Virus record (IMG/VR): IMGVR_UViG_3300044731_000312
Strand: one strand, 5' to 3'
Source of the DNA: an uncultured virus (IMG/VR IMGVR_UViG_3300044731_000312)
Lineage: Duplodnaviria > Heunggongvirae > Uroviricota > Caudoviricetes
Length of the DNA: 64,000 nt
The notes below the pieces were generated by a model that worked only from the letters and a program-made list of their open reading frames with translations, did no database searches and was not told where the DNA came from. This document shows, one piece after another, positions 1-64,000 of this stretch (positions are counted from its first letter, which is position 1; every line of letters begins with the position of its first letter). Both the position numbers and the translations under genes were made by a program.

Positions 1-518
1 GTCCCCGTAACGCCGCTAGTATCGTTAGTAGTTCTTGCCGCGCCACCCGGGCCCCCACTGCCTATTGTTATTGCATAACTAGATGCCGATAACGTAGCAG
101 CGCGCATAATACGATAAGCATAAGTAGCACCACTACCACCTGCGCCCGCACCCCTAATTGTTGACGCAGCACCACGCCTGCCACTCCCACCACCACCACC
201 AGCACCTACACATAGCACCAAAGCACCCCAGAAATTAGATGCTGTTGGTTTTGTCCATGTGTCGTTGGCTGTGTATTCGCGAATGACTGGGTTAGTTCCA
301 CCACCACCCGTAGCTGTTAGGTCAGTCTCGGTTCCCGCATCGTTTTTGAAATATAGCTTGCCATCAGTCTTTGCGTAAACGATGCCATAGCCAGAAGACG
401 GCGTAGCTGGTGAACTGCCTTGCTCTGATAAGACAGCCGATGCGCCCGCAATCAAGCTATCACTATTCGTTAGCTCTGCGAGTGCTGCCGGTGTTGTTAT
501 GGGTCTCTTATCTGCCAT
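1..518 (-). CDS. Glycine-rich fibre protein, 5' part (runs off the window)
   Basis: Near-identical to the 5' part of 32387..33514; ATG at 518 overlaps the upstream TAA. Confidence 0.85.
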   Translation of the reverse strand, partial: MADKRPITTPAALAELTNSDSLIAGASAVLSEQGSSPATPSSGYGIVYAKTDGKLYFKNDAGTETDLTATGGGGTNPVIREYTANDTWTKPTASNFWGALVLCVGAGGGGGSGRRGAASTIRGAGAGGSGATYAYRIMRAATLSASSYAITIGSGGPGGAARTTNDTSGVTG

Positions 519-724
519 TAGTTGAGCTGTGTTTCCGTGCCTGCATCGTTCTTGAAATACAGATTACCGTCCGTTTTTACATATAACAAAGCCAGTCCCG
601 ACGACGGTGTGCTGGGACTGCTGCCCTGTTCTACTAACACCATAGACGCACCAAATAGCAAACTGTCAGAGCTTGAAAACTCCGACAGATTGCCGCTAGT
701 TGTTATTGGTCGTAGGTTAGCCAT
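518..724 (-). CDS. 68-aa virion protein, stand-alone copy of the fibre N-terminal domain
   Basis: Similar to the N-terminus of the Gly-rich protein (RPITT...EQGSSP...KTDG.LYFKNDAGTET). Confidence 0.8.
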   Translation of the reverse strand: MANLRPITTSGNLSEFSSSDSLLFGASMVLVEQGSSPSTPSSGLALLYVKTDGNLYFKNDAGTETQLN

Positions 725-1233
725 TAGGCCAGCGTAATAGGTTGCTGTTCTTCAAAGTTTATTTCGGTTGCAGACAAAGCGATTCCGACTTCCTGCGAAA
801 TATAGCCCGATGTGCTAGGTGCAGTTGAGACAATATCACCTGCGCTTGAACCGCTCAAATAGTAAGGAGCGCCGGGTGTCAAACCTGTGAGCCCTGTGAT
901 TGTACCATCAAGATATACCGTGGCGTTTGCAGGGCTTGTTGTAGATGCAATAACAAAGCCGTGAGCACGGCGTCCATTGCTTGCATCTGCCTTGCGTGCC
1001 TTAACAGTACCGCTATCGTTCCAAAGATTCACAAGATCGCCTGCGCTTAAGTTCTCGCTAGTTGCAGCAACCTTTACAGTTGCACCAATCCCTGATGGCA
1101 ATACTGAATTGTCCAGTTTGCCGCCTCCATCAAGAGCAACAATCTTGCCCGCTTCCGTTGCGCCTGATGATGATACGGTAGCTTCGACTTCTGCGAGCTG
1201 ACCGCTGTTATTTTTGATATACTTTTCTGCCAT
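724..1233 (-). CDS. Putative capsid decoration/fibre-base protein
   Basis: Lies downstream of MCP; G/T/S-rich beta-type sequence (GLTPGAPYYLS); identical protein at 33720..34229. Confidence 0.7.
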   Translation of the reverse strand: MAEKYIKNNSGQLAEVEATVSSSGATEAGKIVALDGGGKLDNSVLPSGIGATVKVAATSENLSAGDLVNLWNDSGTVKARKADASNGRRAHGFVIASTTSPANATVYLDGTITGLTGLTPGAPYYLSGSSAGDIVSTAPSTSGYISQEVGIALSATEINFEEQQPITLA

Positions 1234-1234
1234 G

Positions 1235-1711
1235 TTACACCGTTTGAATGATTGTGTCTATGTCGATGATTAGTGTTGTTGCTGTGATTGCTTTTGCTAC
1301 GTGAACGATTATGCTGCCTCCGGTAGGGGCCGTCTGCGTTAGCGAGCCGTTAGCCCCTAGATAGATAGCTCCCTTTGTCCAGTTCCAAGAAGCATCCGTA
1401 ATCTGCCCGCTTGTTTTGATTGTGATATTCTGCCCCGTGCTCGCCGCCGTCGTACTGATCCCGATTACCACGGCATTCGCAAGCGAGTCTGGCGTAGCAT
1501 ACTTTGCAAGGCCGCTAGAATCCGTTGTAATGCATCGCAAAGCTGACAAGCTAGTAGATGCCACCAGCGTCGTATCAATCGCCGCGGGGACGATTCCGCC
1601 GCTTGCAATGTCAAGCGTAAGATCATAGCTCTGCACGTTGACCGTTGGCTGCGATTGCTTCACATCAACTACTAACGTGTCCTGCTTTATATTGACTACG
1701 CTTAAGCTCAA
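1235..1711 (-). CDS. Putative capsid cement/decoration protein
   Basis: Homolog at 34231..34704 (WNWTKG.YLG.NG.LTQT.P). Confidence 0.7.
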   Translation of the reverse strand: MSLSVVNIKQDTLVVDVKQSQPTVNVQSYDLTLDIASGGIVPAAIDTTLVASTSLSALRCITTDSSGLAKYATPDSLANAVVIGISTTAASTGQNITIKTSGQITDASWNWTKGAIYLGANGSLTQTAPTGGSIIVHVAKAITATTLIIDIDTIIQTV

Positions 1712-2052
1712 GTAGTAACCTCATCTACTACCGTAACATCACCTCGCAAAAGCTCGGTCACAACGCCGCTAATCGTAACTTCTAAATCCCACTTGTATTC
1801 TGTCGTCGTCACAAGGGCCGCCGTCTCTGCGCTCGTAAGCACAATGCTAAACGTGCCTGCTACTGCGCTCACGATTGTGCATGTAAACGTAGCGGCAAGC
1901 GTGCCCGATACTGTACGCACTTGAGCCGCGAACGTATAGCCCGTGATATTCTGAACAGCGCCGTTGACTTTGTAGGTTAGTGTGCGAGCAAAAGCCCCAC
2001 CCTTGCGAATCTGCAAGTCAACTCTTGCGCCTGCGTTGGATAGTGTTATCAT
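1708..2052 (-). CDS. BppU-like Ig-fold virion protein
   Basis: NITGYTF..Q.R / Y.WDLE / LLRG.V.V..EVT pattern; homolog at 34701..35045. Confidence 0.65.
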   Translation of the reverse strand: MITLSNAGARVDLQIRKGGAFARTLTYKVNGAVQNITGYTFAAQVRTVSGTLAATFTCTIVSAVAGTFSIVLTSAETAALVTTTEYKWDLEVTISGVVTELLRGDVTVVDEVTT

Positions 2053-2070
2053 GTGCTTTCAAGTGAGATC

Positions 2071-2096
2071 ACCACGAGGGCCGTAGCCCCCGTAGT
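2071..2096 (-). other. GC-rich hairpin with cUACGg tetraloop after the capsid-operon gene
   Basis: ACTACGGGGGC-TACG-GCCCTCGTGGT; equivalent hairpin at 35066-35089. Confidence 0.75.
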
Positions 2097-2105
2097 CATG
2101 TCACT

Positions 2106-2549
2106 TTAGACGATAAGATTAGCAGCGAGGCCACGTTCGGTAGCATCGTCAGTAGTAGCGTTGCCGTTGTAAAGGAACGCAGTGCAAGCACCGAATGTAC
2201 CTGTCGATCCATCACCGGCAGTAGCAACAACGTCAAGGTAACGCTCACGGCCCTTAAGGTCGATAAAGAAGCCAAATACCTTATTGTCATCGTCTGCTGT
2301 TGGAAGAGCAGCATATCCAGTTGCGCCGTATACAGCACCTGTAATATCAGCGGCTCCGCTCATGCCTGAATCGTCAGACTCTTGAACCTTAAGAGCAGTC
2401 ATAGCGATATCAGTTGCGCCGAGTGCAAAGTAGATAGCTACCTTGTTAAAGCCGAGCGTGTCGATTGTTGTTGTAGCGAACGAGGCGTTATCCTTGATAG
2501 CGGCAGGCGGCGTTACGTTTACAACCTTTACGTTTTGCAAGTTATTCAT
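2106..2549 (-). CDS. Head decoration/minor capsid protein (147 aa)
   Basis: Directly after MCP; highly similar to 35099..35542. Confidence 0.7.
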   Translation of the reverse strand: MNNLQNVKVVNVTPPAAIKDNASFATTTIDTLGFNKVAIYFALGATDIAMTALKVQESDDSGMSGAADITGAVYGATGYAALPTADDDNKVFGFFIDLKGRERYLDVVATAGDGSTGTFGACTAFLYNGNATTDDATERGLAANLIV

Positions 2550-2558
2550 TTGGTCACC

Positions 2559-4019
2559 TTATGAGTTCTTTGTTACAAGAGCTGCAAGTGCGCCGCGCTG
2601 ACGGCTTGCCGCTGTTGCTGAAGCGTTACCGATATTCCACCAGTTTACGCCGTAGCGAGCTGTGGACTTGTTGTATTGCGTGTCTGTCAGGAAGCCTACT
2701 TCTTGTGAGCTTGTGATTGACAGACCGCGACGATCGCCAAACAAACCAGCTTGAGCAGCATCGCCATAGAACAGTACGAACTGGCTGTTCTCGGCTGTAA
2801 GCAGCGGCGTGTAAAGCTCATCTGTGAAGACAACTTCCGAACCGTTAAAGAACTGACGTGTTACGCCGTCTACGATCTGCGTTGCTGTGTTACCACCTAC
2901 TGCTTGGATCAGAGGTACAATCGTGCCGTACCATACCTGCGAAGGAACGTAGAATCGGTTATTCATTCCGGGGAATGTAGCAACCTTTGCCTGCGTCTTG
3001 ATGATATCAGATAAAGTTACAGATGCAAGTGTTGCGCCGGTTGCAACTTGCACGCCCCCTGCGTATGCCTTGTTGGCATCCGTTGCCCATGCACCGCCGA
3101 TATCAGTAACGAGCTTCTTGAAAGATTCGGTCAAACCTACAAGGCCGTTGTACGTTGATGTACCATCGCCCAAGAAAGCAACCTTGTCTTCTTGTACAGC
3201 GTGAGCGTAGCCGTGATCCTTTGCGATCTCTTCTGCGATTGCTGCGTATGAATCTTCGCCAAGCTCGATCGTGTTCTGCGTAAGAGCACCGAACTTCTTT
3301 GCTGTCAACTGTACGCCGCTGAACTGGACATCTGATGCTGTGTAGCTCTGGCCTTCGCCAAGTGCGTATACAGTCGTGCCGCCTACGTTGCGATTAACGG
3401 TACGTGTTTCGCTGTTCATAGATACTACATCCATGATACCGCGAGCTACGCCGCGCTCTTCGCGGTAGTACAGGATAGCTTGATCCAGTTCGTCAACAAC
3501 AGTCAAACCGCCGAGCGAGTTGCTCGTTGTTGCCATTGTCTTTTGCATTGGTACGCCGTTATCCTTACACCATTGAGCCGAATTAGCATCGCCGAGGTAA
3601 GCAGCGATCTGGCGTCCTGCCTTGTATGCTGCTGCTCCTGCTTCGCTGCCGAACTGCTTGAATGCCTTGCCACGGTAGTGCTGGCCAGTGATCTTTGCGC
3701 CTTCTGCAACGAAACCAGAAGGTACTGGGGCCGCTGTCTTGAGTGCGTTAAGATCTGAAGCGTTCTTTGTCTTCATATCGTTAAGCGTCTTCTTTTGTTG
3801 AATGATTGTCATGATGCGAGCAAGCTTGGCTTGTGCCTTTGCTGCACCCTCTACGGCTGCCGATACCTCTTCAACTTCGGCTGTTTCTTCAGATGCTTCT
3901 GCTAGAAGCGCCGCGATCTGCTCGCGGATTGTTGCTACTTCGGCTGCCATTGCTTCTGGTGTCTCAAACGTACCAGCGAGAACGGCATCCAAAGCTGCGA
4001 GGATTTCTTCCCACGTCAT
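2559..4019 (-). CDS. Major capsid protein, HK97 family, with N-terminal coiled-coil delta domain
   Basis: GG.tV.dE, V.LtAKKfgaL, ED..FLGDG motifs; follows the protease. Confidence 0.9.
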   Translation of the reverse strand: MTWEEILAALDAVLAGTFETPEAMAAEVATIREQIAALLAEASEETAEVEEVSAAVEGAAKAQAKLARIMTIIQQKKTLNDMKTKNASDLNALKTAAPVPSGFVAEGAKITGQHYRGKAFKQFGSEAGAAAYKAGRQIAAYLGDANSAQWCKDNGVPMQKTMATTSNSLGGLTVVDELDQAILYYREERGVARGIMDVVSMNSETRTVNRNVGGTTVYALGEGQSYTASDVQFSGVQLTAKKFGALTQNTIELGEDSYAAIAEEIAKDHGYAHAVQEDKVAFLGDGTSTYNGLVGLTESFKKLVTDIGGAWATDANKAYAGGVQVATGATLASVTLSDIIKTQAKVATFPGMNNRFYVPSQVWYGTIVPLIQAVGGNTATQIVDGVTRQFFNGSEVVFTDELYTPLLTAENSQFVLFYGDAAQAGLFGDRRGLSITSSQEVGFLTDTQYNKSTARYGVNWWNIGNASATAASRQRGALAALVTKNS

Positions 4020-4780
4020 TAGATTATCTCCATTGTGTTTATTGTTTGCATAAGCGATAGGAGTTGCTTGCGCTTTAACTCCTTATCGTCTGCCTTTGGT
4101 ATTGGGTCTGTCTCGGCGTGAAGCTGATACAGATTTTTCGACACGTCTTTCAATTGATCGGCAAGTGAAAGGATCATGCCTCGTATTCGAGAGTTGAGCA
4201 CACGGCCCGCTTTACTACGCATATCCGCGTATGCGAGTGCGTGCTCTTCTGATTGCTTGATAAGCGTAGCCGCTACATCCAGCTTTTCTTCAAGTGTCAT
4301 AGCTTTAACGTTACTTGTCATGGTCATTGGGTTTGCCCCTACCGTAACCGGTGACCATTCGATAATGTTCAGTTTGTTAAGTTCTTTTGTACCATCTGCG
4401 AGCGGCGTTGTCTCTACCTCTTCATATCCAAAGCTGTACTCGTCAACGCTGCCAAACTTGATGTGCTCGTATGCGTCTTTGCCGTCGGTTGTGTTGAGAT
4501 TAAACAGGCCCTTTACGTACAGCGCGCCGTTATCGCGCAGACGCTCTGGCAAACGTGAGTCACCCGCTGGTATCTCTTCTGCTAGCACCGTCTTCCCAAT
4601 CGGTCGCTGCATATCGTGCTGCCATACCATCTTTGGTAGCTTTGCTTCTATGCTTTCCTTGAATGCGCCGTAGATAACACGATCGCCGTATGAATCGACA
4701 TTGCCGAAGACGCTCACAAACGCTTCAACACTGCCCTGCTCATCCGCCTTAAATTCTACTGGTATGTTCTTGTACTTCAT
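4019..4780 (-). CDS. HK97-family prohead protease (likely start MKYKN at 4780)
   Basis: VFGNVDSYGD, WQHD, YSFGY, EWSPV motifs; TAATG overlap with portal. Confidence 0.9.
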   Translation of the reverse strand: MKYKNIPVEFKADEQGSVEAFVSVFGNVDSYGDRVIYGAFKESIEAKLPKMVWQHDMQRPIGKTVLAEEIPAGDSRLPERLRDNGALYVKGLFNLNTTDGKDAYEHIKFGSVDEYSFGYEEVETTPLADGTKELNKLNIIEWSPVTVGANPMTMTSNVKAMTLEEKLDVAATLIKQSEEHALAYADMRSKAGRVLNSRIRGMILSLADQLKDVSKNLYQLHAETDPIPKADDKELKRKQLLSLMQTINTMEII

Positions 4781-6894
4781 TAGTTCCGTTCCTGTACTCG
4801 TGATCGGCGAACTGGACGCAAGGTACAGCGGCAATTAATCGCTTCTTGTGGCTCCCCTAGTCCGGGGCCTTCGCCTGCTCCAGATACGAACTGGTCAAAC
4901 GTCTCGCCCTCTTCAATCCATTCGCCGTCTAAATCTTTGTGCGTCTTGCGTACGTCAGAATCACGCTGGGATAGCCATACTTGCACTACCTTACGCTTTG
5001 GATCAGTTTCCCGCTGGTTAACGCGCTTGACGGTCTGACGCTGCACTACCGTTGCCTGCGCTTTGCACGTAGTAACGGCGATCATCTTTGCGCGTGACGT
5101 CTGCATCTCGCTAAACTTTTCTAGCAGGGACTTTTGCACTTCCGCTACTGGCTTGCCTGCGTTAGCTTCTAGAACCTTCGCTACGTCCTTTTTAGCCGTG
5201 TTCAAAGACTCTTTCATGTTCTCGGTAGACTTGCGGATTTGCTCATCACGGATTTGATCTGTCAAGCTCTGCACTTGCGTAAGATCACCGCCTACGCTCT
5301 CAAGCGTCATCTCGATGATTTGCGTACGCAATGCCTCTTGCGTAGCTTCATTGGCTGCTATAAACTGCCTAACCAAATCGGCTATGTTGATTGCATCCTG
5401 CGGGGCTTTTACCATTTTGTTGACGCCAACAAAACGATCGGCTTTTACCTGCTTCATCACGGCACGTTCAACGCGCTTCATTACTTCCGCAACATCCGCC
5501 TGCGTAGCTTCCGCAGCTTTGAGGATAACATCCTCCTGCTTCTGCCAGTACTTTACCGCCTCCGGCTCGTGCCACTTTACCTTGCGGCCCTCTATGCTTT
5601 CGATTGGGTCAGCGTTGGTTTCTACCGATTGCTTTGCCTCTGGCTCTGGAGCAGTAAACGCACCGAAGCCGCCATGTGGTTGCTGCTCGTATGCGAATAC
5701 ATCGCCGTTCTCGACATCTTCGTATTTGAGCGTTGCGCGTGCTTCGTTCAACGTGATAATGTTTGCCGTAAACTGCTGCAATGCCTGCGCTTCTACCGTT
5801 GCCGCGTCTGGTTGTAGTGCCTGCACCTCTGAAGTGTCAAAAGCAAGCTGAACGTCTGGGAATTCCTTACGGAGTCCAGATTCAAGTTGCTCTTCTAGCG
5901 CATTCCAGAATGGCACGCGCGTTAAAGTAGTATATTCTTGGTAGGCACTAGCTAGGTTGTTGTATGTGCTACGTGCAAGGCCTGCGCTTGTCAATACAAC
6001 GGCTGGATGGATGCGGAATGCGCCGCAAATAGCCGTCTCAAGTTCCTGCGTTGTCTCAATCGCTTGCAGCTTCTGTGCATCTAGTCCCATTTGTTGGTAA
6101 CTCATGCCGTTGCCTAGCACGATCGCATCTGTACGGTCTTTGCCGTTGGCATCCTTGCGTTTACGCAATTGCGCCCGCAAAGATTCGACCTGCGAAATAG
6201 GAACATCGCCCGGAGCTGACAAGATACCGCTAGGGATAGCATTTGAAGCTACAAGCGAATAGATCGTAGCTTGCAGCTCGTTGTAGGTGTTGATCTTGTC
6301 CCATGCCACGCTGATAGGGCTAACGCCCTTGTGCATATTGACCGGATCGCGGTACGCTGGATTCTGGATGTGGATAACATCATCCGCGGGCCAGTCCTGC
6401 GTTATGTTACCAGACTGGTAGCGGTAAGCGTAGACCCATCCCAAATCGTTAAGCAGCGGCGCAACGTGAGCATCCGAGTATGGGTATAGCTCAACGATGT
6501 TACCCATTGCCGAGCGTACCTTGACGATGTAAGCATTGCCGCCAATAGCTAGGTATGTCCACACGATCTGCCAGAATTCAGCTTGGCCCATACGAGGATT
6601 GGGCTTGCGGAACAGCAGACTGACGGGATGGTTTCTGTTGATCGTACCATCGTCGTACATCGCAGCCAAAGGCGGCTCATTGAGCGTAGATGCGTAAACA
6701 CCAACGCAAGCCGCTACGACTGGGTTGCGATTAAATCCGTGTTCTACGTTGGCAAGGTAACCAGCTTTTGAGGGATAGCCAATTCGCCCACCGACTTGCG
6801 TGCCGTTTGGGCTTGGTAGTGCTTGATTGTTACGACCAAAGAGCTTTCTATTATTAACACCAAAAAGCGACTGGAAGTAATCAGCTATTAACAC
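4780..6894 (-). CDS. HK97-family portal fused to C-terminal MuF (SPP1 gp7-like) domain
   Basis: V.ACV, PNP.M, GNAYI, G.SPI portal motifs; C-terminal W....D..VR..H...DG...INCRC. Confidence 0.9.
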   Translation of the reverse strand: MLIADYFQSLFGVNNRKLFGRNNQALPSPNGTQVGGRIGYPSKAGYLANVEHGFNRNPVVAACVGVYASTLNEPPLAAMYDDGTINRNHPVSLLFRKPNPRMGQAEFWQIVWTYLAIGGNAYIVKVRSAMGNIVELYPYSDAHVAPLLNDLGWVYAYRYQSGNITQDWPADDVIHIQNPAYRDPVNMHKGVSPISVAWDKINTYNELQATIYSLVASNAIPSGILSAPGDVPISQVESLRAQLRKRKDANGKDRTDAIVLGNGMSYQQMGLDAQKLQAIETTQELETAICGAFRIHPAVVLTSAGLARSTYNNLASAYQEYTTLTRVPFWNALEEQLESGLRKEFPDVQLAFDTSEVQALQPDAATVEAQALQQFTANIITLNEARATLKYEDVENGDVFAYEQQPHGGFGAFTAPEPEAKQSVETNADPIESIEGRKVKWHEPEAVKYWQKQEDVILKAAEATQADVAEVMKRVERAVMKQVKADRFVGVNKMVKAPQDAINIADLVRQFIAANEATQEALRTQIIEMTLESVGGDLTQVQSLTDQIRDEQIRKSTENMKESLNTAKKDVAKVLEANAGKPVAEVQKSLLEKFSEMQTSRAKMIAVTTCKAQATVVQRQTVKRVNQRETDPKRKVVQVWLSQRDSDVRKTHKDLDGEWIEEGETFDQFVSGAGEGPGLGEPQEAINCRCTLRPVRRSRVQERN

Positions 6895-8054
6895 TATATC
6901 TCGTAAACGTAAGTGTTTGATTCGTGTCCGTTTACAGCGTAGATGAGAGCGTCAACCATATCGTCGGGCTTCCCATCTTTGCCGTCGAACATAAGCAGTT
7001 GCTCTGTAAATTCCAAAGGTACGTTATTAACGTGCTTAATATAGCCGTGCTCATACTTGCCCGCAATGGGTAGAAAGCGGGTCAGCTTGTTGCGTCCACG
7101 TGGATTGACACCCTGAATGTTAAGCATCGTCTCGGCTCGTAGTTGTTGCACCATTACCTCTTGATACGCCACGTTCTCAACGCATACCCTGACCGCATTC
7201 CAGTTATAGGCAGTCTGCTTGATCTTGTCTTTGGTCTCGTTAAAGCTCCACTTGCCAAACACCACATCAGCGACGTAATAGGTCGTACCGCGCTTGCCCA
7301 CCACCACAATAGCGCGATCGTCTGCGTTGGATTTCATACCTACCGCCAAATCCACGCCGATTACGTACGTGATGTCATCTTCTGGTAGCAGAGCGTATTG
7401 CAACCATTCCTTACGCATGATGCGCCCCATTGGCCCGATAAATTCCCCTTCCAGCTCCTGCCGCGCAAACTCGCTGGTATACGTTTCCTCTAGCGTCCTG
7501 ACGTATTCAGGCGGTAGGTGTACATTATCCCTTGTCTTTGCCTGCGCTACAAAGTACTCTGGGTTGCCTTCTGTCCACTTACGGTAGAACCGCTCGAATA
7601 CCCAGTTGGTATCACCATTAGGCGATGTTGTAAGCCAGCATGCGGTAGGATCGCGGCGAATACGACCAAGCATAACGTCCCATGTAGCGCCGTCCATATA
7701 GTCAGCTTCATCTAGGTAGAACCAGTTCAGGTTAGGGCCACGTAGTGAGTCGGGCTTGTCTGCTGATCGCCAGAACACGGTAGTACCGTTACGCAGCACC
7801 GTCACGCCTTCGCTCTTGTTATGGCTCTCCACGGCCTGCCCAAACTTCTCGAAGAATGTCAGCAGCGTAGCATCCCGCAGCATGGGATAGGTAGGAGCTA
7901 TGACCGTGCCAAATGTCCCTGACGGCTGCCGTAGTATCTCAAGGCATCCTGCCAGCGTCTTGCCGCTACCGATACCACCCACGAAAAGCCGATGCCGTGC
8001 TCTACTGTTCCAAAAGGCCGTCTGTGCCGGCAATGGTGTTGTTACTTGTATCAT
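6894..8054 (-). CDS. terL: Terminase large subunit
   Basis: Walker A GGIGSGKT, LRG, Walker B YLDEA, GVDLA and DDMVDA nuclease motifs. Confidence 0.92.
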   Translation of the reverse strand: MIQVTTPLPAQTAFWNSRARHRLFVGGIGSGKTLAGCLEILRQPSGTFGTVIAPTYPMLRDATLLTFFEKFGQAVESHNKSEGVTVLRNGTTVFWRSADKPDSLRGPNLNWFYLDEADYMDGATWDVMLGRIRRDPTACWLTTSPNGDTNWVFERFYRKWTEGNPEYFVAQAKTRDNVHLPPEYVRTLEETYTSEFARQELEGEFIGPMGRIMRKEWLQYALLPEDDITYVIGVDLAVGMKSNADDRAIVVVGKRGTTYYVADVVFGKWSFNETKDKIKQTAYNWNAVRVCVENVAYQEVMVQQLRAETMLNIQGVNPRGRNKLTRFLPIAGKYEHGYIKHVNNVPLEFTEQLLMFDGKDGKPDDMVDALIYAVNGHESNTYVYEI

Positions 8055-8439
8055 CTGCTTCTAGTGGTATGGTATTCGGTTTAGGGCCTATTACGATGTT
8101 AAACTCTTGCCGCTCATTTGTTTGATGCATCTTTTGGGACATTCCTAGTCGATGCTCTGCAAGGCGCAGCAATACCGCACCGTTGCGTTTCCTGTTACCG
8201 TTCTGATCTGGTACGCCTATTACGCCTTCTTCCCATAGGGCAGCGTAAAGCTCAATATCGCCGTTTGCCTTTGCCTGCGATATAAGCTCTGCGTAGCGCC
8301 TACGTATCGTTTCACCAGATACTAGGGGCTTGCCGTCTGCATCCTTGCCTAGTGCTCTTGCAATAGCTTCAAAGCCAGCCCCTTTCGTCGCAGCTTCCCA
8401 TATCTTCTCTTCGTCGAGTTCTAACTTTTTACGGCCCAT
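8002..8439 (-). CDS. terS: Terminase small subunit (putative)
   Basis: HTH-like N-terminus, immediately upstream of terL. Confidence 0.7.
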   Translation of the reverse strand: MGRKKLELDEEKIWEAATKGAGFEAIARALGKDADGKPLVSGETIRRRYAELISQAKANGDIELYAALWEEGVIGVPDQNGNRKRNGAVLLRLAEHRLGMSQKMHQTNERQEFNIVIGPKPNTIPLEADDTSNNTIAGTDGLLEQ

Positions 8440-8479
8440 TATGTGGTCTGCATAACTAGTTTGTAAAATTCCACATTAC

Positions 8480-9049
8480 TCACTCTATCTCTTCCACTTG
8501 CACCGTAAAGTTAATATCTAGCAGCGTTTCCATACGTTCCACGTATTCACGGAAGTTAGCATCTGTTTCGATTTGGCTGCGCATGTTACGCAGCGCGTGG
8601 ATAACTGACGAGTGGTGCTTGTTAAATAGCCGCGCTATCAAGGAGTTAGATAGTCGGTACTTCGTAAATAGGAAGTACATGAGCAGATACCGGCATTCTA
8701 CAACCCAATGGAATCGGGATTGCGCTACAAGCTGCTCCCATGTGCAGTTGTAGAGCTTGCAGAATTGGTCGATAAGGTTTAGGATAGCTGGATTTTGCGT
8801 GTTTGGTCTCATTGCTAGTTTTTGTTTGATGATTTTGAGTGCTCTTCTGGTGTCGGTTATGTGTGAAGGGATCATGTGCCTATTGATTGCGATCAGCAAA
8901 TAATCCTGCATAGCGCGCGCGCTTACTTCTGGGAACAGATCGGGCTGGTTAGCAGCCCATGATACGAACCGTGACCGGTGCACATCAAAGTATTTGAGGA
9001 TGGTGTCGGACATTGCGAGCACCTCATTTAGCTTTCTATACCGCCTCAT
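8480..9049 (-). CDS. Protein with DnaA C-terminal (domain IV)-like HTH
   Basis: R.LLMY...LS...IARLFNKHHSSVIHALR resembles the DnaA domain IV IG..F.RDHTTV.HA signature. Confidence 0.75.
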   Translation of the reverse strand: MRRYRKLNEVLAMSDTILKYFDVHRSRFVSWAANQPDLFPEVSARAMQDYLLIAINRHMIPSHITDTRRALKIIKQKLAMRPNTQNPAILNLIDQFCKLYNCTWEQLVAQSRFHWVVECRYLLMYFLFTKYRLSNSLIARLFNKHHSSVIHALRNMRSQIETDANFREYVERMETLLDINFTVQVEEIE

Positions 9050-9132
9050 ATGTACCCTCCGTGTTGTTTTTGAGCTGTTAAGTAATGCTTAATAGTTGTT
9101 TGCAAGCCGTTTCCAGCCCAGTAGGCGCGTTT

Positions 9133-9939
9133 TTATTCGTTGTTTGATACTTTGGACAGGTACAAAGCTTTTATGCGCTCTATTTCAATTTCAGATGGTA
9201 GCTCCTTCTGGTACAATTCGACCACCTGCTTTGGCAATCCTGCGGGCTTTGTGCGGATCGCAATCTGCGGATCAGATTCTTTGCCAAACTTGCCCTTATT
9301 CCTGTTCCAATTCCTCGCCGTTGCCTTCCAATCCTTCATCGCATTCTTACCCACCTTCCATCCGTTAGCCGTGTAATGGTCGTAGAATTTGTGCGCCTCA
9401 TCGGCTGTGCTGCCTAGCTCAATGAAGTAGTCAAGGATTTCTTGACAACTTGGTCGCGTGAATGCGCGAGAGCGCATACTCACACTATCTTTATCTTCTT
9501 CTTCTATTCTTTCTTTCTTACCTTCTTTATATTCTTTACTTCTTATGATAGTGTTAGGCGTGTGTTGATCGTGTGTTAACCGTGTGTTAGGCGTGTGTTG
9601 ATCGTTGTTTTCACGTCCTTGTAAGTCTTCATAATTCAATATCTTAAGCCGTGTTGCCGCTGTGTTGCTTTTGACGCTTATCATGCCGTCATTTTCTGCG
9701 TACTTGAGAAAGGTTTTCACGATTTGCACCGTAGTTCCTGCCCCTTCTGCTAGTGATCGGTAGCTAGTTAACATCTCCCCGCGCTCTATTGTGACAAACT
9801 GACCATTGACCAACGCCTTGCTTGGTTTCCAGTTTGCAGCAATCAAAATATAGACCCAAATCTTTAGGTATTCTGGCCTTTGCTTAAATACCCAGTTCTC
9901 TAATATCTTACGATGTAGCTTAATCCACGAGTTTTCCAT
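9133..9939 (-). CDS. Phage replication initiator/replisome organiser (likely start MENSWIK at 9939)
   Basis: WIKLHRK N-terminus, internal iterons, C-terminal FYDHY..NGWKVGKN.MKDWKA. Confidence 0.8.
   Translation of the reverse strand: MENSWIKLHRKILENWVFKQRPEYLKIWVYILIAANWKPSKALVNGQFVTIERGEMLTSYRSLAEGAGTTVQIVKTFLKYAENDGMISVKSNTAATRLKILNYEDLQGRENNDQHTPNTRLTHDQHTPNTIIRSKEYKEGKKERIEEEDKDSVSMRSRAFTRPSCQEILDYFIELGSTADEAHKFYDHYTANGWKVGKNAMKDWKATARNWNRNKGKFGKESDPQIAIRTKPAGLPKQVVELYQKELPSEIEIERIKALYLSKVSNNE
9490..9603. repeat. Putative origin: five 11-bp iterons GTGTGTT(AGGC/GATC/AACC) plus adjacent pyrimidine/AT-rich tract
   Basis: Repeat units at 9549 (degenerate), 9560, 9571, 9582 and 9593 inside the initiator gene, as in lambda O/ori. 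Confidence 0.75.
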
Positions 9940-9953
9940 ACCATAAATAGGAA

Positions 9954-10035
9954 ACCCAGATGCTAGCTGATTTTCCTCGGTCATGAATGAACCGCCCGCA
10001 CCGTCTCCGGTGAAGGAATCTTCTAGCATCTGGGT
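9954..10035 (-). ncRNA. Structured leader (three-way junction) upstream of the initiator
   Basis: Perfect 13-bp arms ACCCAGATGCTAG/CTAGCATCTGGGT enclosing CACCG-GAGA-CGGTG and a second hairpin. Confidence 0.6.
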
Positions 10036-10131
10036 CGTATTGTCTATGTTGTTGTTCATGTTTAGGAATTAGCAATCTATGGCACTTACGCCATAATTGG
10101 ATGATATTTCTCTGCGCGCGTTATCAACGTG

Positions 10132-10719
10132 TCACAACTTCCGCAGCCATACTTGCCAGTTCTTTGCTAGCAGCTCGTATTCGCCGTCGTGTACTTCTAG
10201 GAACGTGTCAATCCCCTGCTTTGGATTATGTGCCGTCCCCTTGCCCCCATCCCATTGATAGTCATCAAAGGCAAGGATGCCGCCTTGCTTAAGATACTTC
10301 CAGCCCTTTGCGCCGTCTTTCCATACCTGATCTGCGGTATGGTCGCCATCGATGTAGATAAAGTCGAACTGATTGCGATCTAGCATGTTGGCATAGCTAT
10401 CGAAGAACCTATCCGACGTCATACGGAAGTATCGGCACTTCATGTATGCACGCAGCCCGATGCGCGATAGGTACGTGTCAAAAACATCTACCCAGTCAAA
10501 CAGCTTGTGCTCTGCTTCGTCGCTGCCCTGCCATGTGTCCACGTCGTACAGCATCACTTTGTTACCTGTTAGCATATACCGTAGCAGCCAATCGCTTGCG
10601 TGACCTACAAATGCGCCGATCTGCAATGCTTGGTAGTTATCGCGGCCTGCTTCTGGCAGCAGAAACTCTGTAAAATTTGCTCGTGCTACCGAGTCAAACC
10701 AGTTCGGGTATTCAGTCAT
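10132..10719 (-). CDS. Class I SAM-dependent methyltransferase (Methyltransf_24-like)
   Basis: LQIGAF.G, VDTWQG, FDFIYIDGDH, GG.LAFDDY. Confidence 0.85.
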   Translation of the reverse strand: MTEYPNWFDSVARANFTEFLLPEAGRDNYQALQIGAFVGHASDWLLRYMLTGNKVMLYDVDTWQGSDEAEHKLFDWVDVFDTYLSRIGLRAYMKCRYFRMTSDRFFDSYANMLDRNQFDFIYIDGDHTADQVWKDGAKGWKYLKQGGILAFDDYQWDGGKGTAHNPKQGIDTFLEVHDGEYELLAKNWQVWLRKL

Positions 10720-10810
10720 CGACCCTCCTATTATGTACGTATATCTCGAGTGCGATATACATCACTAGCAGCACCAAGCTGATCGCTATCCCCCTGTCGA
10801 TTGCGTCCAT
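10712..10810 (-). CDS. 32-aa membrane peptide (not in ORF track)
   Basis: MDAIDRGIAISLVLLVMYIALEIYVHNRRVDD fills the gap, overlapping both neighbours. Confidence 0.55.
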   Translation of the reverse strand: MDAIDRGIAISLVLLVMYIALEIYVHNRRVDD

Positions 10811-11688
10811 TATATATCCTCCCCAAATAAGCTGTTCAATTGTGATACATTGCGAAGGTTGCTGCTTGCCTGTTTGAAGTAGCTTTTTTTAAGCTCAAAC
10901 CCAACAAAGCGACGATTCATTTTTAACGCAACGTGGCCTTCTGATCCAATTCCCATGAAAGGAGATAGCACAAGATCGCCGGGATTGCTCCATAGCTCTA
11001 TGCCGCGCTCAATTACTTGCAACTGCAATGGGCAGATGTGCTTTTCGTCGTCGTGCTCACGGGCCGATGTATACTGCAACGTGTCCGATGGGTTTATGTC
11101 CATCCAAACAGGACTAGCGTAGCGCTGCCACTTGCCTACCGGGAAAGACTCTGGCGTCTTTGTTACCGGCTGCGGATTAGCGCCGGGCTTACGCATCGTA
11201 ATCAGGTAGTCTGGTATGCCCTGCCTAGACATGCAACTATCTTTCTTAAGCTGCTTATAAAGCAGACCGATCGCCTTTGTGCGCTGCATAGCTACAACTG
11301 GATCTTTCCAGATAACCACTTCCGAATGATAGACAAAACCTTCATCTTGGAAGATGCGGATTAGATCGCCGCGAAAGTCACGCAGCCCGATAACTCCGTT
11401 ATGCTGGATCGTGCTTGGTAGCAGCATACAATGAAAGCTAACATCACGGCCCGGTATCATGACTCGGTAGAGCTCTTTTACTAGGTATCTAAACTGCTCG
11501 TAAAACTCATCATCGTTTTGCGTGTTGCCCATGTCAAATGGACTGTCAGAATAAGTATACAAGCTCGCAAATGGAGGGCTGAAGATTGAATAGCCCACCG
11601 TCTCATCTAGGACGTAGTTGCTCAAACCAAGCACACAATCGCCGTTATAGATGTTGAAATTGTCCCCTTGCACATGTTCGTGCTGCAT
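10810..11688 (-). CDS. DNA methyltransferase, N4-C/N6-A beta class
   Basis: FSPPF (motif IV) precedes VLSPFMGIGS (motif I). Confidence 0.85.
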   Translation of the reverse strand: MQHEHVQGDNFNIYNGDCVLGLSNYVLDETVGYSIFSPPFASLYTYSDSPFDMGNTQNDDEFYEQFRYLVKELYRVMIPGRDVSFHCMLLPSTIQHNGVIGLRDFRGDLIRIFQDEGFVYHSEVVIWKDPVVAMQRTKAIGLLYKQLKKDSCMSRQGIPDYLITMRKPGANPQPVTKTPESFPVGKWQRYASPVWMDINPSDTLQYTSAREHDDEKHICPLQLQVIERGIELWSNPGDLVLSPFMGIGSEGHVALKMNRRFVGFELKKSYFKQASSNLRNVSQLNSLFGEDI

Positions 11689-11689
11689 G

Positions 11690-12958
11690 TCAAACCTCTA
11701 CTGATTTAATGTGATCCGCATTCACTTGTTTGCGGTTAAAGTTTACTGAAATGGCGTCATCGCCGTGGTATCTGATCGTGTATACGTTGACTTGATTGCG
11801 CTGCCCGAATCGGTAGCATCTGCGAATAGCTTGGTAGCGTTGTTCGTATGAGTGCGACAACGATGAAAAAACCATGTTGCTGCATTGTTGCCAGTTCATA
11901 CCGAAGCCCGCAATAGATGGCTTGGTAATAAGCACTCGTATCTTATCAGCTGCAAAGTCCATCATTGCAGTTTCTTTATGCTCTGGCTTATCTGATCCAC
12001 GTATCTCAACGGCTTCTGGTATCAACTTGCGTATGCTATCAGCTTCGTAGTTGTTCTCAACCCACACAAGCCATTGATTATCGTTACCGTTTACTATTTC
12101 TGCCACTTTGTTCGCTATGTCTTCATCGTATTTACGCTTTTGATGGCGCTGCTCTGATAATGAGATAGCAACTTGCTCAAATAGAGTTTCATCTGGTCGC
12201 TGCGTGTCGATTTGCACTTGCACTTCGTTGAGCTGCGGGAGCTGGAATCCCTCAATGCTATCACCAAGATCGCTCGGATTGTTGATGTTGATGCTCCATT
12301 CGTTTAGCCATCGCTTGAAGTCTTTAACAGCATGCTTTTTTAGCCGCCATTTGGACGTATCGCCGCCGTCGTGAACGAAGTAGTTAGCAAGCATTTCCGT
12401 ATGCGTGCAAATGCTTAAGAACTCTGCTTGCGTTCCAAACTCTACAAAGTCATTCGGGGCTGGTGTTGCAGTAGCTGATAGCCGGTATGGTATCGATTTT
12501 GCAAAGCTAGTAATCTCATTACGTAGTTTGCCGGCGTAATTCTTTAATATGCTGCTCTCATCAAGTACGATGCCAGCAAACTTGCCCGCGTGGTACTTAT
12601 CGATGTGCTCATAGTTTGTGATTGTGATCCGCTCGTAGCTACCATCTCGCGAATGATATACATCTATGCCAAACTTTGCACCTTCGCGCACGGTCTGTGC
12701 TGCTACTGCAAGCGGTGCAAGTATTAGTACCGGCTTTCCTGTGTGCTTTGCTATTTGATCTGCCCATACTAGCTGCATAGGTGTTTTGCCTAGGCCGCAT
12801 TCTGCAAAGATCGCAAAGCGTCCGCGCTTAAGTGCTTTTGATACAATTGTTTTTTGATAGGCAAACAAGAAAGACGGGAGATCGTTTACGTCAAATCCTG
12901 CATCGTCTATCGTCTTCTTTTTGCTTTGTATGAAAGCAAGATACCCCTGTGAGTCCAT
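11690..12958 (-). CDS. SF2 (SNF2-like) helicase
   Basis: GLGKT, LDESS, SATATP, GFGMNWQ, QAIRRCYRFGQ. Confidence 0.88.
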   Translation of the reverse strand: MDSQGYLAFIQSKKKTIDDAGFDVNDLPSFLFAYQKTIVSKALKRGRFAIFAECGLGKTPMQLVWADQIAKHTGKPVLILAPLAVAAQTVREGAKFGIDVYHSRDGSYERITITNYEHIDKYHAGKFAGIVLDESSILKNYAGKLRNEITSFAKSIPYRLSATATPAPNDFVEFGTQAEFLSICTHTEMLANYFVHDGGDTSKWRLKKHAVKDFKRWLNEWSININNPSDLGDSIEGFQLPQLNEVQVQIDTQRPDETLFEQVAISLSEQRHQKRKYDEDIANKVAEIVNGNDNQWLVWVENNYEADSIRKLIPEAVEIRGSDKPEHKETAMMDFAADKIRVLITKPSIAGFGMNWQQCSNMVFSSLSHSYEQRYQAIRRCYRFGQRNQVNVYTIRYHGDDAISVNFNRKQVNADHIKSVEV

Positions 12959-12963
12959 TTTGA

Positions 12964-13269
12964 CTAGTCCTCCTTCAATACGTTAAGTCGTGGTAAATCC
13001 GCTCCGATTATGTTGCACGCATCATCTATCGACCGTGCAACGCCGTACTGGCCCCTCCAATGCGCTGCGAACTCGTACTGATCTTCTGTTAGCTTGCCTT
13101 TGGCCTGCTTCACTTCGATCATGTAATTGCGTCCGCGCCATCCTACCACAAGATCGGGGAAGCCCTGACCGACTGCGCTCATAACAGCGACTGACGCCCC
13201 AATCTTGCGTAGATATGTGACTATCTCTTTCTGGTTTATGTCCACCTTTGCTGCCCTCTTCATACTCAA
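12964..13269 (-). CDS. VRR-NUC/PD-(D/E)XK nuclease (resolvase-like)
   Basis: G.PDL, IEVK, LT.DQ. Confidence 0.8.
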   Translation of the reverse strand: MSMKRAAKVDINQKEIVTYLRKIGASVAVMSAVGQGFPDLVVGWRGRNYMIEVKQAKGKLTEDQYEFAAHWRGQYGVARSIDDACNIIGADLPRLNVLKED

Positions 13270-13613
13270 AAGGGAAGATCAGTAGGTTCAGCGATAACAG
13301 TTGCCTTGCTTGCCGGTGCGCCTTCGCCTAGCTTGTCGATCTTCCAGCAATCGAGCGATGTAAACCACCCCATACCGCCTTCGCGCTTGTTGTAACCGCG
13401 TCCGCGCAAGTTTACTCGGGCTGTTACGGTGTCACCCACCTTAAAGCGGTCTAGCTCCTTGCACTTGTCTTGCGTAAACTGGCACTCCAGTTCCTGCGGG
13501 TATTCCGATTGCGTCTTGACTACGAAAGATCGCTTCTGGAATGTGTCTTTTACCTGCTGCGTCTGCCCAATGTGGATCAGCTCGCCCGTGATGTTGATTG
13601 CGTCGCTACTCAT
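13266..13613 (-). CDS. DUF3127-like single-stranded DNA-binding protein
   Basis: F.KR.FVV, YPQ, NLRGR, F.SL..WKI, acidic DLPF tail. Confidence 0.8.
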   Translation of the reverse strand: MSSDAINITGELIHIGQTQQVKDTFQKRSFVVKTQSEYPQELECQFTQDKCKELDRFKVGDTVTARVNLRGRGYNKREGGMGWFTSLDCWKIDKLGEGAPASKATVIAEPTDLPF

Positions 13614-13810
13614 CGTGTGCCCTTCTTGCGCATCTTCTGCGCTATTTGTGAAAGTATATCTAGCGCGGCTTTGTATTCCGCTGCATCTCTGCTCATGTTT
13701 GCTTCGTATTCGTAGATACCGGCACGTTCATGCCATTCTACAAGCTGATCGTCATCGAACCTGCTTATCAGGTGGATAACGAAGTCTGGGTCTGTTTGTT
13801 CTTGGTACAT
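13610..13810 (-). CDS. Small phage protein (ERAGI.EYE...SR..AE motif)
   Basis: Recurrent phage motif; stop overlaps the SSB start. Confidence 0.65.
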   Translation of the reverse strand: MYQEQTDPDFVIHLISRFDDDQLVEWHERAGIYEYEANMSRDAAEYKAALDILSQIAQKMRKKGTR

Positions 13811-13827
13811 GTTATGCCCTATATTCG
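13795..13827 (+). promoter_or_regulatory. Antisense-strand Bacteroidota-type promoter
   Basis: TTTG(13795-98)-N21-TATATTCG(13820-27) versus consensus TTTG-N19-21-TAnnTTTG. Confidence 0.55.
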
Positions 13828-13830
13828 TTT

Positions 13831-13907
13831 ACCCCTTGTAAGTGAGTGCGTGACTCCTTGCTCCCTCCGTGGGCCGTCAGACGAAAATCTGGCGGCTCTT
13901 TTATTTT
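13831..13907 (+). ncRNA. Candidate multi-target anti-RBS small RNA
   Basis: Lies between a + strand promoter and a + strand terminator; contains CCCCTTGTAA, TGACTCCTTG and CCCTCCGTG, complementary to RBS regions of several minus-strand genes. Confidence 0.6.
13871..13907 (+). terminator. Intrinsic terminator on the + strand
   Basis: GGGCCGTCAGA-CGAAAA-TCTGGCGGCTC-TTTTATTTT; two G-U pairs work only on +. Confidence 0.8.
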
Positions 13908-14269
13908 ACCCATTCGCCCAATGTGTTTTCATAGCCGAAGACTGTGGTAGACAGAGGGTAACGTGCAAGCACCGCTGATACGTCTTTGCCTACCGCCCCG
14001 CGCACCTTTGTGTTGTGTGCATCTTTGAGCTTTGCTTGGTCTACTATCTCTTCTACTATCTTGACTATCTCACGTTCTGCGGGCATGTTTGATAGTCGCT
14101 CAATTATGAATGCAATATACTCCTTTGCTGCCGCTATTGCATCCTGTTCATTGATAGCATCGTTTACTATAAACTGCTTACGGTATCTACCGCCGCGTTG
14201 CGCCTGTACGGATGCTCGGATAGCTACTACCTTGCCGCTGATACTCACTCGCTCTATACGCTGCTTCAT
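13901..14269 (-). CDS. Hypothetical, possibly AP2-like DNA-binding (start MKQRIE)
   Basis: ATGA overlap with upstream gene; weak resemblance to 45862..46365. Confidence 0.55.
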   Translation of the reverse strand: MKQRIERVSISGKVVAIRASVQAQRGGRYRKQFIVNDAINEQDAIAAAKEYIAFIIERLSNMPAEREIVKIVEEIVDQAKLKDAHNTKVRGAVGKDVSAVLARYPLSTTVFGYENTLGEWVK

Positions 14270-14406
14270 ACGATCCCCACTAGCCAAAGGAAGAAGTAGA
14301 GCATACAGGCAAAAGCAATGATGCAAGTTAGAGCCACAAAGAACAGGATCAGTACCATAGCATCGGCGGCGAAGCGTGCTAGGTCGATGTCGCTATGCTT
14401 GCTCAT
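14266..14406 (-). CDS. Small membrane protein (start MSKHS)
   Basis: Long hydrophobic stretch; AAAGGGGG upstream. Confidence 0.55.
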   Translation of the reverse strand: MSKHSDIDLARFAADAMVLILFFVALTCIIAFACMLYFFLWLVGIV

Positions 14407-14596
14407 GCTTGCCCCCTTTGTGCGGCTTGTAGTTAGCGCAGTAGAAGGTATCAGGATCATCCAGTTCTATCTCTAGCACGTCGCAGAATGCGTATTGTAC
14501 AGAGATGGTATAGAATCCTTCGTAGCTCAACTGATCGCGCTCGTATTCTTTTAATCGGCTGCATGTTCTGCATGTGCCGTGCTTGTTATCGTGCAT
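14393..14596 (-). CDS. Small Cys-rich protein
   Basis: CxxC...C...C; AAGGAG RBS. Confidence 0.6.
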   Translation of the reverse strand: MHDNKHGTCRTCSRLKEYERDQLSYEGFYTISVQYAFCDVLEIELDDPDTFYCANYKPHKGGKHEQA

Positions 14597-14714
14597 TGTT
14601 TACTCCTTGTGTTAAAAGTAGGGGCTTTGGCTTCCCAACCTCCGCCCCTGTCCCAAACCTATACCACGTCGTGGTACTTGCACAACCGACATCGCAGGGG
14701 CATTCCCTGCTCTG
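14597..14714 (-). ncRNA. Conserved intergenic structured RNA/attenuator
   Basis: Shares hairpin GCAGGG.ATGCCCCTGC, TGTCGGT, GTTTGG.ACA and a terminal hairpin with 45732-45861. Confidence 0.65.
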
Positions 14715-15134
14715 TTAGTTGTAATTCAGACCGCTCTTTGCGGCCTTTGCTTTCATGCGCTCATGGTAAGCGATAAACTTTTCGAGGAACTCGTGTGCTG
14801 ATAGCTTGTCGTCAAAGGATTTCGTAATCATCTTTGTGTTCTCGGTCAAACAGACTCTCCATTTTGGATGTCTTGATACTACCGATAGCCAGTTGCGATA
14901 ATCGCCGTATGTTTTCCTCATACGTTCTATGCCATCGAATCCGCCGCACTTTGCATAGAATTGCTCTAATGTGATTGCTCTGAACATGTATTGACTGTCA
15001 GATAGCACGCTTGTACGTCTTTGGCGTACCGGCTGCTGGTATGCTCTGCCTACCGTCTTTTTTACCGTCTTTTTTACCGTCTTTTCTACCGACTCAATAC
15101 CGAGCCAGCGACGTAAGAATGATCTGATACCCAT
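14715..15134 (-). CDS. Hypothetical early protein with KTV repeats
   Basis: ORF; 12-bp tandem repeat at ~15051-15090; weak similarity to 47011..47508. Confidence 0.6.
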   Translation of the reverse strand: MGIRSFLRRWLGIESVEKTVKKTVKKTVGRAYQQPVRQRRTSVLSDSQYMFRAITLEQFYAKCGGFDGIERMRKTYGDYRNWLSVVSRHPKWRVCLTENTKMITKSFDDKLSAHEFLEKFIAYHERMKAKAAKSGLNYN

Positions 15135-15349
15135 TACTGCTCTCCTTCCGTTGGCTTATAGGTTAGTTTTTCCAGCATTACCAAAGCTGGGTTGTTTTCT
15201 TCACAGTCTTCGTAAGCATCATTCAGCAATCGCATGATCTGGTTTGCAACTTGCATCGTCGGTAGGCAGTCCGCTACGCAGATGTCAGCATCAAGATCGA
15301 CAACGGAGTAGAATCCGCTGGGCTGCTTCCATGTTCCTAGCTTTCTCAT
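15134..15349 (-). CDS. Hypothetical protein
   Basis: Coupled ORF with AAGGAG RBS. Confidence 0.6.
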   Translation of the reverse strand: MRKLGTWKQPSGFYSVVDLDADICVADCLPTMQVANQIMRLLNDAYEDCEENNPALVMLEKLTYKPTEGEQ

Positions 15350-15588
15350 CGCTTGACTCCTTTTATATCGACTATCGCAATATTCAGGTTTGCAAATGTT
15401 GCCCTCAATTCTTTTTGCATTGCTTCAGATTGCGTTGCTATTATTTCTTCACATTGCACAACGTAATACAATGCTTCAAGTGCTTGATCAGATGCAATAA
15501 GTAGTTTTTGTAATTGTTCGTACTCTACATATTTGCCTTCTGAATCAACAGTAGATATCGCTACTGCGCTCATTGAGTATCTTCTCAT
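15346..15588 (-). CDS. Hypothetical protein (start MRRYS)
   Basis: ATGA overlap; GGAGG RBS. Confidence 0.55.
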   Translation of the reverse strand: MRRYSMSAVAISTVDSEGKYVEYEQLQKLLIASDQALEALYYVVQCEEIIATQSEAMQKELRATFANLNIAIVDIKGVKR

Positions 15589-16331
15589 CGCTGCACCTCC
15601 GTATATGCGCCCTTGCTCCAAACTAAATCAAGCTCTTTTGCACGTCGTGCCACGTATTCGCGGATCGGTGCTTTGATGCCTTCGTCTACGCTCTTGATTT
15701 GCATCACAATCGCAGTTAGCTCTTCTGGCCCCGTAGCGGCATCAATAGCCGATAACCATTCCGTGATAGCTTCGTCCTGTTCTGACGTCGTAGCGGGCTT
15801 TATAGGCGGCAATTCGATACGTTCAGCGCCTTGAACTTGCACAACTTCTTCTTCATCAAGCATACCGAGACCGCATGCGCTCAAAATAGCGCGTCGCTTT
15901 GCCTGTGTTGCTGCTTTCTTCATGGCATTGCTTGCCGCATCGCCGCGCATACCGCCAATCGTAACAGCTCCTATGTCCTCGGAGTAGCTGCCCGTTGGTG
16001 TCTCGCATCGTGCCGTTACTACATACTGATCGCCGATGACTTCGCGAGCTACGATAGCCACACGAAGGCCGCGTATAGATGTTAGCTGCGCCGTGCATGT
16101 CTTGTTTGCGTACAACGTGAGCTTGCCTGATAGCTTGATTAGATCAAACGGCTTCTGGTATGGGTCTAATCCCACGCGCTCACATACCAGCTTGTAATAT
16201 TGGATGCGCTGTTCCTGCGACATTGCGGACAGATCGCCGTTTACTACCAGCGTCTCAAACAACGCTGCCGCCTGCGACTCGTTTATTGAAGCTGCGACCG
16301 CCGTGTTAGTCGCTGTTATTGCTTGGCTCAT
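15585..16331 (-). CDS. Single-strand annealing recombinase (RecT/Bet-like)
   Basis: C...GLDP...; NA.KKA.TQAKRRA.L; next to the Gp157-like gene. Confidence 0.7.
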   Translation of the reverse strand: MSQAITATNTAVAASINESQAAALFETLVVNGDLSAMSQEQRIQYYKLVCERVGLDPYQKPFDLIKLSGKLTLYANKTCTAQLTSIRGLRVAIVAREVIGDQYVVTARCETPTGSYSEDIGAVTIGGMRGDAASNAMKKAATQAKRRAILSACGLGMLDEEEVVQVQGAERIELPPIKPATTSEQDEAITEWLSAIDAATGPEELTAIVMQIKSVDEGIKAPIREYVARRAKELDLVWSKGAYTEVQR

Positions 16332-16852
16332 TTTACCTCCAACCTTGTAGTGTTGATTAACCTTGCCCCATCTACCGGCACGCCGTTTTTAAGCGCATCG
16401 GCAATTGCTTTCTTGTCTATCGTAAATGATACCTTTTCTGCCTTGTACTCGCTAGGCACTACCACTTCTTCCAATATCTCTACCTTTGGTGGGTTCTTGC
16501 GTAGCTTTAGCGTGTATAGATCGGTCACAATCTCCTTTAACTCTACCATCTCCATGTGACGCTTTACTGCGTTCTCAAGCCGCTCTGCCCTTGTATTACG
16601 TTCAGTTAGCAATGATTGCAAGCGTTGTATCTCCAGCTTGATTGCTTCCGCTGACATCTTGAGATTAGCCGCGATGTCCATTGCCTGCACAATATACTCA
16701 CGGAAGTTTTCGCCCGCTTCTTCGATTGCATCTTCAAACATTGCCACAATTTCGGGGTCGTCCGTGTGCATCATTTGATTCATTAGATCAGCTAGCTTGT
16801 ACGCCGCTCCGCTGCTACTCGTGAATGTCTGCTTGGTCTCTCGGAAAATCAT
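16328..16852 (-). CDS. Siphovirus Gp157-like protein
   Basis: LRKNPPKVEI, IDKKAI..ALKNG..V.GA.L. Confidence 0.8.
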   Translation of the reverse strand: MIFRETKQTFTSSSGAAYKLADLMNQMMHTDDPEIVAMFEDAIEEAGENFREYIVQAMDIAANLKMSAEAIKLEIQRLQSLLTERNTRAERLENAVKRHMEMVELKEIVTDLYTLKLRKNPPKVEILEEVVVPSEYKAEKVSFTIDKKAIADALKNGVPVDGARLINTTRLEVK

Positions 16853-17085
16853 TGCGTGCCCCCTTGTAATGCTGTGTTAGTAGATGCGTGAGTTGCTTCT
16901 GTGCGCTCCTGTTGTTTGCTTTGGCGTCCTGTAATAAGAGACGATGGATATTCGCCGGCAAACGGATCATCTTGTGCGCTTGCAATTTCGTCATATTCCT
17001 CCCATGTGTAAGTTCGTGTAACTTTATTTGTGTCCATTTCTACTAGGTGCAAATATCGCTTTGTCATGCTCATCTCGACCCCCAC
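16849..17085 (-). CDS. Hypothetical protein
   Basis: Coupled ORF in the early operon; exact start uncertain. Confidence 0.5.
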   Translation of the reverse strand: MGVEMSMTKRYLHLVEMDTNKVTRTYTWEEYDEIASAQDDPFAGEYPSSLITGRQSKQQERTEATHASTNTALQGGTQ

Positions 17086-17291
17086 AACGTAACGGTCTGT
17101 TCTGGCTTGATAATCGGATCAGGTGTTGCAGCTACTGCCAATGCTGACAGCGTGATAGCAAGCAGAGCGATAAGCCCAACGCCAACGATATACAGCTTCT
17201 GCCGATACGACGCGCTCAAGTAAGGAGCCACGCGCCAGTACGTCTTGCCGTCTGCGCTGCGTGTTGTCGTGAATTCAATGCCGATGTTCAT
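17070..17291 (-). CDS. Conserved early single-TM membrane protein
   Basis: Homolog at 49149..49364 (PDP.IKP.QTVTLWG.R). Confidence 0.75.
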   Translation of the reverse strand: MNIGIEFTTTRSADGKTYWRVAPYLSASYRQKLYIVGVGLIALLAITLSALAVAATPDPIIKPEQTVTLWGSR

Positions 17292-17348
17292 GATATTACC
17301 CTTGTAAAAAGTGAATGATTGCAGTGTAGGATGCTGCGCCCCGTGGTT

Positions 17349-17549
17349 TTAGTATTGACTTTGTAGATAATCGTCGTGTGAAGCTGCTTCAAACTTTTGC
17401 GCGTCTGTTGTTTTGTAGCATTGCAAGTTGTAAATAGCATCTTTTATCCTGTCCCAAGCGTCCCAATTCTCATCTTGAGCCGCTGCGTCCAATTGCTCTT
17501 GCAGTTGCTCAATGATTGCAGCTACTTTTTGTTGATTGTACTTTTTCAT
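17349..17549 (-). CDS. First early gene (start MKKYN)
   Basis: Directly downstream of the early promoter; ACAAGGG RBS. Confidence 0.6.
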   Translation of the reverse strand: MKKYNQQKVAAIIEQLQEQLDAAAQDENWDAWDRIKDAIYNLQCYKTTDAQKFEAASHDDYLQSQY

Positions 17550-17586
17550 TGCCGTGCCCTTGTTAAGTGTGAACTTGATTACGTCA

Positions 17587-17660
17587 CAAATATACGTAAA
17601 CATTTTGTCTACACAATAGAAAAAAGAAAAAAAGTCAAAAAAAATTTAACTTTTTCTCGG
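17587..17660 (-). promoter_or_regulatory. Main early promoter of A with upstream T-tracts
   Basis: TTG-N19-TATATTTG (Bacteroidota -33/-7 consensus). Confidence 0.7.
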
Positions 17661-17685
17661 ATAGGTAAAAATATCGGGCTTTTCT

Positions 17686-18219
17686 TTACGCTTTGGTGTC
17701 GTATACCATCGCATCAGGCACGTTCAGCTCGCTAGGCAGACGGTACGCAATAATGCGCCCCTTGTCATATCCTGCTATGCTTACCTTGTTTGACTGATTA
17801 CCGCCTAGCACATAGACGTATTTAGCCGTCTCGCGTACATAAAAGCCAACGTGACCGCCTCCGGTACGTGTCATTACTACAATGCACCCCGAATGAGGCT
17901 TGCATGACTGCCCATATTTAGCCCATGACCGCGCTGCCGCTGATCCTGTGACGCTATACCCGGCATTGCCTACGCACCAGTTGACAAAAGAAGAACACCA
18001 CGGCGTTTCGTCATCCTTCGCCTTCAACGTCGTGCGCTGATGATACTCAACGATGCGCTTGTTATGCTTTGGCCCTGCTATTTCGGCCTGCCCTTTTTCC
18101 TTCTGCGCAATCTGCATCCAGCTATATTCGGTCGGCTGCTCTGCCTTTGGAGTGTTTAGCTGTTTTAAAGTATTGCCATACCATGTTTTCAAGCCCAACA
18201 ACAAGTTCCTCATCATCAA
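17686..18219 (-). CDS. TIGR02594-family (NlpC/P60-CHAP-like) endolysin
   Basis: DETPWCSSFVNW, AARSW, GHVGF, VLGGNQS. Confidence 0.85.
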   Translation of the reverse strand: MMMRNLLLGLKTWYGNTLKQLNTPKAEQPTEYSWMQIAQKEKGQAEIAGPKHNKRIVEYHQRTTLKAKDDETPWCSSFVNWCVGNAGYSVTGSAAARSWAKYGQSCKPHSGCIVVMTRTGGGHVGFYVRETAKYVYVLGGNQSNKVSIAGYDKGRIIAYRLPSELNVPDAMVYDTKA

Positions 18220-18457
18220 ATCGCCTTCCTATCGTGTAAAGTGCCGCATGTATGAATTCATGGATAAACGTCTGCGTCATCGTGTCCGCTGTACAGGGCT
18301 TGCCTTCGACTGTGCGAGCAATCCTGATCGTGTAGGTGTCTATGTTGCATTCGCCGTACAAGTGCTGTACTTCGCCCGCAGGTGTCACTACAACGATTGA
18401 CTTTTGCAGCTTGACACGCCACGTATTGCCGCCGAGCTTGAATGATGTTGGTGTCAT
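18122..18457 (-). CDS. Small HExxH metallopeptidase-like protein
   Basis: TFIHEFIHA; homolog at 62466..62756. Confidence 0.75.
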   Translation of the reverse strand: MTPTSFKLGGNTWRVKLQKSIVVVTPAGEVQHLYGECNIDTYTIRIARTVEGKPCTADTMTQTFIHEFIHAALYTIGRRFDDEELVVGLENMVWQYFKTAKHSKGRAADRI

Positions 18458-19425
18458 CGCACCACCCCTTGCAGGATTACTTTGTTGTGAACGGTGAAAT
18501 TACCCTGCGCTTCTAACTCCACCAAAGCTACGCCGTGATTCCAGTTGTTGCGAGGCGCGTAGCGTGGGTTTAGATCGCATAAGCACCCAACAGACCACCC
18601 CGCTATGAAAGTACCGTCCAGCGGCCTTCTAAATAGGTCTGTGGAAGTCTTATGTACGTGCCCTACCATCACATTATCTACGGCTTTCATGCGGTAGTTG
18701 CGCGCTGGATTAACACCACCACCTCCAAACCATTCGTGACCGTGATCTATCCATAGCTTGCCCGCTTTAACCTTTGCCCGCTCGTCTACCCACTCTATCC
18801 CCTGCTCGTGCAATCCGAGCATCTCTTCTAGAATGATCGTGCCTTCTAACTCTTTTGCCTTCTGTGCTAGGTAACGCTTGAGCCGTTCCTCGTGATTGCC
18901 CTCCCGGTAGACGATCCGCACCTTATCGCCAAAAAATTGCCGCAGATGCTTAACCATAGTACGCGCGGCGTCCAATTCCCACTTCCATGACCTGTTATTT
19001 TCTACCTTTTCATGCGAAGAAAGGTTATAGCAGTCCATCATATCGCCATTTAAAAGCAGCGTATCTACTCCACAGTTGCGCAGCCATTCGATAGCGGTTA
19101 AATATGCGCCGCTATACGTTCCGTCTGCTTCCCTGCGCAGATCGTGAAAGGGCCAATGAGCATCCGAGATTACGCCAATCTTGTTGCACGTAGACAAGTC
19201 CGTTATCTCATCTTCGCGCAGCTCTCCTGCAAGCGGAGCAACTGGCTCCGGTTCTTGACCGAATACAGCACCGGTTACGGCCTGCTCGGCATAGCTAGAT
19301 TCTGCCCTAGCAATACCAAGCTGGATGTTGGTGTTGTTGGTTTTCATCTTTTTGAGCCGCTCGGCTCGCATAGCTGCGACCGCTTCGTATTCTTCGTCAG
19401 TTAGCCGGACTGCTTTATTACCCAT
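18454..19425 (-). CDS. Calcineurin-like metallophosphoesterase
   Basis: SDAH, NGDMMD, GNHE, HGH, GHVH. Confidence 0.9.
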   Translation of the reverse strand: MGNKAVRLTDEEYEAVAAMRAERLKKMKTNNTNIQLGIARAESSYAEQAVTGAVFGQEPEPVAPLAGELREDEITDLSTCNKIGVISDAHWPFHDLRREADGTYSGAYLTAIEWLRNCGVDTLLLNGDMMDCYNLSSHEKVENNRSWKWELDAARTMVKHLRQFFGDKVRIVYREGNHEERLKRYLAQKAKELEGTIILEEMLGLHEQGIEWVDERAKVKAGKLWIDHGHEWFGGGGVNPARNYRMKAVDNVMVGHVHKTSTDLFRRPLDGTFIAGWSVGCLCDLNPRYAPRNNWNHGVALVELEAQGNFTVHNKVILQGVVR

Positions 19426-19565
19426 CAGTTAGCCCTTACATTGTGATCTTTCGCCCATTGCTCCAGATAGACGATAACGTGCAATAGCTGCGCCCGGCGT
19501 ACCGGTGGGATGTCATCGTATGCAATTACTTTGAGCTGTTCAATCAGTTCTTCAACGTCTATCAT
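19425..19565 (-). CDS. 46-aa protein (not in ORF track)
   Basis: MIDVEE...PVRRAQLL; positional homolog at 50744..50875 (PVRRAELL). Confidence 0.65.
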   Translation of the reverse strand: MIDVEELIEQLKVIAYDDIPPVRRAQLLHVIVYLEQWAKDHNVRAN

Positions 19566-20101
19566 AGTGCTGTACCCGCTTCTGTAATTACTTTTAAGCG
19601 CATAGCAGCCGATGCAGCATACGTTAGACTTGAACCGTTATTAGATATTACAACGCCATACAAAAACCCAGCAGTAGAGCCAACGCCCGTACGATAGTAA
19701 CGAGCAGGATTTACGCGAGCTACCCATACGGTATCGCTTACGCGCACATAGTCCGCCTGCGCTACTGGTACGACCGCCACAAGATCAGTTACGCTGCCAT
19801 TAAAAACCGCTCCGAGCGTTGGCGTGCCCGGCGAACTGTTTGTATAGAGGTAAACATGCAGCGGAGCTTTCTTGATATTGGCGCTACTGCTTGCAGTCTC
19901 TTCTATCTCAAGCTGCCGCAAGATCATGTGCTGGTTTGTCGTGTTCGCCGTACCTTCAAACGTTATCACCGTATTCGATACGGGATAGTATTGCGACAGC
20001 GAGCTTGTAGATACGCTGGTTAGGTCGATCCATCCGAGATCACTAGAGTTGGTTGCGCTTAAAAGATTAGGCGCGACAGGTGTATTTGGTAAGCAGCTCA
20101 T
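19562..20101 (-). CDS. Tail-tip structural protein
   Basis: Homolog at 50872..51411. Confidence 0.7.
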   Translation of the reverse strand: MSCLPNTPVAPNLLSATNSSDLGWIDLTSVSTSSLSQYYPVSNTVITFEGTANTTNQHMILRQLEIEETASSSANIKKAPLHVYLYTNSSPGTPTLGAVFNGSVTDLVAVVPVAQADYVRVSDTVWVARVNPARYYRTGVGSTAGFLYGVVISNNGSSLTYAASAAMRLKVITEAGTAL

Positions 20102-20895
20102 TGGTTGTGGTCGAATTGGTAAAGAAATCCTGTTACTGGGTTGTTGTATATCTCGATGTTGTCGCAGTTCTCACGATGCCCCGTTACATAGCCGTAAACA
20201 GATGTAGGATACAAAGCTACGTCCAAACCAGCCAAGCTATCTTTGGCGTAAATACGTATAGTTAGTACGTCGCCCGTCCGCATAGGTATGTGAGCACCGC
20301 CGCCCATGCGCGTATCAATGATCTTGTTTGCGCCCATCATGCTATTGTCAACGTTATCAATCAAACGGTAAAGCGAACCGTTTAGGAATAGACCGAGCTT
20401 TGAGCTTGAGACGTTGGCATTGTTGGCAAACTGAAAATTGAGGTAAGCATATATCCAGTATATACCTGCCGCATCTTCTGGGCAGCGGTACTGCCAGTAC
20501 GCCGTACCATCCGCCACTACGCCGCCATTGGAACAGCCCATAGCCCGCAGCACTTCGTTGTTAAATGCTAGTATCTGCCAGTCATTTACTCGGTATGCTT
20601 GATTCTGCTTTATATCCCATTGGAAAGAACGCTTGTAATCCGAAACCCAATGCTTTGATCTATGCTCTGATTCGTGCATTGCCTTCATTATGCGATCGTT
20701 GTCGGTCTGGATATACTGGTTAGTGATATAGAGCTGCGTAATATCGCCGTAGCGGATGTTTACGATCTCTTGGTACGTCACTGATGTTGGTGTTGTACCT
20801 ACTTGGAAGATCGCACCGTTACGCATTTGGTCACGCTCAAACGCTAGCGATGCTGGAGCTACCTTGCGGTTCTTGATTGGATCATTTATTGGCAT
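20098..20895 (-). CDS. Tail-tip receptor-binding candidate, C1q/TNF-like C-terminal domain
   Basis: G.Y.I..., LNG, GD.L.I pattern; homolog at 51440..52246. Confidence 0.6.
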   Translation of the reverse strand: MPINDPIKNRKVAPASLAFERDQMRNGAIFQVGTTPTSVTYQEIVNIRYGDITQLYITNQYIQTDNDRIMKAMHESEHRSKHWVSDYKRSFQWDIKQNQAYRVNDWQILAFNNEVLRAMGCSNGGVVADGTAYWQYRCPEDAAGIYWIYAYLNFQFANNANVSSSKLGLFLNGSLYRLIDNVDNSMMGANKIIDTRMGGGAHIPMRTGDVLTIRIYAKDSLAGLDVALYPTSVYGYVTGHRENCDNIEIYNNPVTGFLYQFDHNQ

Positions 20896-22691
20896 TATGC
20901 GCTCACCATATAGTAGCGGTGCGTAGCTTTTGCGCCTATCAAGTCAACGGATATTGATACTGGCATTGCCTTATCCCATGCGATGTTATCGAATTTATCT
21001 GCCGCTTCGTTGGTTAGCTCAAATTTGCCTGCGATATAATCCGTCATTACCTTATTGCTTATGCTCAAAGGCCACTCTACCTCTACAATAGCGTTGTTTT
21101 CGTTGCTAAATACCGTCAAAAGTAGGTTGCACAGGGCAGCCGTGATACATCCGTTCACTTGGCAGTCATTGATCTGCAAGAAGTAGGTTGCCTGCGTCTC
21201 GGAATTAGTTTTGAAATCAGTTGCAGGAACTGGATTTTTTAATCCGTCAGGGTCTACTACGACAGATTGTGTCGTGCTATATCGTATAGCCGTTTTTTCA
21301 TGAATCTTTGTGAAGTTATTTGGCGAACCGCTGTAATAACTACCACGCACGTATAGCTGGTTAGTCTGCTTTATTGGGGCTTTGAACTTGGGCCACCTAT
21401 CATCTGGGTTGTTGTCCTGAATATGCACCGGCATGTTATGCAAAAGCGGCTCTATATTCATGCTTCGAGATGCCCTAGCCCCGCGCTGCACCTTGACAAT
21501 ATCCGTAGCGTCGCGATCTGATTCGGTCTCGTAACGTACTTCTGCTTTTAAGATGTTATCGCCGCGCTTTGTAATGCTTGAGTATGTCAACGCACTAGAC
21601 AAAGATAGCGTAGCATCTACATTGCTCGGATGATCGCGGCCTTCCGTTACCATCTTAACGTCAAATACTACATTGATTGCAGTGCCTGATCCGCTGCCGC
21701 TTGTAGTAAAGCGATAACCAACACGTACGCCCGATTGCTCGCATAGCGTACGCAGCACATCGTATGCCGTAGTATTAGCGTTGGCAATGCCGTACTTGTC
21801 TTGTTGCACCATTACGCCGCCTATGGCCGTTGCATCACCTACGGGCGTGATCTCTACAAGCGCGTACATCTGTGCATTTGTTAACGCTGTACTGTCCGCA
21901 TTACGCGGCAAGCTTTGAACGCTAGCGGCAGCGTACCAGTCTACCGCGTGATTCATGAGGTTGCGCAAAGCATTGGTGCTATCAAACGTACCGCTTGCGG
22001 CGTGTGTCAAGGATTCGGCAAAGTAGCTTGACGAATTGTAGAACGTGTCCATTAAATTCCCGATGGACAAAAATGTTCCTTGTGCGTTAACACTCCAGAA
22101 CTCGTGTACTTGCTCTCGGTTATTTAGATTGCTTGGGTTTAGTCTTATCTGCCAAGCATTAGGCCCTGCTGCAATATCTTGACTTAATATCTTGGCTATT
22201 CCCAAACCTATCACATTGAAGAACTGTTTGCCGTTCATTGTCTTGAGCCAGTAATACGCGATGTCTACCAGCTCTACATTGTACGAGAAAAAGCCGTTAT
22301 CAAGCGGCTGCAATTCTAGTGCTTCTACGTTGTCTTCACATCCTGCAAACTCAAGCGACCATGTTGCACCGCTTGTGCCGCGATCTGTGTAGAGATACCA
22401 CGTATTGCGCTTGTACCCTGAAAGCAGTAACGGGTCTTCCGTAAAAGCATCTTCAAGGTACGTCTTCATTGCATCGGGAAGCTGATCCCACACAAGACGA
22501 AATGAGAACGTAGCAGGATTCATAAGGCCATAGGGCAGCGAATCAAACTCTGCGGTTAGTGCGCCCATTTCAAGCAATACCACCTCTGGCAACGGTACGA
22601 TCGTGTCACCAAATGCGCCGTCGTAGCTTATCATGTCCAGCCGCACTTGCCATCCGTTCGGCATAGTGCGAGCAATGCGGTAGTGTGCCAT
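20895..22691 (-). CDS. Tail hub/baseplate protein
   Basis: Second gene after TMP; homolog at 52246..54000. Confidence 0.6.
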   Translation of the reverse strand: MAHYRIARTMPNGWQVRLDMISYDGAFGDTIVPLPEVVLLEMGALTAEFDSLPYGLMNPATFSFRLVWDQLPDAMKTYLEDAFTEDPLLLSGYKRNTWYLYTDRGTSGATWSLEFAGCEDNVEALELQPLDNGFFSYNVELVDIAYYWLKTMNGKQFFNVIGLGIAKILSQDIAAGPNAWQIRLNPSNLNNREQVHEFWSVNAQGTFLSIGNLMDTFYNSSSYFAESLTHAASGTFDSTNALRNLMNHAVDWYAAASVQSLPRNADSTALTNAQMYALVEITPVGDATAIGGVMVQQDKYGIANANTTAYDVLRTLCEQSGVRVGYRFTTSGSGSGTAINVVFDVKMVTEGRDHPSNVDATLSLSSALTYSSITKRGDNILKAEVRYETESDRDATDIVKVQRGARASRSMNIEPLLHNMPVHIQDNNPDDRWPKFKAPIKQTNQLYVRGSYYSGSPNNFTKIHEKTAIRYSTTQSVVVDPDGLKNPVPATDFKTNSETQATYFLQINDCQVNGCITAALCNLLLTVFSNENNAIVEVEWPLSISNKVMTDYIAGKFELTNEAADKFDNIAWDKAMPVSISVDLIGAKATHRYYMVSA

Positions 22692-23179
22692 TAGCTGCGC
22701 TTCCTATGCTCAAACGTGAGCGTTAAAGTACGATTGCCGAATTGCTTATTGATTGCCGTGTTATTAGACGTCAAAGTCACAGGATATACATACGTTGCCG
22801 CAGGATAAGCCCTCGATCCACCATCCACGCGAAGGTACAAGAACTTAAAATCTCGGATGATGTTTAGCAGCGTGATCATGTCCTCCATATCCTGTTCTAA
22901 AGTTACCGACGTTGCATCGTAACTAAACGGATAGGTTTCAATTTGGAACTGTATACGGCGCGTCGTGAATCCTATGACCGTTCCACTCACATCTTCTAGC
23001 GTGCCTGTATTGAACACATAATCGAATTGCGGCGCAAGGATGAAAACGCTTTTGTTTGTCGCGGTAGTCAACGCTGATATAAGCATCATTGCCCCGCCAT
23101 ACGTCGCGTCGCTTGTTGTCGTAGCTGTATCTGTATTGCTGCCGTACAGCGTCATTGTCCAGTTACTCTTTGCTGGCAT
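22691..23179 (-). CDS. Distal tail protein (putative)
   Basis: Immediately after TMP; homolog at 54000..54512. Confidence 0.6.
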   Translation of the reverse strand: MPAKSNWTMTLYGSNTDTATTTSDATYGGAMMLISALTTATNKSVFILAPQFDYVFNTGTLEDVSGTVIGFTTRRIQFQIETYPFSYDATSVTLEQDMEDMITLLNIIRDFKFLYLRVDGGSRAYPAATYVYPVTLTSNNTAINKQFGNRTLTLTFEHRKRS

Positions 23180-23180
23180 G

Positions 23181-26100
23181 TTATCCTCTCAACTTTCTTG
23201 CTATCATTCGTGAGCGGTCACGCTCGTAAAGGTACGTATCCATGCCTACTTGCACATCTACTCCCATGTTGCCCTGTATACCATTCGGCATTGAGTCCAG
23301 ACGCTGCCGAATAGCCGAAAGCTCGGAGCGCATAAGTTGTAGCTCCGTTACTGGTATCGTGCTAATCTGATTGTCCGCGAGCATCTTCTGCAAAGCAGGG
23401 AATGACTCAAGCGATTTGCCGCTATGCAAGTGCTCAAGCAGCGCCCTGTTCTTGCGTGTTGTATCGGCAGTCATTACGAACTCTTGCCCGTGGACTACGC
23501 CCGCTACTTGCTTTGTGCCGCCGTTGCCCGTGTAACCGCCTTCTTCAAAGCCAGACAACGCGGACTGCAATAATGCCTTTAACGCTTGCACCGCTGCAAG
23601 CCCGGCGATTTGTCCGAATGGCGGAGGGATAACCGAGCTAAACAAGGCCACAATAGATGGCGTATACAAGTCAAGCAATGCGCTAACAGTCGATCCGACT
23701 ACTTTCTTGAGTGCCTCGCCTGCGCTTTCACCGCCCGCTACAAGCGATGCAAAAGCAGCACCCGCTGATACGGCTATCTGGTTAAGTGCAGCGTCCTGTA
23801 CCTCTGCTGATTCCTGCGCTAGCTTCTCATCTTCCTTCTTAAGATTAGCGCGATCCTGCGTATACTTTTCCTCTATCGCCTTGAGTGCTGCCTCGTAAAC
23901 TTCCTTGTCTTTGATACCCTGATCTTGCAGAGCTTTAACCTCTGCTGCCTTTAGTTTTTCAAGGTCGATCTCTTGCTTGGCTATCTCTTTTCTACGTTCG
24001 AGTGCAGCGTTTACCGTATTGATACCGTCCTGCGCTGCCTTTGCCTGTTGATCTGCAATAGCTTGGAATGCCTGCGAGATAGCCGTAGCCGTCGCACTTG
24101 CCGTCTGTTCCTGTTGTGCCTGCAAGTTAGCAAGCTGATCTACCGAATCTTGATAAGTCGCTGTACCATCCTGCAAGTTCTCGATTAACTTCTCTTGCTC
24201 TTCGTTCAAGGCCGCTGCTTTGTCCGCAGCTTCGCCGTAGATAGTCGCAAAATCTACCGAGCGCAGAGCTTCACCAATGCCACGCAATGAATCTGCAAAT
24301 ATCTCGCCCGACTGCTTTACTTGTTGTTGCCTGATCTGCGCTACGATGTCCGCTGTACCCTTCGCAATCTCATCCGCGCTTTGCTGGTATGCGCCGCGAA
24401 TCTGTAATGCGTACACATCTTTAGTATCGGATGGTAGCGATTGCAATCGTGCAAGTATCTCTGCGCGTACTTTATTTGTACGCTCTGCATAATCGGCAGG
24501 ATTTAACAAGCCCTGCTCGATCTCTTTGTTAATCTTTGCAATAGCAGCCGCATACTCTGGAGTAGATGCAATGATAGCATCTACCGTTGCCGTCAGTCCG
24601 CGCTCAATAGCTGATCTTTGTGCGTTTAGAACAGCCGCAGCAAGCGAGTTGTCACCGCCCGCAAAGCGTGCCTGCAATCGTGCTAGTAACTGATCCGCAA
24701 CTTTGGCGTTAAGCTCTTCTACTTTCTTTGCCTGCTCTTGTGCCTTTGCCAATTCATCGGCGCGCTGCTTTGCCCTTATTTGTGCAATAGCGTCAGCGCT
24801 TTCCTGCTCTAATTTCTTGAGCTGTATATTAAGTATTTCGCGCTGCGTAGTCTCTAGCTTGCCCTTGCCTTTGATAGCTGCAAGCTGTTCATCCAGTATC
24901 TTCTTCTGAAAGTCACGCTCGATTTCAATGATCTTAATTGCGCGCTTATTTTCATCCTCGATAGACTGCGCATCGCGTATTTGCTGCCGCTTCTGTTCTT
25001 CCGCCGTTATTGCTTTTAATTCGGCGCGTGCTGCTTTTAACGCTTCGGCGTATGCCTTTTCCTGTTCTTTCTTTTTCTCTGCTGCTGCCGCTTGTTCTTC
25101 TGCCAGCTTTGCCGCCTCTTCTGGAGTCAGCCCGCCGTTGTTTGCTTTGTTAACATCCTCTTGCGCCTTTGCCTGTTCCTTCGTAGCGTCTGCATCTTTC
25201 TTCTTTGCTTGTGTCAACGTGCCAAATGCAGATAAGGCATTTTCGATGTTGCTTAAATCAAAAGAACTGACGGCGTTGACAAGCCCTACGATTGCATCGC
25301 CCAAGTTGGTAATAACTGTAAAAACAGTTTCACCAAGTGACTTGAGATAGTTCCATGCTTTTGAAAGAAACTCGGTAGCACCTGTTAAATCTCCAAACCA
25401 TTTGACAAGTTTAACAATAGCACTAATAAGTATCTGTACGGGAGCATATAAAACACGCCAAACAGTTAGCAAAACCTTAAAAGCTAAAACAACACGATCG
25501 ACAACAAACTTTGCTAAAAATCCAAGATATTCGCCATATAATTTTAGTATGTCAACGCCGGGGCCTAATCCTGAAAAGGCGCTTACAAACACATCTTTTA
25601 ATTTCCCAAATCCATCTATCAAAGGAGTAAGGACAGGCGCAATTACTTTTTGGTATACTTCGTTGAGTGCCTGCCCAACTTCTTTCTTTGCAAGCTCAAA
25701 GATGCGCCCAAAATCAGGCGGCGGTATCGTTTGGTCGATTACCTTGCCCGCTTCTTGTGCTGCCTTCTTAACGGCCGCTGTATCAATTGGCGCGCTGAAT
25801 ATCTTACTATACGCTTCGCTGCCGATGTCTTCCGCGATAGAGCCGCCGAAGGTAGTGAGCAATTGACCCCGTAGGGACTGCGATATTTTGCCGTCCTTAA
25901 ATGCCTTGTCAATCTCTGCGATAGATTGCGTAAGCACTTCCTTACCTGATAGCGTGCCCTTCTGCGCTTGCCGTGCTAGGTTCTCAAGCTGCTTGCTAGT
26001 CTCACCACCAATGCCCTGCAATTGCGTTAGAAGATCACCCGACTTAATACGGTTTTGCAGCTCTTTAATACCATCGCCAACTTTGGCAAAGTCTTTGAGA

Positions 26101-26969
26101 CCTACTTCGCCCGCTTTGCCTAGCAGCCCTGTAAACTCTTCTGCGCTAAATCCAGCTTCTTTGAGGTTCGGCGTAAACTCTTGGATAGCATCCAAATAGC
26201 CGCCGATATCGGTAACACCTTTTTGTGCTCCCGATGCTACCAAGTTTAGCGCATCGTTAAAGCTCAAGCCGTACTGCTTAATGAGCGGCGATAGCTTGCC
26301 CACTAACTCCGGCGTCTCTGTTCCTAACGCCTGCGCTACTTGGTTTGATCGCGCTGCCGCCTCATCTAAACTATCAAGTGGTATTGCATCTCCGAGCGTC
26401 TGACGTAGCGAACCCACGATCTTCGCAGCTTCCGCCGCGCTCTCCCCCACACCCTTCAAAAAAGCATTGTCCGCTGCCGTCTCTAACTTGCCTAAATCTT
26501 CGCCTGCTAGCCCCGTGCTAATCGATAGCTGCTTGAGCGTCTTGTCAAACTCCGCGCCCGCTGCAAATGCTTCACCAAATGCGCCCGCCACTGCTCCAAC
26601 GGTAGAGCTTAAAATCTCCATCCCGCTAGACAATGCGCCTGCTAATGGGAAAGCTGCGGCAAGGCCGTTGCTCAATCCTTCTATTGCGCCCCCAGCGTCA
26701 CCACCTTTTGCCGCTTCAAATGCGCTGGACAGTTCTTTTTTAATGTTGGCAATAACGCCTTCTGCTTTGCTACCGTCTAGCTTTATAGTCTGCTTATCAC
26801 CTAAATCTTGCAGCTCGCTTTTCGCGGCTTTAATGTCGCTGTCATCAACTTTCGGCTTAATAGTCGGATCGATGTTGTCCAGCTTTTTAGCTTCTGTTAA
26901 TACAGTACCGAGCTGCTTCTTTAGTTCGCTGGCATCTATGTCTATTTTGACGGTAACTTTTTCTGCCAT
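23181..26969 (-). CDS. Tail tape measure protein
   Basis: 1262 aa, Ala-rich helical; C-terminal GFEEGGYTG...AGVVHGQEFV. Confidence 0.9.
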   Translation of the reverse strand: MAEKVTVKIDIDASELKKQLGTVLTEAKKLDNIDPTIKPKVDDSDIKAAKSELQDLGDKQTIKLDGSKAEGVIANIKKELSSAFEAAKGGDAGGAIEGLSNGLAAAFPLAGALSSGMEILSSTVGAVAGAFGEAFAAGAEFDKTLKQLSISTGLAGEDLGKLETAADNAFLKGVGESAAEAAKIVGSLRQTLGDAIPLDSLDEAAARSNQVAQALGTETPELVGKLSPLIKQYGLSFNDALNLVASGAQKGVTDIGGYLDAIQEFTPNLKEAGFSAEEFTGLLGKAGEVGLKDFAKVGDGIKELQNRIKSGDLLTQLQGIGGETSKQLENLARQAQKGTLSGKEVLTQSIAEIDKAFKDGKISQSLRGQLLTTFGGSIAEDIGSEAYSKIFSAPIDTAAVKKAAQEAGKVIDQTIPPPDFGRIFELAKKEVGQALNEVYQKVIAPVLTPLIDGFGKLKDVFVSAFSGLGPGVDILKLYGEYLGFLAKFVVDRVVLAFKVLLTVWRVLYAPVQILISAIVKLVKWFGDLTGATEFLSKAWNYLKSLGETVFTVITNLGDAIVGLVNAVSSFDLSNIENALSAFGTLTQAKKKDADATKEQAKAQEDVNKANNGGLTPEEAAKLAEEQAAAAEKKKEQEKAYAEALKAARAELKAITAEEQKRQQIRDAQSIEDENKRAIKIIEIERDFQKKILDEQLAAIKGKGKLETTQREILNIQLKKLEQESADAIAQIRAKQRADELAKAQEQAKKVEELNAKVADQLLARLQARFAGGDNSLAAAVLNAQRSAIERGLTATVDAIIASTPEYAAAIAKINKEIEQGLLNPADYAERTNKVRAEILARLQSLPSDTKDVYALQIRGAYQQSADEIAKGTADIVAQIRQQQVKQSGEIFADSLRGIGEALRSVDFATIYGEAADKAAALNEEQEKLIENLQDGTATYQDSVDQLANLQAQQEQTASATATAISQAFQAIADQQAKAAQDGINTVNAALERRKEIAKQEIDLEKLKAAEVKALQDQGIKDKEVYEAALKAIEEKYTQDRANLKKEDEKLAQESAEVQDAALNQIAVSAGAAFASLVAGGESAGEALKKVVGSTVSALLDLYTPSIVALFSSVIPPPFGQIAGLAAVQALKALLQSALSGFEEGGYTGNGGTKQVAGVVHGQEFVMTADTTRKNRALLEHLHSGKSLESFPALQKMLADNQISTIPVTELQLMRSELSAIRQRLDSMPNGIQGNMGVDVQVGMDTYLYERDRSRMIARKLRG

Positions 26970-27406
26970 TACTTCATTTCAAGTAGGGTATTGCAATACT
27001 TCTGCACATCGGTAATTGTTACGTGATGCCAGAATCCTTCATCGTCAAACTGTGCTGCGTCCTGTTCCGATAACCTGCTCTTGTCTGCCGTCGCTTTGAT
27101 GCAATCAATACCAAGCATAAGCGCGCTCATTGTGTGCGGTAACTCCTGCATTTGCCGATGCAATGCGGCTGCTTTTATCATATTGCTCTTCGCCCATTCG
27201 GTCAGGTCTAGCTCTGTAAACGTACCGCCATTGCTGATTGCTTTGTCCACAAGTGCCGCAAACTCTGCATCTTCTGCGTACATCTTCGACACGCCCGCCA
27301 TAATGCGGTCTTTGCCGTGTTCTTCAATGTATGCGCTGATCTTGCCTTGCCATTCTTGCAAGAGCTTCGCGTTCGCTACTGATAGCGGGATAGGTTCAAA
27401 ATTCAT
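26969..27406 (-). CDS. Second (paralogous) tail assembly chaperone
   Basis: Similar to 27760..28371 (P.TM....LGIDCI.AT.D.S.LSEQ...FW..VT...V..Y). Confidence 0.7.
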   Translation of the reverse strand: MNFEPIPLSVANAKLLQEWQGKISAYIEEHGKDRIMAGVSKMYAEDAEFAALVDKAISNGGTFTELDLTEWAKSNMIKAAALHRQMQELPHTMSALMLGIDCIKATADKSRLSEQDAAQFDDEGFWHHVTITDVQKYCNTLLEMK

Positions 27407-27758
27407 TGTGTGTCCTTCGAGGTTTGTTGAGACGCTTGCCGCTGGCTTTCTCGTACATGTATGCCTGTTCGCCCATGTCTCCAGTCCACCACGGCTTCTT
27501 GTAGTTAATTGCTTTTTGGATGTTTACCAGCTTGTAGAATTCCGCATACGCCATATCCATTACTTCGTAGTAACTCAATCCCCATTCGGGAGCGTATTGC
27601 AGAGCCATTGCCATAGATGATGCGGTAGCGGGTAACGTGTCGGTGTAGTTATCGTCTATGTCCATTGTAAAGTTAGGATGCTCTTGTGAGAATCCGTACT
27701 TGTCTAACAGCTTCACTTCGTGAATTTTCCACATAGTGACACGCCAAACTTCGTACAA
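27396..27758 (-). CDS. Tail chaperone gpT-like part, likely reached by +1 frameshift
   Basis: In the +1 frame of the chaperone and open back to TTT_CGC at 27778-27783. Confidence 0.65.
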   Translation of the reverse strand: MYEVWRVTMWKIHEVKLLDKYGFSQEHPNFTMDIDDNYTDTLPATASSMAMALQYAPEWGLSYYEVMDMAYAEFYKLVNIQKAINYKKPWWTGDMGEQAYMYEKASGKRLNKPRRTHNEF

Positions 27759-27759
27759 C

Positions 27760-28371
27760 TCATTGCTTGTGTGAGCTGCGAAATCGATCGACGTATTGAG
27801 CCACCTCCGAGGCCGTCACGTCCTGCCAGAATTCGCTATCGTTTGCGCTCTTGATAGCTTCCGATTCCTGCTCTGATAGCTTGCTATAATCGACCGTAGC
27901 GCGTATGCAGTCAATGCCTAGCAGCATAGACTCCATCGTTTGCGGGAAAGCGTCCAAGTTAAAGTACATCTGACGCCCTATCTCCGGGCTATCTTTCAGC
28001 AGTACGACTAGCGAATCTTTCAACTCCTGCTCTGCTATGGCCTTTGCTGCTTCCGCTGTCATTGGCTCGTATTCCAGCTCGGCTTGCTTTGCTGCTTTGC
28101 GCTGTTCGTTCTCATAGTCGTGCTGCGCCTTATGTGCCTCTATTAGGGCCACAATTCGCGCCTTAAGCGTTACGTTGTTGACCATGCCCACTTCGTCGAT
28201 TAGCTCGGCTAACTCTTCGCTACCGTGCCGCAATCGTGCAATCGTGCGGAGCATATACTCAACGCTTCGTTGCTGTATGTGATTGCTTATGCGCTGATAC
28301 CAGTCTTTGCAAATCTGTTGATTGCGGAGCGTGACCGGTAGATGGTCTATTTCTATGCCGTTAAGTTTCAT
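27760..28371 (-). CDS. Tail assembly chaperone (gpG-like)
   Basis: Between the major tail and TMP genes. Confidence 0.75.
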   Translation of the reverse strand: MKLNGIEIDHLPVTLRNQQICKDWYQRISNHIQQRSVEYMLRTIARLRHGSEELAELIDEVGMVNNVTLKARIVALIEAHKAQHDYENEQRKAAKQAELEYEPMTAEAAKAIAEQELKDSLVVLLKDSPEIGRQMYFNLDAFPQTMESMLLGIDCIRATVDYSKLSEQESEAIKSANDSEFWQDVTASEVAQYVDRFRSSHKQ

Positions 28372-28382
28372 TGTGTGTCCTT

Positions 28383-28434
28383 AAAAATAGGGGGCCAGTA
28401 ACTGACGGGACACAGATCGCCAGTACCAGCCCCC
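28383..28434 (-). terminator. Terminator-like hairpin whose loop is complementary to the downstream RBS
   Basis: GGGGGCTGGTACTGGCG-ATCTGTGTCC-CGTCAGTTACTGGCCCCC-TATTTTT. Confidence 0.75.
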
Positions 28435-28457
28435 AGTATGCGTATCGCTACGCTTGA

Positions 28458-29063
28458 TTATACAATGTCGAGATCGACAAGCATCTTACCGTAAGGATAT
28501 GTAGATGCTGCGATTGTAACAGTAACTGGTGTTACCGCTGTTGAACCGACATAATCAGCCAAAGCACCGGAAGGGATTACTAGATTTGTAGTAATGCTAG
28601 TTGCAATAGCCGTTAGCGTTGGCTTAACGTAAGCTGTACCGGCAAAGTTTACAGAGCCAGAAGACTTTGAAACCTTGACAAGTCCAGCCCATGCAAGACG
28701 CTTTCCATTGCTTGGCCCGTCTTTGATTGTTGCTCCACGTACAAGCATAGCAAGTTCTGTGCTACCAGCGGATGCACCGCTGATAATTTCGCCGTTTTCC
28801 ATAGTCAGCTCTTCTGTGCTAGCCGATGTTGTAGAGGCCGGTGCGTATGTCTGGACGAAGTCCCAGTACAGCTTGTCTGCTTGTACTTGGTCTAACGTCC
28901 ATGTGCGAATACCGTTGTCATCATTTGCCCCGTCTGACGTAATCTGCGATACGCAGGTGTAGACAGGAGTAGTCGATGCAAAGGTTGTCTGTGTTGTACC
29001 AACGGTAATCGTAAAGAACTCTGCCTTACGACCACCATTGATCACGAAACCAGATAGTGCCAT
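28458..29063 (-). CDS. Major tail protein
   Basis: Position; Thr/Ser-rich; homolog at 58980..59555 (L..ENG). Confidence 0.7.
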   Translation of the reverse strand: MALSGFVINGGRKAEFFTITVGTTQTTFASTTPVYTCVSQITSDGANDDNGIRTWTLDQVQADKLYWDFVQTYAPASTTSASTEELTMENGEIISGASAGSTELAMLVRGATIKDGPSNGKRLAWAGLVKVSKSSGSVNFAGTAYVKPTLTAIATSITTNLVIPSGALADYVGSTAVTPVTVTIAASTYPYGKMLVDLDIV

Positions 29064-29064
29064 T

Positions 29065-29814
29065 TCATTTCTCCATTTTAATTAGTGCTGTTAAATCGCG
29101 CACGTATGTATCGCGATAGAATGTATGCAGTCCGTGCTCTTCGTTGTTCTCTGCTAACCATCTGCCGATCAGAGTGGTGTTGCGTATGAGCTTCTTCTTG
29201 AGCACTTCACTTTCGCCGCTGTAACCATTGTGTGCGATTGTGATAGTTGTATCTACGATGCTGTAACCAGCGCCGCGGATAGTGTGTGCAATCTGCTCGT
29301 GTGCGTAACCTTCCCAGTAAAACTCTGGAGTGTTACGGTACATCCGCAGTTGTCCGATGTTAAAGTATTCGTTTTCGTTTGCTTCGCCGATCAGCTTCTT
29401 ATAGCATGATAGGGATGCTTGCCCCGCCATAAAACCACCTACGCCGCCGCCGTGCCTTTGTGTTGCCTCTGCTATGCCTTCGTGCTGTTGCTCGCATAGG
29501 TATTCGTCGCAGTCCATCCAAAATATCCATTCCTTCGTAGCCATTTGACCGCATAGATTGCGAGCTTGTGCAAAGCTGAATTTTCCCTTTTCGTACGTCC
29601 ACTCGCGCGAGCGGATCGTGTGATTTTCGTCAGTATGCTCTACCGCTTCGCTAACGTGGTGTTCGCGCCCCTGCTTATTTAGCAGGATGCAAACCTCCGC
29701 ATTCTTTGGTAGTGAACGGAGCATGCCCTGCATACTCTTGTGCATGTCATCATGCGATGCGATAACGCAAAAGCTGACGGGGAAGCTATCTAATTGTGTG
29801 TCCTGTGTGTCCAT
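29065..29814 (-). CDS. GT2 glycosyltransferase in the tail module
   Basis: FSFAQARN, WIFWMDCDE (DxD), RMYRN, GYAHEQI, HNGY. Confidence 0.85.
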   Translation of the reverse strand: MDTQDTQLDSFPVSFCVIASHDDMHKSMQGMLRSLPKNAEVCILLNKQGREHHVSEAVEHTDENHTIRSREWTYEKGKFSFAQARNLCGQMATKEWIFWMDCDEYLCEQQHEGIAEATQRHGGGVGGFMAGQASLSCYKKLIGEANENEYFNIGQLRMYRNTPEFYWEGYAHEQIAHTIRGAGYSIVDTTITIAHNGYSGESEVLKKKLIRNTTLIGRWLAENNEEHGLHTFYRDTYVRDLTALIKMEK

Positions 29815-29819
29815 GTGTC

Positions 29820-30284
29820 CTAGACTGGTCGTATAACAAAAGTGACAGTAGCAGCAACGCCCATCTGGATTTTATTGCTGCCCGTGTTGAATTCGCCTAC
29901 GTTGCCATCTACATGCATTGACGTGATAGCCGTGTAAAATCTTCCATCGTTATTGCTGCCTATTGCGTCGAGGTCATACGTCTCTAGCGCGTATTTGATA
30001 CGGCTTGCAATATCGCCCGCCCGCTCATTGGCTATGCCTAACTCGCTAGGGTCTGCTTCTATCATGGCGTTGCACATGATCTCGACCAATGCACGACCAA
30101 GCCCCAAGCTCAAGCCCGTCTCGGAGTCGGTGTCGTACTGCATCTGGCTAATGTATGGATAGCAGATAGTAGTCTTTGACTCATACGCGTCTGGTCTCCA
30201 TATACGGCGCGGCGTAAGATTGCCGTCGCTGTTAAGAGCATCAATGATTGTATCTACAATGTACTGCATCGAATTGGTCGCCAT
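29820..30284 (-). CDS. Tail terminator/completion protein (putative)
   Basis: Position. Confidence 0.55.
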   Translation of the reverse strand: MATNSMQYIVDTIIDALNSDGNLTPRRIWRPDAYESKTTICYPYISQMQYDTDSETGLSLGLGRALVEIMCNAMIEADPSELGIANERAGDIASRIKYALETYDLDAIGSNNDGRFYTAITSMHVDGNVGEFNTGSNKIQMGVAATVTFVIRPV

Positions 30285-30787
30285 TATCCGAACTCCTGCA
30301 TAAACTCATCTACGATCGTAGTTTCAAGCTCTTTGATAAGGGCTTTGTATCCAGAAGCATCACGCATATACGCAGCAAAGCCCGGCTTTAAGAACGGCCT
30401 TGCCTTTGCTCGTGATGTGCCTAGTTCGTTGTACCTAGCGTACATCAATGTGAGTTTGTTCTTGCCAGACTGAACAGGAGTATTTGGGTCGTAACCATAC
30501 TCAATCTTGAACTCGCCGTTACGAAACTCTACCTTGCTAAAGTTACCTTTGCCGTCCGGCTCAAGTGATCGCGCTATATTTCCGTAAAGCGTACGCAGCT
30601 TGCTACTTGTGTTCTTGTTAGGATAATATCGCTGCCCATCTTTTGCCGTCTTCTGCCCTGCTTCGTTGGGATTGAGATAATCCTCTGTAAAGATTTGCAG
30701 CTCGTAAGGGATGCTCTGCGCTACATCTTTAACCGCTGCCAATATCCCACGCTCCAGCCGTGCCAATCTTTGTGAGAGATCGCTCAT
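30284..30787 (-). CDS. HK97 gp10-like tail completion protein
   Basis: YARYNELGT...ARPFLKP. Confidence 0.75.
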   Translation of the reverse strand: MSDLSQRLARLERGILAAVKDVAQSIPYELQIFTEDYLNPNEAGQKTAKDGQRYYPNKNTSSKLRTLYGNIARSLEPDGKGNFSKVEFRNGEFKIEYGYDPNTPVQSGKNKLTLMYARYNELGTSRAKARPFLKPGFAAYMRDASGYKALIKELETTIVDEFMQEFG

Positions 30788-31359
30788 ATCGTCACGCGCG
30801 TATATGGTGCAAGCCGTGGCTTAACGCGCGTACGCATTGCCTGCAACGTCTTTGAAATGCTCATACCAGCTTCGCTTTCCGTGATAGCTGTTACGCCGAA
30901 TCGGTTTGCCTGCGGTGCGAATGGCGTCTCCATATACAGCTCGGTTACCATCTCCGCAGCGCAGATCTCGATCACGCTAGGGATGGTGGTATATCCTACG
31001 CTCATGACTGCTTCGTACTGCTTGTTAATAAAGCCGTCTTCAAGGTATAGATATTTAACGCCGCGTATGTCCACAAGATTAGTAGTGCCGGTGACGGAAG
31101 CAAATGTATCTCCGTAGCTATCTCTATATTTAAGCGTAGTCAACGTCACCGGCACGGTATAACCTGTTAGAAGCAACGTATCGCGCGTGCCTTCGTAGTA
31201 AGCTGTTACGCTTTCCTGAATGATGGGCTGATTGCAGATGTCTTTGATCTCATTGTCAACATAGCCGATCAGACGATCTATAAGACCGTCGCGGCTTGTG
31301 TCGATTGCTGCGATGTTTAGCCAGTCCTGCTTGATTACTGCGCGCGATACTAGGGGCAT
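30784..31359 (-). CDS. Head-tail connector (gp6-like)
   Basis: D.LI.RLI, VGY...P, L.PY; homolog at 61433..62011. Confidence 0.75.
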   Translation of the reverse strand: MPLVSRAVIKQDWLNIAAIDTSRDGLIDRLIGYVDNEIKDICNQPIIQESVTAYYEGTRDTLLLTGYTVPVTLTTLKYRDSYGDTFASVTGTTNLVDIRGVKYLYLEDGFINKQYEAVMSVGYTTIPSVIEICAAEMVTELYMETPFAPQANRFGVTAITESEAGMSISKTLQAMRTRVKPRLAPYTRVTI

Positions 31360-31362
31360 TGC

Positions 31363-31563
31363 TTATTCCTTGATAGCAGAAGGTACTGGGGTCTCTGGCT
31401 TGATTGCCTTTACGTGCATCTTGCCTACGGTCATGATTGAGCCGTCTGGCAGCTTGACTACGCATGCGCTCGGCGTATCGTTAACTACCTCTACATCGAT
31501 GTCTTTTGCACCGTGATTGATAGTTACGATTGCCTTGTTTTTGATCTTGCTAAAATCAATCAT
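31363..31563 (-). CDS. Hypothetical protein (start MIDFS)
   Basis: Overlaps the holin stop. Confidence 0.5.
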   Translation of the reverse strand: MIDFSKIKNKAIVTINHGAKDIDVEVVNDTPSACVVKLPDGSIMTVGKMHVKAIKPETPVPSAIKE

Positions 31564-31912
31564 TGCTCTTTCCATCCTTTGCAAAGAATCCGAGTGCGAA
31601 AAGTACGACGGCAATAATTGCGTCCTGTGGAATCACAACGCCAGTAATTGAATTGACCAGTACAGCCAATGCACCTACTACGCCTGTGACCGTTGTTTTC
31701 CAGTTGCTCATTAAAGCACCTTTGATAATTGTAAAAACATGCGGGATCAGTTTCATATATCCCGTAAATCCTAGCTTTGTTTCACGTGGAACATGCGGCT
31801 GCAATTCGTCTGCAAGCGGCACACGCTCGATAGGCGGAACGTAATCCTGACGCTTGGGCCAGAACTTGTAGCGCAGTACAACCTTCGATATGATTGGGTC
31901 ATCTGACAGCAC
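31556..31912 (-). CDS. Holin-like two-TM protein (possible internal start MSNWKTT at 31711)
   Basis: NWKTT.TG motif and two hydrophobic segments; homolog at 63840..64000. Confidence 0.7.
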   Translation of the reverse strand: MLSDDPIISKVVLRYKFWPKRQDYVPPIERVPLADELQPHVPRETKLGFTGYMKLIPHVFTIIKGALMSNWKTTVTGVVGALAVLVNSITGVVIPQDAIIAVVLFALGFFAKDGKSND

Positions 31913-32183
31913 GCTTGTACGCCTTACGTGGTTTTGGGACTGTGTTGCCTGTGCGCTCTTCTAATCTTACCAGCCGCTCGATGATTTCAACGATGCGCTG
32001 TGTGATTAGCTCATCTGATTTTTTAAGAGCGATGATTTCGCTGGTCGTGTTGCTCATCACTTCGTGCATGGCGATCACGTTGTCGCGTGTTTCGCGGAAG
32101 TCATTGACTAGCGTCTTAACCCAGAATCCGATGATGGCCAGCATTGTGCTCATGATGATACCGAACATAGTCTCTACTGTCAT
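31899..32183 (-). CDS. Membrane-anchored coiled-coil protein (lysis accessory candidate)
   Basis: N-terminal TM, ERL.RLE. Confidence 0.6.
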   Translation of the reverse strand: MTVETMFGIIMSTMLAIIGFWVKTLVNDFRETRDNVIAMHEVMSNTTSEIIALKKSDELITQRIVEIIERLVRLEERTGNTVPKPRKAYKRAVR

Positions 32184-32383
32184 GATGCTACGTCCTCATT
32201 ATTAGGGATTGCACGATAGAAGCGCGCTTCGGCCTCTTCCCACCAATCTCCGATTCCTGCCCAGTCGTTGGCAATCATGATCGTTTCGTCATCTGGGGGC
32301 TGCCATGTTTCAAGCGAACCGTCCCATAGGCACGTATTATAAACTACGTTGTCTTTCACCATTGCGTATCGTTTAGGTTCCAT
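32180..32383 (-). CDS. Small fibre-associated protein
   Basis: YA.V....V.N...WDG motif directly after the Gly-rich fibre gene. Confidence 0.6.
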   Translation of the reverse strand: MEPKRYAMVKDNVVYNTCLWDGSLETWQPPDDETIMIANDWAGIGDWWEEAEARFYRAIPNNEDVAS

Positions 32384-32386
32384 CGT

Positions 32387-33514
32387 TTAAGCTCCGTAGT
32401 ATTCCACTACAAAAACAAGACCATCGCCGCCGTTACCGCCAGCTCCTGAGTCAGCACCGTTAGTGCTTCCACCGCCACCGCCGCCCCCTGCACCTTTGCC
32501 ACCATTGGCACCATTGCCAGCAGCTATTGTGCCAGCAGTATTTCCAGCAGCACCTCCGCCGCCACCAGACCCCATTGCTGCAGTTGTTGGGTTGTTGATG
32601 TCTAGCAAGATGTTATTAGCACTGTCGCTACCTGCTGTCCCGTTGCGAGTGCCTGTAGTTGTGCCCCCTGCGGGAGCAGTACCAAGTGTGCCTGCGTCAT
32701 AAATACTACCTCCACTTCCACCGTTGCGAACGCTGTTAAATGCATCTATACCACCTCCACCTCCTCCGCCCGCACCAGCCGTAGAATTCAATCCATTACC
32801 TCCACTACCCCCGGTACCATTAGCGGTGCCACTGCCACCGGTATTACCGTTAGCACTATACGGGCCAAATGCAGGCGTATTCAAATTGCCGTTGCCCCCA
32901 TTTGTTGTGCCAGTGGTTGACGAAGTTGAACCGCTTAGGCCCCCTATACCATTGCGAGCACTGACCAAAGAATCAAAACTAGTGATTCCGCCGTTGGTCC
33001 CCGTAACGCCGCTAGTATCGTTAGTAGTTCTTGCCGCGCCACCCGGGCCCCCACTGCCTATTGTTATTGCATAACTAGATGCCGATAACGTAGCAACGCG
33101 CATAATACGATAAGCATAAGTAGCACCACTACCACCTGCGCCCGAACCCCTAATTGTTGACGCAGCCCCGCGCCTACCACTACCACCACCACCACCAGCA
33201 CCCACGCACAATACTAAAGCACCCCAAAAATTAGATGCTGTTGGTTTTGTCCATGTATCGTTGGCTGTGTATTCGCGGACGACTGGGTTTGTTCCACCTC
33301 CACCAGTAGCGGTCAGGTCAGTCTCGGTTCCTGCGTCGTTCTTAAAATATAGTTTGCCATCAGTCTTTGCGTAGACTATGCCATAGCCAGATGCAGGCGT
33401 AGCTGGTGAGCTGCCTTGTTCAGAAAGAACAGCAGATGCGCCCGCAATCAAGCTATCACTATTCGTTAGCTCTGCGAGTGCAGCCGGTGTTGTTATGGGT
33501 CTTTTATCTGCCAT
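32387..33514 (-). CDS. Glycine-rich fibre protein
   Basis: WTKP, VGAGGGGGSG, GGNGGDGLV.V.EY. Confidence 0.8.
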   Translation of the reverse strand: MADKRPITTPAALAELTNSDSLIAGASAVLSEQGSSPATPASGYGIVYAKTDGKLYFKNDAGTETDLTATGGGGTNPVVREYTANDTWTKPTASNFWGALVLCVGAGGGGGSGRRGAASTIRGSGAGGSGATYAYRIMRVATLSASSYAITIGSGGPGGAARTTNDTSGVTGTNGGITSFDSLVSARNGIGGLSGSTSSTTGTTNGGNGNLNTPAFGPYSANGNTGGSGTANGTGGSGGNGLNSTAGAGGGGGGGIDAFNSVRNGGSGGSIYDAGTLGTAPAGGTTTGTRNGTAGSDSANNILLDINNPTTAAMGSGGGGGAAGNTAGTIAAGNGANGGKGAGGGGGGGSTNGADSGAGGNGGDGLVFVVEYYGA

Positions 33515-33720
33515 TAGTTAAGCTGTGTTTCCGTGCCTGCATCGTTTTTGAAATACAGATTGCCGTCGGTCTTAACATACAACAAAGTCAGTCCAGATGC
33601 AGGCGTGCTCGGGCTGCTGCCCTGTTCTACGAGAACAATAGACGCACCGAATACCAAACTGTCAGAGCTACTAAACTCCGACAGATTGCCGCTGGTTGTT
33701 ATCGGTCGTAGGTTAGCCAT
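33514..33720 (-). CDS. 68-aa virion protein (near-identical to 518..724)
   Basis: Four substitutions versus 518..724. Confidence 0.8.
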   Translation of the reverse strand: MANLRPITTSGNLSEFSSSDSLVFGASIVLVEQGSSPSTPASGLTLLYVKTDGNLYFKNDAGTETQLN

Positions 33721-34229
33721 TAGGCAAGGGTAATAGGTTGCTGTTCTTCAAAGTTGATCTCGGTTGCTGACAGAGCGATGCCGACTTCCTGCGAAATATA
33801 GCCCGATGTGCTAGGTGCAGTTGAGACAATATCACCTGCGCTTGAACCGCTCAAATAGTAAGGAGCGCCGGGTGTCAATCCAGTAAGGCCTGTGATTGTA
33901 CCATCAAGATATACCGTGGCGTTTGCAGGGCTTGTTGTAGATGCAATAACAAAGCCGTGAGCACGGCGTCCATTGCTTGCATCTGCCTTGCGTGCCTTAA
34001 CTGTACCGCTGTCATTCCATAGGTTCACGAGATCGCCTGCACTCAAGTTCTCGCTAGTTGCCGCAACCTTTACAGTTGCACCAATCCCAGAAGGCAATAC
34101 TGAATTGTCCAGTTTGCCGCCGCCGTCAAGAGCTACAATCTTGCCCGCTTCCGTTGCGCCTGATGATGATACGGTAGCTTCGACTTCTGCGAGCTGACCG
34201 CTGTTATTTTTGATATACTTTTCTGCCAT
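33720..34229 (-). CDS. Putative capsid decoration/fibre-base protein
   Basis: Identical protein to 724..1233. Confidence 0.7.
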   Translation of the reverse strand: MAEKYIKNNSGQLAEVEATVSSSGATEAGKIVALDGGGKLDNSVLPSGIGATVKVAATSENLSAGDLVNLWNDSGTVKARKADASNGRRAHGFVIASTTSPANATVYLDGTITGLTGLTPGAPYYLSGSSAGDIVSTAPSTSGYISQEVGIALSATEINFEEQQPITLA

Positions 34230-34230
34230 G

Positions 34231-34704
34231 TTACACCGTTTGAATGATTGTGTCTATGTCGATGAGTAGTTGCGTCGCTGTTAAGGCCTTGCCTACGTGA
34301 ACGACGATAGCGCCGTTCGTTGGTACCGTCTGTGTTAGTGTTCCGTTCGTGCCCAGGTAAACCGTGCCCTTCGTCCAGTTCCAATTTGCGTCTGTCAGGA
34401 TGCCCGAAATTTTAATCGTTGCGTTCGCCCCTGAACTTGCGGCCGTGTATACGATGCCGATGACCTGTGCATTAGCAAGCGTATTGTTGCTAGCGTACAC
34501 AGCCTGACCTGAAGAGTTAGTAGTAACAGCACGGAGCGCCGACAGGTTTTCGCCAGCGACCAGTGTGAGGTCGTCAGAGATAGGCACCAAACCACCCGAT
34601 GCAACATCGAGCGTGATAGTAGACTGGTCAACGTTCAGTTTGAGGTCTTCGTCTGCAATGTTCAGACTAATCGTCGACTGGTCTACGTTTATCGTGGTGC
34701 TCAC
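34231..34704 (-). CDS. Putative capsid cement/decoration protein
   Basis: Homolog of 1235..1711. Confidence 0.7.
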   Translation of the reverse strand: MSTTINVDQSTISLNIADEDLKLNVDQSTITLDVASGGLVPISDDLTLVAGENLSALRAVTTNSSGQAVYASNNTLANAQVIGIVYTAASSGANATIKISGILTDANWNWTKGTVYLGTNGTLTQTVPTNGAIVVHVGKALTATQLLIDIDTIIQTV

Positions 34705-35045
34705 TGGGTTACCTCACCGAGAACAGTGACGTAACCTCTGAGAAGTTCATTCGTTGAACTTGAGACCGTCTGCTCCAAATCCCACACATACACCTCGCCC
34801 ACTGTCAGCGATGACGTACTGGCTGCACTTAGTGCCACCGAGAACGTACCCTGCGAAGCGTTGACAATCGTGATCGTGAACGTTGCAGCCAGCACGTTGT
34901 CGATAGTCCTAATCTGGCCGGCGAAGGTGTAACCTGTTATGTTGGTGACAACCCCGTTCGTCTTATGTGTGAAGGTACGTGCAAAGGCTGCCCCCTGACG
35001 GAGCTCTAAATCAACACGTGCACCTGATGACGATAGTATAACCAT
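34701..35045 (-). CDS. BppU-like Ig-fold virion protein
   Basis: Homolog of 1708..2052. Confidence 0.65.
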   Translation of the reverse strand: MVILSSSGARVDLELRQGAAFARTFTHKTNGVVTNITGYTFAGQIRTIDNVLAATFTITIVNASQGTFSVALSAASTSSLTVGEVYVWDLEQTVSSSTNELLRGYVTVLGEVTQ

Positions 35046-35065
35046 TGGAAACCTTTGCTGTGCTC

Positions 35066-35089
35066 ACCACGGGGCCGAAGCCCCGTAGT
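35066..35089 (-). other. GC-rich hairpin with cUUCGg tetraloop
   Basis: ACTACGGGGC-TTCG-GCCCCGTGGT. Confidence 0.75.
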
Positions 35090-35098
35090 CAGAACAGA

Positions 35099-35542
35099 TT
35101 AGTCCTTGATGAGGTTAGCAGCGAGGCCGCGATCAGTAGCGTCGTTAATCGGGTCGCCGTTGTAGAGGATAGCAGTGCAAGCACCAAAGGTACCAGCAGA
35201 GCCGTCGCCAGCTGTAGCAACGACGTCGATATAACGATCACGACCTGCGAGGTTCACAAAGAACCCGAAGACCTTGTTGTCATCGGTAGCCGTTGGCAGT
35301 GCAGGTGCACCCGTTGCGCCGTATACACAGCCCGTGATGTCAGCAGCTCCACTCATGCCAGAGTCGTCTGACTCCTGGAGTTTGAGGGCTGCCATTGCGA
35401 TGTCTGTTGCACCGAGGCTGAAATACACTGCGAGCTTACCAAAGCCAGCTGTGTCGATCGTGTTAGTTGTAAACGATGCATTGTCAACGATTGCAGCTGG
35501 TGGCGTAACGTTGACAACCTTCACATTTTGTAGTGCGTTCAT
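35099..35542 (-). CDS. Head decoration/minor capsid protein
   Basis: Homolog of 2106..2549. Confidence 0.7.
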   Translation of the reverse strand: MNALQNVKVVNVTPPAAIVDNASFTTNTIDTAGFGKLAVYFSLGATDIAMAALKLQESDDSGMSGAADITGCVYGATGAPALPTATDDNKVFGFFVNLAGRDRYIDVVATAGDGSAGTFGACTAILYNGDPINDATDRGLAANLIKD

Positions 35543-35551
35543 GTTGTCACC

Positions 35552-36901
35552 TTATGAGTTAATAGTTACGAAACCAACAACAGGGCCTGTTGTACGTGAT
35601 GCTGCTGTAGCATTGTAATTGCCCATCTCGTGTACCTTGATGTCGAGGTACTGCGTTGCCTTAACATAGATTGTGTCCGTGTCGAAGCCCTTGCTTGCAT
35701 CTTGCTTGATCGATGTTGCCATGCGATCGCCAAGAGTTGCAGCCTGTGTAAGGTTACCGAAGTAAGCAAACACCTGGCTGTTAGCATCTGCTGATGGCAT
35801 CACGTCGACGAACTCGACAGGATAACCGAAGAGGCGCTGACCGAATGAGCCAGCAAGTTCTGCTGCTGTTGAACCGCCCTGTGCGTATGCGAGGCGCTCG
35901 GCTGTCTCACCGAAAGCTACCTTGTTGAAATACCACTTGGCACCCGTGAGTGCGTATGTTGGAACCTTACGCATACCAGCGATGAGGTTGCCCATTGTAA
36001 CTTCAGCGAAGGTGTTGCCAGCACATACCTGTGCTGATCCGAGGTAGCCCTTGTGTGTGTCGTTTGTCCATGTTCCGCCACCATCCTCGAGAACCTTGCG
36101 GAGCTTGCCAGCAAGACCGAGAACACCGCCGTATGTTGACGTGCCGTCACCCAAGAAACCAGCTTCGTCTTCCTTCTTTGCGAACTGGCGAGCTACCGAT
36201 TCAGCAAAGCGAAGGCCAAGATTCTGTGTGCTGTTCATTACAAGTTCTTCTGAAAGAACTGCAAGGGCATACATCTTCTTTGCGTTCAACGTCACTGCAT
36301 CAAATGACATGTCAGATGATGACAATGTACCTGTCTCTGATCCCCAGTATGCCGTCACGTCATCGCCTGTGCGGAAGATGCGGATCGACTCGGAGCCCAT
36401 AGGCTCAACACGCGTGTTGCGGCGGAATGATCCGTATGTGTCCTTCAGGTTAACGATGAGGCTTGATGTCTCCGTTGGAACGAAGATACCGCCTGTAGCG
36501 TCGTTACCTTGTGTGTGTGTCTTATAATCAAGGCCAGTAACTTCTGTGTACTTCTGGCGTGCTGTCTCGTTAGAAAGACCACCAACAAACAAGCCTGTTA
36601 CGTAAGCTTTGTACTCAGCATCTGGCATGTTGGCCTTTGCTGATGATTCGCCGACCTTGATGTCGTTTGACTTTGGCAGCTTGTTCACTGCTGTCTTCAC
36701 TTCCGTCTGGCGTTGTGCGTTCTTGGCCTTGATAGCTTCGAACGACTTTACTTCGTTAGCCTGCTCATTGAGCGCGTCAATTTCAGCGTTCAGTGTCTGT
36801 GCAGACTTTACTTCGTCCATCGTTGGCTCTGTCTTAGCAAGGAGCGTTTCGAGCTCGCTAGACTTCGCGCTGATGGCGTCGTTGATCTGTTGCAAATTCA
36901 T
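35552..36901 (-). CDS. Major capsid protein, HK97 family
   Basis: GGIFVPTE, TLNAKKM...SEEL, ED..FLGDG, LFGYPV. Confidence 0.92.
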   Translation of the reverse strand: MNLQQINDAISAKSSELETLLAKTEPTMDEVKSAQTLNAEIDALNEQANEVKSFEAIKAKNAQRQTEVKTAVNKLPKSNDIKVGESSAKANMPDAEYKAYVTGLFVGGLSNETARQKYTEVTGLDYKTHTQGNDATGGIFVPTETSSLIVNLKDTYGSFRRNTRVEPMGSESIRIFRTGDDVTAYWGSETGTLSSSDMSFDAVTLNAKKMYALAVLSEELVMNSTQNLGLRFAESVARQFAKKEDEAGFLGDGTSTYGGVLGLAGKLRKVLEDGGGTWTNDTHKGYLGSAQVCAGNTFAEVTMGNLIAGMRKVPTYALTGAKWYFNKVAFGETAERLAYAQGGSTAAELAGSFGQRLFGYPVEFVDVMPSADANSQVFAYFGNLTQAATLGDRMATSIKQDASKGFDTDTIYVKATQYLDIKVHEMGNYNATAASRTTGPVVGFVTINS

Positions 36902-37647
36902 GATTGTTTCCTCTTGTTTACTAATGCCCGCAATGCTTCCATTTCCATGGCAGCCTTTGCAGATACTGGTTGTGCCGCGTCAATAAGCATCTTGATATTG
37001 CCTACTGCAGCGGTCAGTGTGTCCATCAATTCGGTCAGGCGTGCCACGTTTGCCGACGAAAGCGTGCGCCCTTCCTTTTGCCTAATCTCTGCGCGTTCGT
37101 TCAGCCTTGTGATGATACGGCCGACGTCAGCTCCAACGTCTTCCAAGTCATCGTTAAGTCCCTTAGCGCTAATAAGTGCCGTTTGTGAGTTAGCACCGAA
37201 CAGCACTGGTGACCACTCATAGAGTTTCCCCTTAACTAGTTCACGTGCTCCGTCCTGTGCAAATGTTTCCTCGACTACTGAATAACCGATCGAGAACTCG
37301 TCGATAATACCTTCCTTGATGTCGGAATAGGTCTCGCGGCCTCGCTGTGTATTCATGTTGAATTGGCCCCTGATGTACAGGCCACCGAGGTCTTTTAAGC
37401 TATCGGGCAGCATGGCGTCGCCTGGCATCAGCTCACGTGCTTCTAATGTCTTGGCCACTGGTGTTTTCCAGTCGTGAGCCCAGACGCCCTTTGGCAGTTT
37501 GGTCTTCAGCGAATCGTCGAAGAAACCATACTTAACACGGTCGCCGTAGCTGTCGACGTTATTAAACACGGAGACAATGGCCTCGATTACGCCACTGTCA
37601 CCCTCTGCCTTAGCTTGAAATTCAAAAGTCTTACGTTCAATTTTCAT
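36898..37647 (-). CDS. HK97-family prohead protease
   Basis: VDSYGD, WAHD, FSIGY, LYEWSPV..GAN. Confidence 0.9.
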   Translation of the reverse strand: MKIERKTFEFQAKAEGDSGVIEAIVSVFNNVDSYGDRVKYGFFDDSLKTKLPKGVWAHDWKTPVAKTLEARELMPGDAMLPDSLKDLGGLYIRGQFNMNTQRGRETYSDIKEGIIDEFSIGYSVVEETFAQDGARELVKGKLYEWSPVLFGANSQTALISAKGLNDDLEDVGADVGRIITRLNERAEIRQKEGRTLSSANVARLTELMDTLTAAVGNIKMLIDAAQPVSAKAAMEMEALRALVNKRKQS

Positions 37648-37693
37648 GGTGTGTTCCCCATACCATACGAATTTGGGTTATGCTGTTGTTTAA

Positions 37694-37702
37694 TTATCCA
37701 CA
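37694..37702. promoter_or_regulatory. Perfect DnaA box in the portal-protease intergenic region
   Basis: TTATCCACA. Confidence 0.55.
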
Positions 37703-37704
37703 AG

Positions 37705-39630
37705 TTAGAGTTGCCTTGCACGTGTGAAACATCGGCAGTTGACGGAGTTGGATGCTGACAAGCCCTCGCCTGCAGGATACGAGGTGCGTTCGCCACCTAC
37801 TGTGAACTTGCCCTCGGCATCTTCTAATTGGTCATGCGCTGCAGCGTGTGCACTACGTGCCCCTGACAAAGCCACCCACGACCGTCTGATACCGCCCAGC
37901 TCATCCCAGACGGATTTCTGCACAGTGCCTGTTGTGGCTGTGGCTGTAGTGCGAGCGATGGCATTAGCACGTGATACCTTCAGGTCGGAAAACTTCTCCT
38001 TCAAAAGCCTTGCCAGTTCCTCCTCACCAACGCCTGCATTCTGTCGTAGTAGAGTCTGGATGTCGGTTCTGATGGTTCCTACGGAGTCCGCTATCTTATT
38101 GGCGCTCTCTGTTATACCAGCCTCACGGCCGCGTGTGAACTCACCCTCAGCGTCGACCTCTTCCTGTGCTAATGCCAGCACGATCTCAGTGAGCTCGGTA
38201 CGGCTGTCCTCGGTGCCGTCAACGAAATTCTTTTCCCACACATCGAGGCTGAATTGGTCGTCTATCTTGGTCTCGATGCGGAGTGACTTAACGTCAGCGG
38301 TGATGCTGTCGTACAAATCATCCAACACACGCCCCCACTCCTTAGCGATCTTCTCGGATTGTTTGTTCAACAGGTCGTCGTAGGCTTTGGCGTAGACTTG
38401 CGAGTCGGGATGGTGCAGCCATGCTTTTGTTTCGGGGCCTATGGTAACGCTGTAGTTTTTTTGAAAGTATTTGTCGGAAGACACGCCACCTCCGAGGCTT
38501 AGTGTCTCCGGTGAATCGTCGACGTCTGAATCATCGTCTACGTTGCTGTCATTGTCTGTAGATACCGCTTCCATGGCGATGGTCTCACCAGCGAGAGCCT
38601 GCACTGTGGAGAGGTCAAAACCAAGTTGCACGCCATACTCTGGGATAGCTAGCTGTGCGTTGATCTGGTCAGCGATCATGTTCCAGAAGGGAACACGCAC
38701 CATGTTCGTGAAATCCTTACTTGCCTGTTCAAAATTGCTGTAGGTGGCTGAAGACAGCCCCATATGCGTCCCTGCAATAATCGGGTGCACCTTGTAAGCA
38801 CCACAGATGCGCGTCTCGTATTGACCGAATGTGTCACTTAGTCCCAATTCGTTCCAGTCGAGGGCAAGGCGCTTGACGTCTCTAACACCCCAGACAATAC
38901 CCACGCTACCACGACGTTCGCCTCCGTACTTGCGAGAAAAAGATTTTTGTGCAAGTGAAGCCTGTTCGCTGCTGAGTTCCTCATCGTACACTAGCAACGT
39001 CTTCGGCATGGCATCGTTCTTGTGGATGTTAAACACCGTCGACGTTGCCTCATTATACCCCTCGATAGACTGCGCTGCTAACTCCACAGGGCTGCCACCA
39101 CCAAGTGTTTTCTCGGGATCGTACCAGAAGCCCTGAATGTGAACGACGTCTTCCTTGCGAACTGTATAGGCAACCTGTCCGTCATAGTATAGATAGTGGC
39201 TTACGTCACCGTAACCATCGTTAACAGGGGCAAAGTTCTTATCTGAATACCAGCGCATGCCGATGATAGCACCCGAGGCGTTGCGTAGCTTGTAACCATA
39301 GGCGTTGCCACCGATGCATAGGATCGTCATGATCTCGCCAAACGTGACACGCCACTGGTTACGTGTTAGCATCCCCACGATAGGGCTTTCGAAGTCGTAA
39401 CCGTTCGGAGTGATCACACCGATCTGTGCTTCCGGCATCATCAGCGAATACGTCAGAGTGCATGCCACAGCCACAGGGTTCGCCTTCCACATCTGGTAAG
39501 CACCACGCCAGTTGACGATAGGTGTGAAGTTATGTTTGTTCCACAACTCCGTAACTGGAATCGGTAGGTCGTTCTGTGCGACCTCACCAGTAGGGGAGAT
39601 GAAAGCCTTGATTTGTTGAATTAGTCCCAT
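37705..39630 (-). CDS. Portal fused to MuF-like domain
   Basis: GGNAY, DVVHI, G.SP; C-terminal R.AH...VNCRC. Confidence 0.88.
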   Translation of the reverse strand: MGLIQQIKAFISPTGEVAQNDLPIPVTELWNKHNFTPIVNWRGAYQMWKANPVAVACTLTYSLMMPEAQIGVITPNGYDFESPIVGMLTRNQWRVTFGEIMTILCIGGNAYGYKLRNASGAIIGMRWYSDKNFAPVNDGYGDVSHYLYYDGQVAYTVRKEDVVHIQGFWYDPEKTLGGGSPVELAAQSIEGYNEATSTVFNIHKNDAMPKTLLVYDEELSSEQASLAQKSFSRKYGGERRGSVGIVWGVRDVKRLALDWNELGLSDTFGQYETRICGAYKVHPIIAGTHMGLSSATYSNFEQASKDFTNMVRVPFWNMIADQINAQLAIPEYGVQLGFDLSTVQALAGETIAMEAVSTDNDSNVDDDSDVDDSPETLSLGGGVSSDKYFQKNYSVTIGPETKAWLHHPDSQVYAKAYDDLLNKQSEKIAKEWGRVLDDLYDSITADVKSLRIETKIDDQFSLDVWEKNFVDGTEDSRTELTEIVLALAQEEVDAEGEFTRGREAGITESANKIADSVGTIRTDIQTLLRQNAGVGEEELARLLKEKFSDLKVSRANAIARTTATATTGTVQKSVWDELGGIRRSWVALSGARSAHAAAHDQLEDAEGKFTVGGERTSYPAGEGLSASNSVNCRCFTRARQL

Positions 39631-39642
39631 TGTTCTAGTCCG

Positions 39643-40815
39643 TTATAGAAAAACAACCCCAGCGCCTTGCGACTTAACAGCCGCCATCTCAGCATATACG
39701 AGAGCGTCCACCATGTCGTCATGGTTACCCTCTGGAAAAGAAAGTAGTTCTTGTTCGAATGAAGGCTCCAGCCCCCGTACGTGTGTAACCAGTAGCTGCT
39801 CATACCTTGCCAGCAAAGCGTGAAAACGTGTTACCTTGTCACGGTCTGGTTTGACAGCCTTGACAGGTAGGGATGTCTTGCGGAGAAGTTCCTGCACTAC
39901 TGCCACCTGATACTGGACTGCCTCGATGTTGATGCGCGATGGGTTCCACTTGGCAGCCAGGCTTTGTACGCCTTGGACGACTTCGTGAAACCCCACCTTG
40001 CCCCTCCACATGTCCAGCACGTACCTACGCCCCGAGTCCTTGTCGTAGCCAACTACGGCGATGGCGGTATAGTCAGCGGTATCGGATTTTGAGATCGCCA
40101 AATCAACACCCATCCCGATCTTCAGATCTCTAGGCACCTGGTCGCTGTTGACGTACGTGATCATCTCACGTTTAACCAGAGCACCCTGCACGTCTACAAA
40201 CTCTGCGAGGTATTCCTGGTTAAACACGACTGTAGGGAGTTCGCGTTGTGCAGCGTCTATCTCATCCTGTGCGATGTAGGGATTTACGCTTGTAGGCATA
40301 CGGAAGCTTGCATACGTCTCGTCCAGCCGTGCACGTTCGTACATCGCATGGAAGTCATTGCGTCCCTTAGGCGTGCTGAAGAAATACCCGTCCCCCTTGT
40401 AATCCGTTAACGTCGGCCGGATCGCCTCATTCCATGCGTCCATGAAGTTCTTAACCATCGCCACCTCATCGTTCACCACACGGGCATACTTACGGCCCCG
40501 CACGCTGTCGAAGGCGTCTAATGACCAGCAGTCGATGATACCACCCGTCTCAATAGTCAGCCGCTTCTCTTGTTCACTTACACCCGTGATTATAGGATGC
40601 AGGGTTGTCTTGAGTGCCTTCCAAACATCAGATAGCATCTTGTACGTCGGTGCAAAGTATGCCGCTGGTTTGCCCATGATAGCCGACTCAATAAGCAGGG
40701 CTTCCGCCATCACGGTCTTGCCAAACCTACGACCACAGGCGACCGTGTTGAATCGCCTCCGGTTACGGAAGATTAGCTTCTGGCCGTCGTGTAATTGGGC
40801 GTCGATGGTAATCAC
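39643..40815 (-). CDS. terL: Terminase large subunit
   Basis: GRRFGKT, VRG, NDE, FSTPKG, GVDLA, FP.G.HDDMVDA. Confidence 0.92.
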   Translation of the reverse strand: MITIDAQLHDGQKLIFRNRRRFNTVACGRRFGKTVMAEALLIESAIMGKPAAYFAPTYKMLSDVWKALKTTLHPIITGVSEQEKRLTIETGGIIDCWSLDAFDSVRGRKYARVVNDEVAMVKNFMDAWNEAIRPTLTDYKGDGYFFSTPKGRNDFHAMYERARLDETYASFRMPTSVNPYIAQDEIDAAQRELPTVVFNQEYLAEFVDVQGALVKREMITYVNSDQVPRDLKIGMGVDLAISKSDTADYTAIAVVGYDKDSGRRYVLDMWRGKVGFHEVVQGVQSLAAKWNPSRINIEAVQYQVAVVQELLRKTSLPVKAVKPDRDKVTRFHALLARYEQLLVTHVRGLEPSFEQELLSFPEGNHDDMVDALVYAEMAAVKSQGAGVVFL

Positions 40816-41201
40816 AACGAAGCGTCCTTCGGGCCTATGGCGATAATCTCTGCATCCTCGATGTGTTTGGGTTCCTCATGTGTGGGGGCGAGCACTATCC
40901 TGATGTCTGTCTTGCCTGATACCTCCGTAGCTGCCTTGTCCGTCTGTGCTAGGTGCTGTTTGCCCAGCCAGATCAACATCGTATTATCCCCTGACAGCGC
41001 CTTGTCGATCTGTGTCTGTGCCAGCTGGAACCTGACGTCATTGCGTTCGTTCTCTATCATGAGGGCATAGTCAGCCTTCAACTCGCTTACCGGCACGTCA
41101 CGGTTCAACAGAACCGAGCACCACCGTGACAGGGCAGTCCACCCCATCATGGCGCGTGCACGACGTTTCAGTTCGGCCTCTTGTGAAGGTGTTAGGTTCA
41201 T
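40812..41201 (-). CDS. terS: Terminase small subunit (putative)
   Basis: A.SGD.TMLIWLGKQ.L.Q.D motif; upstream of terL. Confidence 0.75.
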   Translation of the reverse strand: MNLTPSQEAELKRRARAMMGWTALSRWCSVLLNRDVPVSELKADYALMIENERNDVRFQLAQTQIDKALSGDNTMLIWLGKQHLAQTDKAATEVSGKTDIRIVLAPTHEEPKHIEDAEIIAIGPKDASL

Positions 41202-41202
41202 T

Positions 41203-41243
41203 CAGCTATTAAGTTATACTTAATAGTTGGTCACTTATCCACA
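41203..41243. promoter_or_regulatory. Palindrome plus perfect DnaA box upstream of terS
   Basis: CAGCTATTAAGT-TAT-ACTTAATAGTTG (41203-41229); TTATCCACA (41235-41243). Confidence 0.6.
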
Positions 41244-41246
41244 ACA

Positions 41247-41546
41247 TCACAAGCCCCTCATAAGGCTGGCATAGTTGATTTGTTGTATGTCGTTAACGAC
41301 CGACCGCACGTCGCTGTACATCAGGTAGGCATCCTCGATGCTGGCGATGCCGTGCAAGACCGTAGCATGGTGCTTTTGGCTGTGCTTGGCAATCGAGGTT
41401 AGCGTCCACCCGTAGTGTTTGCTCAGGATATACCACGTGATAGAACGCGCACGTACGACGTCAGCACGTCGTGTGGCGCTGAACGCCTCCTCAAGTGTCA
41501 CACCGCAAAGTGTGCATACGTCCGATAAGATCAACTCGTATAACAT
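41247..41546 (-). CDS. Stand-alone DnaA domain IV-like HTH protein
   Basis: R..DVVRAR...YI...TLTSIA....KHHATVLHG. Confidence 0.8.
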   Translation of the reverse strand: MLYELILSDVCTLCGVTLEEAFSATRRADVVRARSITWYILSKHYGWTLTSIAKHSQKHHATVLHGIASIEDAYLMYSDVRSVVNDIQQINYASLMRGL

Positions 41547-41554
41547 AAAAACCC

Positions 41555-41986
41555 CTAATTCTTTTTGACGAACTCGATGGCATCGTCGACAGATCTGACG
41601 ATCCCATAGGGTACGCCATAGCGCAGGCAGCAGTCCGAGAACCTATCCTGTGAATCTGACTTACGACCGCGTGCGGCTTTGACTTCTAACATCCACGCCT
41701 TGCCATCACGATAGACAGCCAGGTCAGCATGGCCCGATGTGGCGTTGATGTTCACCACGCGGTACGATGATAGCCGTGTCCCGTGTTCCAGCTGTTGTGT
41801 GCTGCTGTTCACCCGCACCACCATATACCCGATAAGGCATAATTGGTCTGCTATGGCCTTCTGTATTACCCGTTCGGGTATAATCCCAGATGCTTTCTTG
41901 GCAGCCTTGGCACGCTTGGCAGCCTTCAGCTCATCCAGCAGCCTGTGCTCGCTCGCATCCCAGTCCAGATCGTCTATCTCTCTCAT
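41555..41986 (-). CDS. VRR-NUC nuclease (start MREIDD)
   Basis: E..IQ.AI, G.ADL, LEVK, S.SQ..F. Confidence 0.8.
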   Translation of the reverse strand: MREIDDLDWDASEHRLLDELKAAKRAKAAKKASGIIPERVIQKAIADQLCLIGYMVVRVNSSTQQLEHGTRLSSYRVVNINATSGHADLAVYRDGKAWMLEVKAARGRKSDSQDRFSDCCLRYGVPYGIVRSVDDAIEFVKKN

Positions 41987-42657
41987 TGCATCCCTTGGTT
42001 GTTGTAACAGTGCCACAGTCCGTCGGTACCTTCGAACCATGTGTAGTCGTCGACGTTATGCTCATACATCAGGGACAGCATGGTCTTGCCAGCCTTGACT
42101 CTACAACGTTCCACCACGGCCGACTCCAGTACCTCATGGCTCGGGATTAGTCTGGCCTCGGTAGCGGTGAACTGATGAATATCAGGGCCGTCGTCTGGTA
42201 AGAACCCATCCCACGCGTCGCCTGGTGGCTGTTTATATCGCTTAAAATACTCCCAATCAACAGATAGCACGTCGTACAAATACGTACCTCGGGTTGCCTC
42301 GACGACAGCATCTATGTTTTTAGGTTGCAAGGTGCCACCTGACGTAGCAACCGACGCCAAATCGTCGCAACTGTAACGGTACCATTGACTTACGAGGAAA
42401 TCCAGCATCCTCTCGGTTGCTAGGTTGCAGGGTGAAACTATAGTTTTCACTCTATACTTTTCATTTATTTCTCCTTCTACTTCTAATATATTCTTACAAC
42501 CTAGCAACCTAGAGAAGTAAGTATATATAAACAAAGGGGATAGGTCGGTTGCCACCTGTTCGTCTGAACTGACAACCTTCTGGCAATCCGGCAACCTAGG
42601 TTTGGCAACTGGACTCAGAAGCCCCATCTCTACCAATTCGTCACGTGTGAACAGCAT
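41983..42657 (-). CDS. Hypothetical protein overlapping the putative origin (5' half doubtful)
   Basis: ORF coupled at both ends, but its N-terminal half runs through origin repeats. Confidence 0.4.
   Translation of the reverse strand: MLFTRDELVEMGLLSPVAKPRLPDCQKVVSSDEQVATDLSPLFIYTYFSRLLGCKNILEVEGEINEKYRVKTIVSPCNLATERMLDFLVSQWYRYSCDDLASVATSGGTLQPKNIDAVVEATRGTYLYDVLSVDWEYFKRYKQPPGDAWDGFLPDDGPDIHQFTATEARLIPSHEVLESAVVERCRVKAGKTMLSLMYEHNVDDYTWFEGTDGLWHCYNNQGMQ
42290..42612. repeat. Putative replication origin of B: GGTTGC/GCAACC repeats around an AT-rich core
   Basis: Perfect inverted 13-mers at 42415-42427 and 42497-42509, plus further copies, just downstream of the primase-helicase. Confidence 0.65.
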
Positions 42658-44798
42658 TAGAATTCCCCTTCCTCATCGACAGTAAACTGTGAATGTGCTG
42701 AAGACTTCGTGCCTATAATAACGTTGTAGCCCCTTCGCGTGCCCGTCGTGGTCTTTTTAGCTATGCGGGGTATGTTGGCCTTGGCTAATGCCCTTCCAAG
42801 CCCGTAAATGAACTTATCGTTGATTTGCAGGGATATCTTCTCTTCATCGTAGACACGGTTCGCCAGCTGTGATGCCACCTCGGATGTAGTCAGGAAAGGC
42901 ACGTGAGCCCCTGAGCCCTCCGGCTTGTGCGTTATGTACTTGGACACTAGGTCATCATACTGTGTCAACACCTCGAAGTGCTTATTCCAGTCGTTGATCT
43001 TGCTTATCTCCCGATCATCAAACCAGTAACGCTTGCCTTCACGATAATAGGCCACAGCTTGCGACCACAGACCGTCGATGTCAAACTGCCGTATTGAGGT
43101 AATGTCGATGTTGCCCCCTACCGGTATGACAGGGAACCGGCGCGATCCGGTCTCGTCGTTTAGGAACGTTCGCCTATTAACAGATCCTGCAAAGGAGCAT
43201 CTTCTGGCGTACGTAGTCTCATACTTATCGTAAGGAGACCGCAGGCGCATAGTGTCGGAAGTAATGATGGCCTTGATAGATTCGTGCTGTTTTTTGGTCA
43301 TCGACTCCAGTTCGTCATCTACGACCATGAACGACCTGGCAATGATCAGTTTGACGTCCTTGTCATCCGAGATGCTGCCCTCATGGTAATAGTCTTGGCG
43401 AAGTTCAACAGGGCATAGGTGCCGTAGATAGGTCGTCTTGCCTATCCCTTGCCCCCCCTGTAGAATTAGCATGATGTGGTTCGGTTTGTGATCCAAAGCA
43501 CCGGCCACGGCCCCTATGAGCCACTTCTCGATGATCATCTCGAATATGGCATGCTGTACTTCGGCTGAGTTGTGCTTTCCATCGTCGATATCGGCATCGT
43601 GTGGCAGTAGCTGGACATAATCACGGATGAAATTGCGATCGCCTGCTTTCCACTCGTCCAAACCTTCGAAATAGGATTTGATAGGGTCGTGCTTAGGTAC
43701 GAAATCACTGTCGAGCACTTCGTTCATGCGCTCTTTGGTGATCTTGATGCCTATCTTCCGCATCTTACGAAGCTGACTGTGCACCCAGTAGTCCGTCAAG
43801 GCTTCAAATTTTACGTCGTTGTCACCCCTGAGCTCGATTTTGCCTGTGATGACATTCTTGCGAAACTCGTAACCACTTGAAAGATAGCTTTCAACCTTGT
43901 CGAGGATCTCGGTGGGGTCTTTGGTCTCAAGTTTGATGATGTCCTTGGGTACCTCATAACCGTGTAGCTTGGCGTAATAGTACAGCGTGGCAGTGGTCAC
44001 CCGTGTTAGCTTATTTTTCAGAACATCGGCATACGTCAGGCCTCCAGACATCGGTGACCACTCCTCGAGGAGCTGTGCGGCCATCTTATCGTCACCCAGG
44101 GCGTGTGCTACTGCTGCCACTACTTTCTTCCACTGGATGTGATCCTGCTGCTTAGGTATGACACGTAGCATGGCCCTGATCTGGTCGACGTTAGGCTTGG
44201 TACCTCCAAAGGCGTTGAAAGCGATCTCCAGATCCCGTGCTTCCTCATGGCCGTCTGTCATGTCCGCGATCTGATCCATGGTCAGGATGTTACCCCAGAC
44301 ATGGATCTGTGCGTTCTTAGCACCAAACCAGATGCGTACTGCATCCCGTGCGTTGGTATCGCCTCCGAAGCGTTCAGCCAGGGCGGTAGTTATGGCCTTG
44401 TAGTCTTTGGCGTTGCGTATGGGCTCCTCGGTTATGAACATAACCCTATAACGTGGGTTCTCTGCCGTGTGCGAGGCTGTCGTATATGCGAACGAAGCAT
44501 ACTTACGGAAATATGGGTCTGCCTCGATGTCGTCGAAGCTGTGCTTGCCATTGTCGACGTCGACACCCACGATCTGTGCAGACTTGAAAGCATCCCCGTT
44601 ACGCTTTGCAAACCCTGTCTTCTGATCGACGTGTAGGTCAGCACAGCAGATAGGCCACCCGTGACCTACGAGGTGGTTGATGATGTCATCGCTGACCATC
44701 TCGACAGGTGAGAGCTGGGCGCTTAGTGCTACCCAATCCTGACGTGTTGCGGCCTTGTTGACAACAGTTTTGTTAATCGATAGACGTATCACTTGCAC
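42657..44798 (-). CDS. VirE/VapE-family primase-helicase (AEP-like N-terminus, PriCT-2, P-loop)
   Basis: DVD, YTTASH, PRYR; GGQGIGKT, DDEL, R.PY, FLNDETGSRRF. Confidence 0.88.
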   Translation of the reverse strand: MQVIRLSINKTVVNKAATRQDWVALSAQLSPVEMVSDDIINHLVGHGWPICCADLHVDQKTGFAKRNGDAFKSAQIVGVDVDNGKHSFDDIEADPYFRKYASFAYTTASHTAENPRYRVMFITEEPIRNAKDYKAITTALAERFGGDTNARDAVRIWFGAKNAQIHVWGNILTMDQIADMTDGHEEARDLEIAFNAFGGTKPNVDQIRAMLRVIPKQQDHIQWKKVVAAVAHALGDDKMAAQLLEEWSPMSGGLTYADVLKNKLTRVTTATLYYYAKLHGYEVPKDIIKLETKDPTEILDKVESYLSSGYEFRKNVITGKIELRGDNDVKFEALTDYWVHSQLRKMRKIGIKITKERMNEVLDSDFVPKHDPIKSYFEGLDEWKAGDRNFIRDYVQLLPHDADIDDGKHNSAEVQHAIFEMIIEKWLIGAVAGALDHKPNHIMLILQGGQGIGKTTYLRHLCPVELRQDYYHEGSISDDKDVKLIIARSFMVVDDELESMTKKQHESIKAIITSDTMRLRSPYDKYETTYARRCSFAGSVNRRTFLNDETGSRRFPVIPVGGNIDITSIRQFDIDGLWSQAVAYYREGKRYWFDDREISKINDWNKHFEVLTQYDDLVSKYITHKPEGSGAHVPFLTTSEVASQLANRVYDEEKISLQINDKFIYGLGRALAKANIPRIAKKTTTGTRRGYNVIIGTKSSAHSQFTVDEEGEF

Positions 44799-44822
44799 GT
44801 GGTTGTTCTCCGTGTGTAGATG

Positions 44823-45026
44823 TTAAAGAATTATGAAAGCTAACAACTTGATAGCCACGTAAGCTATCCCCAGTGCTACGGCACCGATTCCAGCCACTGC
44901 AGCCACGAAGGCCAGCGTTGTAGTGTATACGACAGCCTGACGTGCCCAGGGGGGCAGAGGCGAAGGACGTGAGATGATTAGCTCACGTTCAGCATCGAGG
45001 GCTTTGCGGAAGTCATCGCGGTTCAT
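44823..45026 (-). CDS. Small membrane protein
   Basis: Long hydrophobic C-terminus. Confidence 0.55.
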   Translation of the reverse strand: MNRDDFRKALDAERELIISRPSPLPPWARQAVVYTTTLAFVAAVAGIGAVALGIAYVAIKLLAFIIL

Positions 45027-45526
45027 GGTGTTTTCTCCAATAATTCATGTGCTGTTTTTTTGTAATACATTTTCCCAAGATCCACCATCGATGGCCTCAT
45101 CCATGGAGCAACGGTTTTATACTCGTTTATGCAGCTTTCAAAAAAATCTTTATCTGCCCATGATCTGTTTGAGTTACACCAATAGCATGATGCTATTAAA
45201 TTCAATGGATCGTTGTTTGCATTGTTACCATCAATATGGTCAACATTCACGACCATGCTTTGAACTTTATTAGTACCCGAGTATTTAACTTTCCAAAAAA
45301 GTGGATAACCGCACCAATGGCAAGGACTGTACACATGATCCTTATATCTTATTTCATAGCATAACAATCTATGCGCTGGTATTACTCCTTTTTTATTAGC
45401 TAAAAAATGATCAGGTAAACCTGAAACATCGTAATACCCATTAATACTATGCCATATTTTTATATTTTCAGCAATTTGTGGTAAAAAATTGCTGAAATGC
45501 TCGTATAAAGTCTCATTAACTTTCAT
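45023..45526 (-). CDS. HNH endonuclease, AT-rich (start MKVNE)
   Basis: AHRL, CHWCG, VDHIDGN..NN...NL..SC..CN. Confidence 0.8.
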   Translation of the reverse strand: MKVNETLYEHFSNFLPQIAENIKIWHSINGYYDVSGLPDHFLANKKGVIPAHRLLCYEIRYKDHVYSPCHWCGYPLFWKVKYSGTNKVQSMVVNVDHIDGNNANNDPLNLIASCYWCNSNRSWADKDFFESCINEYKTVAPWMRPSMVDLGKMYYKKTAHELLEKTP

Positions 45527-45731
45527 GCTCACTCCGTGTTGTTGGCATAAAATAGAAACACCCATCGTCGTATGTGAACGGTGGGGTCGTGATGATGACC
45601 CGAGGGTCGAAGTCTGTTTTGCCGTCTTGCTTGGCTCTTACTAAGCTGTCGTAGACAACCCAGCGGGCGCACTTGTCTTTCTGAGCACAGGGGCCGCCTA
45701 TGCATACGGCGATGTCGAGGGGGAGGTTCAT
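45516..45731 (-). CDS. Small Cys-rich protein
   Basis: DIAVC....C.....C.R...C..F. Confidence 0.65.
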   Translation of the reverse strand: MNLPLDIAVCIGGPCAQKDKCARWVVYDSLVRAKQDGKTDFDPRVIITTPPFTYDDGCFYFMPTTRSEHES

Positions 45732-45861
45732 AGTTTAACGGTATGTGTTAAATAAAATTAAGGGCCGGCCTTCCACAACCGGCCCTTGTTCCAAACTCCA
45801 CCACAGGCGTTGCTGTGTTGGTATTTACTACCGACACGCAGGGGCATACCCTGCTTATTGG
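45732..45861 (-). ncRNA. Conserved intergenic structured RNA/attenuator
   Basis: Homologous to 14597-14714; ends in AAGGGCCGG/CCGGCCCTT hairpin plus AATTTTATTT. Confidence 0.65.
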
Positions 45862-46365
45862 TTAGTAAAAAATTTTCTCTACTGGTCGTCCATATACGTT
45901 AGCGTATGCGAACTGATCGACGGCAGGTCGGTACCTGTTCAGCACGTAGTCAATCATAGGGCGAACCTTGCCAATGGTCTTGCTAATGTGAATCTCCTGT
46001 GCCAGCCTCTTGGCAGCCTCGGTTTCGGCGTACTCAGCACGTTTCTTGTCAAGGTATTTCTTGATGATCGTGATTTGTCGCTGATCGTAGTTTGGATCCT
46101 TCGCTGGCACTACGGCCCCGTTGGATTCTATAAACGTTGCCAGTTCTTCCTGCAGCTTGTTAAATGCACTTACGAAGGCGATGAAGTTACCACAGGCAAC
46201 GGTGCGGGTACATCTTACGTTGTTGCGTATTACCTGTATTCTTAACTGGATGCAGTTACCTTCCTTGCGTGCTGCAATGTGCTGTACAATAGGGATGTAG
46301 GCAAGCATTTTTGGATCGCTATGCTCACAGAGTTGCTTCCACACATCAGAAAGGGAGCGTTGCAT
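45862..46365 (-). CDS. Hypothetical protein
   Basis: ORF in the early operon. Confidence 0.55.
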   Translation of the reverse strand: MQRSLSDVWKQLCEHSDPKMLAYIPIVQHIAARKEGNCIQLRIQVIRNNVRCTRTVACGNFIAFVSAFNKLQEELATFIESNGAVVPAKDPNYDQRQITIIKKYLDKKRAEYAETEAAKRLAQEIHISKTIGKVRPMIDYVLNRYRPAVDQFAYANVYGRPVEKIFY

Positions 46366-46999
46366 CGTCGTCTCCTAAAGATGGTGGTAACGTTTCGTTG
46401 ACGGCAACAACACGTTCGTTGCGTTGTAGCTTTGGGCTCACCTTAGCTTGGAACTCAGAGAGTAGGAACTCCATCTGCTTCGTGTCGTCCCATATCTCCT
46501 GACCGCGTACCTTGACTTTTTCCAAGTCCGGCAGTATGATCTTGCCATCGACTGGGTTGATGGAACTACAGTAGAGGCGCTCGATTTTCTTCCCACGCTG
46601 TGAGACAGTGCAGCCGGTGATGACTCTGCTGGCGTCGTCCTTAGGGCTGAAGCTATAGGGCTTGACTGTTGTGTCCAGCGTTGCATCCCACTCGGGATTG
46701 CAGAGCGCCTGTATAAGTGTTTTGCCATAGTTAGAACTGTACTTGAGTGTGAGAACGTAGGTATAAGGCGCATCGACGAAGGTGATCCGCCACTGCTTAC
46801 CGAAGTCGGTATCGGCAACCTCGATGGCCCGCACGAGACCTGTGAACTCATCGTGCACTAATTCGTGCACAGTGTTCCCGTCTTTGGTTACACGAGATAC
46901 AGACTCTGCTGTGGCCTCACGAAGGCGTATACGGCACTTGCCATCGCTGAGGGTAAAATATGTAGCTCCTGTAGCTACTGATGATGATTGAAAACCCAT
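46346..46999 (-). CDS. Putative single-stranded DNA-binding protein
   Basis: Beta-rich, acidic DDDATLPF tail, near the exonuclease. Confidence 0.6.
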   Translation of the reverse strand: MGFQSSSVATGATYFTLSDGKCRIRLREATAESVSRVTKDGNTVHELVHDEFTGLVRAIEVADTDFGKQWRITFVDAPYTYVLTLKYSSNYGKTLIQALCNPEWDATLDTTVKPYSFSPKDDASRVITGCTVSQRGKKIERLYCSSINPVDGKIILPDLEKVKVRGQEIWDDTKQMEFLLSEFQAKVSPKLQRNERVVAVNETLPPSLGDDDATLPF

Positions 47000-47010
47000 G
47001 GTAGGTGTCC

Positions 47011-47508
47011 TTAAAAGGTTTTTGAAAGTGGGTTAAGAATTTTTGTTGCTTCATGTATTTGAATCAAGGCCTCACGCGCGATTTCGCAAGTGTAGTTGCG
47101 TGGTACGCTACACAATTTTACTTCATTCTTACCTTTGCTGTCTGAATAATCCATCGCACGTAAGTAATTATTTGTTTTTGACAGAGTAATATATCTTCTA
47201 CCGGCAGCGTGTTTTTCTAACTCATTAAAGTATTCGTAACCGCCTGCCTCATGGTATACCTTCTCCATTATCTTATGGAGCGTTTTATCAATTATATTTT
47301 TAACCTTGTGCATTTTGTCCATTTGTACTAAACGCATTGGTTTACGTTGCACAGGCTGAACTGCCCGCTTCGGCTTGGCCTCTGGCACAGCAGTGAACGC
47401 GTCTGTGTTGTTCTGTGCCATCGCGTTTTCAAATGCCTCGATTGCTTCGAGCTCTTTCCATAGCTGGCTTTTACGTTGTACCAGCGCTGTTAATATGTGG
47501 TTGCCCAT
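47011..47508 (-). CDS. Hypothetical early protein (start MGNHIL)
   Basis: GGAG RBS; the longer track start lies inside the terminator. Confidence 0.6.
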   Translation of the reverse strand: MGNHILTALVQRKSQLWKELEAIEAFENAMAQNNTDAFTAVPEAKPKRAVQPVQRKPMRLVQMDKMHKVKNIIDKTLHKIMEKVYHEAGGYEYFNELEKHAAGRRYITLSKTNNYLRAMDYSDSKGKNEVKLCSVPRNYTCEIAREALIQIHEATKILNPLSKTF

Positions 47509-47533
47509 AAGGGTCTCCGAATTTATGTGGCTG

Positions 47534-47582
47534 AAAAAAAATATACGCACCGGTGCCCGTCAACCACAACAGACACCGGCAC
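47534..47582 (-). terminator. Intrinsic terminator with apex TGTGGTTG
   Basis: GTGCCGGTGTCTGTT-GTGGTT-GACGGGCACCGGTGC-GTATATTTTTTTT. Confidence 0.8.
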
Positions 47583-47585
47583 GGT

Positions 47586-48443
47586 TTACGAGTGGCCCAC
47601 GGAGAGAAGCCAGTCGTCGTCAGTCAATGTTTCGTCGTTCTTTGCCAGCCGTTCGTAGGCAGCCCGTGCGATGTCTTCAGGGCGCACAATCTCGATGGTC
47701 GCTTGTCCAGGTAAAGTTCCCGTGTAGATTTTCTTTTCTCTTGGCGTTCGTAGTGTGCCGTTCATTGATTTGAACAGCAGGCACCGTGCTGCAATCTCGT
47801 TTAGACTTACCTCGCCTGTCTGACGTTTCCACGTCCACGTTGGATCGGTTCGCCAGTCTTTAGGGAGCCAGTTGTATATCTCAGTAACGGCAGGCCAGCC
47901 GTGCGCTTCGGCGTGTTCGTTCCATGCGAGCCGGTACATCTCCAGCTGGACAGCATAGTCGTCGTATACAGACGATCCACTCTTGAAATCAACTATGGCG
48001 ATTTTGCCATTGCGTAGTCGACATACGAGGTCACATGTGCCAGCGTATTCGTGCCGGTCACTGTATAAAAGCATCTCAACAGCATACACTTCATCGACGT
48101 CTTTGCGGAAGAACGCATCGAATGACATTAGGGACTTGCTGTGGAACTCAGACAATGCTGTCATCTCTATGACTTGCCCTGCCATGTAACGCTCAAACAA
48201 TATGTGCATCTGTGTCCCGCGTTCAGCGGCTTCGTCACGTAGCTGGTTGGCGCCTTCCATGCCATGCTTGGCATACCATGCCATCAGCCCTGGCGGCGTT
48301 GGTGAGGTGGCCTTGATGATACGCGTGACGGAAGGATACCATTTGACGTCAACGTCATTCACCCGCGCATAGAACCTGTCGCCTCCGTCGTCGTAACGGA
48401 ACAGCGGTGCAGGCCGTTCGTGGTTGTGCAGGTTCCAGATCAT
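47586..48443 (-). CDS. PD-(D/E)XK exonuclease (Cas4/RecB-like)
   Basis: PSVT.I, RGT.MH, YAGT.DL, VDFKS, QL..Y. Confidence 0.85.
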   Translation of the reverse strand: MIWNLHNHERPAPLFRYDDGGDRFYARVNDVDVKWYPSVTRIIKATSPTPPGLMAWYAKHGMEGANQLRDEAAERGTQMHILFERYMAGQVIEMTALSEFHSKSLMSFDAFFRKDVDEVYAVEMLLYSDRHEYAGTCDLVCRLRNGKIAIVDFKSGSSVYDDYAVQLEMYRLAWNEHAEAHGWPAVTEIYNWLPKDWRTDPTWTWKRQTGEVSLNEIAARCLLFKSMNGTLRTPREKKIYTGTLPGQATIEIVRPEDIARAAYERLAKNDETLTDDDWLLSVGHS

Positions 48444-48652
48444 CAGTTGTTCTCCGTGTAATAGTTAATGTACTCGATTACCAGTTGCCGCAGCAGTGCC
48501 GACTTGGTTATGCCTTCGGCCTCTGCAATGCTCTTCAGGTGGTTGTTATGCTCTTCAGGTATGCGGAATATAACGTTTGGATTGTAACATGGTTTCCGGC
48601 CCCGTGGTCGTCCGCGTTTACTTTGTGACACGGTACCCCTCGATATATTCAT
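48443..48652 (-). CDS. Ribbon-helix-helix (CopG/Arc-like) regulator with AT-hook-like N-terminus
   Basis: KRGRPRG; FRIPEE...L..IA...GITKSALLR. Confidence 0.7.
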   Translation of the reverse strand: MNISRGTVSQSKRGRPRGRKPCYNPNVIFRIPEEHNNHLKSIAEAEGITKSALLRQLVIEYINYYTENN

Positions 48653-48812
48653 CGTCGATAGCAGAGGCCACTTCCCAGATTTCGTTCATCTCCCTACGGC
48701 ATTCCTGCAACGTCTTGGCCTTGTCGATGCTGTCAACGATTACCCCGAGGTCGTCTACCCATTTGCGGAGCACGGAGATAGGTATCTCACGTGTGAGGGG
48801 CTTGTCAGTCAT
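48618..48812 (-). CDS. Hypothetical protein
   Basis: GAGG RBS; C-terminus resembles 50070..50255 (E.WE...I). Confidence 0.55.
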   Translation of the reverse strand: MTDKPLTREIPISVLRKWVDDLGVIVDSIDKAKTLQECRREMNEIWEVASAIDDEYIEGYRVTK

Positions 48813-49152
48813 GGAACACCTCGTTCAGTTCTTTGCAGGCTCGTTCAGCATTATCCTTATGGACAAAAAATTGTGTTGTTTTTAACACATCGCCATTACC
48901 ATAGACTCTGTGGAGAGTCCACTGCGGCCGAGGTGGACAGTATGCATCAGGATCTGTGAACTCAACGACGTGGTATTCAAACTGCGATGCCTTGATGCTA
49001 TTGACTAAATGTAGACAGTTCTCAAGTTCACAGTGCAGCTTGTAAGTAACGTTCTCATCGGGGCCGTGGTTGACGTAATAGTCTTCCCAGTATGCCTGTG
49101 CTGCTATTGCCAGCAGTTCATAGGCATTCAACAGTTTATCTTGCTTATTCAT
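48805..49152 (-). CDS. Hypothetical protein (start MNKQD)
   Basis: ATGA overlap with upstream gene. Confidence 0.55.
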   Translation of the reverse strand: MNKQDKLLNAYELLAIAAQAYWEDYYVNHGPDENVTYKLHCELENCLHLVNSIKASQFEYHVVEFTDPDAYCPPRPQWTLHRVYGNGDVLKTTQFFVHKDNAERACKELNEVFHD

Positions 49153-49364
49153 CGTTGCCCCCACAAGGTTACGGTTTGGTCTGGTTTGATCATCGGGTCT
49201 GGCGATATAGTGCCAGCCAGGGCGAACATGCCGATTGTTAGAACTGTCAGGAACACGCCAACAGTTAGAAGGCGTTGACGATGTGATCCGTCGATGCGAG
49301 GTGTGACGCGGAACCATAGGTTCCCATCGTAGCGTCCGGTTTTGAACTCAATGCTGAGTCGCAT
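49149..49364 (-). CDS. Conserved early single-TM membrane protein (start MRLSIEF)
   Basis: Homolog of 17070..17291. Confidence 0.75.
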   Translation of the reverse strand: MRLSIEFKTGRYDGNLWFRVTPRIDGSHRQRLLTVGVFLTVLTIGMFALAGTISPDPMIKPDQTVTLWGQR

Positions 49365-49395
49365 AAAAACTCCGTGTAATTTGTGTGTTGGTAGG

Positions 49396-50073
49396 TTATC
49401 TACCGTGGTTGTTTGTTTGCATTGCAATACTAACGAAATCTTTTCGATTTTCCAAAAGCCACTCTCGAGAATTTTTCGCATCCTCTTCGTAATTGGCAAT
49501 TCCCAATGTCTGCGAACCGACGTGATGGACGTATGACCTGGACACGAACACCTCATACCCACGCTGGCGGATGTCGAAGCACTGCACATCGTCACTGTAA
49601 AAATTGATCGGTGGAAAGTCCACCCACGTCTCACGAGTGTAGACAGCCAGCAGAGGAGCCACGCTAGGCACTGCGATGATTTGCAGTTCTTGCGGGTTCT
49701 GGATTGTCCTCTGTTGTTCCATGCCGTATGTGAAACGTATGTTCTGTGGGCCCATCCTCACGTAGTCAGCACGTGATGCTATAACTCCCCAGTGCCGTTG
49801 TTCTCCCTGGCAGATCTCAATGTCTTCGTTCAGCAGTTGGAAGCTATCAGGGCGAAGCACGATGTCGTCGTTGGCGATGGCAAAGGTCCTATGCCCTCCA
49901 CGGATCATCGTATCTACCAGGGCATTGTAGCTTGTCCCGAAGTTACCGAGCGAGTGCTGGCGGAATACCTCCACATCACGTGGTTTGTATTCACGTAGTG
50001 AGGCCAGAAACACCCGTTCGTGAGGCGTGTAATGTGCGCGGCTCTTGTGGCAGTAGCCAAGGGCGGTGATCAT
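49396..50073 (-). CDS. GT2-like glycosyltransferase in the early region
   Basis: NFG.SYN, ANDDI, FYSDD, YVHHVGSQT. Confidence 0.8.
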   Translation of the reverse strand: MITALGYCHKSRAHYTPHERVFLASLREYKPRDVEVFRQHSLGNFGTSYNALVDTMIRGGHRTFAIANDDIVLRPDSFQLLNEDIEICQGEQRHWGVIASRADYVRMGPQNIRFTYGMEQQRTIQNPQELQIIAVPSVAPLLAVYTRETWVDFPPINFYSDDVQCFDIRQRGYEVFVSRSYVHHVGSQTLGIANYEEDAKNSREWLLENRKDFVSIAMQTNNHGR

Positions 50074-50255
50074 GGCGTTTTAGTTTCGTCTAACGAATTA
50101 GCTGCAGCCACCGAGATCTCATCGATGATTTCCCATAACTCTACGCTATATCCAACACCCTCGCATTCAAGGGATTTGGCAAGGTCACACAGCCTGTTGC
50201 TGATCTTGAACAGCTCGATGTGGAGGGTTACGAAGCGTTCGGTGGAGATGCTCAT
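50070..50255 (-). CDS. Hypothetical protein
   Basis: Coupled ORF. Confidence 0.55.
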   Translation of the reverse strand: MSISTERFVTLHIELFKISNRLCDLAKSLECEGVGYSVELWEIIDEISVAAANSLDETKTP

Positions 50256-50395
50256 TTTGCACCGCCTTTCGCCTTGGCTTGCGCCTCGGCTTTGGCCTTG
50301 GCATCTAGGCAGGCTGCCATCATAGTCTTGCCGTAGCCTTCAACTTTCTTACCTGATGACGTCAGGATAAAAGCCTTGTAAATAGGTGTCTTCAT
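50252..50395 (-). CDS. 47-aa protein (not in ORF track)
   Basis: MKTPIYKAFILTSSGKKVEGYG...; ACACGGAG RBS. Confidence 0.55.
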   Translation of the reverse strand: MKTPIYKAFILTSSGKKVEGYGKTMMAACLDAKAKAEAQAKAKGGAK

Positions 50396-50438
50396 TGTGG
50401 TCTCCGTGTGGTTGGTGGTTGTGTTTCTTAACAGCCCA

Positions 50439-50633
50439 TCAGTTTGAATGGGCTGTCTTGCTGTCGTTGATTAGGCGCTGGCGTGTTTTAGCTACAACAT
50501 AAAGCCATTCGATAACGGCATCCGAGGCTTTGCCTTCCTTGTGTGCTGCAATGAGTTCCATGACAGCGGCCGCGAATTGTGCATCGTTAAGTGTTGCGTA
50601 CTTGTAAGCCATATCTACTGTGTAGTCGTTCAT
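50439..50633 (-). CDS. First early gene of B (start MNDYT)
   Basis: Downstream of the promoter; ACACGGAG RBS. Confidence 0.6.
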   Translation of the reverse strand: MNDYTVDMAYKYATLNDAQFAAAVMELIAAHKEGKASDAVIEWLYVVAKTRQRLINDSKTAHSN

Positions 50634-50669
50634 CGTCGTCTCCGTGTATACTGTGGTTGTTTGTTGTGT

Positions 50670-50701
50670 GCAATCTACGGGATATTTATTTGCAATGCAA
50701 G
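50670..50701 (-). promoter_or_regulatory. Main early promoter of B
   Basis: CTTG-N20-TAGATTGC; same position as A's early promoter. Confidence 0.55.
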
Positions 50702-50702
50702 C

Positions 50703-50739
50703 AAAAAATAAAAAACCCGAAAAAATTTTTTCGGGCTTT
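50703..50739 (-). terminator. Late-operon terminator (possibly bidirectional)
   Basis: AAGCCCGAAAA-AATT-TTTTCGGGTTT followed by a T-rich tail. Confidence 0.8.
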
Positions 50740-50743
50740 CTAT

Positions 50744-50875
50744 TTACTTGATTGTCTTGAGCCGTTCCGTCCACACCTTGTGCTGGTTTAACAACTCAGC
50801 ACGGCGCACAGGTTCCATCTGATAATTGAGCAGCGCCTCGATTGCACGAAGCATTAACATTATGTGTTCTCTCAT
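50744..50875 (-). CDS. 43-aa protein (not in ORF track)
   Basis: PVRRAELL; homolog of 19425..19565. Confidence 0.65.
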   Translation of the reverse strand: MREHIMLMLRAIEALLNYQMEPVRRAELLNQHKVWTERLKTIK

Positions 50876-51411
50876 AATGCCGTCAGTGCCTCCGTAAACA
50901 CGCGTATACGCGCTGCAGCACTTGCGGCATAGGTTACACTTGTCGCTGAGTTTGAAAGCACCACAGCGTAGAATGTCGAAGACGTCGACACCGTGCCTGT
51001 GCGAACGTACTTGTCAGGATTGATGCCAGCAATCCAGACCGTATCAGATACACGCTTATAGTCGGTGTCTGCAATAGTAAACGCCCCCAGTAGGTTTGTC
51101 GTCGATCCGTTGTAGACAGCACCCGATGTAGGCGTCGTCGGCGCTGTCGAGTTGTACAGCAGCACAATCAGAGGGCATTTCTTGATGTTCGCAGAGCTCG
51201 ACGCGGTCTCTTCAAACTCGATTTGACGGATGATCGCGTGCTGTTGTGTCGTCTGGGCAAGACCCGTGAGGGTAATAACAGACGCCATGACCGGATAGTA
51301 TTGGCTCAATGCCGTCGTTATAACCGTGCCGGTATTTTGCCAGCCGTGATCTGTAGAGTTAGTAGCTGATAAGACGTTGGCAGCTACTGGCGTATTGGGT
51401 AAGCAGGACAT
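50872..51411 (-). CDS. Tail-tip structural protein
   Basis: Homolog of 19562..20101. Confidence 0.7.
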   Translation of the reverse strand: MSCLPNTPVAANVLSATNSTDHGWQNTGTVITTALSQYYPVMASVITLTGLAQTTQQHAIIRQIEFEETASSSANIKKCPLIVLLYNSTAPTTPTSGAVYNGSTTNLLGAFTIADTDYKRVSDTVWIAGINPDKYVRTGTVSTSSTFYAVVLSNSATSVTYAASAAARIRVFTEALTAL

Positions 51412-51439
51412 GATAATTCCTTGTAATTAGTTTCAGTTA

Positions 51440-52246
51440 TTAAGGCTGGGCGCCCTTGTAAAAGACGTACTCGTTGCCGTCTGTGGCTGTGTTGCCCGTT
51501 GTGTTCAATTCGCAGTTCTCACGATGGCCTGTAATGTAGGCATAGATGGACGACGGGAACAGAACACCTGCCTCTTCCGAGGGCCCGCCTGTTCTTGCTA
51601 TCATTTTGACTTCGAGCTTGTCACCAGCACGGAGTGGGATGTGTGCCCCACCCATCAGCCTAGCGTCACGGATGTGTGGCCCGTCTCCCATGTTGTGATA
51701 GTCAACCATGTCAATGATACGAAACATCACACCGTTTACGAAATACGCAAGACGTGCTTCGTCAATCTGTGACGTGTTTGAGTACCTGATCTGCACGTAG
51801 GTATGCACCCACCAGACGCCTTTGTTCTGATCGGTTGGTCGGAATGACCAGGTGTCGTCATAGTCTAGTGATTCGTTTTGAATGCCTTGCGTCCGCAGGA
51901 ACTCATTGTTAAACGGAACAGGTGTGTACACGTCCGTCATGAACGACCAGTTGCCGTTTAAATCCCATTGGAAAGACTGCTTGTAATCGCCCACCCAATG
52001 CTTCGACCTGTGCTCGCTGTTGGCCATGGCCTTCATGTTGGCATCGGTCTGTGTTATCAGGTACTGTTTAGTGACGATGTTGTTAAACGTTACATTGTAG
52101 TTATAGTCGATGTAATACTGGTAATTGTATACATCGCCATCAGTTTCTTCGCCTGCATAGTATGTGCCGAAGGTCTGCCTACGACGTTCGAATGCCAGCG
52201 AAGCCGGTGCTATCTTGCGATTGTTAACGGGGTCGTTGATAGGCAT
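51440..52246 (-). CDS. Tail-tip receptor-binding candidate, C1q/TNF-like
   Basis: Homolog of 20098..20895. Confidence 0.6.
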   Translation of the reverse strand: MPINDPVNNRKIAPASLAFERRRQTFGTYYAGEETDGDVYNYQYYIDYNYNVTFNNIVTKQYLITQTDANMKAMANSEHRSKHWVGDYKQSFQWDLNGNWSFMTDVYTPVPFNNEFLRTQGIQNESLDYDDTWSFRPTDQNKGVWWVHTYVQIRYSNTSQIDEARLAYFVNGVMFRIIDMVDYHNMGDGPHIRDARLMGGAHIPLRAGDKLEVKMIARTGGPSEEAGVLFPSSIYAYITGHRENCELNTTGNTATDGNEYVFYKGAQP

Positions 52247-54000
52247 TACGTTAGTTCCTGAGATGTTGTCGGTGCTAGCACGTAATAATTGATTTTAGAC
52301 GTTGAAGCAAACCAGTCAACGGATATGGACGTTGGCAGTGCATAATCCCAGTTAATCGAATCGAAAATATCGACGACCGAATCTGTCAATGTGTGCCTGC
52401 CACATAGTGCCGATGGCAGTAATGCCGTTGATTTGGTGTAGTTCCATTCGGTTTCACATGTGGCGTTGTTCTCATCCGCAAAGACGTGCAAGTGCAGCAA
52501 ACACAGTGCAGCCGGCATCGAGGTTTGAGCCTGCATAGCAGCCAGCTGAACACGGTATTTTTCTTGCGATTCGTCGTCTTGAAATTCTGGTTTATCCGAT
52601 GCAGGCGAGGAGATCTTCACCCATTGCGTCGACTTGGGGCCATACCAGTATTTCGTGGTCTCGTGCACCTTGACTAGCGATCCGTTGTTGGCTTTGAACA
52701 GTATCTGGTTCGTCTGCTTATACACTTCGGTGCGTCCGTTCTCATCGTCGTAATCCGTCATGTATACAGGCACGTTGTGAATGATGGGCTCGATGTTCAT
52801 TGACCGTGAGGAGCGAGCGCCTTTTTTAAGACGTACTATCTCGGTAGCGTCCTCTTGATGGCTCGTCTCATATCGTGATTCGGCCTTGGCTATGTTATCC
52901 CCACGCTTAATGATTGTAGGTAATGCCAGCGACTGGTTTAGGGATAGTGTTGCGTCGGTCGTGTCTACGTTGTTGGCGTAGCCTAGTGACGATGCTATGC
53001 GCTTAACATACCAGTTAGCATCAATGTAGATATTGCCACTTTGTGTCTTAGCCTCGAAATTGTAGGAAGCCTTCACACCAAGTGTTTCGCAGAGATCACG
53101 GATGATGTCGTATACAGTAACATCACGGCGCCCCCAGGCGAAGTTATCCCCTAGGCTGTAGAGGCCACCGATTGTTGCTCCACCATAAGAGTCTTTGCTG
53201 ATGTTTGTTGTAAGGTACGAGGTTTGGGAAGTTACGGCTGTCGATATTGTACGCGGTTCGTTGTCTAATCCCATCGTGTACAATTCGATTGCCGCCTCGA
53301 TTAGTTTATCGAGCGTGTTAAAATCAAAGAGTGACCCCGAAGAGCCAAAGGTAGTACGCGCATAGTTTGTTTTTATGTGCGTGCCCATTGCGGTGCGTAT
53401 GTAGCCCATGATCGTTGCGAAGGTATCAGCAAGCACACGCCCTGGGCTTAAATGCTTTTGATTCCTACCGACAAGGTTACGAAGCAGGAACTGGAACACC
53501 TCTGTTTCGGGTGGACGGTGTGCGCCTATCTTGCCATTAAATACTTGATTGCCGGTGAGGGTTTTCATGGCATGGAATACATAGTCGACAAGTTCAACGT
53601 TGTAGCCATAGGAGCCGTCATCAAGGGGCTCTAATTGCACAGCTTCGACGTTATCCTCAACGCCTGCATATTCGACGGTGTACGTCGCACCTGAAGTGCC
53701 ACGATCGGAATAGAGAACCCACAGGTTGCACTTGTCCGGCGCAGCCGGATCTACGCTGTCCTCGATATAATCCTGCACGGCTGATGGCAGCATCGACCAT
53801 GCCAGTTTGAACTTAAGAGTTTGGGGCTTTACGAGCCCGTAGGGCAGCGTTTCAAATTCAGCCGTCTGTGAGCCCAGTTCAAGCAAACAAACGTCACCAA
53901 GGGCCGTTACGGTACCGTTAAGGTTCTCGTCATAGGGTACAAGATCCAGACGTATACGCCAGCCGTTAGGTAACGTTCGTGATAGTCGGTAGATTGCCAT
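52246..54000 (-). CDS. Tail hub/baseplate protein
   Basis: Homolog of 20895..22691. Confidence 0.6.
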   Translation of the reverse strand: MAIYRLSRTLPNGWRIRLDLVPYDENLNGTVTALGDVCLLELGSQTAEFETLPYGLVKPQTLKFKLAWSMLPSAVQDYIEDSVDPAAPDKCNLWVLYSDRGTSGATYTVEYAGVEDNVEAVQLEPLDDGSYGYNVELVDYVFHAMKTLTGNQVFNGKIGAHRPPETEVFQFLLRNLVGRNQKHLSPGRVLADTFATIMGYIRTAMGTHIKTNYARTTFGSSGSLFDFNTLDKLIEAAIELYTMGLDNEPRTISTAVTSQTSYLTTNISKDSYGGATIGGLYSLGDNFAWGRRDVTVYDIIRDLCETLGVKASYNFEAKTQSGNIYIDANWYVKRIASSLGYANNVDTTDATLSLNQSLALPTIIKRGDNIAKAESRYETSHQEDATEIVRLKKGARSSRSMNIEPIIHNVPVYMTDYDDENGRTEVYKQTNQILFKANNGSLVKVHETTKYWYGPKSTQWVKISSPASDKPEFQDDESQEKYRVQLAAMQAQTSMPAALCLLHLHVFADENNATCETEWNYTKSTALLPSALCGRHTLTDSVVDIFDSINWDYALPTSISVDWFASTSKINYYVLAPTTSQELT

Positions 54001-54512
54001 TATATCAAACTCGATGCTTGGCGGAAACGATGCTTAAACGCTAGAGTCAAATTACGGTTCCCGAATTCCTTATTCAGCGAACCCTGCCATGACTCCAGCA
54101 CGACAGGGTAGACGTGCCCCGATGTTGTGGGGCTTGTCCGTGATCCTGCCGTGAAACGAACCCAGAGGTATCTCTTGCCGTTGATGCCATCGGACAAGGC
54201 GAAGTAATCATCAAGATCTGTTTCGGTAGTTGAGGCGTCAAACAGAAACGGCCAGCACTCGACAGTCCAGATCGTGCGCCTGTTCGCCGTGCCGATGGTG
54301 CCACCTCCGATGTCGACTAGAGTAGACGTTTCGAACTCTGCATCTTCAGCCGGTGCTAGGATAGGACAGGAACCATTGGGCAGTGATGTTGTGATATTAG
54401 CATAGCCTGACAAGGAGGTCAGCGACGAAGCTGCTACCGTGTCGTATGCGGTCGATGATGTGTCTTCGTTGGCCGCGTATAAATACATCTGCCATGAACT
54501 GTTGCCTGCCAT
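54000..54512 (-). CDS. Distal tail protein (putative)
   Basis: Homolog of 22691..23179. Confidence 0.6.
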   Translation of the reverse strand: MAGNSSWQMYLYAANEDTSSTAYDTVAASSLTSLSGYANITTSLPNGSCPILAPAEDAEFETSTLVDIGGGTIGTANRRTIWTVECWPFLFDASTTETDLDDYFALSDGINGKRYLWVRFTAGSRTSPTTSGHVYPVVLESWQGSLNKEFGNRNLTLAFKHRFRQASSLI

Positions 54513-54513
54513 G

Positions 54514-57500
54514 TTAACCTCTCAAACCACGCACGGCGGCGCGGTATCTGTTACGTTCGTATAAATAGGTGTCCATGCCCACGTCCACGGCGACGGCCAT
54601 CTGTCCCTGTATTCCGTTCGGCATGGAGTCAAGACGCCTACGGATGGCAGCCAGTTCTTGCCTCATACCTGACATTTCACCCGTCACGTCGGTAGAAACC
54701 ACCGGCGCCTGAAACGCCAGAGGAAACTTACCATCGTTCATTTGTTCTAAGATGCCTCGATATTTGCGAGTGTTTTCTTTGTTGATTACGAACTCTCCCT
54801 TGTGGACAACACCAGCCGGTGTGTACTTACCACCGTCGCCTGTGTAACCACCGTCTGCGAAGCCAGCCACAGCGGAGCGTGCAGCGGCAACGATACCCTT
54901 GAGGATGGCAGTTAACGCTGCTGCTTTTAAGAGTCCAAAGGCGCCAGCCGTAGCTACGGACTCAGCACTGGCAAGAGATATACCTGTAATCTGTGCAACC
55001 AAGATAGGCACCAAGGCGTCCAATGTGTCGAGTGCGATCTGCAGGAAAGCCGTGCCGAAGTCCTTTTGCTCTGTTATCAGCTGCCCAAATGCGGCTCCTG
55101 CAACGTTAGCCAATTCGTCGTAGATGTCCCCGAATGATTTGGCACTTGATGATGCAGTAGCAAGGGCCCCGATTGTTTCCTGTGTAAGAGCACGGAATGT
55201 TTCGTTAATCTGCTGGCGTATGGCATCGAACAGGCTAGGCACCTTGCCAAGTGAGCCAGCCAGTTCGTCTATGCCCTCCTGATAGGATTGCGTACCCTCG
55301 GTTATGTTAGCAACAATCTTGTTTGTTGCTTCCTCGGAGGCCTTAGTAGGCTTAGCAAATACCTTTTTCCAGTCAATGCCCGTTATACCCTTAACCGCAG
55401 AATCTGTAAACGACTTGAAAGCCGTTTCGTCTAAGCCTGGTTTAATTGCCAGTTCCTGCGCTGTCAACTTTAGAAACTCGACTTGACGCTGCAACGCTTT
55501 GGTTATGTTCTGTTGAGACCTCCGAACTACGTTTACCTCGGTAATCTCAACATCAGCGGGGCCTTTTAACTTAAGACCCTTTAGTTCAGCCTCGATTTGC
55601 AGATCGCGGAAGTCATCGAGGATAGCTTTTTTAGATTCGTCTTTTAATAGACGAAGTTTTGTATCGACAGGCAAGCCGTCAGCACCTAACTCGATACGGA
55701 GTAGTTCCTGTGCTTGTGTTATCCTATCCTGTAGCTGGCCAATGTCAAACTTCTCCAGTTCAAACTTCACATTAACAGCTTCGCCAGCAGCCTCACGTCG
55801 TGCCAGTGTCAGCTCAAATTCCTTGCGTGCTGTCTTCTGGCTATCCACATATTCGTCTAATGCTTTCTTGGCTAGCTTGTACTGTGATGTTTCCTTCTCT
55901 GCTTTCTTATCATCAGCAGCCGTTGCCGTTGGCGTAGGTGGTGGAGTAGCGGCCGCAGTTGCTGCAGCCTGTGCTTCCTCGACCTTGCCAAGTGCTTTTA
56001 ACTGAGCGTTGAGGGCGTTGTTGTATTTCGTGATACCATCAAGGCGTTCTTTGGCGTCCTTGATATTCTGGTTTGCAAACTCAGCAAATGCGATTCGTAG
56101 CTTGTCCGCCTGTTCTTGTGTCTTGACTGAATACAGACGGTTTGCGAAGTCAATGGCGAAGTTGTCGACGTTGCCCAGAATATCACTAAATACGTCCTTG
56201 AACTCTTCGAGTGCGACGTCACGCTGTGCAGCGAGCAACGTCTGATTAGCCTGTCGAAGTTTGTTCTGCAGACCGATGGCCTCATCGCCTAACTTATTTA
56301 ATTCGTTAGTCGTGAGTTTAGAGATTTTCTGCACACCATCGAGGTTTTCCGAGAACGTCTTGGTTTGATCGATAAGGTCTGGGTATTGTTCGTCCAGCTT
56401 GCCCTGAATCTGTTGGAGTTTCTTGTCCTCTTCGACCGTTCGGTTTGTTTTCTTGGCAAGTTCAGTGAACTGTTCAGCCAATGACTTGGTTTGTTTCACC
56501 GTCGTCTGGCGTTCTTTGTTGCCCTTGATTTGTTCCTCGACAAGTTTCTTCTCAGCTTCGGCGTTTTCTAAAGCCTCCTCGGCTGAAATGTTCATAGCAT
56601 CAGCAAGAGCTATAATACCAGCAGTAGCTGCAATAACAGCAACAGCCACAAGCCCGATTGGGTTTAATGCCAACACAGCGTTCCATGCTGCCGTTGCCGC
56701 TGCTGCTATACCTTGCCCGATTGCTGCAGCATTAGTTGCCAGCGCATAGGCACCGACGGCAGCCGCTGCTGTTAAGAGGATAGGGCCGATTACGTCGAAG
56801 TTATCAAACACTGCCTTAACGATAGGGGCCAGCGTTTGGAATGCGTTGATCAAACCCACCTCGATGGCAGCCTTGAACTTATCAAACCGAGCCGCTAGGG
56901 TGTCGTTGTTTTTAGCCGCCTGATCGAAGGCCTCGCTGGTGCCTGTTACGCCATCTGTAAACGCTTCGATATTGCCGATGTTGTCCAGCAGGATACCAGC
57001 CGTAGCCGCGTTTTCCGTACCGAACAACGTAGCCTTAAACGCTGCTTTCTCCGCATCGGTGCCGAGTTTGTCGATTCCGCCCTGCAGTTTTGTAAGTGCA
57101 GCAGACAAGCCTTCCTTCGTAAGTGTTTCCCCAAGATCTTTGATAGACAAACCGACGCCTTTGAGTGCCTCTTCTCCAGGGCCTGACTGCTTAACCAGCA
57201 AACCCAGAACGTTGCGAAGACCGACGCCAGCCTCGGAACCTACCTTACCGCCTACAGCAAGGGCCTGAATAGCGGCGTTCGTTTCTTCAAATGATAGGTT
57301 CGCACCCTTAGCAGCGACACCAGCCTGCAGGATAGCGTCCGCGACCTGTGGGATTTCAGCGGCGCCCACTTTCGCAGAGGCCGCAAGAACGTTGATAAAG
57401 CGCCCCGACTCCTCAGCAAGTTTCGCCGGATCGCTTGCGTCGATGCCGAACTGTAGCATCGAGTTTGAGAGAGCATCTACCGACGCCTTCGCATCGAGGC

Positions 57501-58050
57501 CTGCAGCCTTGGCAAGAACGTTAACGTTCTCGGATACCGCAGACAATGCCTCGGGTGTGCTTGCCAGATCAGGGCCAAACTTAGACAACACAGTCTGGAA
57601 AGCCTCCAGCTGTGTTGTTGCTGATCCTCCAAACTGTTCAGCTAATCCCTTGGCACGTTCGCCCAAATCGTTGAGTCCGTCGCCAGTTACACCTGTTACA
57701 GCTGATACCGACTGCAGGGCGGTCTCGAAATTAGAACCGGCTGCTATGGCCTGTGACAGACCTTCCTGCAGCACGCCCCCGAGTTGTGCAGCAACGCCAC
57801 CGATAAGACCACCAGAAAACGCACCCTTGAAAGAATCCGACAGCGAAGACGCGGCGTTCTTACCTGTTGTCTCCGCTACGTTTTCAAGGCTTTTGAGGCT
57901 TTGTTTGGCACCGTCGGTATCGACAACAGCGTCGATGTTTAGAGCCTTGCTTATCTGATCTGCTGACGTCTTGGAATCACTAGCGGCTTTCTTCAGTGAC
58001 GATGAAAAACCGCTAGTGTCCAGTTGAAGTTCATTCTTAAAAACTGCCAT
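54514..58050 (-). CDS. Tail tape measure protein, TP901-like core
   Basis: 1178 aa; GSEAG.GLRN; C-terminus closely matches A's TMP. Confidence 0.9.
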
Positions 58051-58319
58051 TATCGTTTCCCGATTCGGCGTTCGTGCCTGTTCTTAGCTATCTGTGAATC
58101 GGTCGGTTGATCCCATGAGTGAGCCCGCACAAGTGCGACCCTCCGCAGAAACTCCGACGCTGTGAGGGAAACTACCACTTCGTCGGGTGTCATTTTCCAC
58201 AACTTGCCTATCTCGATGGCCATAAGAACGTCGTGCTCGTGTGCTGGCACTACGTCGGTTCCTGTGATGCGCTTGGGGTAAGGTTTGCCCGTGTCGTCAA
58301 CAGGCGTTTTCGTCAGCAC
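58050..58319 (-). CDS. Tail chaperone gpT-like part, likely reached by +1 frameshift
   Basis: +1 frame is open from TTT_CGA at 58375-58380. Confidence 0.65.
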
Positions 58320-58356
58320 GTCGTAGGCTTCATATATCTCAGCGACTGCTGCGACC

Positions 58357-58893
58357 TCAGAGTTTAGCGACGCCTCGAAACCACTTGACGGATTCGACCA
58401 CCTCCGTCAGGTCTTGGTCTTCCCAGAATTCGGAAACGGACATGAGTGTCTTTTGTTCTTCGGTCAGCTGGTTGGTGTCCATGATGACCTTCAGCACCTC
58501 AATACAGGCGTTGATGGCGTCGTCGTTGTCAAGGGGAAACTCTGTGATAGGATTGTTCAGCGCTTGCCAGATGTTCGGGAATGATTCCAGCAATTCGGAT
58601 TGTATGCGCTGTGTTACCATCGACTGCAGATCGTTGTCTGTGATGTTCGGGATAGCCTCCCGAATCTCTTTGCCAATCTGTGCAGCGTGCACGGAGTTAG
58701 CACCACCAGACAAGGTAACGATCTTGGCAGCATTGGGCGATTCCTGCAGGGCCTTCTGGAAAGCCGCGTTCTGGCCTAAACTGCGAAGCGTTGCGATGGG
58801 GTTCTCAACTGCCTTGATGATACGGCGCGAGATGATGTTCTTCAGCGGGATCTCTTTCTGTTCACCCACGAAATAGAGTTTAATCGACGGCAT
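58357..58893 (-). CDS. Tail assembly chaperone (start MPSIK)
   Basis: Between MTP and TMP; FW.D....EV similar to A's chaperone. Confidence 0.75.
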   Translation of the reverse strand: MPSIKLYFVGEQKEIPLKNIISRRIIKAVENPIATLRSLGQNAAFQKALQESPNAAKIVTLSGGANSVHAAQIGKEIREAIPNITDNDLQSMVTQRIQSELLESFPNIWQALNNPITEFPLDNDDAINACIEVLKVIMDTNQLTEEQKTLMSVSEFWEDQDLTEVVESVKWFRGVAKL

Positions 58894-58917
58894 GACAAGT
58901 CCTCTTGTTACGGCATG

Positions 58918-58963
58918 AAAAACAAAATAGGCAGGGGCCGCCATGCCGCGAACGGCCCCCACC
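58918..58963 (-). terminator. Terminator-like hairpin with loop complementary to the chaperone start region
   Basis: GGTGGGGGCCGTT-CGCGGCAT-GGCGGCCCCTGCC-TATTTTGTTTTT. Confidence 0.75.
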
Positions 58964-58979
58964 GGGTAACCTCGGAAGG

Positions 58980-59555
58980 TTACTTATAAACTACAGTTCC
59001 GTATGGAATTGTACCGAACAGTGTAACAGGTACGGCTGAAGTCATAAAGTCAGTGAAGTAGGTTGCAGCAAGCGTGATAGGGTTCTGCAGCTTGAAGCCT
59101 TCGAAAGACAACGTTACTCGGTTGTATGTTTCACCAGCCTGCGTCCATCCGCCAGATTCGTTGTTCAGGCGCTGTGGGAAAACGCCTACCTTACGAACGG
59201 CTGTGTTTTGCTGGTTTCCACCACCAGCAAGACCGCCCTTGACTGCACAGATTAGCTTCTGGTTCTGAGCAGAGCCTGTTTCGTTTGTGCCGTTCTCGAG
59301 AAGCAAGTCCTCGATAGCGCCAGCGCCTGTGTTGGTTGCTGTCTCGATAAACGTCTGCAGCGCCTGCGTGTCTTCGACGTGCTCGATAGAAATCGAGTAA
59401 GCACCAGAAGCAGCGTCACGTGTTACATCTGTTGAGATGATGTTATCATTGAGTTTGTAGAGGTATGTCGAACCGACGCCAATAGTGCCGGTATCTTCGA
59501 CAGTCCATGCGCCGAAGGTATTACCACCGGCGACGACCCGTGTTGCGAGTGCCAT
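58980..59555 (-). CDS. Major tail protein
   Basis: Position; homolog of 28458..29063. Confidence 0.7.
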   Translation of the reverse strand: MALATRVVAGGNTFGAWTVEDTGTIGVGSTYLYKLNDNIISTDVTRDAASGAYSISIEHVEDTQALQTFIETATNTGAGAIEDLLLENGTNETGSAQNQKLICAVKGGLAGGGNQQNTAVRKVGVFPQRLNNESGGWTQAGETYNRVTLSFEGFKLQNPITLAATYFTDFMTSAVPVTLFGTIPYGTVVYK

Positions 59556-59556
59556 G

Positions 59557-60309
59557 TTATTTGTCCTTTGTTACATAATACATAAATGATCCTGAGTCAC
59601 GGTGTATCATTTGTGTCCAGTATACTAACTGGTCATCATCTGTACAGTCCGCAATCTCACGTGCGAGCCCTCTCACGTTACGCCTCACCTTGGCCATCAT
59701 CGAGTCGGCGTCGACTTCATAGCCTACGTGATGCACTAACAGTGAACAGGTCTCAAGTGTTAGCCCCTGCTGTTCTATCGACCATGTGATCTGTTCGTGT
59801 GCAGCACCCTTGAAGGCGAATGCTTTGTTGTTGCGAAACACCCTTGTCTGTGGATGATGGTATCGCATAACGTTGCTGTTGCCTTCGTGCTTCGGTTGTA
59901 CTCCAACACATCCGCACACAAGCCCGCCAACACCGGCAGGGTATATCGTCAGGTCGTCAAACCAACTATGCTGATGGGTTAGCAGACGGTCGTCGGCGTC
60001 TATCCACATTACCCACCCACGAGAACAGAGACCAATGCAAAGGTTGCGAAGGTTGGCAAAGTGTAGATCTTGCCATTGCGTTTCGTAGTAACGAACAACG
60101 CTACCATTGTTTAGCGTTATTTTCTTACGTTCTACAACCTCTGAATTGTCGCCCTGTTCATTCCAGAGCACGACCACCTCGCAGCCACTCGGTAGCGTTG
60201 AGATCATCTGCATGACGTGGTGTGCTTCGCTCTTGTGTGCTATGCAGGCGAAACTTACGTCGACGTGTTTAGGCTCTGAGCTTTGGTTCGTTGCCGACAT
60301 ATAGAACAA
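59557..60309 (-). CDS. GT2 glycosyltransferase in the tail module
   Basis: FANLRN, WIDADD, RVFRN, GAAHEQI, HHVGY. Confidence 0.85.
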   Translation of the reverse strand: MFYMSATNQSSEPKHVDVSFACIAHKSEAHHVMQMISTLPSGCEVVVLWNEQGDNSEVVERKKITLNNGSVVRYYETQWQDLHFANLRNLCIGLCSRGWVMWIDADDRLLTHQHSWFDDLTIYPAGVGGLVCGCVGVQPKHEGNSNVMRYHHPQTRVFRNNKAFAFKGAAHEQITWSIEQQGLTLETCSLLVHHVGYEVDADSMMAKVRRNVRGLAREIADCTDDDQLVYWTQMIHRDSGSFMYYVTKDK

Positions 60310-60508
60310 CTTTCGCTTGTGATGGTTCGTTTAAGAATTGCCCGATGATGATTTCCTGAACATCACGAACAAAGAATTCCTGCACGGTCGTACTGGTGAC
60401 GTCCCGTGGCCTGTGATCCGTGAACAGATCCGAGTCGACCCTGACGTCGATGTCGCCGTAGACGCTGTGGATCTGGCGAAGATGCTTCATCAGTTCAGAT
60501 ACAGTCAT
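60269..60508 (-). CDS. Small hypothetical protein present in B only
   Basis: MTV.EL...L......GD..V phage motif; absent at this position in A. Confidence 0.55.
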   Translation of the reverse strand: MTVSELMKHLRQIHSVYGDIDVRVDSDLFTDHRPRDVTSTTVQEFFVRDVQEIIIGQFLNEPSQAKVVLYVGNEPKLRA

Positions 60509-60978
60509 GCTTGCTGGAGATAAGATATAGTTACTTCGTACAACAGACCCACCTTGTCCGACTTGTCGTCCACGTATCCCGTTACGTTGCCTGTCTCGAT
60601 GCTGTGCAGTGTTACAGTATAACCTGCACTGGTGACGTCTGAATAGGGGAGCGTAGCTTCGACAGCGTCCATCGCCTTGTCTATCTTCTCGCTGAGTTGC
60701 CCGTGCATGATGGCAGCCGTTCCAAGTTCCTGTGAGTCAAGGCTGTTTTTCTGCACAGCGTAGATGCCTAGCAACAGCCGACGTATTGAGGTTCTAAACC
60801 CTGATTCCGTGTTCAGAGGTGTCAGTGTGTCACTAATGATGTTAACGTAGACGTTCGCCTTGGTGTTGAACAAGGCCGTTTCTTTGGTGAAGACGTTGAT
60901 GACGTTGAAGGTCTTATCGTCAGACAGTTTGTCCTTGACAAGATCCAAAGCCATAGCGTATTTCGAAGTGCTGCTCAT
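60505..60978 (-). CDS. Tail terminator/completion protein (putative)
   Basis: Position. Confidence 0.55.
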   Translation of the reverse strand: MSSTSKYAMALDLVKDKLSDDKTFNVINVFTKETALFNTKANVYVNIISDTLTPLNTESGFRTSIRRLLLGIYAVQKNSLDSQELGTAAIMHGQLSEKIDKAMDAVEATLPYSDVTSAGYTVTLHSIETGNVTGYVDDKSDKVGLLYEVTISYLQQA

Positions 60979-61442
60979 GACGAAGCCTCTGCTAGTTTAC
61001 GTAGCATGATGTCGATTATACGGGGGAAATTTCCGTCTTGAAACGATCGCATAGCAGGCCCAATGTAGGGCCGTGGTGGGATAGTCGCGGCGTAGTTACG
61101 GCCTGTCTGCCCACCGTATTCATGGATGCGTGCGTATGGTATAACGTTCAAATCTATTCCCCACACGAAAGCGTATGTGTTGCCACGTTGTTCGTAGGAT
61201 GTAGCGTTGCCTTTGGCTCTGTATACGGTCGCTGCTTTGAACAAATTACCATCAACTTGCTGTAGAGTTTTGCCTGTAGGCACACGGGGATATTTTGGGT
61301 TGCGAACAGTTTCACCGTAGTTCATAGATATATCCCTTGCCAGCGCCGTTTGCATACGCTGAGGGTCAAAGGCGTCCTTCGCCAGCACTGGCAAGTTCAG
61401 CAGTATTCTTCTGACATATTCGTCAACACTAATCACAGCCAA
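60975..61442 (-). CDS. Virion morphogenesis/tail completion protein
   Basis: YARIHEYGG...IP.RPYI.P. Confidence 0.75.
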   Translation of the reverse strand: MAVISVDEYVRRILLNLPVLAKDAFDPQRMQTALARDISMNYGETVRNPKYPRVPTGKTLQQVDGNLFKAATVYRAKGNATSYEQRGNTYAFVWGIDLNVIPYARIHEYGGQTGRNYAATIPPRPYIGPAMRSFQDGNFPRIIDIMLRKLAEASS

Positions 61443-62011
61443 GCCCTAACGATATAGGGTGCCAGCCGTGCACGGAATCGGTTTGTAAGGTCACGGTATA
61501 CTGTCGTTACTGTCGTGCCGCCTTCTGACGAAGCCACCGACTGAAGTCCGATTCTGTTTTCACGTCCTGAATAATCTGTGTTTTTGAATAACTCCACGAC
61601 CATTTCGGAGCAAACACTCTTAAGATCGTAAGGTGCAGTGGCGTCTGTATAACCGACCGTAAGATTCGCACGCCACAGAACGTAGTTAAGACCTTCGTCA
61701 TAGTACACCTGATATACACCATCTGCCTTGACTACGATAGCGCCTGTGGCTGTTGTCCAGGTTGCATCGTCTACGTGTTCCTTATACTGTAGTGATGTCA
61801 AGGTAACAGGCACGGTGTAAGGTAGGATATAGGTCTGCATCCTGTTACCTACGAAGTCCAGCGCTACGGTCTCGGTTTCGATAGGTTGTTTGCAGATGCC
61901 CTTGATAATAGAGCCAGCCTGCAGGATGAAGCCTAGAATGCGCGTGTCTTGCGTGCTGTCCCCAATGTTGAGATAGCTTGTCTTAATATCCGAGACAGTT
62001 ACGAGTGCCAT
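61433..62011 (-). CDS. Head-tail connector
   Basis: Homolog of 30784..31359. Confidence 0.75.
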   Translation of the reverse strand: MALVTVSDIKTSYLNIGDSTQDTRILGFILQAGSIIKGICKQPIETETVALDFVGNRMQTYILPYTVPVTLTSLQYKEHVDDATWTTATGAIVVKADGVYQVYYDEGLNYVLWRANLTVGYTDATAPYDLKSVCSEMVVELFKNTDYSGRENRIGLQSVASSEGGTTVTTVYRDLTNRFRARLAPYIVRAWL

Positions 62012-62473
62012 TTACTTAATCCCCACAACGTCAAAAATTGCCTGATCGGTTTCGTTCAATTCCGTTGGAAAACGTGTTGATAAAATTAGGTCTTTCTTAT
62101 ACAAACTTACGCACACCTTATCCGACTGGTTCCCTCCGAGAAGATATACGCTGTCGCCTTTTTCACCTGTGTAGAAACCGACGTGATGGCCACCCTTGCG
62201 TTTAAGAACTACCAAACACCCGTACTGCATAGGCACCTCGCGCCCCCACTTCAGCCATGACTTGGCTGCAGCGGATCGTGTGATGGCGTAGCCGGCGCGG
62301 TCAAAAACCCAGTTCACAAATGACGAACACCAAGGTATTTCGTCAGCTTTGGCTTTCAACGTGGTAAGTGCATGGTATTCGAGGATTCTCGGAGTGTGCG
62401 AGGAGATGCCAGTGATTTCCTTGATGCCCTTTTCACCTTCGGCAATCTTTAGCCACCTGTACTTGTTAGACAT
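62012..62473 (-). CDS. TIGR02594-family endolysin
   Basis: DEIPWCSSFVNW, HVGF, LLGGNQSD. Confidence 0.85.
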   Translation of the reverse strand: MSNKYRWLKIAEGEKGIKEITGISSHTPRILEYHALTTLKAKADEIPWCSSFVNWVFDRAGYAITRSAAAKSWLKWGREVPMQYGCLVVLKRKGGHHVGFYTGEKGDSVYLLGGNQSDKVCVSLYKKDLILSTRFPTELNETDQAIFDVVGIK

Positions 62474-62756
62474 CTAATTGGTTTCCCTTCGCTGTTTTGT
62501 AGGATTGCCAGGCCATTTCTTCAAACAACCTTGTCCGCTCTTCATTGTGATCTTGCCCAGTGGCAGCCTCAAAAGCGTGGTACCATTCGTGCAAGAAGGT
62601 CTTGAGTTGCGTTTCTATGGTCGTGAGCCGGCCGTCTACGTGGGTTGCTATGCGGATGGTGTGTTTCTCAGCGTCGCACTCGCCATAGGCACCGCGCATC
62701 TTGCACATCCGCACACGCCATGTGTGGCCTCCGAGTTTGAACGACGTGGGGATCAT
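62466..62756 (-). CDS. Small HExxH metallopeptidase-like protein
   Basis: TFLHEWYHA. Confidence 0.75.
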   Translation of the reverse strand: MIPTSFKLGGHTWRVRMCKMRGAYGECDAEKHTIRIATHVDGRLTTIETQLKTFLHEWYHAFEAATGQDHNEERTRLFEEMAWQSYKTAKGNQLDV

Positions 62757-63823
62757 CTCACTTCTCCGTCAATAATCATCTTGTTGTAAACTGTGAAACG
62801 TCCCGAGTCTTGCAGGTCGACAAGAGCGAACCCGTGATTCCAGCCGTTACGAGCCGCGTAGAAAGGATTCAAATCGCACAGGCACCCAACAGACCACCCT
62901 GCTATGAAAGACCCGTCTAAGGGCCTGCGAATCATGTCCGTGGACGTTCTATGCACGTGACCCACTAGGATATTGTCGAGAGCCTTCATTCGGTAGTTTC
63001 GCCCTGGTGTTACACCACCACCACCAAACCACTCATGGCCGTGATCTATCCACAGCTGGCCAGCCTGCATCTTGCCACGTTTTGATACCCACTCGATACC
63101 GATCTCACGTAGTTTCAGAAACTCCTCGAGGTAAACGGTGCCGATTAGTTCCTTCGCCTTACGTGCAAGGTAGCGCTGGTATCTTTCTTCGTGGTTGCCC
63201 TCACGGTAGACGATGCGTACCTTATCACCAAAGAAAGCCCGCAGGTGTTTCAGCATGGCGATAGCAACATCCAATTCCCACTTCCAAGAACGTTTCCCTT
63301 CGACCTTCTCGTGGTCTGACAGGTTATAAACGTCGAGCATATCGCCGTTTAATACCAGCGTGTCTATGCCCTCATCACGGAGTGTTTCTATGGCTGTCCA
63401 GTATGCCCCGTAGAAATTGCCGGCCGAGTCCTTGCGTAGGTCATGGAATGGCCAGTGTGCATCCGAGATGATGCCTATCTTACCAGGTCTAATTTCGCAT
63501 ACTTCGTCATCACGTAATTCGCCTGCTATGGCATCGTCGAAGGGAACAGCCCCGTATTCGGTAGGTGGTGCTTCGGCTATTCGTAGTTTCTTAAGTGCTT
63601 CGGCCTCACGTTCATGGACGCTGTTTAGTGCTGCCTTTGCCTTCGCAATCTTCGTTTTTATTACTTCGGGATTCTCAGCAGCGAAGGCGTGGGCGTTCTT
63701 GATTTCAGCGCCGCGTATTATGCCACCCTTTATCTGGGATTTCTTCATACGAGCCGCACGGTAATCTTCGATGATTTCCCGCACGGCATCGTACTCTACA
63801 TCGGACAGGCGTAAACGCGGCAT
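62753..63823 (-). CDS. Calcineurin-like metallophosphoesterase
   Basis: SDAH, NGDMLD, GNHE, HGH, GHVH. Confidence 0.9.
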   Translation of the reverse strand: MPRLRLSDVEYDAVREIIEDYRAARMKKSQIKGGIIRGAEIKNAHAFAAENPEVIKTKIAKAKAALNSVHEREAEALKKLRIAEAPPTEYGAVPFDDAIAGELRDDEVCEIRPGKIGIISDAHWPFHDLRKDSAGNFYGAYWTAIETLRDEGIDTLVLNGDMLDVYNLSDHEKVEGKRSWKWELDVAIAMLKHLRAFFGDKVRIVYREGNHEERYQRYLARKAKELIGTVYLEEFLKLREIGIEWVSKRGKMQAGQLWIDHGHEWFGGGGVTPGRNYRMKALDNILVGHVHRTSTDMIRRPLDGSFIAGWSVGCLCDLNPFYAARNGWNHGFALVDLQDSGRFTVYNKMIIDGEVR

Positions 63824-63839
63824 GTCTGGCCCTGTCTAT

Positions 63840-64000
63840 TTACTTTTTATCGGCTGTGAAATAGGATTGGATAATGTCCACAATGCCATAACAAGCACCA
63901 AGAACGAGGCTTTCTGTTACGTTGCCTGTGCTAATACCGAACAAACTAAGTCCCAAAAATATGAGCTTGACAACGCCTGTTAAGGTGGTTTTCCAGTTGC
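63840..64000 (-). CDS. Holin-like protein, 3' part
   Basis: Manual translation NWKTTLTGVVKLIFLGLSLFG...FTADKK*, homologous to 31556..31912. Confidence 0.7.
   Translation of the reverse strand, partial: NWKTTLTGVVKLIFLGLSLFGISTGNVTESLVLGACYGIVDIIQSYFTADKK

What the first reader, a model, noticed from the sequence alone, without database searches (positions are those of the whole stretch)
13795..13907. Candidate phage 'master' antisense sRNA built from anti-RBS modules for many phage genes
Seen: in a genome with all genes on minus, this gap has a + strand promoter match (TTTG-N21-TATATTCG) and a terminator that works only on + (G-U pairs plus U-tract). The ~40 nt between them, ACCCCTTGTAAGTGAGTGCGTGACTCCTTGCTCCCTCCGTG, repeats + strand sequence just upstream of several start codons, so a + transcript would be complementary to those mRNA initiation regions. 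Matches: CCCCTTGTAA at 16860-16869 (Gp157-like), CCCTTGTAA at 17299-17307, CCCTTGT(T)AAGTG at 17557-17569 (first early gene), TGACTCCTT at 15354-15362, ACTCCTTG at 14602-14609, CCCTCCGTG at 9055-9063 (DnaA-IV protein), CCTCCGT at 15596-15602. Inference: one trans-acting sRNA shutting down translation of early genes and the putative late regulator, which could stand in for a repressor in a phage lacking CI and integrase. Alternative: the minus strand acts as an ANGGA-repeat decoy for a CsrA-like protein.
Basis: partly seen in the sequence, partly recalled or inferred. Interest (0 to 1): 0.9.

Follow-up and report, generated by a model that had tools for sequence, protein, structure and literature searches.

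The report
Conserved antisense small RNA in phage
A group of uncultured lake phages keeps, opposite its genes and just before its DNA-replication genes, what looks like a tiny RNA gene that can cover ribosome-landing sites, but the idea that it is a master switch for many phage genes is only weakly supported.

Summary
The gap 13811-13900 of an all-minus siphophage holds a plus-strand hairpin plus U-run (13871-13908). A 40-nt C/U-rich stretch before it repeats sequence found just upstream of several start codons.

The element is under selection. Its 39-nt core is 92-100% identical in relatives whose neighbouring third codon positions are only 48-77% identical. It reads as a plus-strand RNA: stem changes keep G-U pairs on plus and give mismatches on minus, with fold z -4.1 versus -0.3. 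Four sequence-diverged versions of the same gap in related phages all keep an antisense terminator and a C/U-rich CCUCC stretch.

I read it as a ~77-nt antisense RNA over the leader of the orf66/SSB replication block, like lambda OOP or plasmid CopA.

The "master anti-RBS" reading is weak. The excess of start-site matches is strong in this phage, but it is absent in three complete relatives and in the diverged versions. There is no covariation with a target, and pairing energies barely beat controls that keep the same SD-complement cores.

No transcript was seen, and the promoter and host are unknown.

The parts
13795..13827 (+). Putative promoter of the antisense RNA: TTTG / TTGTTC (13795-13801) and TATATT(CG) (13820-13827). 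It lies inside the first codons and leader of orf66.
   Evidence: The sequence is. The ATATT core and the upstream TTG are kept in all 20 aligned sequences. The site is below the threshold of the sigma-70 scan. It is unverified.
13831..13907 (+). Predicted ~77-nt antisense small RNA. The 5' end is inferred from where the conserved block begins.
   Evidence: Covariance model R1 finds a single copy in the window (111.7 bits). There is no Rfam match.
13831..13837 (+).
   Evidence: Fold. It is invariant apart from the loss of one C in 3 of the 13 distinct variants aligned.
13838..13861 (+). Hairpin 1 (9 pairs).
   Evidence: The only stem change gives U-G on the plus strand. Two further changes lie in the loop.
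13862..13870 (+).
   Evidence: It is invariant in the 13 type-A variants. A CCUCC stretch is also present in the diverged types B, C and D.
13871..13908 (+). Intrinsic terminator: an 11-bp hairpin (13871-13898) plus a U-run (13899-13908). The U-run overlaps the stop codon of the 141-aa ORF.
   Evidence: On the plus strand 141 of 142 cells pair, against 117 of 142 on the minus strand.
13901..14326 (-). Upstream gene orf141 (function unknown; the likely true start is 14269).
   Evidence: All 20 of 20 viral contigs with a homologue carry the element.
13610..13810 (-). Downstream gene orf66, a small acidic protein. Its end overlaps the start of the SSB-like gene.
   Evidence: Of the 26 loci with a homologue, the 6 diverged B-D loci and the type-A loci that were aligned all have the gap with the antisense hairpin; one contig is cut inside the element.
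13266..13613 (-). DUF3127 / SSB-like gene, the first of the replication block (followed by VRR-NUC nuclease, SNF2-type helicase, methylases and a DnaD-like gene).
9050..9074 (-). Start region of the DnaA_C-HTH gene (8480-9049). It contains CACGGAGGG and is the best and most conserved candidate trans target.
   Evidence: Cofold ddG is -19.9. The 9-mer is kept at this gene's start in several relatives.
16853..16877 (-). Start region of the Gp157-like gene. It holds a 10-nt match, TTACAAGGGG.
   Evidence: (ddG -15.9).
14597..17574 (-). Further matched start regions inside this span: 14602-14609, 15354-15362, 15596-15602, 17299-17307 and 17557-17569.

Best explanation
The gap holds a gene for a small non-coding RNA of about 77 nt, transcribed from the plus strand against the flow of the phage's early operon.

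The RNA would have an unpaired 5' ACCCCUU, one hairpin, an unpaired UCCCUCCGU linker, and an intrinsic terminator whose U-run overlaps the stop codon of orf141.

Its one certain partner is the early mRNA itself. The RNA is perfectly complementary to the leader that precedes orf66, the DUF3127 SSB-like gene and the rest of the replication block. That leader carries SD-like GGAGG/AAGGAG/AAGGGG motifs, and in some relatives a short upstream ORF that ends inside orf66.

Pairing would hide those ribosome-entry sequences, or create a double-stranded cleavage site, and so damp expression of the replication block. This is how lambda OOP acts on cII, and how plasmid R1 CopA acts on the tap/repA leader.

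Because the RNA is the mirror image of RBS-type sequence, it can also pair imperfectly with other phage start sites. The best candidates are the DnaA_C-HTH gene and the Gp157-like gene. I take this as a possible side activity, not the conserved function.

Shown: conservation, strand-specific structure, the terminator, synteny across diverged versions, and complementarity.
Inferred: the promoter, the 5' end, the existence of the transcript, and any regulatory effect.
For: 1. Selection. The core 13832-13870 shows 0-3 changes in 39 nt against relatives whose orf141 third codon positions are 48-55% identical and whose orf66 third positions are 70-77% identical.

2. Strand.
- The plus-strand fold is -28.9 kcal/mol with z -4.13; the minus-strand fold has z -0.29.
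- The consensus fold is -29.2 (plus) against -11.9 (minus).
- On the plus strand 258 of 259 stem cells pair over 13 distinct variants. In the terminator, 141 of 142 cells pair on plus against 117 of 142 on minus.
- The transitions seen at stem positions give G-U on plus and a mismatch on minus. There is one compensatory A-U to U-A change and one U-U break.

3. The terminator is the top hit of the scan.

4. Every one of the 20 viral contigs with orf141 has the element.

5. Diverged syntenic gaps: types B, C and D, found through orf66 homologues.
- They are 90-101 nt long and differ in sequence.
- All 6 examined keep an antisense hairpin of 11-12 pairs plus a run of 5-8 U at the upstream gene's stop codon, and a CCUCC stretch. 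The stretch is unpaired in types C and D and partly paired in type B.
- The antisense strand folds better than the sense strand in 6 of 6. Antisense z-scores are -3.9, -2.3, -5.4 and -5.7 against sense -1.1, -1.2, -3.1 and -2.1.

6. The sense strand of types B and C, of D-L137 and of the type-A variants L044 and L015 has a 15-22-codon ORF behind GGAGG that ends 8-14 nt inside orf66. This fits a leader under translational control.
Against: - No transcript was seen. The only RNA run found holds one contig, inside the SSB gene, and nothing on the element.
- The promoter is only a weak consensus match, below the threshold, and it is not alike in the four types.
- Covariation is thin: one double change, and the shuffle control is not significant (70-82 of 500). 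The relatives are close kin.
- The G-U asymmetry rests on about five variable sites, roughly P 0.03 if they are independent.
- The upstream ORF is missing in the window type (ACG stands where others have ATG) and is frame-broken in L136 and L138. The CopA/tap analogy therefore does not hold for this phage as it stands.
- If the RNA starts at 13831, it stops 20 nt short of orf66's start codon.
Confidence: 0.5

Rival explanations
1. This is a trans-acting 'master' sRNA whose three modules were shaped to block the ribosome-binding sites of many early genes and of the DnaA_C-HTH gene. It would shut early translation down and stand in for a repressor.
For: - In this phage, 5 of 49 start regions share 8-mers or longer with the element, against a null of about 1.
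- The element is the unique genome-wide maximum for 9-mer sharing.
- All five matched genes lie in the early/replication region 8400-17700.
- Early start regions pair better than late ones: median ddG -8.4 against -4.2, P = 1.4e-4.
- Similarity to the first early genes' leaders extends beyond the SD.
- The CACGGAGGG match at the DnaA_C-HTH gene recurs in several relatives.
- The element is the top hub also in loci L033 and L043.
Against: - Three complete relatives with the same element show no excess: 1, 2 and 2 start regions, with 14030 of 33596, 4589 of 36735 and 6338 of 34373 windows doing as well.
- L042 has zero matches, and L029, L037, L041 and L045 are ordinary.
- At the orf67 RBS, of the 18 loci in which it was found, 14 pair T in the element with T in the target, two T with C, one C with C and one C with T. 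That is not covariation.
- Energies against controls that keep the cores give P = 0.033, 0.24, 0.11 and 0.027.
- Phage-1 and phage-2 start regions do not differ overall (P = 0.11).
- Module 2 is buried in hairpin 1.
- The type-B version has no RBS matches in its loci.
- The early-versus-late difference may only reflect stronger SDs in early genes.
Confidence: 0.15
2. The working part is the minus-strand mRNA leader. It would serve as SD-like standby sites, or as the RBS of a leader peptide that feeds ribosomes to orf66 and the SSB-like gene, or as a binding site for a translational repressor. On this reading the plus-strand terminator only stops stray antisense transcription.
For: - Upstream ORFs coupled to orf66 occur in types B, C, D-L137 and in A-L044/L015.
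- orf66's own SD is weak (-3.5 kcal/mol).
- The GGAGG stretch is kept in all four types.
Against: - The minus strand has no significant structure (z -0.29).
- Stem substitutions are tolerated only when the plus strand still pairs.
- The U-run is longer than coding needs, up to 8 in L138.
- A terminator implies a transcript to terminate.
- The window type has no start codon behind its SD-like motifs, yet it is the most strictly conserved type.
Confidence: 0.15
3. This is a general anti-SD RNA aimed at host messages or at ribosome traffic as a whole, acting as a mimic of the 16S rRNA tail, rather than at particular phage genes.
For: - Two unpaired C/U-rich stretches resemble the anti-SD.
- 33 of 48 phage start regions give a duplex of -14 kcal/mol or better, and controls that keep the cores do nearly as well, with a mean of 29. 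Pairing is therefore largely generic.
Against: - The host is unknown, so no host target could be examined.
- An RNA that is perfectly complementary to an abundant phage mRNA would be titrated by it first.
- Type B partly buries its CCUCC stretch.
Confidence: 0.1
4. One reading: the minus strand is a GGA-repeat decoy for a CsrA-like protein.
For: Three GGA motifs lie within 25 nt on the minus strand.
Against: - The GGA motifs are not presented in hairpin loops.
- The minus-strand fold is no better than shuffles: 74 of 200 shuffles fold as well.
- There is no terminator for a separate minus-strand RNA.
- Substitution patterns follow plus-strand pairing.
Confidence: 0.03

Closest known systems
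Lambda OOP RNA (77 nt, cis-antisense to cII). Read as passages and table rows of the review PMC12197685.
   Same: - Small size.
- Transcribed against the operon from its own promoter.
- Ends in an intrinsic terminator.
- Overlaps the 3' end of one gene and the gap before the replication genes.
- Expected to act by duplex formation on the phage's own mRNA.
   Different: - No sequence or Rfam relationship.
- The host and the phage's lifestyle are unknown.
- The predicted duplex covers an SD-rich leader rather than a coding 3' end.
- RNase III dependence is untested.
CopA antisense RNA of plasmid R1 acting on the tap leader peptide and repA.
   Same: An antisense RNA lies opposite the leader of replication genes. 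In types B and C, in D-L137 and in A-L044/L015, a short ORF behind a strong SD ends inside the next gene, which is the arrangement that couples translation.
   Different: - The window's own type has no canonical start codon for such a leader peptide.
- This is a phage, not a plasmid.
- No kissing-loop structure was examined.
c4 RNA of phages P1/P7 and sar RNA of P22: antisense RNAs that block a ribosome-binding site. Read as passages of PMC12197685.
   Same: Phage-encoded, about 70-77 nt, with short exposed stretches complementary to the region around a ribosome-binding site.
   Different: - c4 and sar each control one gene, ant, in temperate phages. No ant, CI or integrase gene was recognised here.
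- No Rfam family matches even at E <= 10.
C-rich sRNAs of Firmicutes such as RoxS/RsaE. Recalled, and named in the earlier scan note e1-5960991.
   Same: Unpaired C-rich stretches before a terminator that can pair with SD sequences of several mRNAs.
   Different: - Those are chromosomal and host-encoded.
- No Rfam match.
- Multi-target action is not shown here.
T4 RegA/RegB: protein-based shut-off of early-gene translation at RBS/GGAG. For PMC3014915 I saw only the search listing and the start of the abstract; the rest is recalled.
   Different: Those are proteins. The RNA-based version proposed here is not supported across relatives.

Membership tests
Rho-independent (intrinsic) terminator on the plus strand | A G+C-rich hairpin directly followed by a U-run on the transcribed strand. 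| tested here: met
   11 pairs, 7 of them G-C, with a 6-nt loop and then TTTTATTTTA. The pairs are kept in 141 of 142 cells on the plus strand. The same arrangement is found in the diverged types B-D.
Cis-antisense phage sRNA of the OOP kind | A discrete small transcript from its own promoter, opposite to the operon. | tested here: inconclusive
   There is only a weak promoter-like match. No transcript data exist: the single RNA run covers only the SSB gene.
Cis-antisense phage sRNA of the OOP kind | Overlaps the end of one gene and the gap before the next, with perfect complementarity to the mRNA. | tested here: met
   By coordinates, the U-run overlaps the stop codon 13901-13903 and the body covers 13831-13900 of the gap.
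Cis-antisense phage sRNA of the OOP kind | The duplex is cleaved by RNase III, or translation of the target is lowered. | not testable with these tools
   This needs an experiment.
P1/P7 c4 RNA (an Rfam family) | Match to the family's covariance model. | tested here: not met
   No Rfam 15 family matched 13600-14100 at E <= 10 or the whole window at gathering score.
CopA/tap-repA type leader control | A leader peptide ORF under the antisense RNA, translationally coupled to the downstream gene. | tested here: not met
   The window type has no ATG, GTG or TTG behind its SD-like motifs. Such an ORF is present in types B, C, D-L137 and A-L044/L015, and it is frame-broken in L136 and L138.
   The 5' ACCCCUU and the linker UCCCUCCGU are unpaired in the minimum-energy and centroid folds. 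Module 2 is paired.
   It is met in this phage. It is not met in G002, G005 or G006 nor in 5 of 9 loci. Energy P values are 0.03-0.24. There is no covariation.
CsrB/RsmZ-type protein sponge | Many GGA motifs shown in hairpin loops of an RNA with its own terminator on that strand. | tested here: not met
   There are three GGA motifs. The minus strand has z -0.29 and no terminator.

The most novel reading that the evidence does not exclude
Besides acting on its own leader, the antisense RNA is a phage-made general anti-SD RNA. Its exposed CCCUCC and ACCCCUU stretches would bind the start sites of SD-led early messages (Gp157-like, DnaA_C-HTH, helicase and the first early genes) and time the shut-off of early translation. 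This would be an RNA counterpart of T4 RegA/RegB. It would be especially interesting if the host is a Bacteroidota member, where SD-led translation is unusual. The only hints to such a host are that DUF3127 rings solely in B. thetaiotaomicron among 14 control genomes and that the promoter-like motifs resemble the type recalled for Bacteroidota.
Probability: 0.15. Interest if true: 0.75.

Novelty: new member of a known kind. Interest (0 to 1): 0.5.

Why it matters
Regulatory RNAs of phages are known from a handful of cultured model phages. The review PMC12197685 tabulates OOP, sar, c4 and a few others; I read passages and table rows of it.

Here comparative sequence alone gives a fairly strong case for an antisense RNA family in uncultured lake phages. 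The family is kept at one position, in front of the replication block, through four sequence-diverged versions, and it matches no Rfam family.

If confirmed, it would add a new phage RNA family. It would also show that antisense control of replication genes, as seen in lambda and in plasmids, is used far outside the model systems.

The bolder idea is one RNA silencing many early genes through their ribosome-binding sites. That would be a new way for a phage to time its programme, but my tests do not carry it beyond this one genome. Two full-text searches listed no paper whose title or abstract start describes such a multi-gene anti-RBS phage RNA.

Tried and rejected
- **Rfam.** The whole window at gathering score and 13600-14100 at E <= 10 gave no match.
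- **GenBank phages.** blastn of 12900-15200 gave no match.
- **Window's own genome.** It is not held. The nearest virus record, G001, is identical over 13500-14400.
- **Bacterial genomes.** The element pattern gave 0 hits and the portal protein gave 0 relatives. So there is no prophage copy and no host from this route.
- **Protein atlas with the large terminase.** Only viral clusters came back, with no host.
- **Viral-contig scan with a 15-mer of the element.** 43 stretches matched. 20 are the known clade and 23 are chance matches.
- **Metagenome scan with the terminator pattern.** 11 loci matched. 6 are type-A copies and 5 are unrelated. No new kind was found.
- **Covariance model R1.** There is no second copy in the window (phage 2 included) or in L024-L027; the best other hit has E 1.6. 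L024, the one examined of the four loci with a 42%-identical SSB, has no gap before that gene.
- **RNA evidence.** One lake metatranscriptome run (contigs only) was found. The one contig laid covers 13328-13473 in the SSB gene at 90-95% likeness. It says nothing about the element.
- **Covariation between module 2 and the orf67 RBS.** None was found.
- **Hub test in relatives.** The result was not reproduced.
- **TANNTTYG motif.** It is not enriched in the window: 71 found against 64 expected.
- **Type I toxin-antitoxin idea.** orf66 is an acidic, soluble-looking 66-aa protein, not a small hydrophobic peptide, so I dropped this.
- **N-terminal extension of orf66 into the gap.** By my reading of the sequence, an in-frame TAA excludes it.
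- **Earlier notes of this scan.** There are none on this genome or this sequence.

Full report
**What the window is.** The 64-kb window holds two related siphophage-like genomes one after the other, with all genes on the minus strand.
- Phage 1 runs from about 1 to 33000. Over the 901 bases compared (13500-14400) it is identical to a 32,372-bp viral record rated complete (G001).
- Read along the minus strand, the genes run tail, lysin, then an early block. The early block holds small ORFs, a Gp157-like gene, a weak Rad52-like match, more small ORFs, orf141, orf66, a DUF3127 SSB-like gene, a VRR-NUC nuclease, an SNF2-type helicase, two methylases, a DnaD-like gene and a DnaA_C-HTH protein. Terminase and head genes follow.
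- The finding lies in the 90-nt gap between orf141 (13901-14326) and orf66 (13610-13810).

- TTTG (13795-13798), 21 nt, then TATATTCG (13820-13827) are present.
- The hairpin 13871-13898 plus TTTTATTTTA is the best terminator-like site in 8000-20000 and lies on the plus strand.
- The claimed matches of the 40-nt stretch are at the stated coordinates, each just upstream of a minus-strand start codon.

**The element is under selection.**
- All 20 viral contigs that encode an orf141 homologue (75-99% identity) carry the element. A 15-mer scan of the viral collection found it nowhere else: 20 true copies among 43 hits.
- Against the most distant of these relatives, the 39-nt core has 0-3 changes. 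Over the same comparisons, third codon positions of orf141 are only 48-55% identical and those of orf66 are 70-77% identical.
- The 21 nt between the core and orf66's start are much less conserved (57-100%). The conserved block therefore begins at about 13831, which I take as the likely 5' end of the RNA. This is an inference.

**It reads as a plus-strand RNA.**
- The plus strand folds into an unpaired 5' ACCCCUU, a 9-pair hairpin, an unpaired UCCCUCCGU and the 11-pair terminator. The energy is -28.9 kcal/mol with z -4.13, and 0 of 200 shuffles fold as well.
- The minus strand is no better than shuffles (z -0.29).
- Over 13 distinct variants, 258 of 259 stem cells pair on the plus strand. In the terminator, 141 of 142 cells pair on plus against 117 of 142 on minus.
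- The transitions seen at stem positions leave G-U on plus and C-A or A-C on minus. There is one compensatory A-U to U-A change and one U-U break. Two of the three changes in the core outside stems fall in the loop of hairpin 1.
- The consensus fold is -29.2 on plus against -11.9 on minus.
- Caveats: the sequences are close kin, the shuffle control is not significant (70-82 of 500), and about five variable sites give roughly P 0.03.

**Wider relatives give the strongest argument.**
- A search with an alignment of orf66 homologues returned 26 loci. They include three further kinds of the same gap: type B (L010, L011, L133, L134), type C (L135) and type D (L136-L138).
- These gaps are 90-101 nt long and hardly alignable with the window's.
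- Each of the 6 examined still has, on the antisense strand, an 11-12-pair hairpin followed by 5-8 U that overlaps the stop codon of the orf141-like gene. The hairpins have G-U pairs that become mismatches on the sense strand. Types B and C differ by a double compensatory change.
- The antisense strand folds better than the sense strand in 6 of 6. Its z-scores are -3.9, -2.3, -5.4 and -5.7, against -1.1, -1.2, -3.1 and -2.1 for the sense strand.
- All carry a CCUCC stretch. It is unpaired in types C and D and partly paired in type B.
- An antisense terminator kept at one position through this much divergence implies an antisense transcript.

**What the RNA would do.** Its one certain partner is the mRNA leader it is copied against.
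- That leader carries SD-like GGAGG/AAGGAG/AAGGGG motifs.
- In types B and C, in D-L137 and in the type-A variants L044 and L015, a 15-22-codon ORF starts behind GGAGG and ends 8-14 nt inside orf66. That is a coupling arrangement.
- This recalls lambda OOP (passages of PMC12197685) and plasmid R1 CopA/tap-repA (recalled).
- The analogy is incomplete. The window type has ACG where the others have ATG, and L136 and L138 are frame-broken.

**The 'master anti-RBS' idea.** In favour, in this phage:
- 5 of 49 start regions share 8-mers or longer with the element, and 4 of 49 share 9-mers or longer.
- The nulls give 0.83 (three real RBS windows; 0 of 1500 reach 5) and 1.05 (cores kept, flanks shuffled; P about 0.01 and 0.0007).
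- Phage 2 start regions share 8-mers or longer in 1 of 44 cases.
- The element is the genome-wide maximum for 9-mer sharing.

Against:
- In three complete relatives with the same element the counts are 1, 2 and 2, which are ordinary ranks.
- Among nine 8-kb loci the element is top in three, tied in one, ordinary in four and zero in one.
- The one variable module base does not covary with the orf67 RBS.
- Duplex energies against core-preserving controls give P = 0.033, 0.24, 0.11 and 0.027.
- Phage-1 and phage-2 start regions do not differ overall (P = 0.11), although early regions pair better than late ones (P = 1.4e-4).
- Type B has no RBS-module matches in its loci.
- Start codons were chosen by my own SD-based rule, which is a further source of error.

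I conclude that the likeness to RBSs mostly follows from the leader itself being made of RBS-type sequence. Cross-pairing with the DnaA_C-HTH and Gp157-like start sites remains possible.

**Not settled.**
- The transcript: no usable RNA data.
- The promoter: weak, and different in each type.
- The host: the only hint is that DUF3127 rings solely in Bacteroides thetaiotaomicron among 14 control genomes. The many strong SD-like start sites of this phage sit oddly with what I recall of translation in that phylum.

**Earlier notes of this scan.** One search lists similar antisense, anti-SD-looking units in other uncultured phages. These are unchecked leads, not support.

**Verdict.** This is a real, conserved element, most likely a new phage antisense small RNA acting on the leader of the replication block. 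The master-regulator reading is not excluded, but it is not carried by the comparative tests.

Noticed in passing
window 1-1485 and 32997-34481; also 18414-19182 vs 62713-63481: The window is two related phage genomes in a row. The first 1.5 kb is 89% identical to 32997-34481, and other blocks are 70-74% identical. The replication modules differ between the two.
   Followed up: partly
window 14694-14710 (gap 14597-14714) and 45838-45854 (gap 45732-45861); L010, about 830 nt upstream of its gap: A 6-bp hairpin, GCAGGG-loop-CCCTGC, sits just after a stop codon and recurs in both phages of the window. In L010 it recurs as GTAGGG...CCCTAC, a compensatory change. Similar sequence follows it. It is probably a shared RNA or DNA signal at the start of the next transcription unit.
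   Followed up: partly
window 17550-17685, minus strand: The gap before the first early gene has a long T/A-rich tract, TTGACT, and TATATTTG (17587-17594). This is probably the early promoter. Its second element nearly equals the TATATTCG proposed for the antisense RNA.
   Followed up: no
window 42657-50650, phage 2 start regions: At least five phage-2 genes (starts at 44798, 45526, 48443, 50395 and 50633) have (A)CACGGAG just before the start codon; four of them read ACACGGAGA. This is a recurrent extended RBS style, also seen in phage 1 at 9049 and 15588.
   Followed up: no
L037, L042 and L043, about 2.1 kb downstream of the element: Relatives carry a run of GGGCACAG-like repeats, which may be iteron-like, beginning with CACGGAGGG. 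The window phage has other sequence there.
   Followed up: no
L133 1417-1506, L135, L137; L044 and L015 gaps: Short upstream ORFs of 15-22 codons lie in the orf141-orf66 gap, with a similar peptide tail (R-N-I/L-T-K...). They end inside orf66. They are present in some lineages and lost in the window type.
   Followed up: partly
window 13266-13613: The SSB-like protein is a DUF3127 family member. In the 14 control genomes this family is found only in Bacteroides thetaiotaomicron, which is a weak hint to a Bacteroidota host.
   Followed up: partly
L090, L095, L098: Three contigs, two of them labelled human gut, share the 22-nt terminator pattern in an unrelated context. This is a chance likeness between terminators.
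   Followed up: yes
window 13901-14326: The longest reading of orf141 starts at TTG 14326, but the SD-based choice is ATG 14269, which gives about 122 aa. The first 19 codons look like non-coding sequence.
   Followed up: no

Follow-up and report, generated by a model that had tools for sequence, protein, structure and literature searches.

The window analysed here, 64,000 nucleotides of uncultured Caudoviricetes DNA (IMG/VR IMGVR_UViG_3300044731_000312), consists of two related phage sequences joined at ~32344. Positions 1-32344, hereafter phage A, correspond to virus record G001 at 100%, and the window past 32344 resembles G011 at about 90% identity. The locus of interest lies in the tail module of phage A, all of it on the minus strand, in the order tail terminator-like gene, GT2, tube, an 86-nt gap, tail assembly chaperone (TAC), +1-frame extension, TAC paralogue (TAC2) and tape measure gene. 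The genes concerned are:

29065..29814, minus strand: GT2-like glycosyltransferase gene, 249 aa (Pfam PF00535 at E 1.7e-4, slightly short of the curated cut-off; PHROG 13126)
28458..29063, minus strand: major tail tube gene, 201 aa, source of the element described below, placed by synteny between tail terminator/GT2 and tape measure gene; stop codon at 28460-28458
27760..28371, minus strand: TAC (G-like) gene, 203 aa, ATG at 28371, assigned from its position between tube and tape measure and from a conserved frameshift site
27780..27783, minus strand: candidate +1 frameshift site TTT-C (in-frame TTT, then C/T), from G into the T-like frame
27396..27782, minus strand: T-like extension, an open +1 frame of 128 codons
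26969..27406, minus strand: TAC2, 145 aa (43% identity over 56 aa to TAC, E 5e-15)

The AlphaFold model of the tube (pLDDT 82) has phage tail and connector structures as its top Foldseek rows, several of them named tail tubes, with no row at E<=0.001 and no family match for the protein. INPHARED holds no match to the tube in any isolated phage, the sole genome match being a MAG contig of a lineage with a short-loop hairpin (see below). Family searches with TAC returned no match, and its assignment is supported by the conserved UUU-Y site: TTT-Y with a +1 frame open for 99-128 codons occurs in 21/21 chaperone ends examined, in every lineage, so that a conserved candidate site near the 3' end and an open frame before the tape measure gene are both present, as in G/GT pairs. 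A published review lists UUU-Y among the sequences prone to +1 shifting in bacteria, and considers a +1 shift in the chaperone gene of one archaeal virus very likely (PMC5009743). The arrangement is that of lambda G/GT, a chaperone gene and then a frameshift extension before the tape measure gene, but with a candidate +1 UUU-Y site in place of lambda's usual -1 site; neither lambda G nor GT is found in virions, and the proportion of the two proteins is critical (PMC5009743). An equivalent UUU-Y candidate is found in the second phage of the window at 58357-58380 (minus strand), and a shorter, TAC2-type paralogue following the G/GT pair is present in lineages A, D and E and absent from B, C and F.

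Between the tube stop and the TAC start, and at three starts in the module, we identified the following features:

28440..28453, minus strand: small 5-bp hairpin with a GNRA-type tetraloop, directly after the tube stop
28390..28434, minus strand: long 17-bp hairpin, terminator-like or stabilising
28408..28417, minus strand: its 10-nt apical loop, ATCTGTGTCC, predicted to be unpaired (P>0.93)
28414-28408, minus strand: putative anti-RBS seed TGTGTCC, the 3' 7 nt of the loop
28383..28389, minus strand: U-rich tract TATTTTT after the long stem, read from the sequence and weaker in relatives
28374..28380, minus strand: target 1, GGACACA, SD plus spacer of TAC
27409..27415, minus strand: target 2, GGACACA at the TAC2 RBS
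29797..29820, minus strand: target 3, GGACACA repeated three times across the RBS and opening codons of GT2 (29820-29814, 29812-29806 and 29803-29797)

Across 17 distinct rows of relatives the small stem is invariant while its tetraloop varies (GCGA, GTAA, GGAA or GCAA); it may be a 5'-protecting stem. The long stem is paired in 99.7% of cells and shows two-sided changes in 8/17 pairs among 17 distinct relatives. In phage A the U-rich tract is followed by AAGGACACACAATG, and the gap region folds with a z of -3.17. Together the small hairpin, long hairpin and U-tail look like a stable RNA of about 65 nt, as judged from the predicted fold. The initial annotation called the long hairpin a terminator, a description that stands in part: stem and tract (6 T in 7) are present in phage A, but a consensus terminator scan did not list the hairpin, whose 10-nt loop exceeds 8 nt, and some relatives, lineages C and G among them, have a weak U-tract or none. 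No Rfam match was obtained at E<=5 within 27200-30000, and a covariance model of lineage A recovered just the window's own copy among 25 sources, so the sequence of the element is not conserved across lineages. Structure-stimulated read-through of the tube stop was also considered and ruled out, the gap being 81-86 nt and in differing frames.

The seed is the exact complement of the GGACACA before the TAC ATG, 9 nt downstream of the hairpin, and the same heptamer precedes TAC2 and occurs three times at the GT2 start; these matches, first pointed out in the initial annotation, were confirmed to the base, coordinates included. The GT2 target lies 1.4 kb upstream of the hairpin and the TAC2 target 1 kb downstream. 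GGACACA is found seven times on the phage A sense strand against about two expected, 5/7 of them at these three starts, and its complement occurs there once, in the loop. The seed is invariant in 31/31 A-type loci, which include many near-copies, unlike loop positions 2-3, which vary. The TAC target is exact in 28/31 loci, the other three carrying a G-U-compatible A>G; the TAC2 target is exact in 26/26 loci with a start found (5/31 being absent or short), and at least one exact copy is present in 30/30 loci reaching the GT2 start. Every change within A-type targets replaces A by G opposite a U, a substitution that preserves pairing on this strand alone, and the bases immediately 3' of the target vary freely. 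The 16S anti-SD likewise accepts A>G at SD position 3. As the loop-target helix shows no two-sided change within lineage A (0/7 pairs), this lineage alone proves little. The 7-bp duplex is worth about -10.6 kcal/mol, and in local folds the loop and one copy of each target are open, the latter largely so.

We then asked how selective the match is among start regions, called with a simple purpose-made gene caller. A 7-bp Watson-Crick match to the loop occurs in 0.9% of shuffled start regions, and background matches amount to between 5/559 and 10/613 starts for lineages A, D, E and F. With this threshold the matching starts are exactly GT2, TAC and TAC2 in G001 (3/45) and G002 (3/46), and GT2 and TAC2 in G005 (2/32), where TAC has a G-U form. 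By duplex energy the targets rank 2-4 of 45 in G001, 1-3 of 32 in G005, 3-5 of 46 in G002, 2-3 of 23 in G006 and 2-3 of 50 in G003, with one or two unrelated starts ahead of them in 4/5 genomes of lineages A, C, D and E. First by energy in phage A is the start at window position 13613 (minus strand) of a 115-aa gene, with the G-U form GGGCACA at its RBS. A search of 13 genomes for a second such loop gave no convincing case. After a 141-aa gene of G014 (L151/L152) there is a 21-bp hairpin with a 30-nt C-rich loop that has 7 bp to five start regions, matches which may be due to chance given the length of the loop.

More distant relatives, obtained by tube and GT2 scans (tube identity 23-62%) and in the more distant lineages sampled through A3, A5 and A7 only, supply the two-sided changes that lineage A lacks. 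Across eight lineages the element sequence shifts and the target sequences shift to match. Lineage A has TGTGTCC with GGACACA at GT2, TAC and TAC2. Lineage D (L076) has the loop CTTGTCC with GGACAAG before GT2, TAC (twice) and TAC2, and lineage E (L072) the loop CCTGCCC with GGGCAGG before GT2 and TAC2, its adjacent TAC having no match to the loop; D and E are sister lineages at 61% tube identity with differing seeds, each matched. Lineage F (L092) carries TCCTCGTT/AACGAGGA at GT2, with 8 bp to the GT2 RBS and 7 bp (one G-U) to TAC, and has no TAC paralogue, hence no third target. Lineage C, in which the element was chosen by eye in the first hairpin, has its match in that small hairpin (GTGGCTCCG/CGGAGCCAC, 9-11 bp, to TAC and GT2). 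In C3 (L162) the small hairpin is complementary to TAC and the long loop, over its full 7 nt, to a site upstream of GT2 (TCCAAGT/ACTTGGA). Lineage G (L223/L228), found after the hypothesis was set, has the loop TTTGACAGG and the pair TTTGACAG/CTGTCAAA; two targets precede TAC, and GT2 has none. In lineage H (L215) there are just 5 G-C pairs to GT2 and nothing at TAC. Lineage B is represented in the window itself:

58886..58982, minus strand: lineage B element of the second phage, seed CGGCATG, with the target CATGCCG present twice (sequence match)

One CATGCCG copy follows the U-tract and the other lies over the TAC start codon; L040/L041 carry a G-U-compatible variant of the seed/target pair. 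GT2 was rejected as a lineage B target, its 6-7 bp with two G-U pairs being within background (204/509). The highest-scoring starts in lineage B genomes belong to other genes, in particular metallophosphoesterase (window 62753-63823, minus strand), whose start has 7-9 bp to the tube hairpin loop in G004, G010 and G011 and is possibly an extra target in this lineage. A frame of ~65 codons between the tail terminator gene and GT2, overlapping the GT2 start, was also seen in lineages B and C (window ~60310-60505, minus strand; also L027, L034, L041, L156-L158 and L162).

To assess lineage-specific matching, every element was scored against the start regions of every lineage, giving 40,320 assignments for eight lineages; short-loop and no-gap lineages, which have no loop to score, were excluded. 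The true pairing was the best of all for GT2 (1/40320) and ranked 10/40320 for TAC, with no signal at the tube's own start, used as a control (24495/40320). Restricting the test to the long-hairpin loop gave 1-4/40320 for GT2 and 31-95/40320 for TAC, and leaving out lineages A and C gave 1/720 and 10/720, respectively. None of 133 cross-lineage pairs had 7 Watson-Crick bp. The shared ancestry of the lineages weakens rather than inflates this test, which demands lineage-specific matching. The loop-RBS pairing is thus retained among relatives, with two-sided changes between lineages, contrary to the refuting condition named in the initial annotation. As far as sequence comparison can speak, the complementarity is real, covarying, gene-selective and beyond chance, and GT2 is a conserved target, more than a side match.

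A shared RBS motif could instead mark a protein site, such as CsrA-like GGA repeats or a phage repressor site, or a DNA site, with the loop match a coincidence or duplication scar. The A and D targets are indeed repeated GGA motifs, and GGAC is a common SD in this group, tube RBSs included, but targets in B, E and G share no GGA motif, the motif differs by lineage with the loop tracking the change, the permutation tests favour lineage-specific loop/target matching, and the G-U-type variation indicates RNA. We regard this explanation as very improbable.

The initial annotation proposed an H-type pseudoknot in which the loop, on read-through RNA, base-pairs with the RBS just downstream on the same molecule and so tunes the ratio of tube to chaperone; as a sole explanation, the other matches would be by-products. 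This account is incomplete. Lineages A, B, D and G each have a local target after the stem, and between them loop and downstream site change on both sides (there being no such change within A and no local pairing in E). B and G match the chaperone alone, and by a rough Dirks-Pierce estimate the knot is favoured by about 7.6 kcal/mol. However, lineage E lacks a local target yet matches GT2 and TAC2 perfectly, so a local pseudoknot alone is insufficient, and F pairs best with GT2. The covariation is also stronger at GT2 than at TAC, and as GT2 is not a paralogue, shared descent cannot supply the same RBS. Geometry is a further constraint, since the 9-nt linker must span about 48 A across the 17-bp stem against a maximal reach of 59-70 A, by rough estimate near the limit. 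A purely local knot therefore appears quite unlikely, and the other option raised in that annotation, pairing in trans, extended here to long-range pairing and to several RBSs, fits better.

In the reading we consider probable, the tube mRNA 3' end carries a multi-target anti-RBS element that damps non-structural tail factors by long-range or trans pairing; pairing in vivo, repression, termination and the cis or trans route are what we infer from the observed complementarity. The tube mRNA would end, via partial termination or processing, in a stable hairpin exposing the seed, which would pair with SD plus spacer of GT2, TAC and TAC2 in the same operon and lower their translation. The tube's own RBS would be spared, so that helper-protein output would be kept below, and coupled to, the amount of tube mRNA. 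Targets in A, C, D and E start 9-11 nt before the ATG and cover SD and spacer, and pairing over these elements blocks 30S loading. Because the U-tract is transcribed before the TAC target, pairing at that target cannot decide termination and would act on read-through RNA, as a cis pseudoknot over the adjacent RBS, or from another molecule. GT2 and TAC2 would be reached by long-range cis pairing (1-1.4 kb) or in trans by terminated or processed RNA. Since three sites cannot occupy one loop simultaneously, either they compete in cis, and the terminated RNA silences the GT2 start that it carries, or an excess of terminated or processed tube RNA works in trans. No sigma-70-like site was found at 9/12 on the sense strand within GT2. 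The products of the target genes are probably not virion parts, and GT2 may act in modifying the tube, which is rich in Thr and Ser. Against damping by long-range or trans pairing, 7 bp make a short duplex for action in trans unless an RNA chaperone assists, and target sets differ, B and G having no significant GT2 match and E no TAC match.

Pairing could also be real with an output other than simple repression, namely mRNA cleavage, Rho termination, or an upstream duplicate target serving as decoy or activator that frees the true RBS. Targets are often duplicated with one copy upstream of the RBS (B, D, G, and GT2 in A), and the IncI/IncB repZ pseudoknots are a precedent for activator-type pairing that frees an RBS. 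OppZ works partly via Rho (PMC7398697). The position of the A, C, D and E targets over the SD is, however, that of a translational repressor, and we judge these other outputs unlikely. A stronger form of the anti-RBS reading is a recodable 'lock and key' regulon, in which the loop on the abundant tube mRNA end is a master anti-RBS, acting in trans or over kilobases, for chosen assembly helpers. Every lineage would rewrite seed and all target RBSs together and pick which genes bear the lock, and mRNA dose would act as a timer, helper synthesis falling as late mRNA builds up. We hold this form tentatively, at somewhat under even chances.

Several known systems resemble parts of this arrangement. 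Intrinsic terminators lie between the tail tube and chaperone genes of lambdoid phages, and the element likewise has hairpin and U-tract at the same position, which is all that five related lineages possess, but differs in its long, sequence-constrained loop that tracks several RBSs. In the hok fbi fold-back, the H-type RBS-sequestering pseudoknots of rpsO, preQ1 and SAM-II, and the repZ activator pseudoknot, a loop or 3' end pairs with an initiation region, as predicted here; each acts on one site in cis, mostly together with a ligand or an antisense RNA, whereas here there are several targets and no ligand or antisense RNA was seen. OppZ of Vibrio cholerae, which requires RNase E release and Hfq, uses its 5' end to pair with oppB in the operon it comes from and leaves oppA unaffected (PMC7398697; PMC9438474). 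Like the 3'UTR-derived autoregulatory sRNAs OppZ and CarZ, the element would set RNA from an operon 3' end against a start in the same operon while sparing the bulk gene (discoordinate expression). It shares with OppZ a location at a putative mRNA 3' end in a terminator-like structure, with an imperfect U-tract, and a conserved seed that matches start regions within the operon it belongs to. Unlike in OppZ, the predicted seed is the hairpin's own apical loop, lies mid-operon in a phage structural module, has up to three targets on both sides and is recoded between lineages. In the MS2 Min Jou interaction a 7-nt long-range pairing shuts the RBS of a minor gene relative to the major structural gene; it is situated within the coat coding region, reaches a single target some 300 nt distant, and ribosomes open it (PMC11339067). 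A 7-nt pairing in phage RNA over a helper-gene RBS is predicted here too, but the element is non-coding, loop-presented, multi-target and in a DNA phage. A literature search outside subscription journals found no earlier description of such an element.

Ratios of structural to helper proteins made from one long late transcript in tailed phages are largely ascribed to terminators, RBS strength and frameshifts. If correct, our reading would add a multi-target RNA-RNA layer to this control, visible only through the covariation of seed and targets, up to four separate sites in all. It provides compensatory pairs open to direct testing, a search rule for other phage groups (compare the loop following the major structural gene with every start), and naturally occurring orthogonal seed/RBS sets from which synthetic riboregulators could be built.

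The element is dispensable, as ten other lineages lack it: in five the tube gene is followed by a simple hairpin with a short loop, and in the other five no gap follows it. In 4/5 short-loop lineages the start of GT2 and the preceding stop codon overlap, which may be an alternative means of setting GT2 output. In L077, L081, L083, L214 and L217 a gene for a 280-290 aa membrane-type protein overlaps the tube stop and takes the place of the hairpin gap. Within the first 25 tube codons of lineage A there is a further long hairpin (~28995-29045, minus strand; at least 17 bp, 7-nt loop), with similar folds in D and E, possibly a processing or translation signal.

Follow-up and report, generated by a model that had tools for sequence, protein, structure and literature searches.

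A candidate two-hairpin antisense RNA with loops complementary to repeated tags at the early gene starts of an uncultured phage

In the window (the whole stretch of 64,000 nucleotides of viral DNA analysed here), the early transcript of phage B carries at its 3' end a two-hairpin antisense element that probably pairs with several early-gene initiation regions, lowering their translation. Comparison of sequences establishes the structure of this element, its strand, the complementarity of its loops to the two most enriched words of the early region, and the fact that loops and tags have changed jointly across three clades; as regards the mode of action, a 3'-5' contact in cis would suit the data equally well as action in trans. 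All of the features located below lie on the minus strand.

The two-hairpin element and its setting

The candidate RNA occupies positions 47534..47617 (a core of approximately 84 nt), overlaps the last codons of a PD-(D/E)XK exonuclease gene (47586..48443; PHROG 298, PF12705) and ends in a U-tract. The segment 47617-47534 folds with a minimum free energy of −39.1 kcal/mol (z −4.3 against 200 dinucleotide shuffles), and in an alignment of 14 sequences 91% of the cells are paired and five pairs are compensatory; RNAalifold predicted helix 2 from this alignment and not helix 1, which shows no two-sided change in it. Hairpin 1 (47588..47617, delimited from the fold) is borne by the 3' end of the exonuclease gene, lies upstream of hairpin 2 and presents the seed UCUCCGUG (47605-47598), the complement of the extended Shine-Dalgarno sequence CACGGAGA; its loop is an anti-ribosome-binding site. 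Hairpin 2 (47546..47583) is terminator-like, and its seed UGUGGUUG (47568-47561) is the complement of CAACCACA, which makes loop 2 an anti-CAACCAC sequence. The exact complement of CAACCAC that the preliminary description had placed in this hairpin is present at 47561-47567. The same description read 47547-47582 as a terminator: the hairpin is real, its extent is rather 47583-47546, and the U-tract that follows (47534..47545), a probable leaky terminator that would supply the 3' end of the RNA, is found in just 10 of 18 close relatives. Since the remaining eight read TATTGTTAC instead, hairpin 2 is not a clean terminator in every relative; the distant clades also have a U-tract in some form.

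Owing to G-U pairs, the coding strand of hairpin 2 folds at −26.5 kcal/mol and the opposite strand at −10.6 kcal/mol, and two weak G-U pairs have to open for loop 2 to be exposed in the window version. Loop-leader duplexes, computed without the strain of kissing loops, range from −9 to −15 kcal/mol with loop 1 and are near −11 kcal/mol with loop 2 at six of seven leaders, and CAGCCACA equals CAACCACA as a partner of loop 2 (both −10.3 kcal/mol). The G-U pairs of the stem and the A-to-G variant of the target fit pairing as RNA.

Two inferred promoters precede the early genes. P1 (TTGCAT-17-TAGATT, 50672..50700), whose −35 box overlaps the palindrome TTGCATTGCAA (50700-50690), was recognised by sequence reading and by matching positions in relatives, and falls below the threshold of the consensus scan; P2 (TTGGAA-17-TAGTAT, 49417..49455) is followed by the palindrome TTGCAATGCAA (49427-49417). 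Upstream of the two-hairpin RNA itself, no −35/−10 pair was found in the window clade or in clade 3, and in clade 2 there is a TATATTTG box without a −35; the absence of an own promoter in the window clade is compatible with maturation from a longer transcript. An Rfam scan of the window gave no match at the gathering score, and between 44500 and 51000 it returned weak, unrelated matches only, with no c4-type match up to an E value of 5. Among the papers listed by the literature searches none describes the element, and five loop strings are absent from six supplement files of a catalogue of phage structured RNAs (PMC10690425), whose files 1, 2 and 4 lay outside that search and may hold it.

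Tags in the early region

The nine minus-strand copies of CAACCAC that had been reported in this region were all found at the coordinates given for them, and so was the variant CAGCCAC (47527-47533); what that list omitted is a tenth copy (44673-44679), the tag ACACGGAG and the second hairpin. In the whole window CAACCAC occurs 14 times, 13 on the minus strand and once on the plus strand, where shuffling gives an average of 7.9; a count of 14 was reached in 1 of 100 shuffles. On the minus strand of 44790-50720, nine copies are observed and 0.80 expected under an order-2 Markov model fitted to this same region (Poisson p 1.7e-7), or 1.33 under order 3 (p 1.1e-5), p values that are optimistic because the region was drawn around the motif. 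CAACCAC is the top-ranked 7-mer of the early region, under the Bonferroni threshold of 3.1e-6 at order 2 and above it at order 3, and its enrichment holds after Markov correction at orders 1 and 2. By region and strand, the excess belongs to the early region, as the preliminary description had it, with no enrichment in the remaining parts of B (1 copy against 1.31 and 1 against 1.34 expected) or in phage A (2 against 1.78). The second enriched tag, ACACGGAG, is an extended Shine-Dalgarno sequence and the top 8-mer, with six copies against 0.13 expected (p 7.5e-9), and its 3' end lies 5-9 nt ahead of six gene starts.

Untranslated leaders hold five of the nine CAACCAC copies (50653, 50415, 50408, 49405 and 44799), all of them predicted to be open (0.71-0.95 unpaired), while two lie shortly past a start codon (+6, +18) and two deep within genes (+81, +87); the notion that the motif sits at early leaders is thus right for five copies and wrong for the four located in coding sequence.

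The first early gene, which starts at 50633, has in its leader (50640..50659) CAACCAC at 50659-50653 and ACACGGAG at 50647-50640, both invariant in at least seven aligned relatives despite exchange of the downstream gene. Two CAACCAC copies run into ACACGGAG in the leader of the gene starting at 50395 (50402..50421), and the leader behind P2 (49370..49411, gene start 49364; CAACCAC 49411-49405, ACACGGAG 49377-49370) has been replaced in six relatives, in which the tag reappears beside the Shine-Dalgarno sequence. At the exonuclease start (48443; 48420..48459), ACACGGAG occupies 48459-48452 and a coding CAACCAC, which 4 of at least 14 aligned relatives have lost, 48426-48420. Upstream of an HNH-like gene (start 45526), ACACGGAG stands alone (45532..45539) and is variable in some relatives, and at the primase-helicase start (GTG 44798; 44799..44815) ACACGGAG (44815-44808) is followed by CAACCAC (44805-44799). 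Directly 3' of the RNA, the two targets described around the next start were recovered (47497..47533, gene start 47508): CAGCCAC at 47533-47527, which is G-U compatible, and CAACCAC at 47503-47497, with CGGAGA between them at 47519-47514. Of the coding copies, the one at 49066..49072 (+81 from the gene start at 49152) is the same in at least 11 aligned relatives, across which 49% of the third positions of its gene vary; the one within the RHH-like gene (48539..48545) is invariant in at least 14, and the tenth copy (44673..44679, +120 in the primase gene) in at least 17. Paired sites are confined to the early region in four complete genomes.

Loops and tags among relatives

Among the relatives, stem 2, to which the five compensatory pairs belong, has been rewritten and both loops have stayed almost fixed. 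Loop 2 is invariant in all 18 close relatives that reach it and also in the 64% clade, despite the rewritten stem; in hairpin 1, in a part of the exonuclease gene where third codon positions are locally frozen, seven of the eight seed positions do not differ among the aligned relatives (at least 18), and the eighth shows a U-G to U-A change. Genes exchanged among relatives often begin or finish at tags, and the tags are conserved even in non-homologous leaders.

Two clades that are further removed differ in both loops and in both tags, which have changed jointly. One of them (L043/L069) has the loops GUCUGCUCCC and GUGUG, and leaders of the form (AC)n...GGGAGCAGAC-ATG; the other (L063/L131/L072/L118) has the loops GUCCUCCGA and GUGGUG, and leaders of the form CCACCAC...TCGGAGGAC-ATG. 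When the clades are set against each other in a matrix, with seeds chosen by eye, all eight own-clade cells contain two to five paired sites and 1 of the 28 other-clade cells contains one site; three independent seed sets are known. In a blind whole-genome search for the 7-mer pair that best matches start regions, the two loops came first in G013 (identical to B) and in G008 and shared first place in G011. When 4454 hairpins from 280 loci, many of them redundant, were compared, this hairpin, in two clades, gave the two strongest loop-target enrichments. The blind pipelines missed the clade member L069/G009, whose hairpin 1 is not stably folded (z −1.4). Taken together, loop invariance and the joint change of loop and target support the earlier proposal that a loop pairs with many early starts, which was nonetheless incomplete: there are two loops and two tags, and the second tag is a ribosome-binding site.

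Loop 2 of B also matches two or three start regions in several other clades, and the A/C-rich leaders are therefore partly generic. For the repeated A/C-rich leaders of the sister phages L059/G002 and L067/G006 and of phage A, no matching loop was found, and in phage A and G002 none came to light that perfectly complements their leader motifs, so that the suggested analogy with an sRNA of A is unsupported. No fourth seed set appeared among the listed matches of the exonuclease searches (including a metagenome scan) and of a putative ssb search (the best 80 for most), and downstream of the exonuclease, L045/53/57/59, L061/62/64/67, L070-76 and further distant loci showed no element of this two-hairpin kind. 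A two-loop pattern scan brought up 20 loci, two of which, L026 and L036, differ in spacing and were rejected as chance matches. The hairpin at 45787-45760, tried as a second seed, is a weak candidate: GGAAG alone is fixed across A-type and B-type copies, and L004 alters the supposed seed.

Mechanism, alternatives and related systems

In the antisense mechanism proposed here, transcription from P1 and P2 would pass through the exonuclease gene and stop leakily at hairpin 2, and a structured 3' piece, either a processed fragment or the mRNA tail, would accumulate. The probable translation enhancer CAACCACA, A/C-rich and single-stranded, would be bound by loop 2; loop 1 would pair with CACGGAGA, cover the Shine-Dalgarno sequence and block 30S binding, while tag copies within genes may add decay sites. 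This would amount to a negative feedback with a delay: when sufficient early RNA is present, output of the promoter-proximal genes, the exonuclease and the primase-helicase would fall, and the same element could damp a second infecting phage bearing identical tags.

The same pairing might instead tune transcription termination or RNA processing, with free, untranslated tags, among them the CAGCCAC copy immediately 3' of hairpin 2, pairing with the loops in the nascent transcript and setting how often transcription continues into the putative ssb gene and the primase gene, or stabilising or activating the message. The U-tract in 10 of 18 close relatives speaks for this, as do the CA(A/G)CCACA copy behind hairpin 2 in 17 of 18 and in the 64% clade, and the action of P4 CI RNA on termination, as described in PMC4825925. 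We consider it unlikely all the same, given that the terminator does not include loop 1, which follows the Shine-Dalgarno region in each of the three clades, that start codons host most targets, and that both distant clades lack a tag immediately 3' of hairpin 2. Another proposal, which appears improbable, is that the tags are sites of an RNA-binding protein or plain translation enhancers, spread by gene-cassette exchange, and that loop complementarity arose by descent or accident and involves no pairing; ACACGGAG does have an ANGGA core resembling that of CsrA sites. It would agree with the tags that often bound exchanged genes, with the repeated leaders that lack a matching loop in the sister phages and phage A, and with reports that ACA motifs by themselves enhance translation (PMC3879156). 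It leaves unexplained, however, why three clades whose tags differ, those of clades 2 and 3 being unlike the window's, each have two exact complements in neighbouring loops, and why the loops are invariant during stem turnover; moreover, CsrA was not found in one possible host genome, which is incomplete. The single MAG carrying a relative has no 16S gene.

That CAACCAC is the DNA operator of an RHH protein, as had been offered as an alternative, or an antitermination box, is very hard to credit. An RHH/CopG-like repressor gene (48443..48631; PHROG 876 and 7325, with Pfam RHH matches below cut-off) does lie within the region, and three copies are just downstream of the inferred promoters; yet the motif lacks symmetry and favours one strand (12 sense and 1 antisense in G013), and the operator reading fails because G008, a complete relative without the RHH gene, retains eight sense copies and both loops. 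The palindrome TTGCAWTGCAA, present at both promoters and absent together with the RHH gene from the relative L041, is a better candidate and the likely operator of that protein. Chance, in the form of A/C-rich leader composition plus an ordinary terminator, could draw on the choice of the region after the motif was seen, on the modest excess in the whole window (1 in 100 shuffles) and on the order-3 p value that fails the Bonferroni threshold; it is most improbable in view of the tags conserved in non-homologous leaders and the clade-specific matrix, and loop/tag covariation between clades already contradicts it. Nor does composition account for the enrichment, which survives Markov orders 1 and 2, and the hairpin is stable and covarying.

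Among known systems, the c4 antisense RNA of P1 and P7 (RF01695) is not transcribed opposite its target, has complementary elements thought to lie in loops, and pairs around the ribosome-binding site to block translation, with a sequence specificity that underlies P1/P7 heteroimmunity, as set out in PMC12197685. The element described here is likewise phage-encoded, not opposite its targets, and characterised by loop complementarity and probable ribosome-binding-site pairing, and its loops 1 and 2 face two target elements, CACGGAGA and CAACCACA, as in RNAs of the c4/P4 CI type. The c4 RNA is aimed at one antirepressor message in temperate phages, whereas here five to seven early genes are tagged. 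Unlike c4, the element has no Rfam match and lies at the 3' end of the exonuclease gene rather than in the immunity leader of an antirepressor/replication operon of a temperate phage; no integrase (tyrosine or serine) was found in five complete records, and no antirepressor among the 60 window ORFs scanned against PHROGs. The P4 CI RNA is released from a longer transcript of the region under its control, as may be the case here, pairs at two sites and limits replication-gene expression. It acts by premature termination at sites that flank it in a single leader (PMC4825925), whereas the start regions here are dispersed up to 3 kb away. One of the present targets is, unlike those described for P4 CI RNA, a Shine-Dalgarno sequence.

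GcvB is an Hfq-dependent RNA with a single-stranded seed. It resembles the element in directing a G/U-rich seed at A/C-rich sequence just 5' of the Shine-Dalgarno sequence of many targets (PMC3879156), and differs in being chromosomal, whereas here the seed sits in a hairpin loop, an anti-SD loop is added and the seeds differ among phage clades. The Hfq-independent sX13 of Xanthomonas also has stable stems and apical loops that read short motifs near many mRNA starts, its loops being chromosomally encoded, C-rich and directed at generic G-rich motifs, as described in PMC3771888, in contrast to two different phage-encoded loops against private tags. With these multi-target RNAs the element shares a conserved, exposed seed complementary to several start regions, and seed and target change jointly over the three seed sets (8 of 8 against 1 of 28 cells). 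The icaR message of S. aureus, in which a 3'-end anti-SD motif pairs with the upstream Shine-Dalgarno sequence and blocks initiation, is a model for a cis version of the element, with a single gene and a single site in icaR (PMC3868564) and several genes and two seeds here. Finally, the Start Associated Sequences of Cluster K mycobacteriophages are asymmetric repeats with an extended Shine-Dalgarno sequence, a few bases 5' of non-structural gene starts, and ACACGGAG is just such an oriented repeat; PMC3203893 leaves their partner, RNA or protein, open, whereas here a complementary, co-varying RNA element is present.

In the part of the review PMC12197685 considered here, each phage antisense RNA with a phage target is directed at a single gene or transcript. 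If the proposed mechanism is true, a phage RNA with two seeds against its own early-gene regulon, seeds and targets having been rewritten jointly in three lineages, would be a new timing layout for phage genes. It also provides a way of directly testing the start-associated repeats of phages, which are unexplained (PMC3203893). The three clades supply natural orthogonal RNA-leader pairs, which are built-in controls and possible orthogonal translation switches. A more tentative idea, suggested by the sequences and possible rather than probable, is a private two-part address code, in which each non-integrating lineage would have its own enhancer-plus-SD barcode on early starts and a matching two-loop RNA that silences its own early programme and that of any superinfecting phage with the same barcode. 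If so, the three seed sets would be RNA-defined immunity groups, the equivalent in RNA of repressor-operator heteroimmunity, and the question of what reads the start-associated repeats of phages would have a possible answer.

Repeated tags at the early-gene starts of phage B

The window is made up of two related tailed-phage genomes, A and B, arranged head to tail (positions 1-1485 and 32997-34481 share 89% identity), and the capsid, portal, terminase and tape-measure genes are each present twice. Phage B starts at approximately 32997, and its early region, which runs from 50720 down to about 41200 entirely on the minus strand, contains small genes, an RHH-like gene, a PD-(D/E)XK exonuclease, a putative ssb (a label given from its position and acidic LPF tail, without a family match) and a VapE-type primase-helicase. 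The IMG/VR record L001 equals B exactly over 41589-54000. The record identical to B, 32417 bases long with direct terminal repeats, aligns no further down than about position 35485, so the A-B junction, which lies in the region of 89% identity, could stem from chimeric assembly or from concatenation. None of the five complete records yielded a tyrosine or serine integrase. The host probably belongs to a Bacteroidota/Ignavibacteria group, on the basis of binning only: the exonuclease of a relative groups with a Bacteroidetes MAG protein, and the RecA of the MAG containing locus L118 falls in a cluster with the names Ignavibacteria, Bacteroidota and Bradyrhizobiaceae. Kapabacteria as the host is our guess.

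The preliminary description had reported that CAACCAC recurs in the early leaders of B, and every copy that it listed is present. Its regional and strand enrichment is likewise borne out: the coding strand of 44790-50720 holds 9 copies against 0.80 expected with an order 2 Markov model (p 1.7e-7) or 1.33 with an order 3 model (p 1.1e-5), values that are optimistic because the limits of this region were set around the motif, and there is no excess in the remainder of B or in phage A. Five of the nine copies are in leaders, two lie shortly past a start codon and two deep within genes; a tenth is located within the primase gene. In 44790-50720, ACACGGAG ranks first among the 8-mers (6 observed vs 0.13 expected, p 7.5e-9) and had been missed; it includes the Shine-Dalgarno (SD) core GGAG, and its 3' end lies 5-9 nt ahead of six start codons. 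In the three promoter-proximal leaders CAACCAC comes first and the SD word, CACGGAG, second, which is antiparallel to the loop 1-then-loop 2 order of the element described below. The exonuclease and primase starts have the tags the other way round.

Early genes (window 50630-50421, 47543-47019 and 45523-45028) are also swapped as cassettes among the relatives (L002-L020), with breakpoints at or beside the tags, and an insertion in L002 is bounded on its flanks by repeats of the primase leader.

A two-hairpin element behind the exonuclease gene

The candidate RNA occupies 47617-47534 on the minus strand: an anti-SD hairpin (hairpin 1) is joined by a short linker to hairpin 2, whose loop is anti-CAACCACA, and a U-tract follows; the predicted fold is -39.1 kcal/mol (z -4.3). 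Hairpin 1 (47617-47588), also missed previously, overlaps the final exonuclease codons 4 nt ahead of the hairpin already reported, and its loop, TCTCCGTG, is the complement of ACACGGAG. Several G-U pairs occur in hairpin 2, which is predicted to fold far better on the coding strand than on the other (-26.5 vs -10.6 kcal/mol), and this points to its acting as RNA. No promoter was found ahead of the element in two of the three clades, and therefore a free RNA must be cut from the early message or be its tail.

Among the close relatives (20 loci with exonuclease identity of 85-100%, 18 of which reach the element), the loop-2 sequence is kept in 18 of 18 and the U-tract in 10. In the clade of approximately 64% protein identity (L040-42, L162 and L163) both loops are kept and stem 2 is rewritten; promoters and genes differ, yet CAACCAC and CACGGAG stand again at the starts. 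An alignment of 14 related sequences, read against the structure derived from the window, has 91% of its cells paired, a fraction reached by none of 500 shuffles, and the two-sided changes (5 of 25 pairs) are all in helix 2. Three coding copies of CAACCAC do not vary across 11-17 aligned relatives; in the genes that carry them, about half of the third codon positions do. Four relatives have lost the copy at 48420.

At around 50% exonuclease identity the two-hairpin element is found at the same place with different loops. In L043/L069 these are GUCUGCUCCC and GUGUG, the leaders read (AC)n...GGGAGCAGAC-ATG, and ACACACAC occurs 17-20 times; in L063/L131/L072/L118 they are GUCCUCCGA and GUGGUG, with leaders CCACCAC...TCGGAGGAC-ATG. 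When starts with both tags within 35 nt were counted for 12 loci and three seed sets, picked by eye, all eight own-clade cells had 2-5 paired sites, and only one of the 28 other-clade cells had any (a single site in L067, apparently just within a gene). Across whole records, paired sites are confined to the early region. Blind tests concurred for the most part. In a whole-genome search with mechanically called starts, the two loops came out as the best 7-mer pair in G013, which is identical to B, as well as in G008; in G011 they shared first place, and in G009 the search did not recover them. Across 4454 hairpins from 280 partly redundant loci, the top two places for loop-to-target enrichment go to this hairpin, in L043 and L005. 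Automatic loop picking placed both B loops within the top 0.4% of windows and failed for L069; the same procedure matched B loop 2 to 2-3 starts in several further clades as well. Judged from these comparisons, the joint change of loops and tags is the decisive evidence, drawn from only three independent seed sets, whose order the exonuclease tree leaves unsettled.

Phages A and B and their relatives share another structured RNA, roughly 100 nt long (window 45855-45755 and 14710-14615, both minus). It comprises a GCAGGG..CCCCTGCG hairpin, a variable middle, TTGG(A/G)AC and a terminal hairpin with GGAAG in its loop; its stems turn over across these phages, and it has no Rfam match. The loop of the B copy at 45787-45760, GTTGTGGAAG, is the exact complement of the leader tag of the L045/53/57/59 clade (L059:5085, 5331 and 6333), which itself has no sense-strand copy, and the seed differs in L004 and in A-type copies; the match could reflect cross-phage targeting or chance. 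Finally, phage A (17341-17320, minus) and several clades (L007, L012, L015, L040, L057 and L059) have, ahead of the second early gene's leader, an element of about 22 nt that begins GGGGCGCAGCATCC and may serve in processing or mark a recombination boundary; related GGGGCGC... elements are found in L069, L072 and L067.

Proposed function and related systems

Taken at the level of sequence, the RNA-target system is real, conserved and co-evolving, and from it we infer the function of the element. We think it probable that the RNA at the 3' end of the early transcript pairs with early-gene starts and lowers initiation. Early transcription would yield a stable structured 3' end, whose loop 2 would dock on the open A/C-rich tag and whose loop 1 would cover the SD; the tag is probably a translation enhancer, like those of GcvB targets (PMC3879156). 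Initiation at five to seven early genes, the primase-helicase among them, would then drop as the RNA accumulates, with pairing either in trans or across one long message, the latter as in icaR (PMC3868564). The main rival, in which the pairing would control termination, seems to us rather unlikely.

The element resembles the P1/P7 c4 and P4 CI RNAs in having two pairing elements and the phage's own targets (PMC12197685, PMC4825925), and sX13 in being multi-loop and addressing many starts (PMC3771888). It does not belong to the c4/CI families, given the lack of an Rfam match and the different context. The Start Associated Sequences of Cluster K mycobacteriophages are similar to the tags, and their partner was left open (PMC3203893). 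No published description of the element was found in the literature searched, whose coverage leaves subscription journals largely outside.

Against the proposed function, repeated A/C-rich leaders also occur in phage A, G002 and G006, where no matching two-loop element was found; the RNA may thus be unneeded there, or lost, or imperfectly paired. The leader tag of A, TTCAC...ACAAGGG (17560, 17300, 16860 and 13835, minus), is one for which no perfectly matching hairpin loop was found on either strand. In G006, the loop-1 sequence TCTCCGTG lies just past the exonuclease stop, within the next gene (L067:7840-7850), and three CACGGAG sites were counted before ATG/GTG, without loop 2; this copy is altered in L061 and L064. 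In a distant phage (L147:3500-11400), a GACTCCAC(AC) repeat is strongly enriched (7 copies, p 5e-12).

The RHH gene and its likely operator

The alternative put forward in the preliminary description, that CAACCAC is the operator of the RHH protein, does not hold: the complete record G008 lacks the RHH gene and still has eight sense copies of CAACCAC and both loops, and an RHH-like gene was found in one of the five records searched. The palindrome TTGCAWTGCAA is found at both inferred early promoters of B (50690-50700 and 49417-49427), overlaps inferred promoters in 9 of the 16 loci examined (all close relatives of B), is absent from L041 and co-occurs with the RHH gene. On this distribution TTGCAWTGCAA, rather than CAACCAC, is the likelier operator, and if so, phage B would combine a protein loop acting on transcription with an RNA loop acting on translation.

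Follow-up and report, generated by a model that had tools for sequence, protein, structure and literature searches.

A candidate antisense seed in the hairpin behind the tail tube gene of siphophage-like genomes

The hairpin that follows the major tail (tube) gene of phage B, one of two phages in the 64,000-nt stretch of uncultured-virus DNA analysed here (the window), carries in its loop a word complementary to the start regions of neighbouring genes. A seed of this kind is present in 7 of 10 related lineages, in seven different sequences, five of them in the loop and two in the 5' arm. We suggest, with a probability of about 0.6, that it equips the 3' end of the tube mRNA with an antisense seed that represses neighbouring non-virion genes. 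Loops and starts change together from lineage to lineage, so that the helper genes are probably turned down during the mass production of the tube. The pairing itself is very probably real and selected; that it reaches distant genes seems likely, and that it is repressive nearly as likely.

Genomes, relatives and genes around the hairpin

Two related siphophage-like genomes, each of about 33 kb, lie end to end in the window, with their genes on the minus strand. Positions 1-32344 (phage A) are identical to record G012, and the rest (phage B) is about 90% like G002 and G016. The junction (1-32344/32345-64000) falls within a small gene common to both, and positions 1-1388 and 32997-34384 are 91% alike; the joining of A and B in one sequence is probably an assembly chimera. 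The tube proteins of the two phages share 23% identity. Scans for relatives gave at least 89 loci, many of them redundant, and 15 whole records were used. The relatives were sorted by spacer type into ten lineages (A-F, H and N1-N3), with the exclusion of loci L022, L046, L063, L064 and L088, whose sequence stops before or within the spacer. Scans with P0062, P0030 and P0193 revealed no further lineage among the matches listed. In the comparison with cultured phages, the tube protein had no match and the capsid matches were at about 25%. The single prophage-like match sits in a MAG labelled Bradyrhizobiaceae, which was not taken as the host. No member of the FinO/ProQ and Hfq families was found among the 65 window proteins scanned.

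The gene order of phage B begins with the phosphoesterase (PF00149), a CHAP protein, the head-tail adaptor, the neck, and genes of 157 and 79 aa, and continues with a glycosyltransferase-like (GT) gene, a 191-aa gene, an 86-nt spacer, a 178-aa gene, an 89-aa frame and the tape measure. The labels of tail tube and chaperone given in the preliminary description to the genes on both sides of the spacer hold. The 191-aa ORF (58980..59555, minus strand) is the major tail (tube) protein by gene order and fold model (pLDDT 88.3), the top Foldseek rows being mostly tail tubes, Hcp and tail or baseplate proteins, with a best E of 0.003 and none at or below 0.001. The 178-aa protein (58357..58893, minus strand) has no profile match, and we assign it as a G/GT-type tail assembly chaperone (G) from where it lies and from a TTT CGN site that relatives share. 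As in lambda G/GT, its place is between the tube gene and the tape-measure gene, and a conserved candidate shift leads into an overlapping frame; the lambda shift is -1, while the candidate shift here is +1, and UUU_Ynn is described as +1 prone in the available text of PMC5009743. The candidate site is TTT CGA at 58380-58375 (minus strand), leading into the T frame that ends at 58050, and its phage A counterpart (TTT CGN, tail chaperone G/GT) is at 27783-27778 (minus strand). In 14 of 17 records (window A and G012 being the same sequence), a TTT CGN gives access to 109-128 open codons in the +1 frame. TTT makes up only 42% of the Phe codons, yet it is the one used at this site. Lineages F and H have TTT TGC at the shift position, and in C and D the second chaperone frame also has its own ATG.

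In phage A and in lineages F and H, a second chaperone paralogue, which has diverged, separates T from the tape-measure gene (26969-27406, minus strand, in A). Directly before the tube gene, all 17 records have a GT-like gene of 247-285 aa belonging to one family (59557-60300 in B and 29065-29814 in A, both on the minus strand), with weak glycosyltransferase matches below the cut-off; its position suggests virion glycosylation. In L048 and L057, a second GT-like gene is inserted between the hairpin and the chaperone, and the C-rich loop of their hairpins could pair with G-rich SDs, a possible second seed. Record G006 (L048/L051) has an element of about 130 nt, its arms G-rich and C-rich, in two inverted copies. 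They lie about 1650 and 16460 nt past the tube stop, and one of them is inserted before the tape-measure gene.

The hairpin and its targets in phages B and A

The spacer of phage B opens with a small hairpin, TAACCT-TCCG-AGGTTA (58967..58982, minus strand), located over the tube stop (TAA, 58982-58980) as had been described; 85% of its cells are paired, and relatives keep it in different sequences. The main GC-rich hairpin follows (58930..58963, minus strand), terminator-like or a 3'-end barrier, with 13 pairs, 9 of them G-C; all 11 pairs counted are invariant in 10 B-type sequences. The antisense seed GCGGCAUG occupies the 3' side of its loop (58942..58949, minus strand; apex GCGGCATG) and is also invariant in the 10 sequences. 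For a transcript that stops at the U-tract, its mean unpaired probability is predicted as 0.85 and the cost of opening it as 1.5 kcal/mol. This U-rich tail (58918..58929, minus strand; 7 U in the first 9 nt) comes at once after the GC-rich stem, which gives the element of B the form of an intrinsic terminator. Across 10 records, at least 6 U were found in 4 and only 2-5 U in 6. Only A, B and F have a good U-tract; in the other lineages the hairpin may therefore serve as a 3' barrier instead of terminating transcription.

Promoter-like sites are no more frequent than chance would give (12 against 15.5 expected), and Rfam gave no match at the gathering score in the 64 kb window. In one of two small-share metatranscriptomes, one contig stops at 58920, in the U-tract; it is a single assembled contig and carries no weight. 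A conserved short-loop hairpin at 35046-35098 (minus strand), after the 147-aa gene behind the capsid gene in most genomes listed, is the ordinary counterpart of the post-tube hairpin.

The complementarity of the apex to a word at 58917-58910 and again at 58894-58887, the latter with the chaperone ATG, was found exactly as the preliminary description had given it. The proximal copy of this target word (CATGCCGT; 58910..58917, minus strand) is a pseudoknot partner and a possible decoy. In the 10 B-type sequences, the helix between loop and proximal copy is paired in 100% of the cells; 6 pairs stay the same, 2 show a one-sided change of wobble type and none a two-sided one, and the sequence flanking the copy varies while the copy stays paired. 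By inspection, the arrangement fits an H-type pseudoknot, with a loop 1 of 3-4 nt that tolerates insertions, 8 bp, and a 12-nt linker over 11-13 bp. The small SD hairpin ACAAG-AGGA-CTTGT, to which the preliminary description had given a part, is present in this genome (58895..58908, minus strand), but only 65-73% of its cells are paired in the 10 B-type sequences, which leaves the role without support and rules it out as a conserved part. We also discarded a mini-ORF at the proximal copy and a tube-chaperone fusion by read-through or frameshift, since frames and spacings (43-110 nt, and 822 nt in one case) differ among relatives. Antitermination by pairing was ruled out by reasoning, as the partner is not yet transcribed when the polymerase is at the U-tract.

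Over the chaperone start codon (ATG, 58893-58891), the target CATGCCGT (58887..58894, minus strand) has the same 8 nt in 23 of the 23 listed B-type loci. Among 6 representatives, the Pro codon 2 within it never changes, in contrast to the 5 other conserved Pro codons, each of which varies, and just 8 of 34 fourfold sites are invariant. The best partner of the B loop on the whole coding strand of the 64 kb is the start of the calcineurin-like phosphoesterase (PF00149), 4.8 kb upstream, with a perfect 9-bp target (63816..63824, minus strand) that is unchanged in the 10 loci out of 10 reaching that far, down to 65% protein identity. The target over the GT-like start (60300) is weak (60294..60301, minus strand; 7 bp, 2 of them G-U, -6.0 kcal/mol); 20 of the 23 loci reach it, with TCG as codon 2 in 18 and TTG in 2, both of which pair.

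CATGCCGY occurs in the window about as often as expected, with 7 matches on both strands, 6.44 expected and 46 of 100 shuffles reaching 7. On the coding strand it matches three times, at the proximal copy, at the chaperone start and at the start of the phosphoesterase (63824-63817). The count being at chance, a single genome proves nothing, and the unusual thing is the placement. Sites as strong as the seed targets are also present inside genes, and the helices are short (7-10 bp). Several SD/AUG targets are partly folded, with predicted unpaired probabilities of 0.27-0.66. Early genes, for example those at window positions 50633, 49364 and 48443 (minus strand), share a ACACGGAG-like leader tag, which the tube-hairpin seed does not match.

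The orthologous hairpin of phage A (28390..28434, minus strand) has the seed UGUGUCC at 28414-28408. Its targets on the minus strand are in the chaperone SD (28374..28380; 23 of 23 listed loci), 1 kb further downstream, at the paralogue's SD (27409..27415; 22 of 22 loci reaching it), and in three tandem copies at the GT start, 1.36 kb upstream (29797..29820), the first of them in 22 of 22 loci that extend there. These SD and GT-start sites are 5 of the 7 coding-strand copies of the word in genome A. In 12 A-type spacers, 8 of the 17 pairs of the main stem changed on both sides, while the seed helix stays paired throughout (100%), one wobble included. With a linker of 9 nt to span 17 bp, the pseudoknot of A would be a tight fit by rough estimate.

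Seeds across ten lineages

The preliminary description argued for selection on the pairing and left it to relatives to bear the complementarity out. A start of the chaperone family is matched by the loop in 5 of 10 lineages, each time with another sequence, and by the arm in 2 more, so that the argument gains from the comparison, even though the related lineages N1-N3 have no seed match and carry short-loop hairpins (3-6 nt loops). In B, the loop seed GCGGCAUG corresponds to two copies of CAUGCCGU, and in E the seed UUUGACAGG corresponds to a proximal copy and a second copy at the start. The related lineages A, F and H show a concerted change of seed and target: UGUGUCC/GGACACA in A, CUUGUCC/GGACAAG (twice) in F and CCUGCCC/GGGCAGG in H. 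This change sits at the GT and paralogue starts in the three lineages, to which A and F add the first chaperone; the H loop seed UUUCCUGCCC matches GGGCAGGGAA at the paralogue, with no match at the first chaperone. The arm seed of C is GUGGCUCCG, with CGGAGCCAC as its target, and that of D is CGCAUCCGGU, whose target ACCGGAUGCG lies 822 nt off across an inserted gene and ranks first in the locus. The C seed matches the GT start with 11 bp. No GT-start match with the assigned seed was found in D, E and the second C-type record (G005); apparent GT matches of lineage D sit at an internal Met rather than the called start and were dropped.

Within B and A, only pair-preserving changes were seen, the seed helices having 2 (B) and 1 (A) one-sided changes and none broken. 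Two-sided changes of seed pairs are absent within a lineage, and compensation occurs only between lineages that cannot be aligned. The loop seeds of A, B, F and H are predicted to be accessible (unpaired 0.65-0.97), while the arm seeds of C and D lie within local stems that take 8.5-15 kcal/mol to open; the latter two were picked by their chaperone match, which is circular at the chaperone. Seeds pair over the SD (-12 to -2) or the AUG itself. In the whole-hairpin scan, target ranks went from 2 to more than 100, which is uninformative because GC-rich arms dominate. The per-genome count at a 3% threshold is weak in places, with 0 in G014 though its words are those of A.

To compare own and foreign seeds, the start windows (-18 to +8) of each lineage were scored against all ten seeds, and the seeds were permuted. 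Since GT had been noticed post hoc, the test took in every gene family found in 5 or more of the 10 lineages, 27 in number, with loop-only seeds throughout and negatives included. The own seed beats the foreign ones at two of the 27 families, namely GT and the chaperone family (p 0.00025 and 0.0006, respectively), each of which passes 0.05/27. The phosphoesterase family (p 0.039) is driven by B and fails the correction over 27; the other 24 families have p of at least 0.10, with 0.48 for the tape-measure start. At the tube start itself, none of the 10 lineages has its own seed as the best one (p 0.96). Other runs of the test gave the same pattern. The permutation handles general SD likeness, not kinship, and the starts come from a simple custom gene caller, some of them being uncertain; as the lineages are related, independence is overstated and the p-values are optimistic.

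Possible mechanism, rival readings and known systems

The proposed antisense seed could work as follows. The late transcript would be ended or trimmed at the strong post-tube hairpin, giving an abundant and stable tube message whose hairpin presents a 7-10 nt seed complementary to the initiation regions of non-virion neighbours. These are the chaperone G and its paralogue downstream, GT upstream and, in B, probably the phosphoesterase, as the observed complementarity and covariation show. From the position of the helices and the known action of sRNAs, covering the SD or AUG would block 30S binding. The adjacent target could be reached in cis as an H-type pseudoknot, while targets 0.8-4.8 kb off would need long-range fold-back or trans pairing between transcripts, two routes that sequence alone does not separate. 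One operon would thereby yield tube protein in quantity but little chaperone and enzyme, the repression rising as tube mRNA accumulates; the neighbours on the tube message, presumably required at low levels, would be held down. Because B transcripts ended at the U-tract stop before the proximal copy, their loop would be kept free; more speculatively, the copy might capture the loop on read-through, leaving a free seed only on U-tract-ended transcripts. A bolder version, which we regard as rather doubtful, makes the tube mRNA a trans-acting multi-target riboregulator, whose lineage-private anti-RBS loop tunes assembly stoichiometry and whose proximal copy disarms read-through transcripts. If true, it would be a termination-sensing feedback made of RNA alone, in which only terminated tube messages repress.

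The decoy-versus-start switch of the preliminary description would be purely local, the loop forming a pseudoknot with the decoy or the start codon on read-through mRNA and the distant matches being by-products. The geometry in B is classical H-type, and proximal copies occur in B (where the copy is conserved), E and F, with lower-stem partners in C and D. However, such a switch leaves unexplained the matches 1.3 kb and 4.8 kb upstream, 1 kb downstream and 0.8 kb across the insert. The strongest family signal is that of the GT start, 1.3 kb upstream; the H loop matches distant starts only, neither A nor H has a decoy, and the SD hairpin fails conservation. The element is wider than a local switch, and we consider this reading unlikely. 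Distance from the tube stop bears on translational coupling, in which the seed closes the chaperone start until a ribosome terminating at the stop melts it. The seed begins 5-11 nt past the stop in C and D, within reach of the terminating ribosome, so coupling may operate there as a variant. In the C record G004, a nested fold pairs seed and SD with a probability of 0.99 (0.46 in G005), and blocking from the stop to +12 raises the accessibility of the SD region from 0.27 to 0.47. In A, B, E, F and H, however, the seed is 23-50 nt from the stop, past the terminating ribosome, and the upstream targets are left unexplained, which makes coupling an improbable account of the whole family.

The pairing might instead protect or activate its targets, shielding initiation regions from endonucleases, as the hbs mRNA is guarded from RNase Y by 5'-3' UTR pairing (available text of PMC7821165), or opening inhibitory folds, for which the partly folded state of several targets (unpaired 0.27-0.66) would speak. 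A helix over the SD (-12 to -2) or the AUG would nevertheless exclude the 30S subunit, and the start of the most abundant gene is itself unmatched; we find a positive effect rather unlikely. It is very improbable that the element has no function, the start words being shared by duplication or as a protein operator and the loop being an accidental inverted copy. Word counts in the window are indeed at chance, the SD of the paralogue could be inherited by duplication, and three lineages do without the element. But one position has been filled independently by seven different sequences, a word common to non-homologous genes changes with the loop, silent sites are conserved at the B target, and a protein operator requires no complementary copy; the own-versus-foreign seed test largely refutes this reading.

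How many tube subunits and few chaperones and enzymes are made from one late transcript is poorly explained, and a seed retargeted in each lineage would be a concrete answer; the 30:1 ratio of lambda G to GT is known to be crucial (available text of PMC5009743). The seed/RBS pairs would also offer a compact orthogonal design, and a search rule follows from them, namely hairpins with long loops past major structural genes. In the literature searched, which covered few subscription papers, no description of the tube-hairpin seed was found, and the accessible parts of reviews on phage sRNAs (PMC12197685) and 3'-derived sRNAs (PMC9438474) contain no such element.

Comparison with known systems places the element between several of them. 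Intrinsic terminators or protective hairpins, GC-rich and ordinarily short-looped, follow major structural genes of phages, whereas the tube hairpin has a loop of 8-12 nt with a targeting seed, and a U-tract in some lineages. In the Min Jou pairing of MS2, RNA of a major structural gene reportedly masks the start of a low-copy gene over a long range. The masking stretch of MS2 is coding and melted by ribosomes, while the one found here is non-coding and mostly beyond their reach. OppZ and CarZ of Vibrio cholerae are 3'UTR-derived autoregulatory sRNAs, in which, as here, a short sequence past a stop codon pairs with an initiation region in the same operon, leading to discoordinate expression; RNase E cuts OppZ off the operon 3' end, and OppZ needs Hfq and has a 5' seed (accessible text of PMC7398697). 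The tube element shares with OppZ a seed complementary to an initiation region of its own operon, but it is known here as sequence only, is operon-internal, with the chaperone and tape-measure genes following on the same strand 86 nt on, has its seed mostly in a loop and has targets on both sides. In icaR of Staphylococcus aureus, a 3'UTR anti-RBS motif, the generic UCCCC, pairs over a long range with the RBS and blocks initiation, silencing its own gene (available text of the review PMC7821165), whereas the tube hairpin leaves the start of its own gene unmatched and is complementary to several neighbours, with a word peculiar to each lineage. RNAIII of S. aureus is an mRNA whose 3' domain hairpins, such as hairpin 13, bind the RBS of several targets; it acts globally on unlinked genes with longer duplexes (accessible text of PMC2837412), in contrast with a 7-10 nt seed within one phage late operon. 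By analogy, OppZ, icaR and RNAIII may serve as precedents for repression by such pairing, although the tube element belongs to none of the OppZ/CarZ, icaR and RNAIII kinds. The tube-hairpin seed appears to be a form of antisense RBS control with lineage-private seeds aimed at the neighbours.
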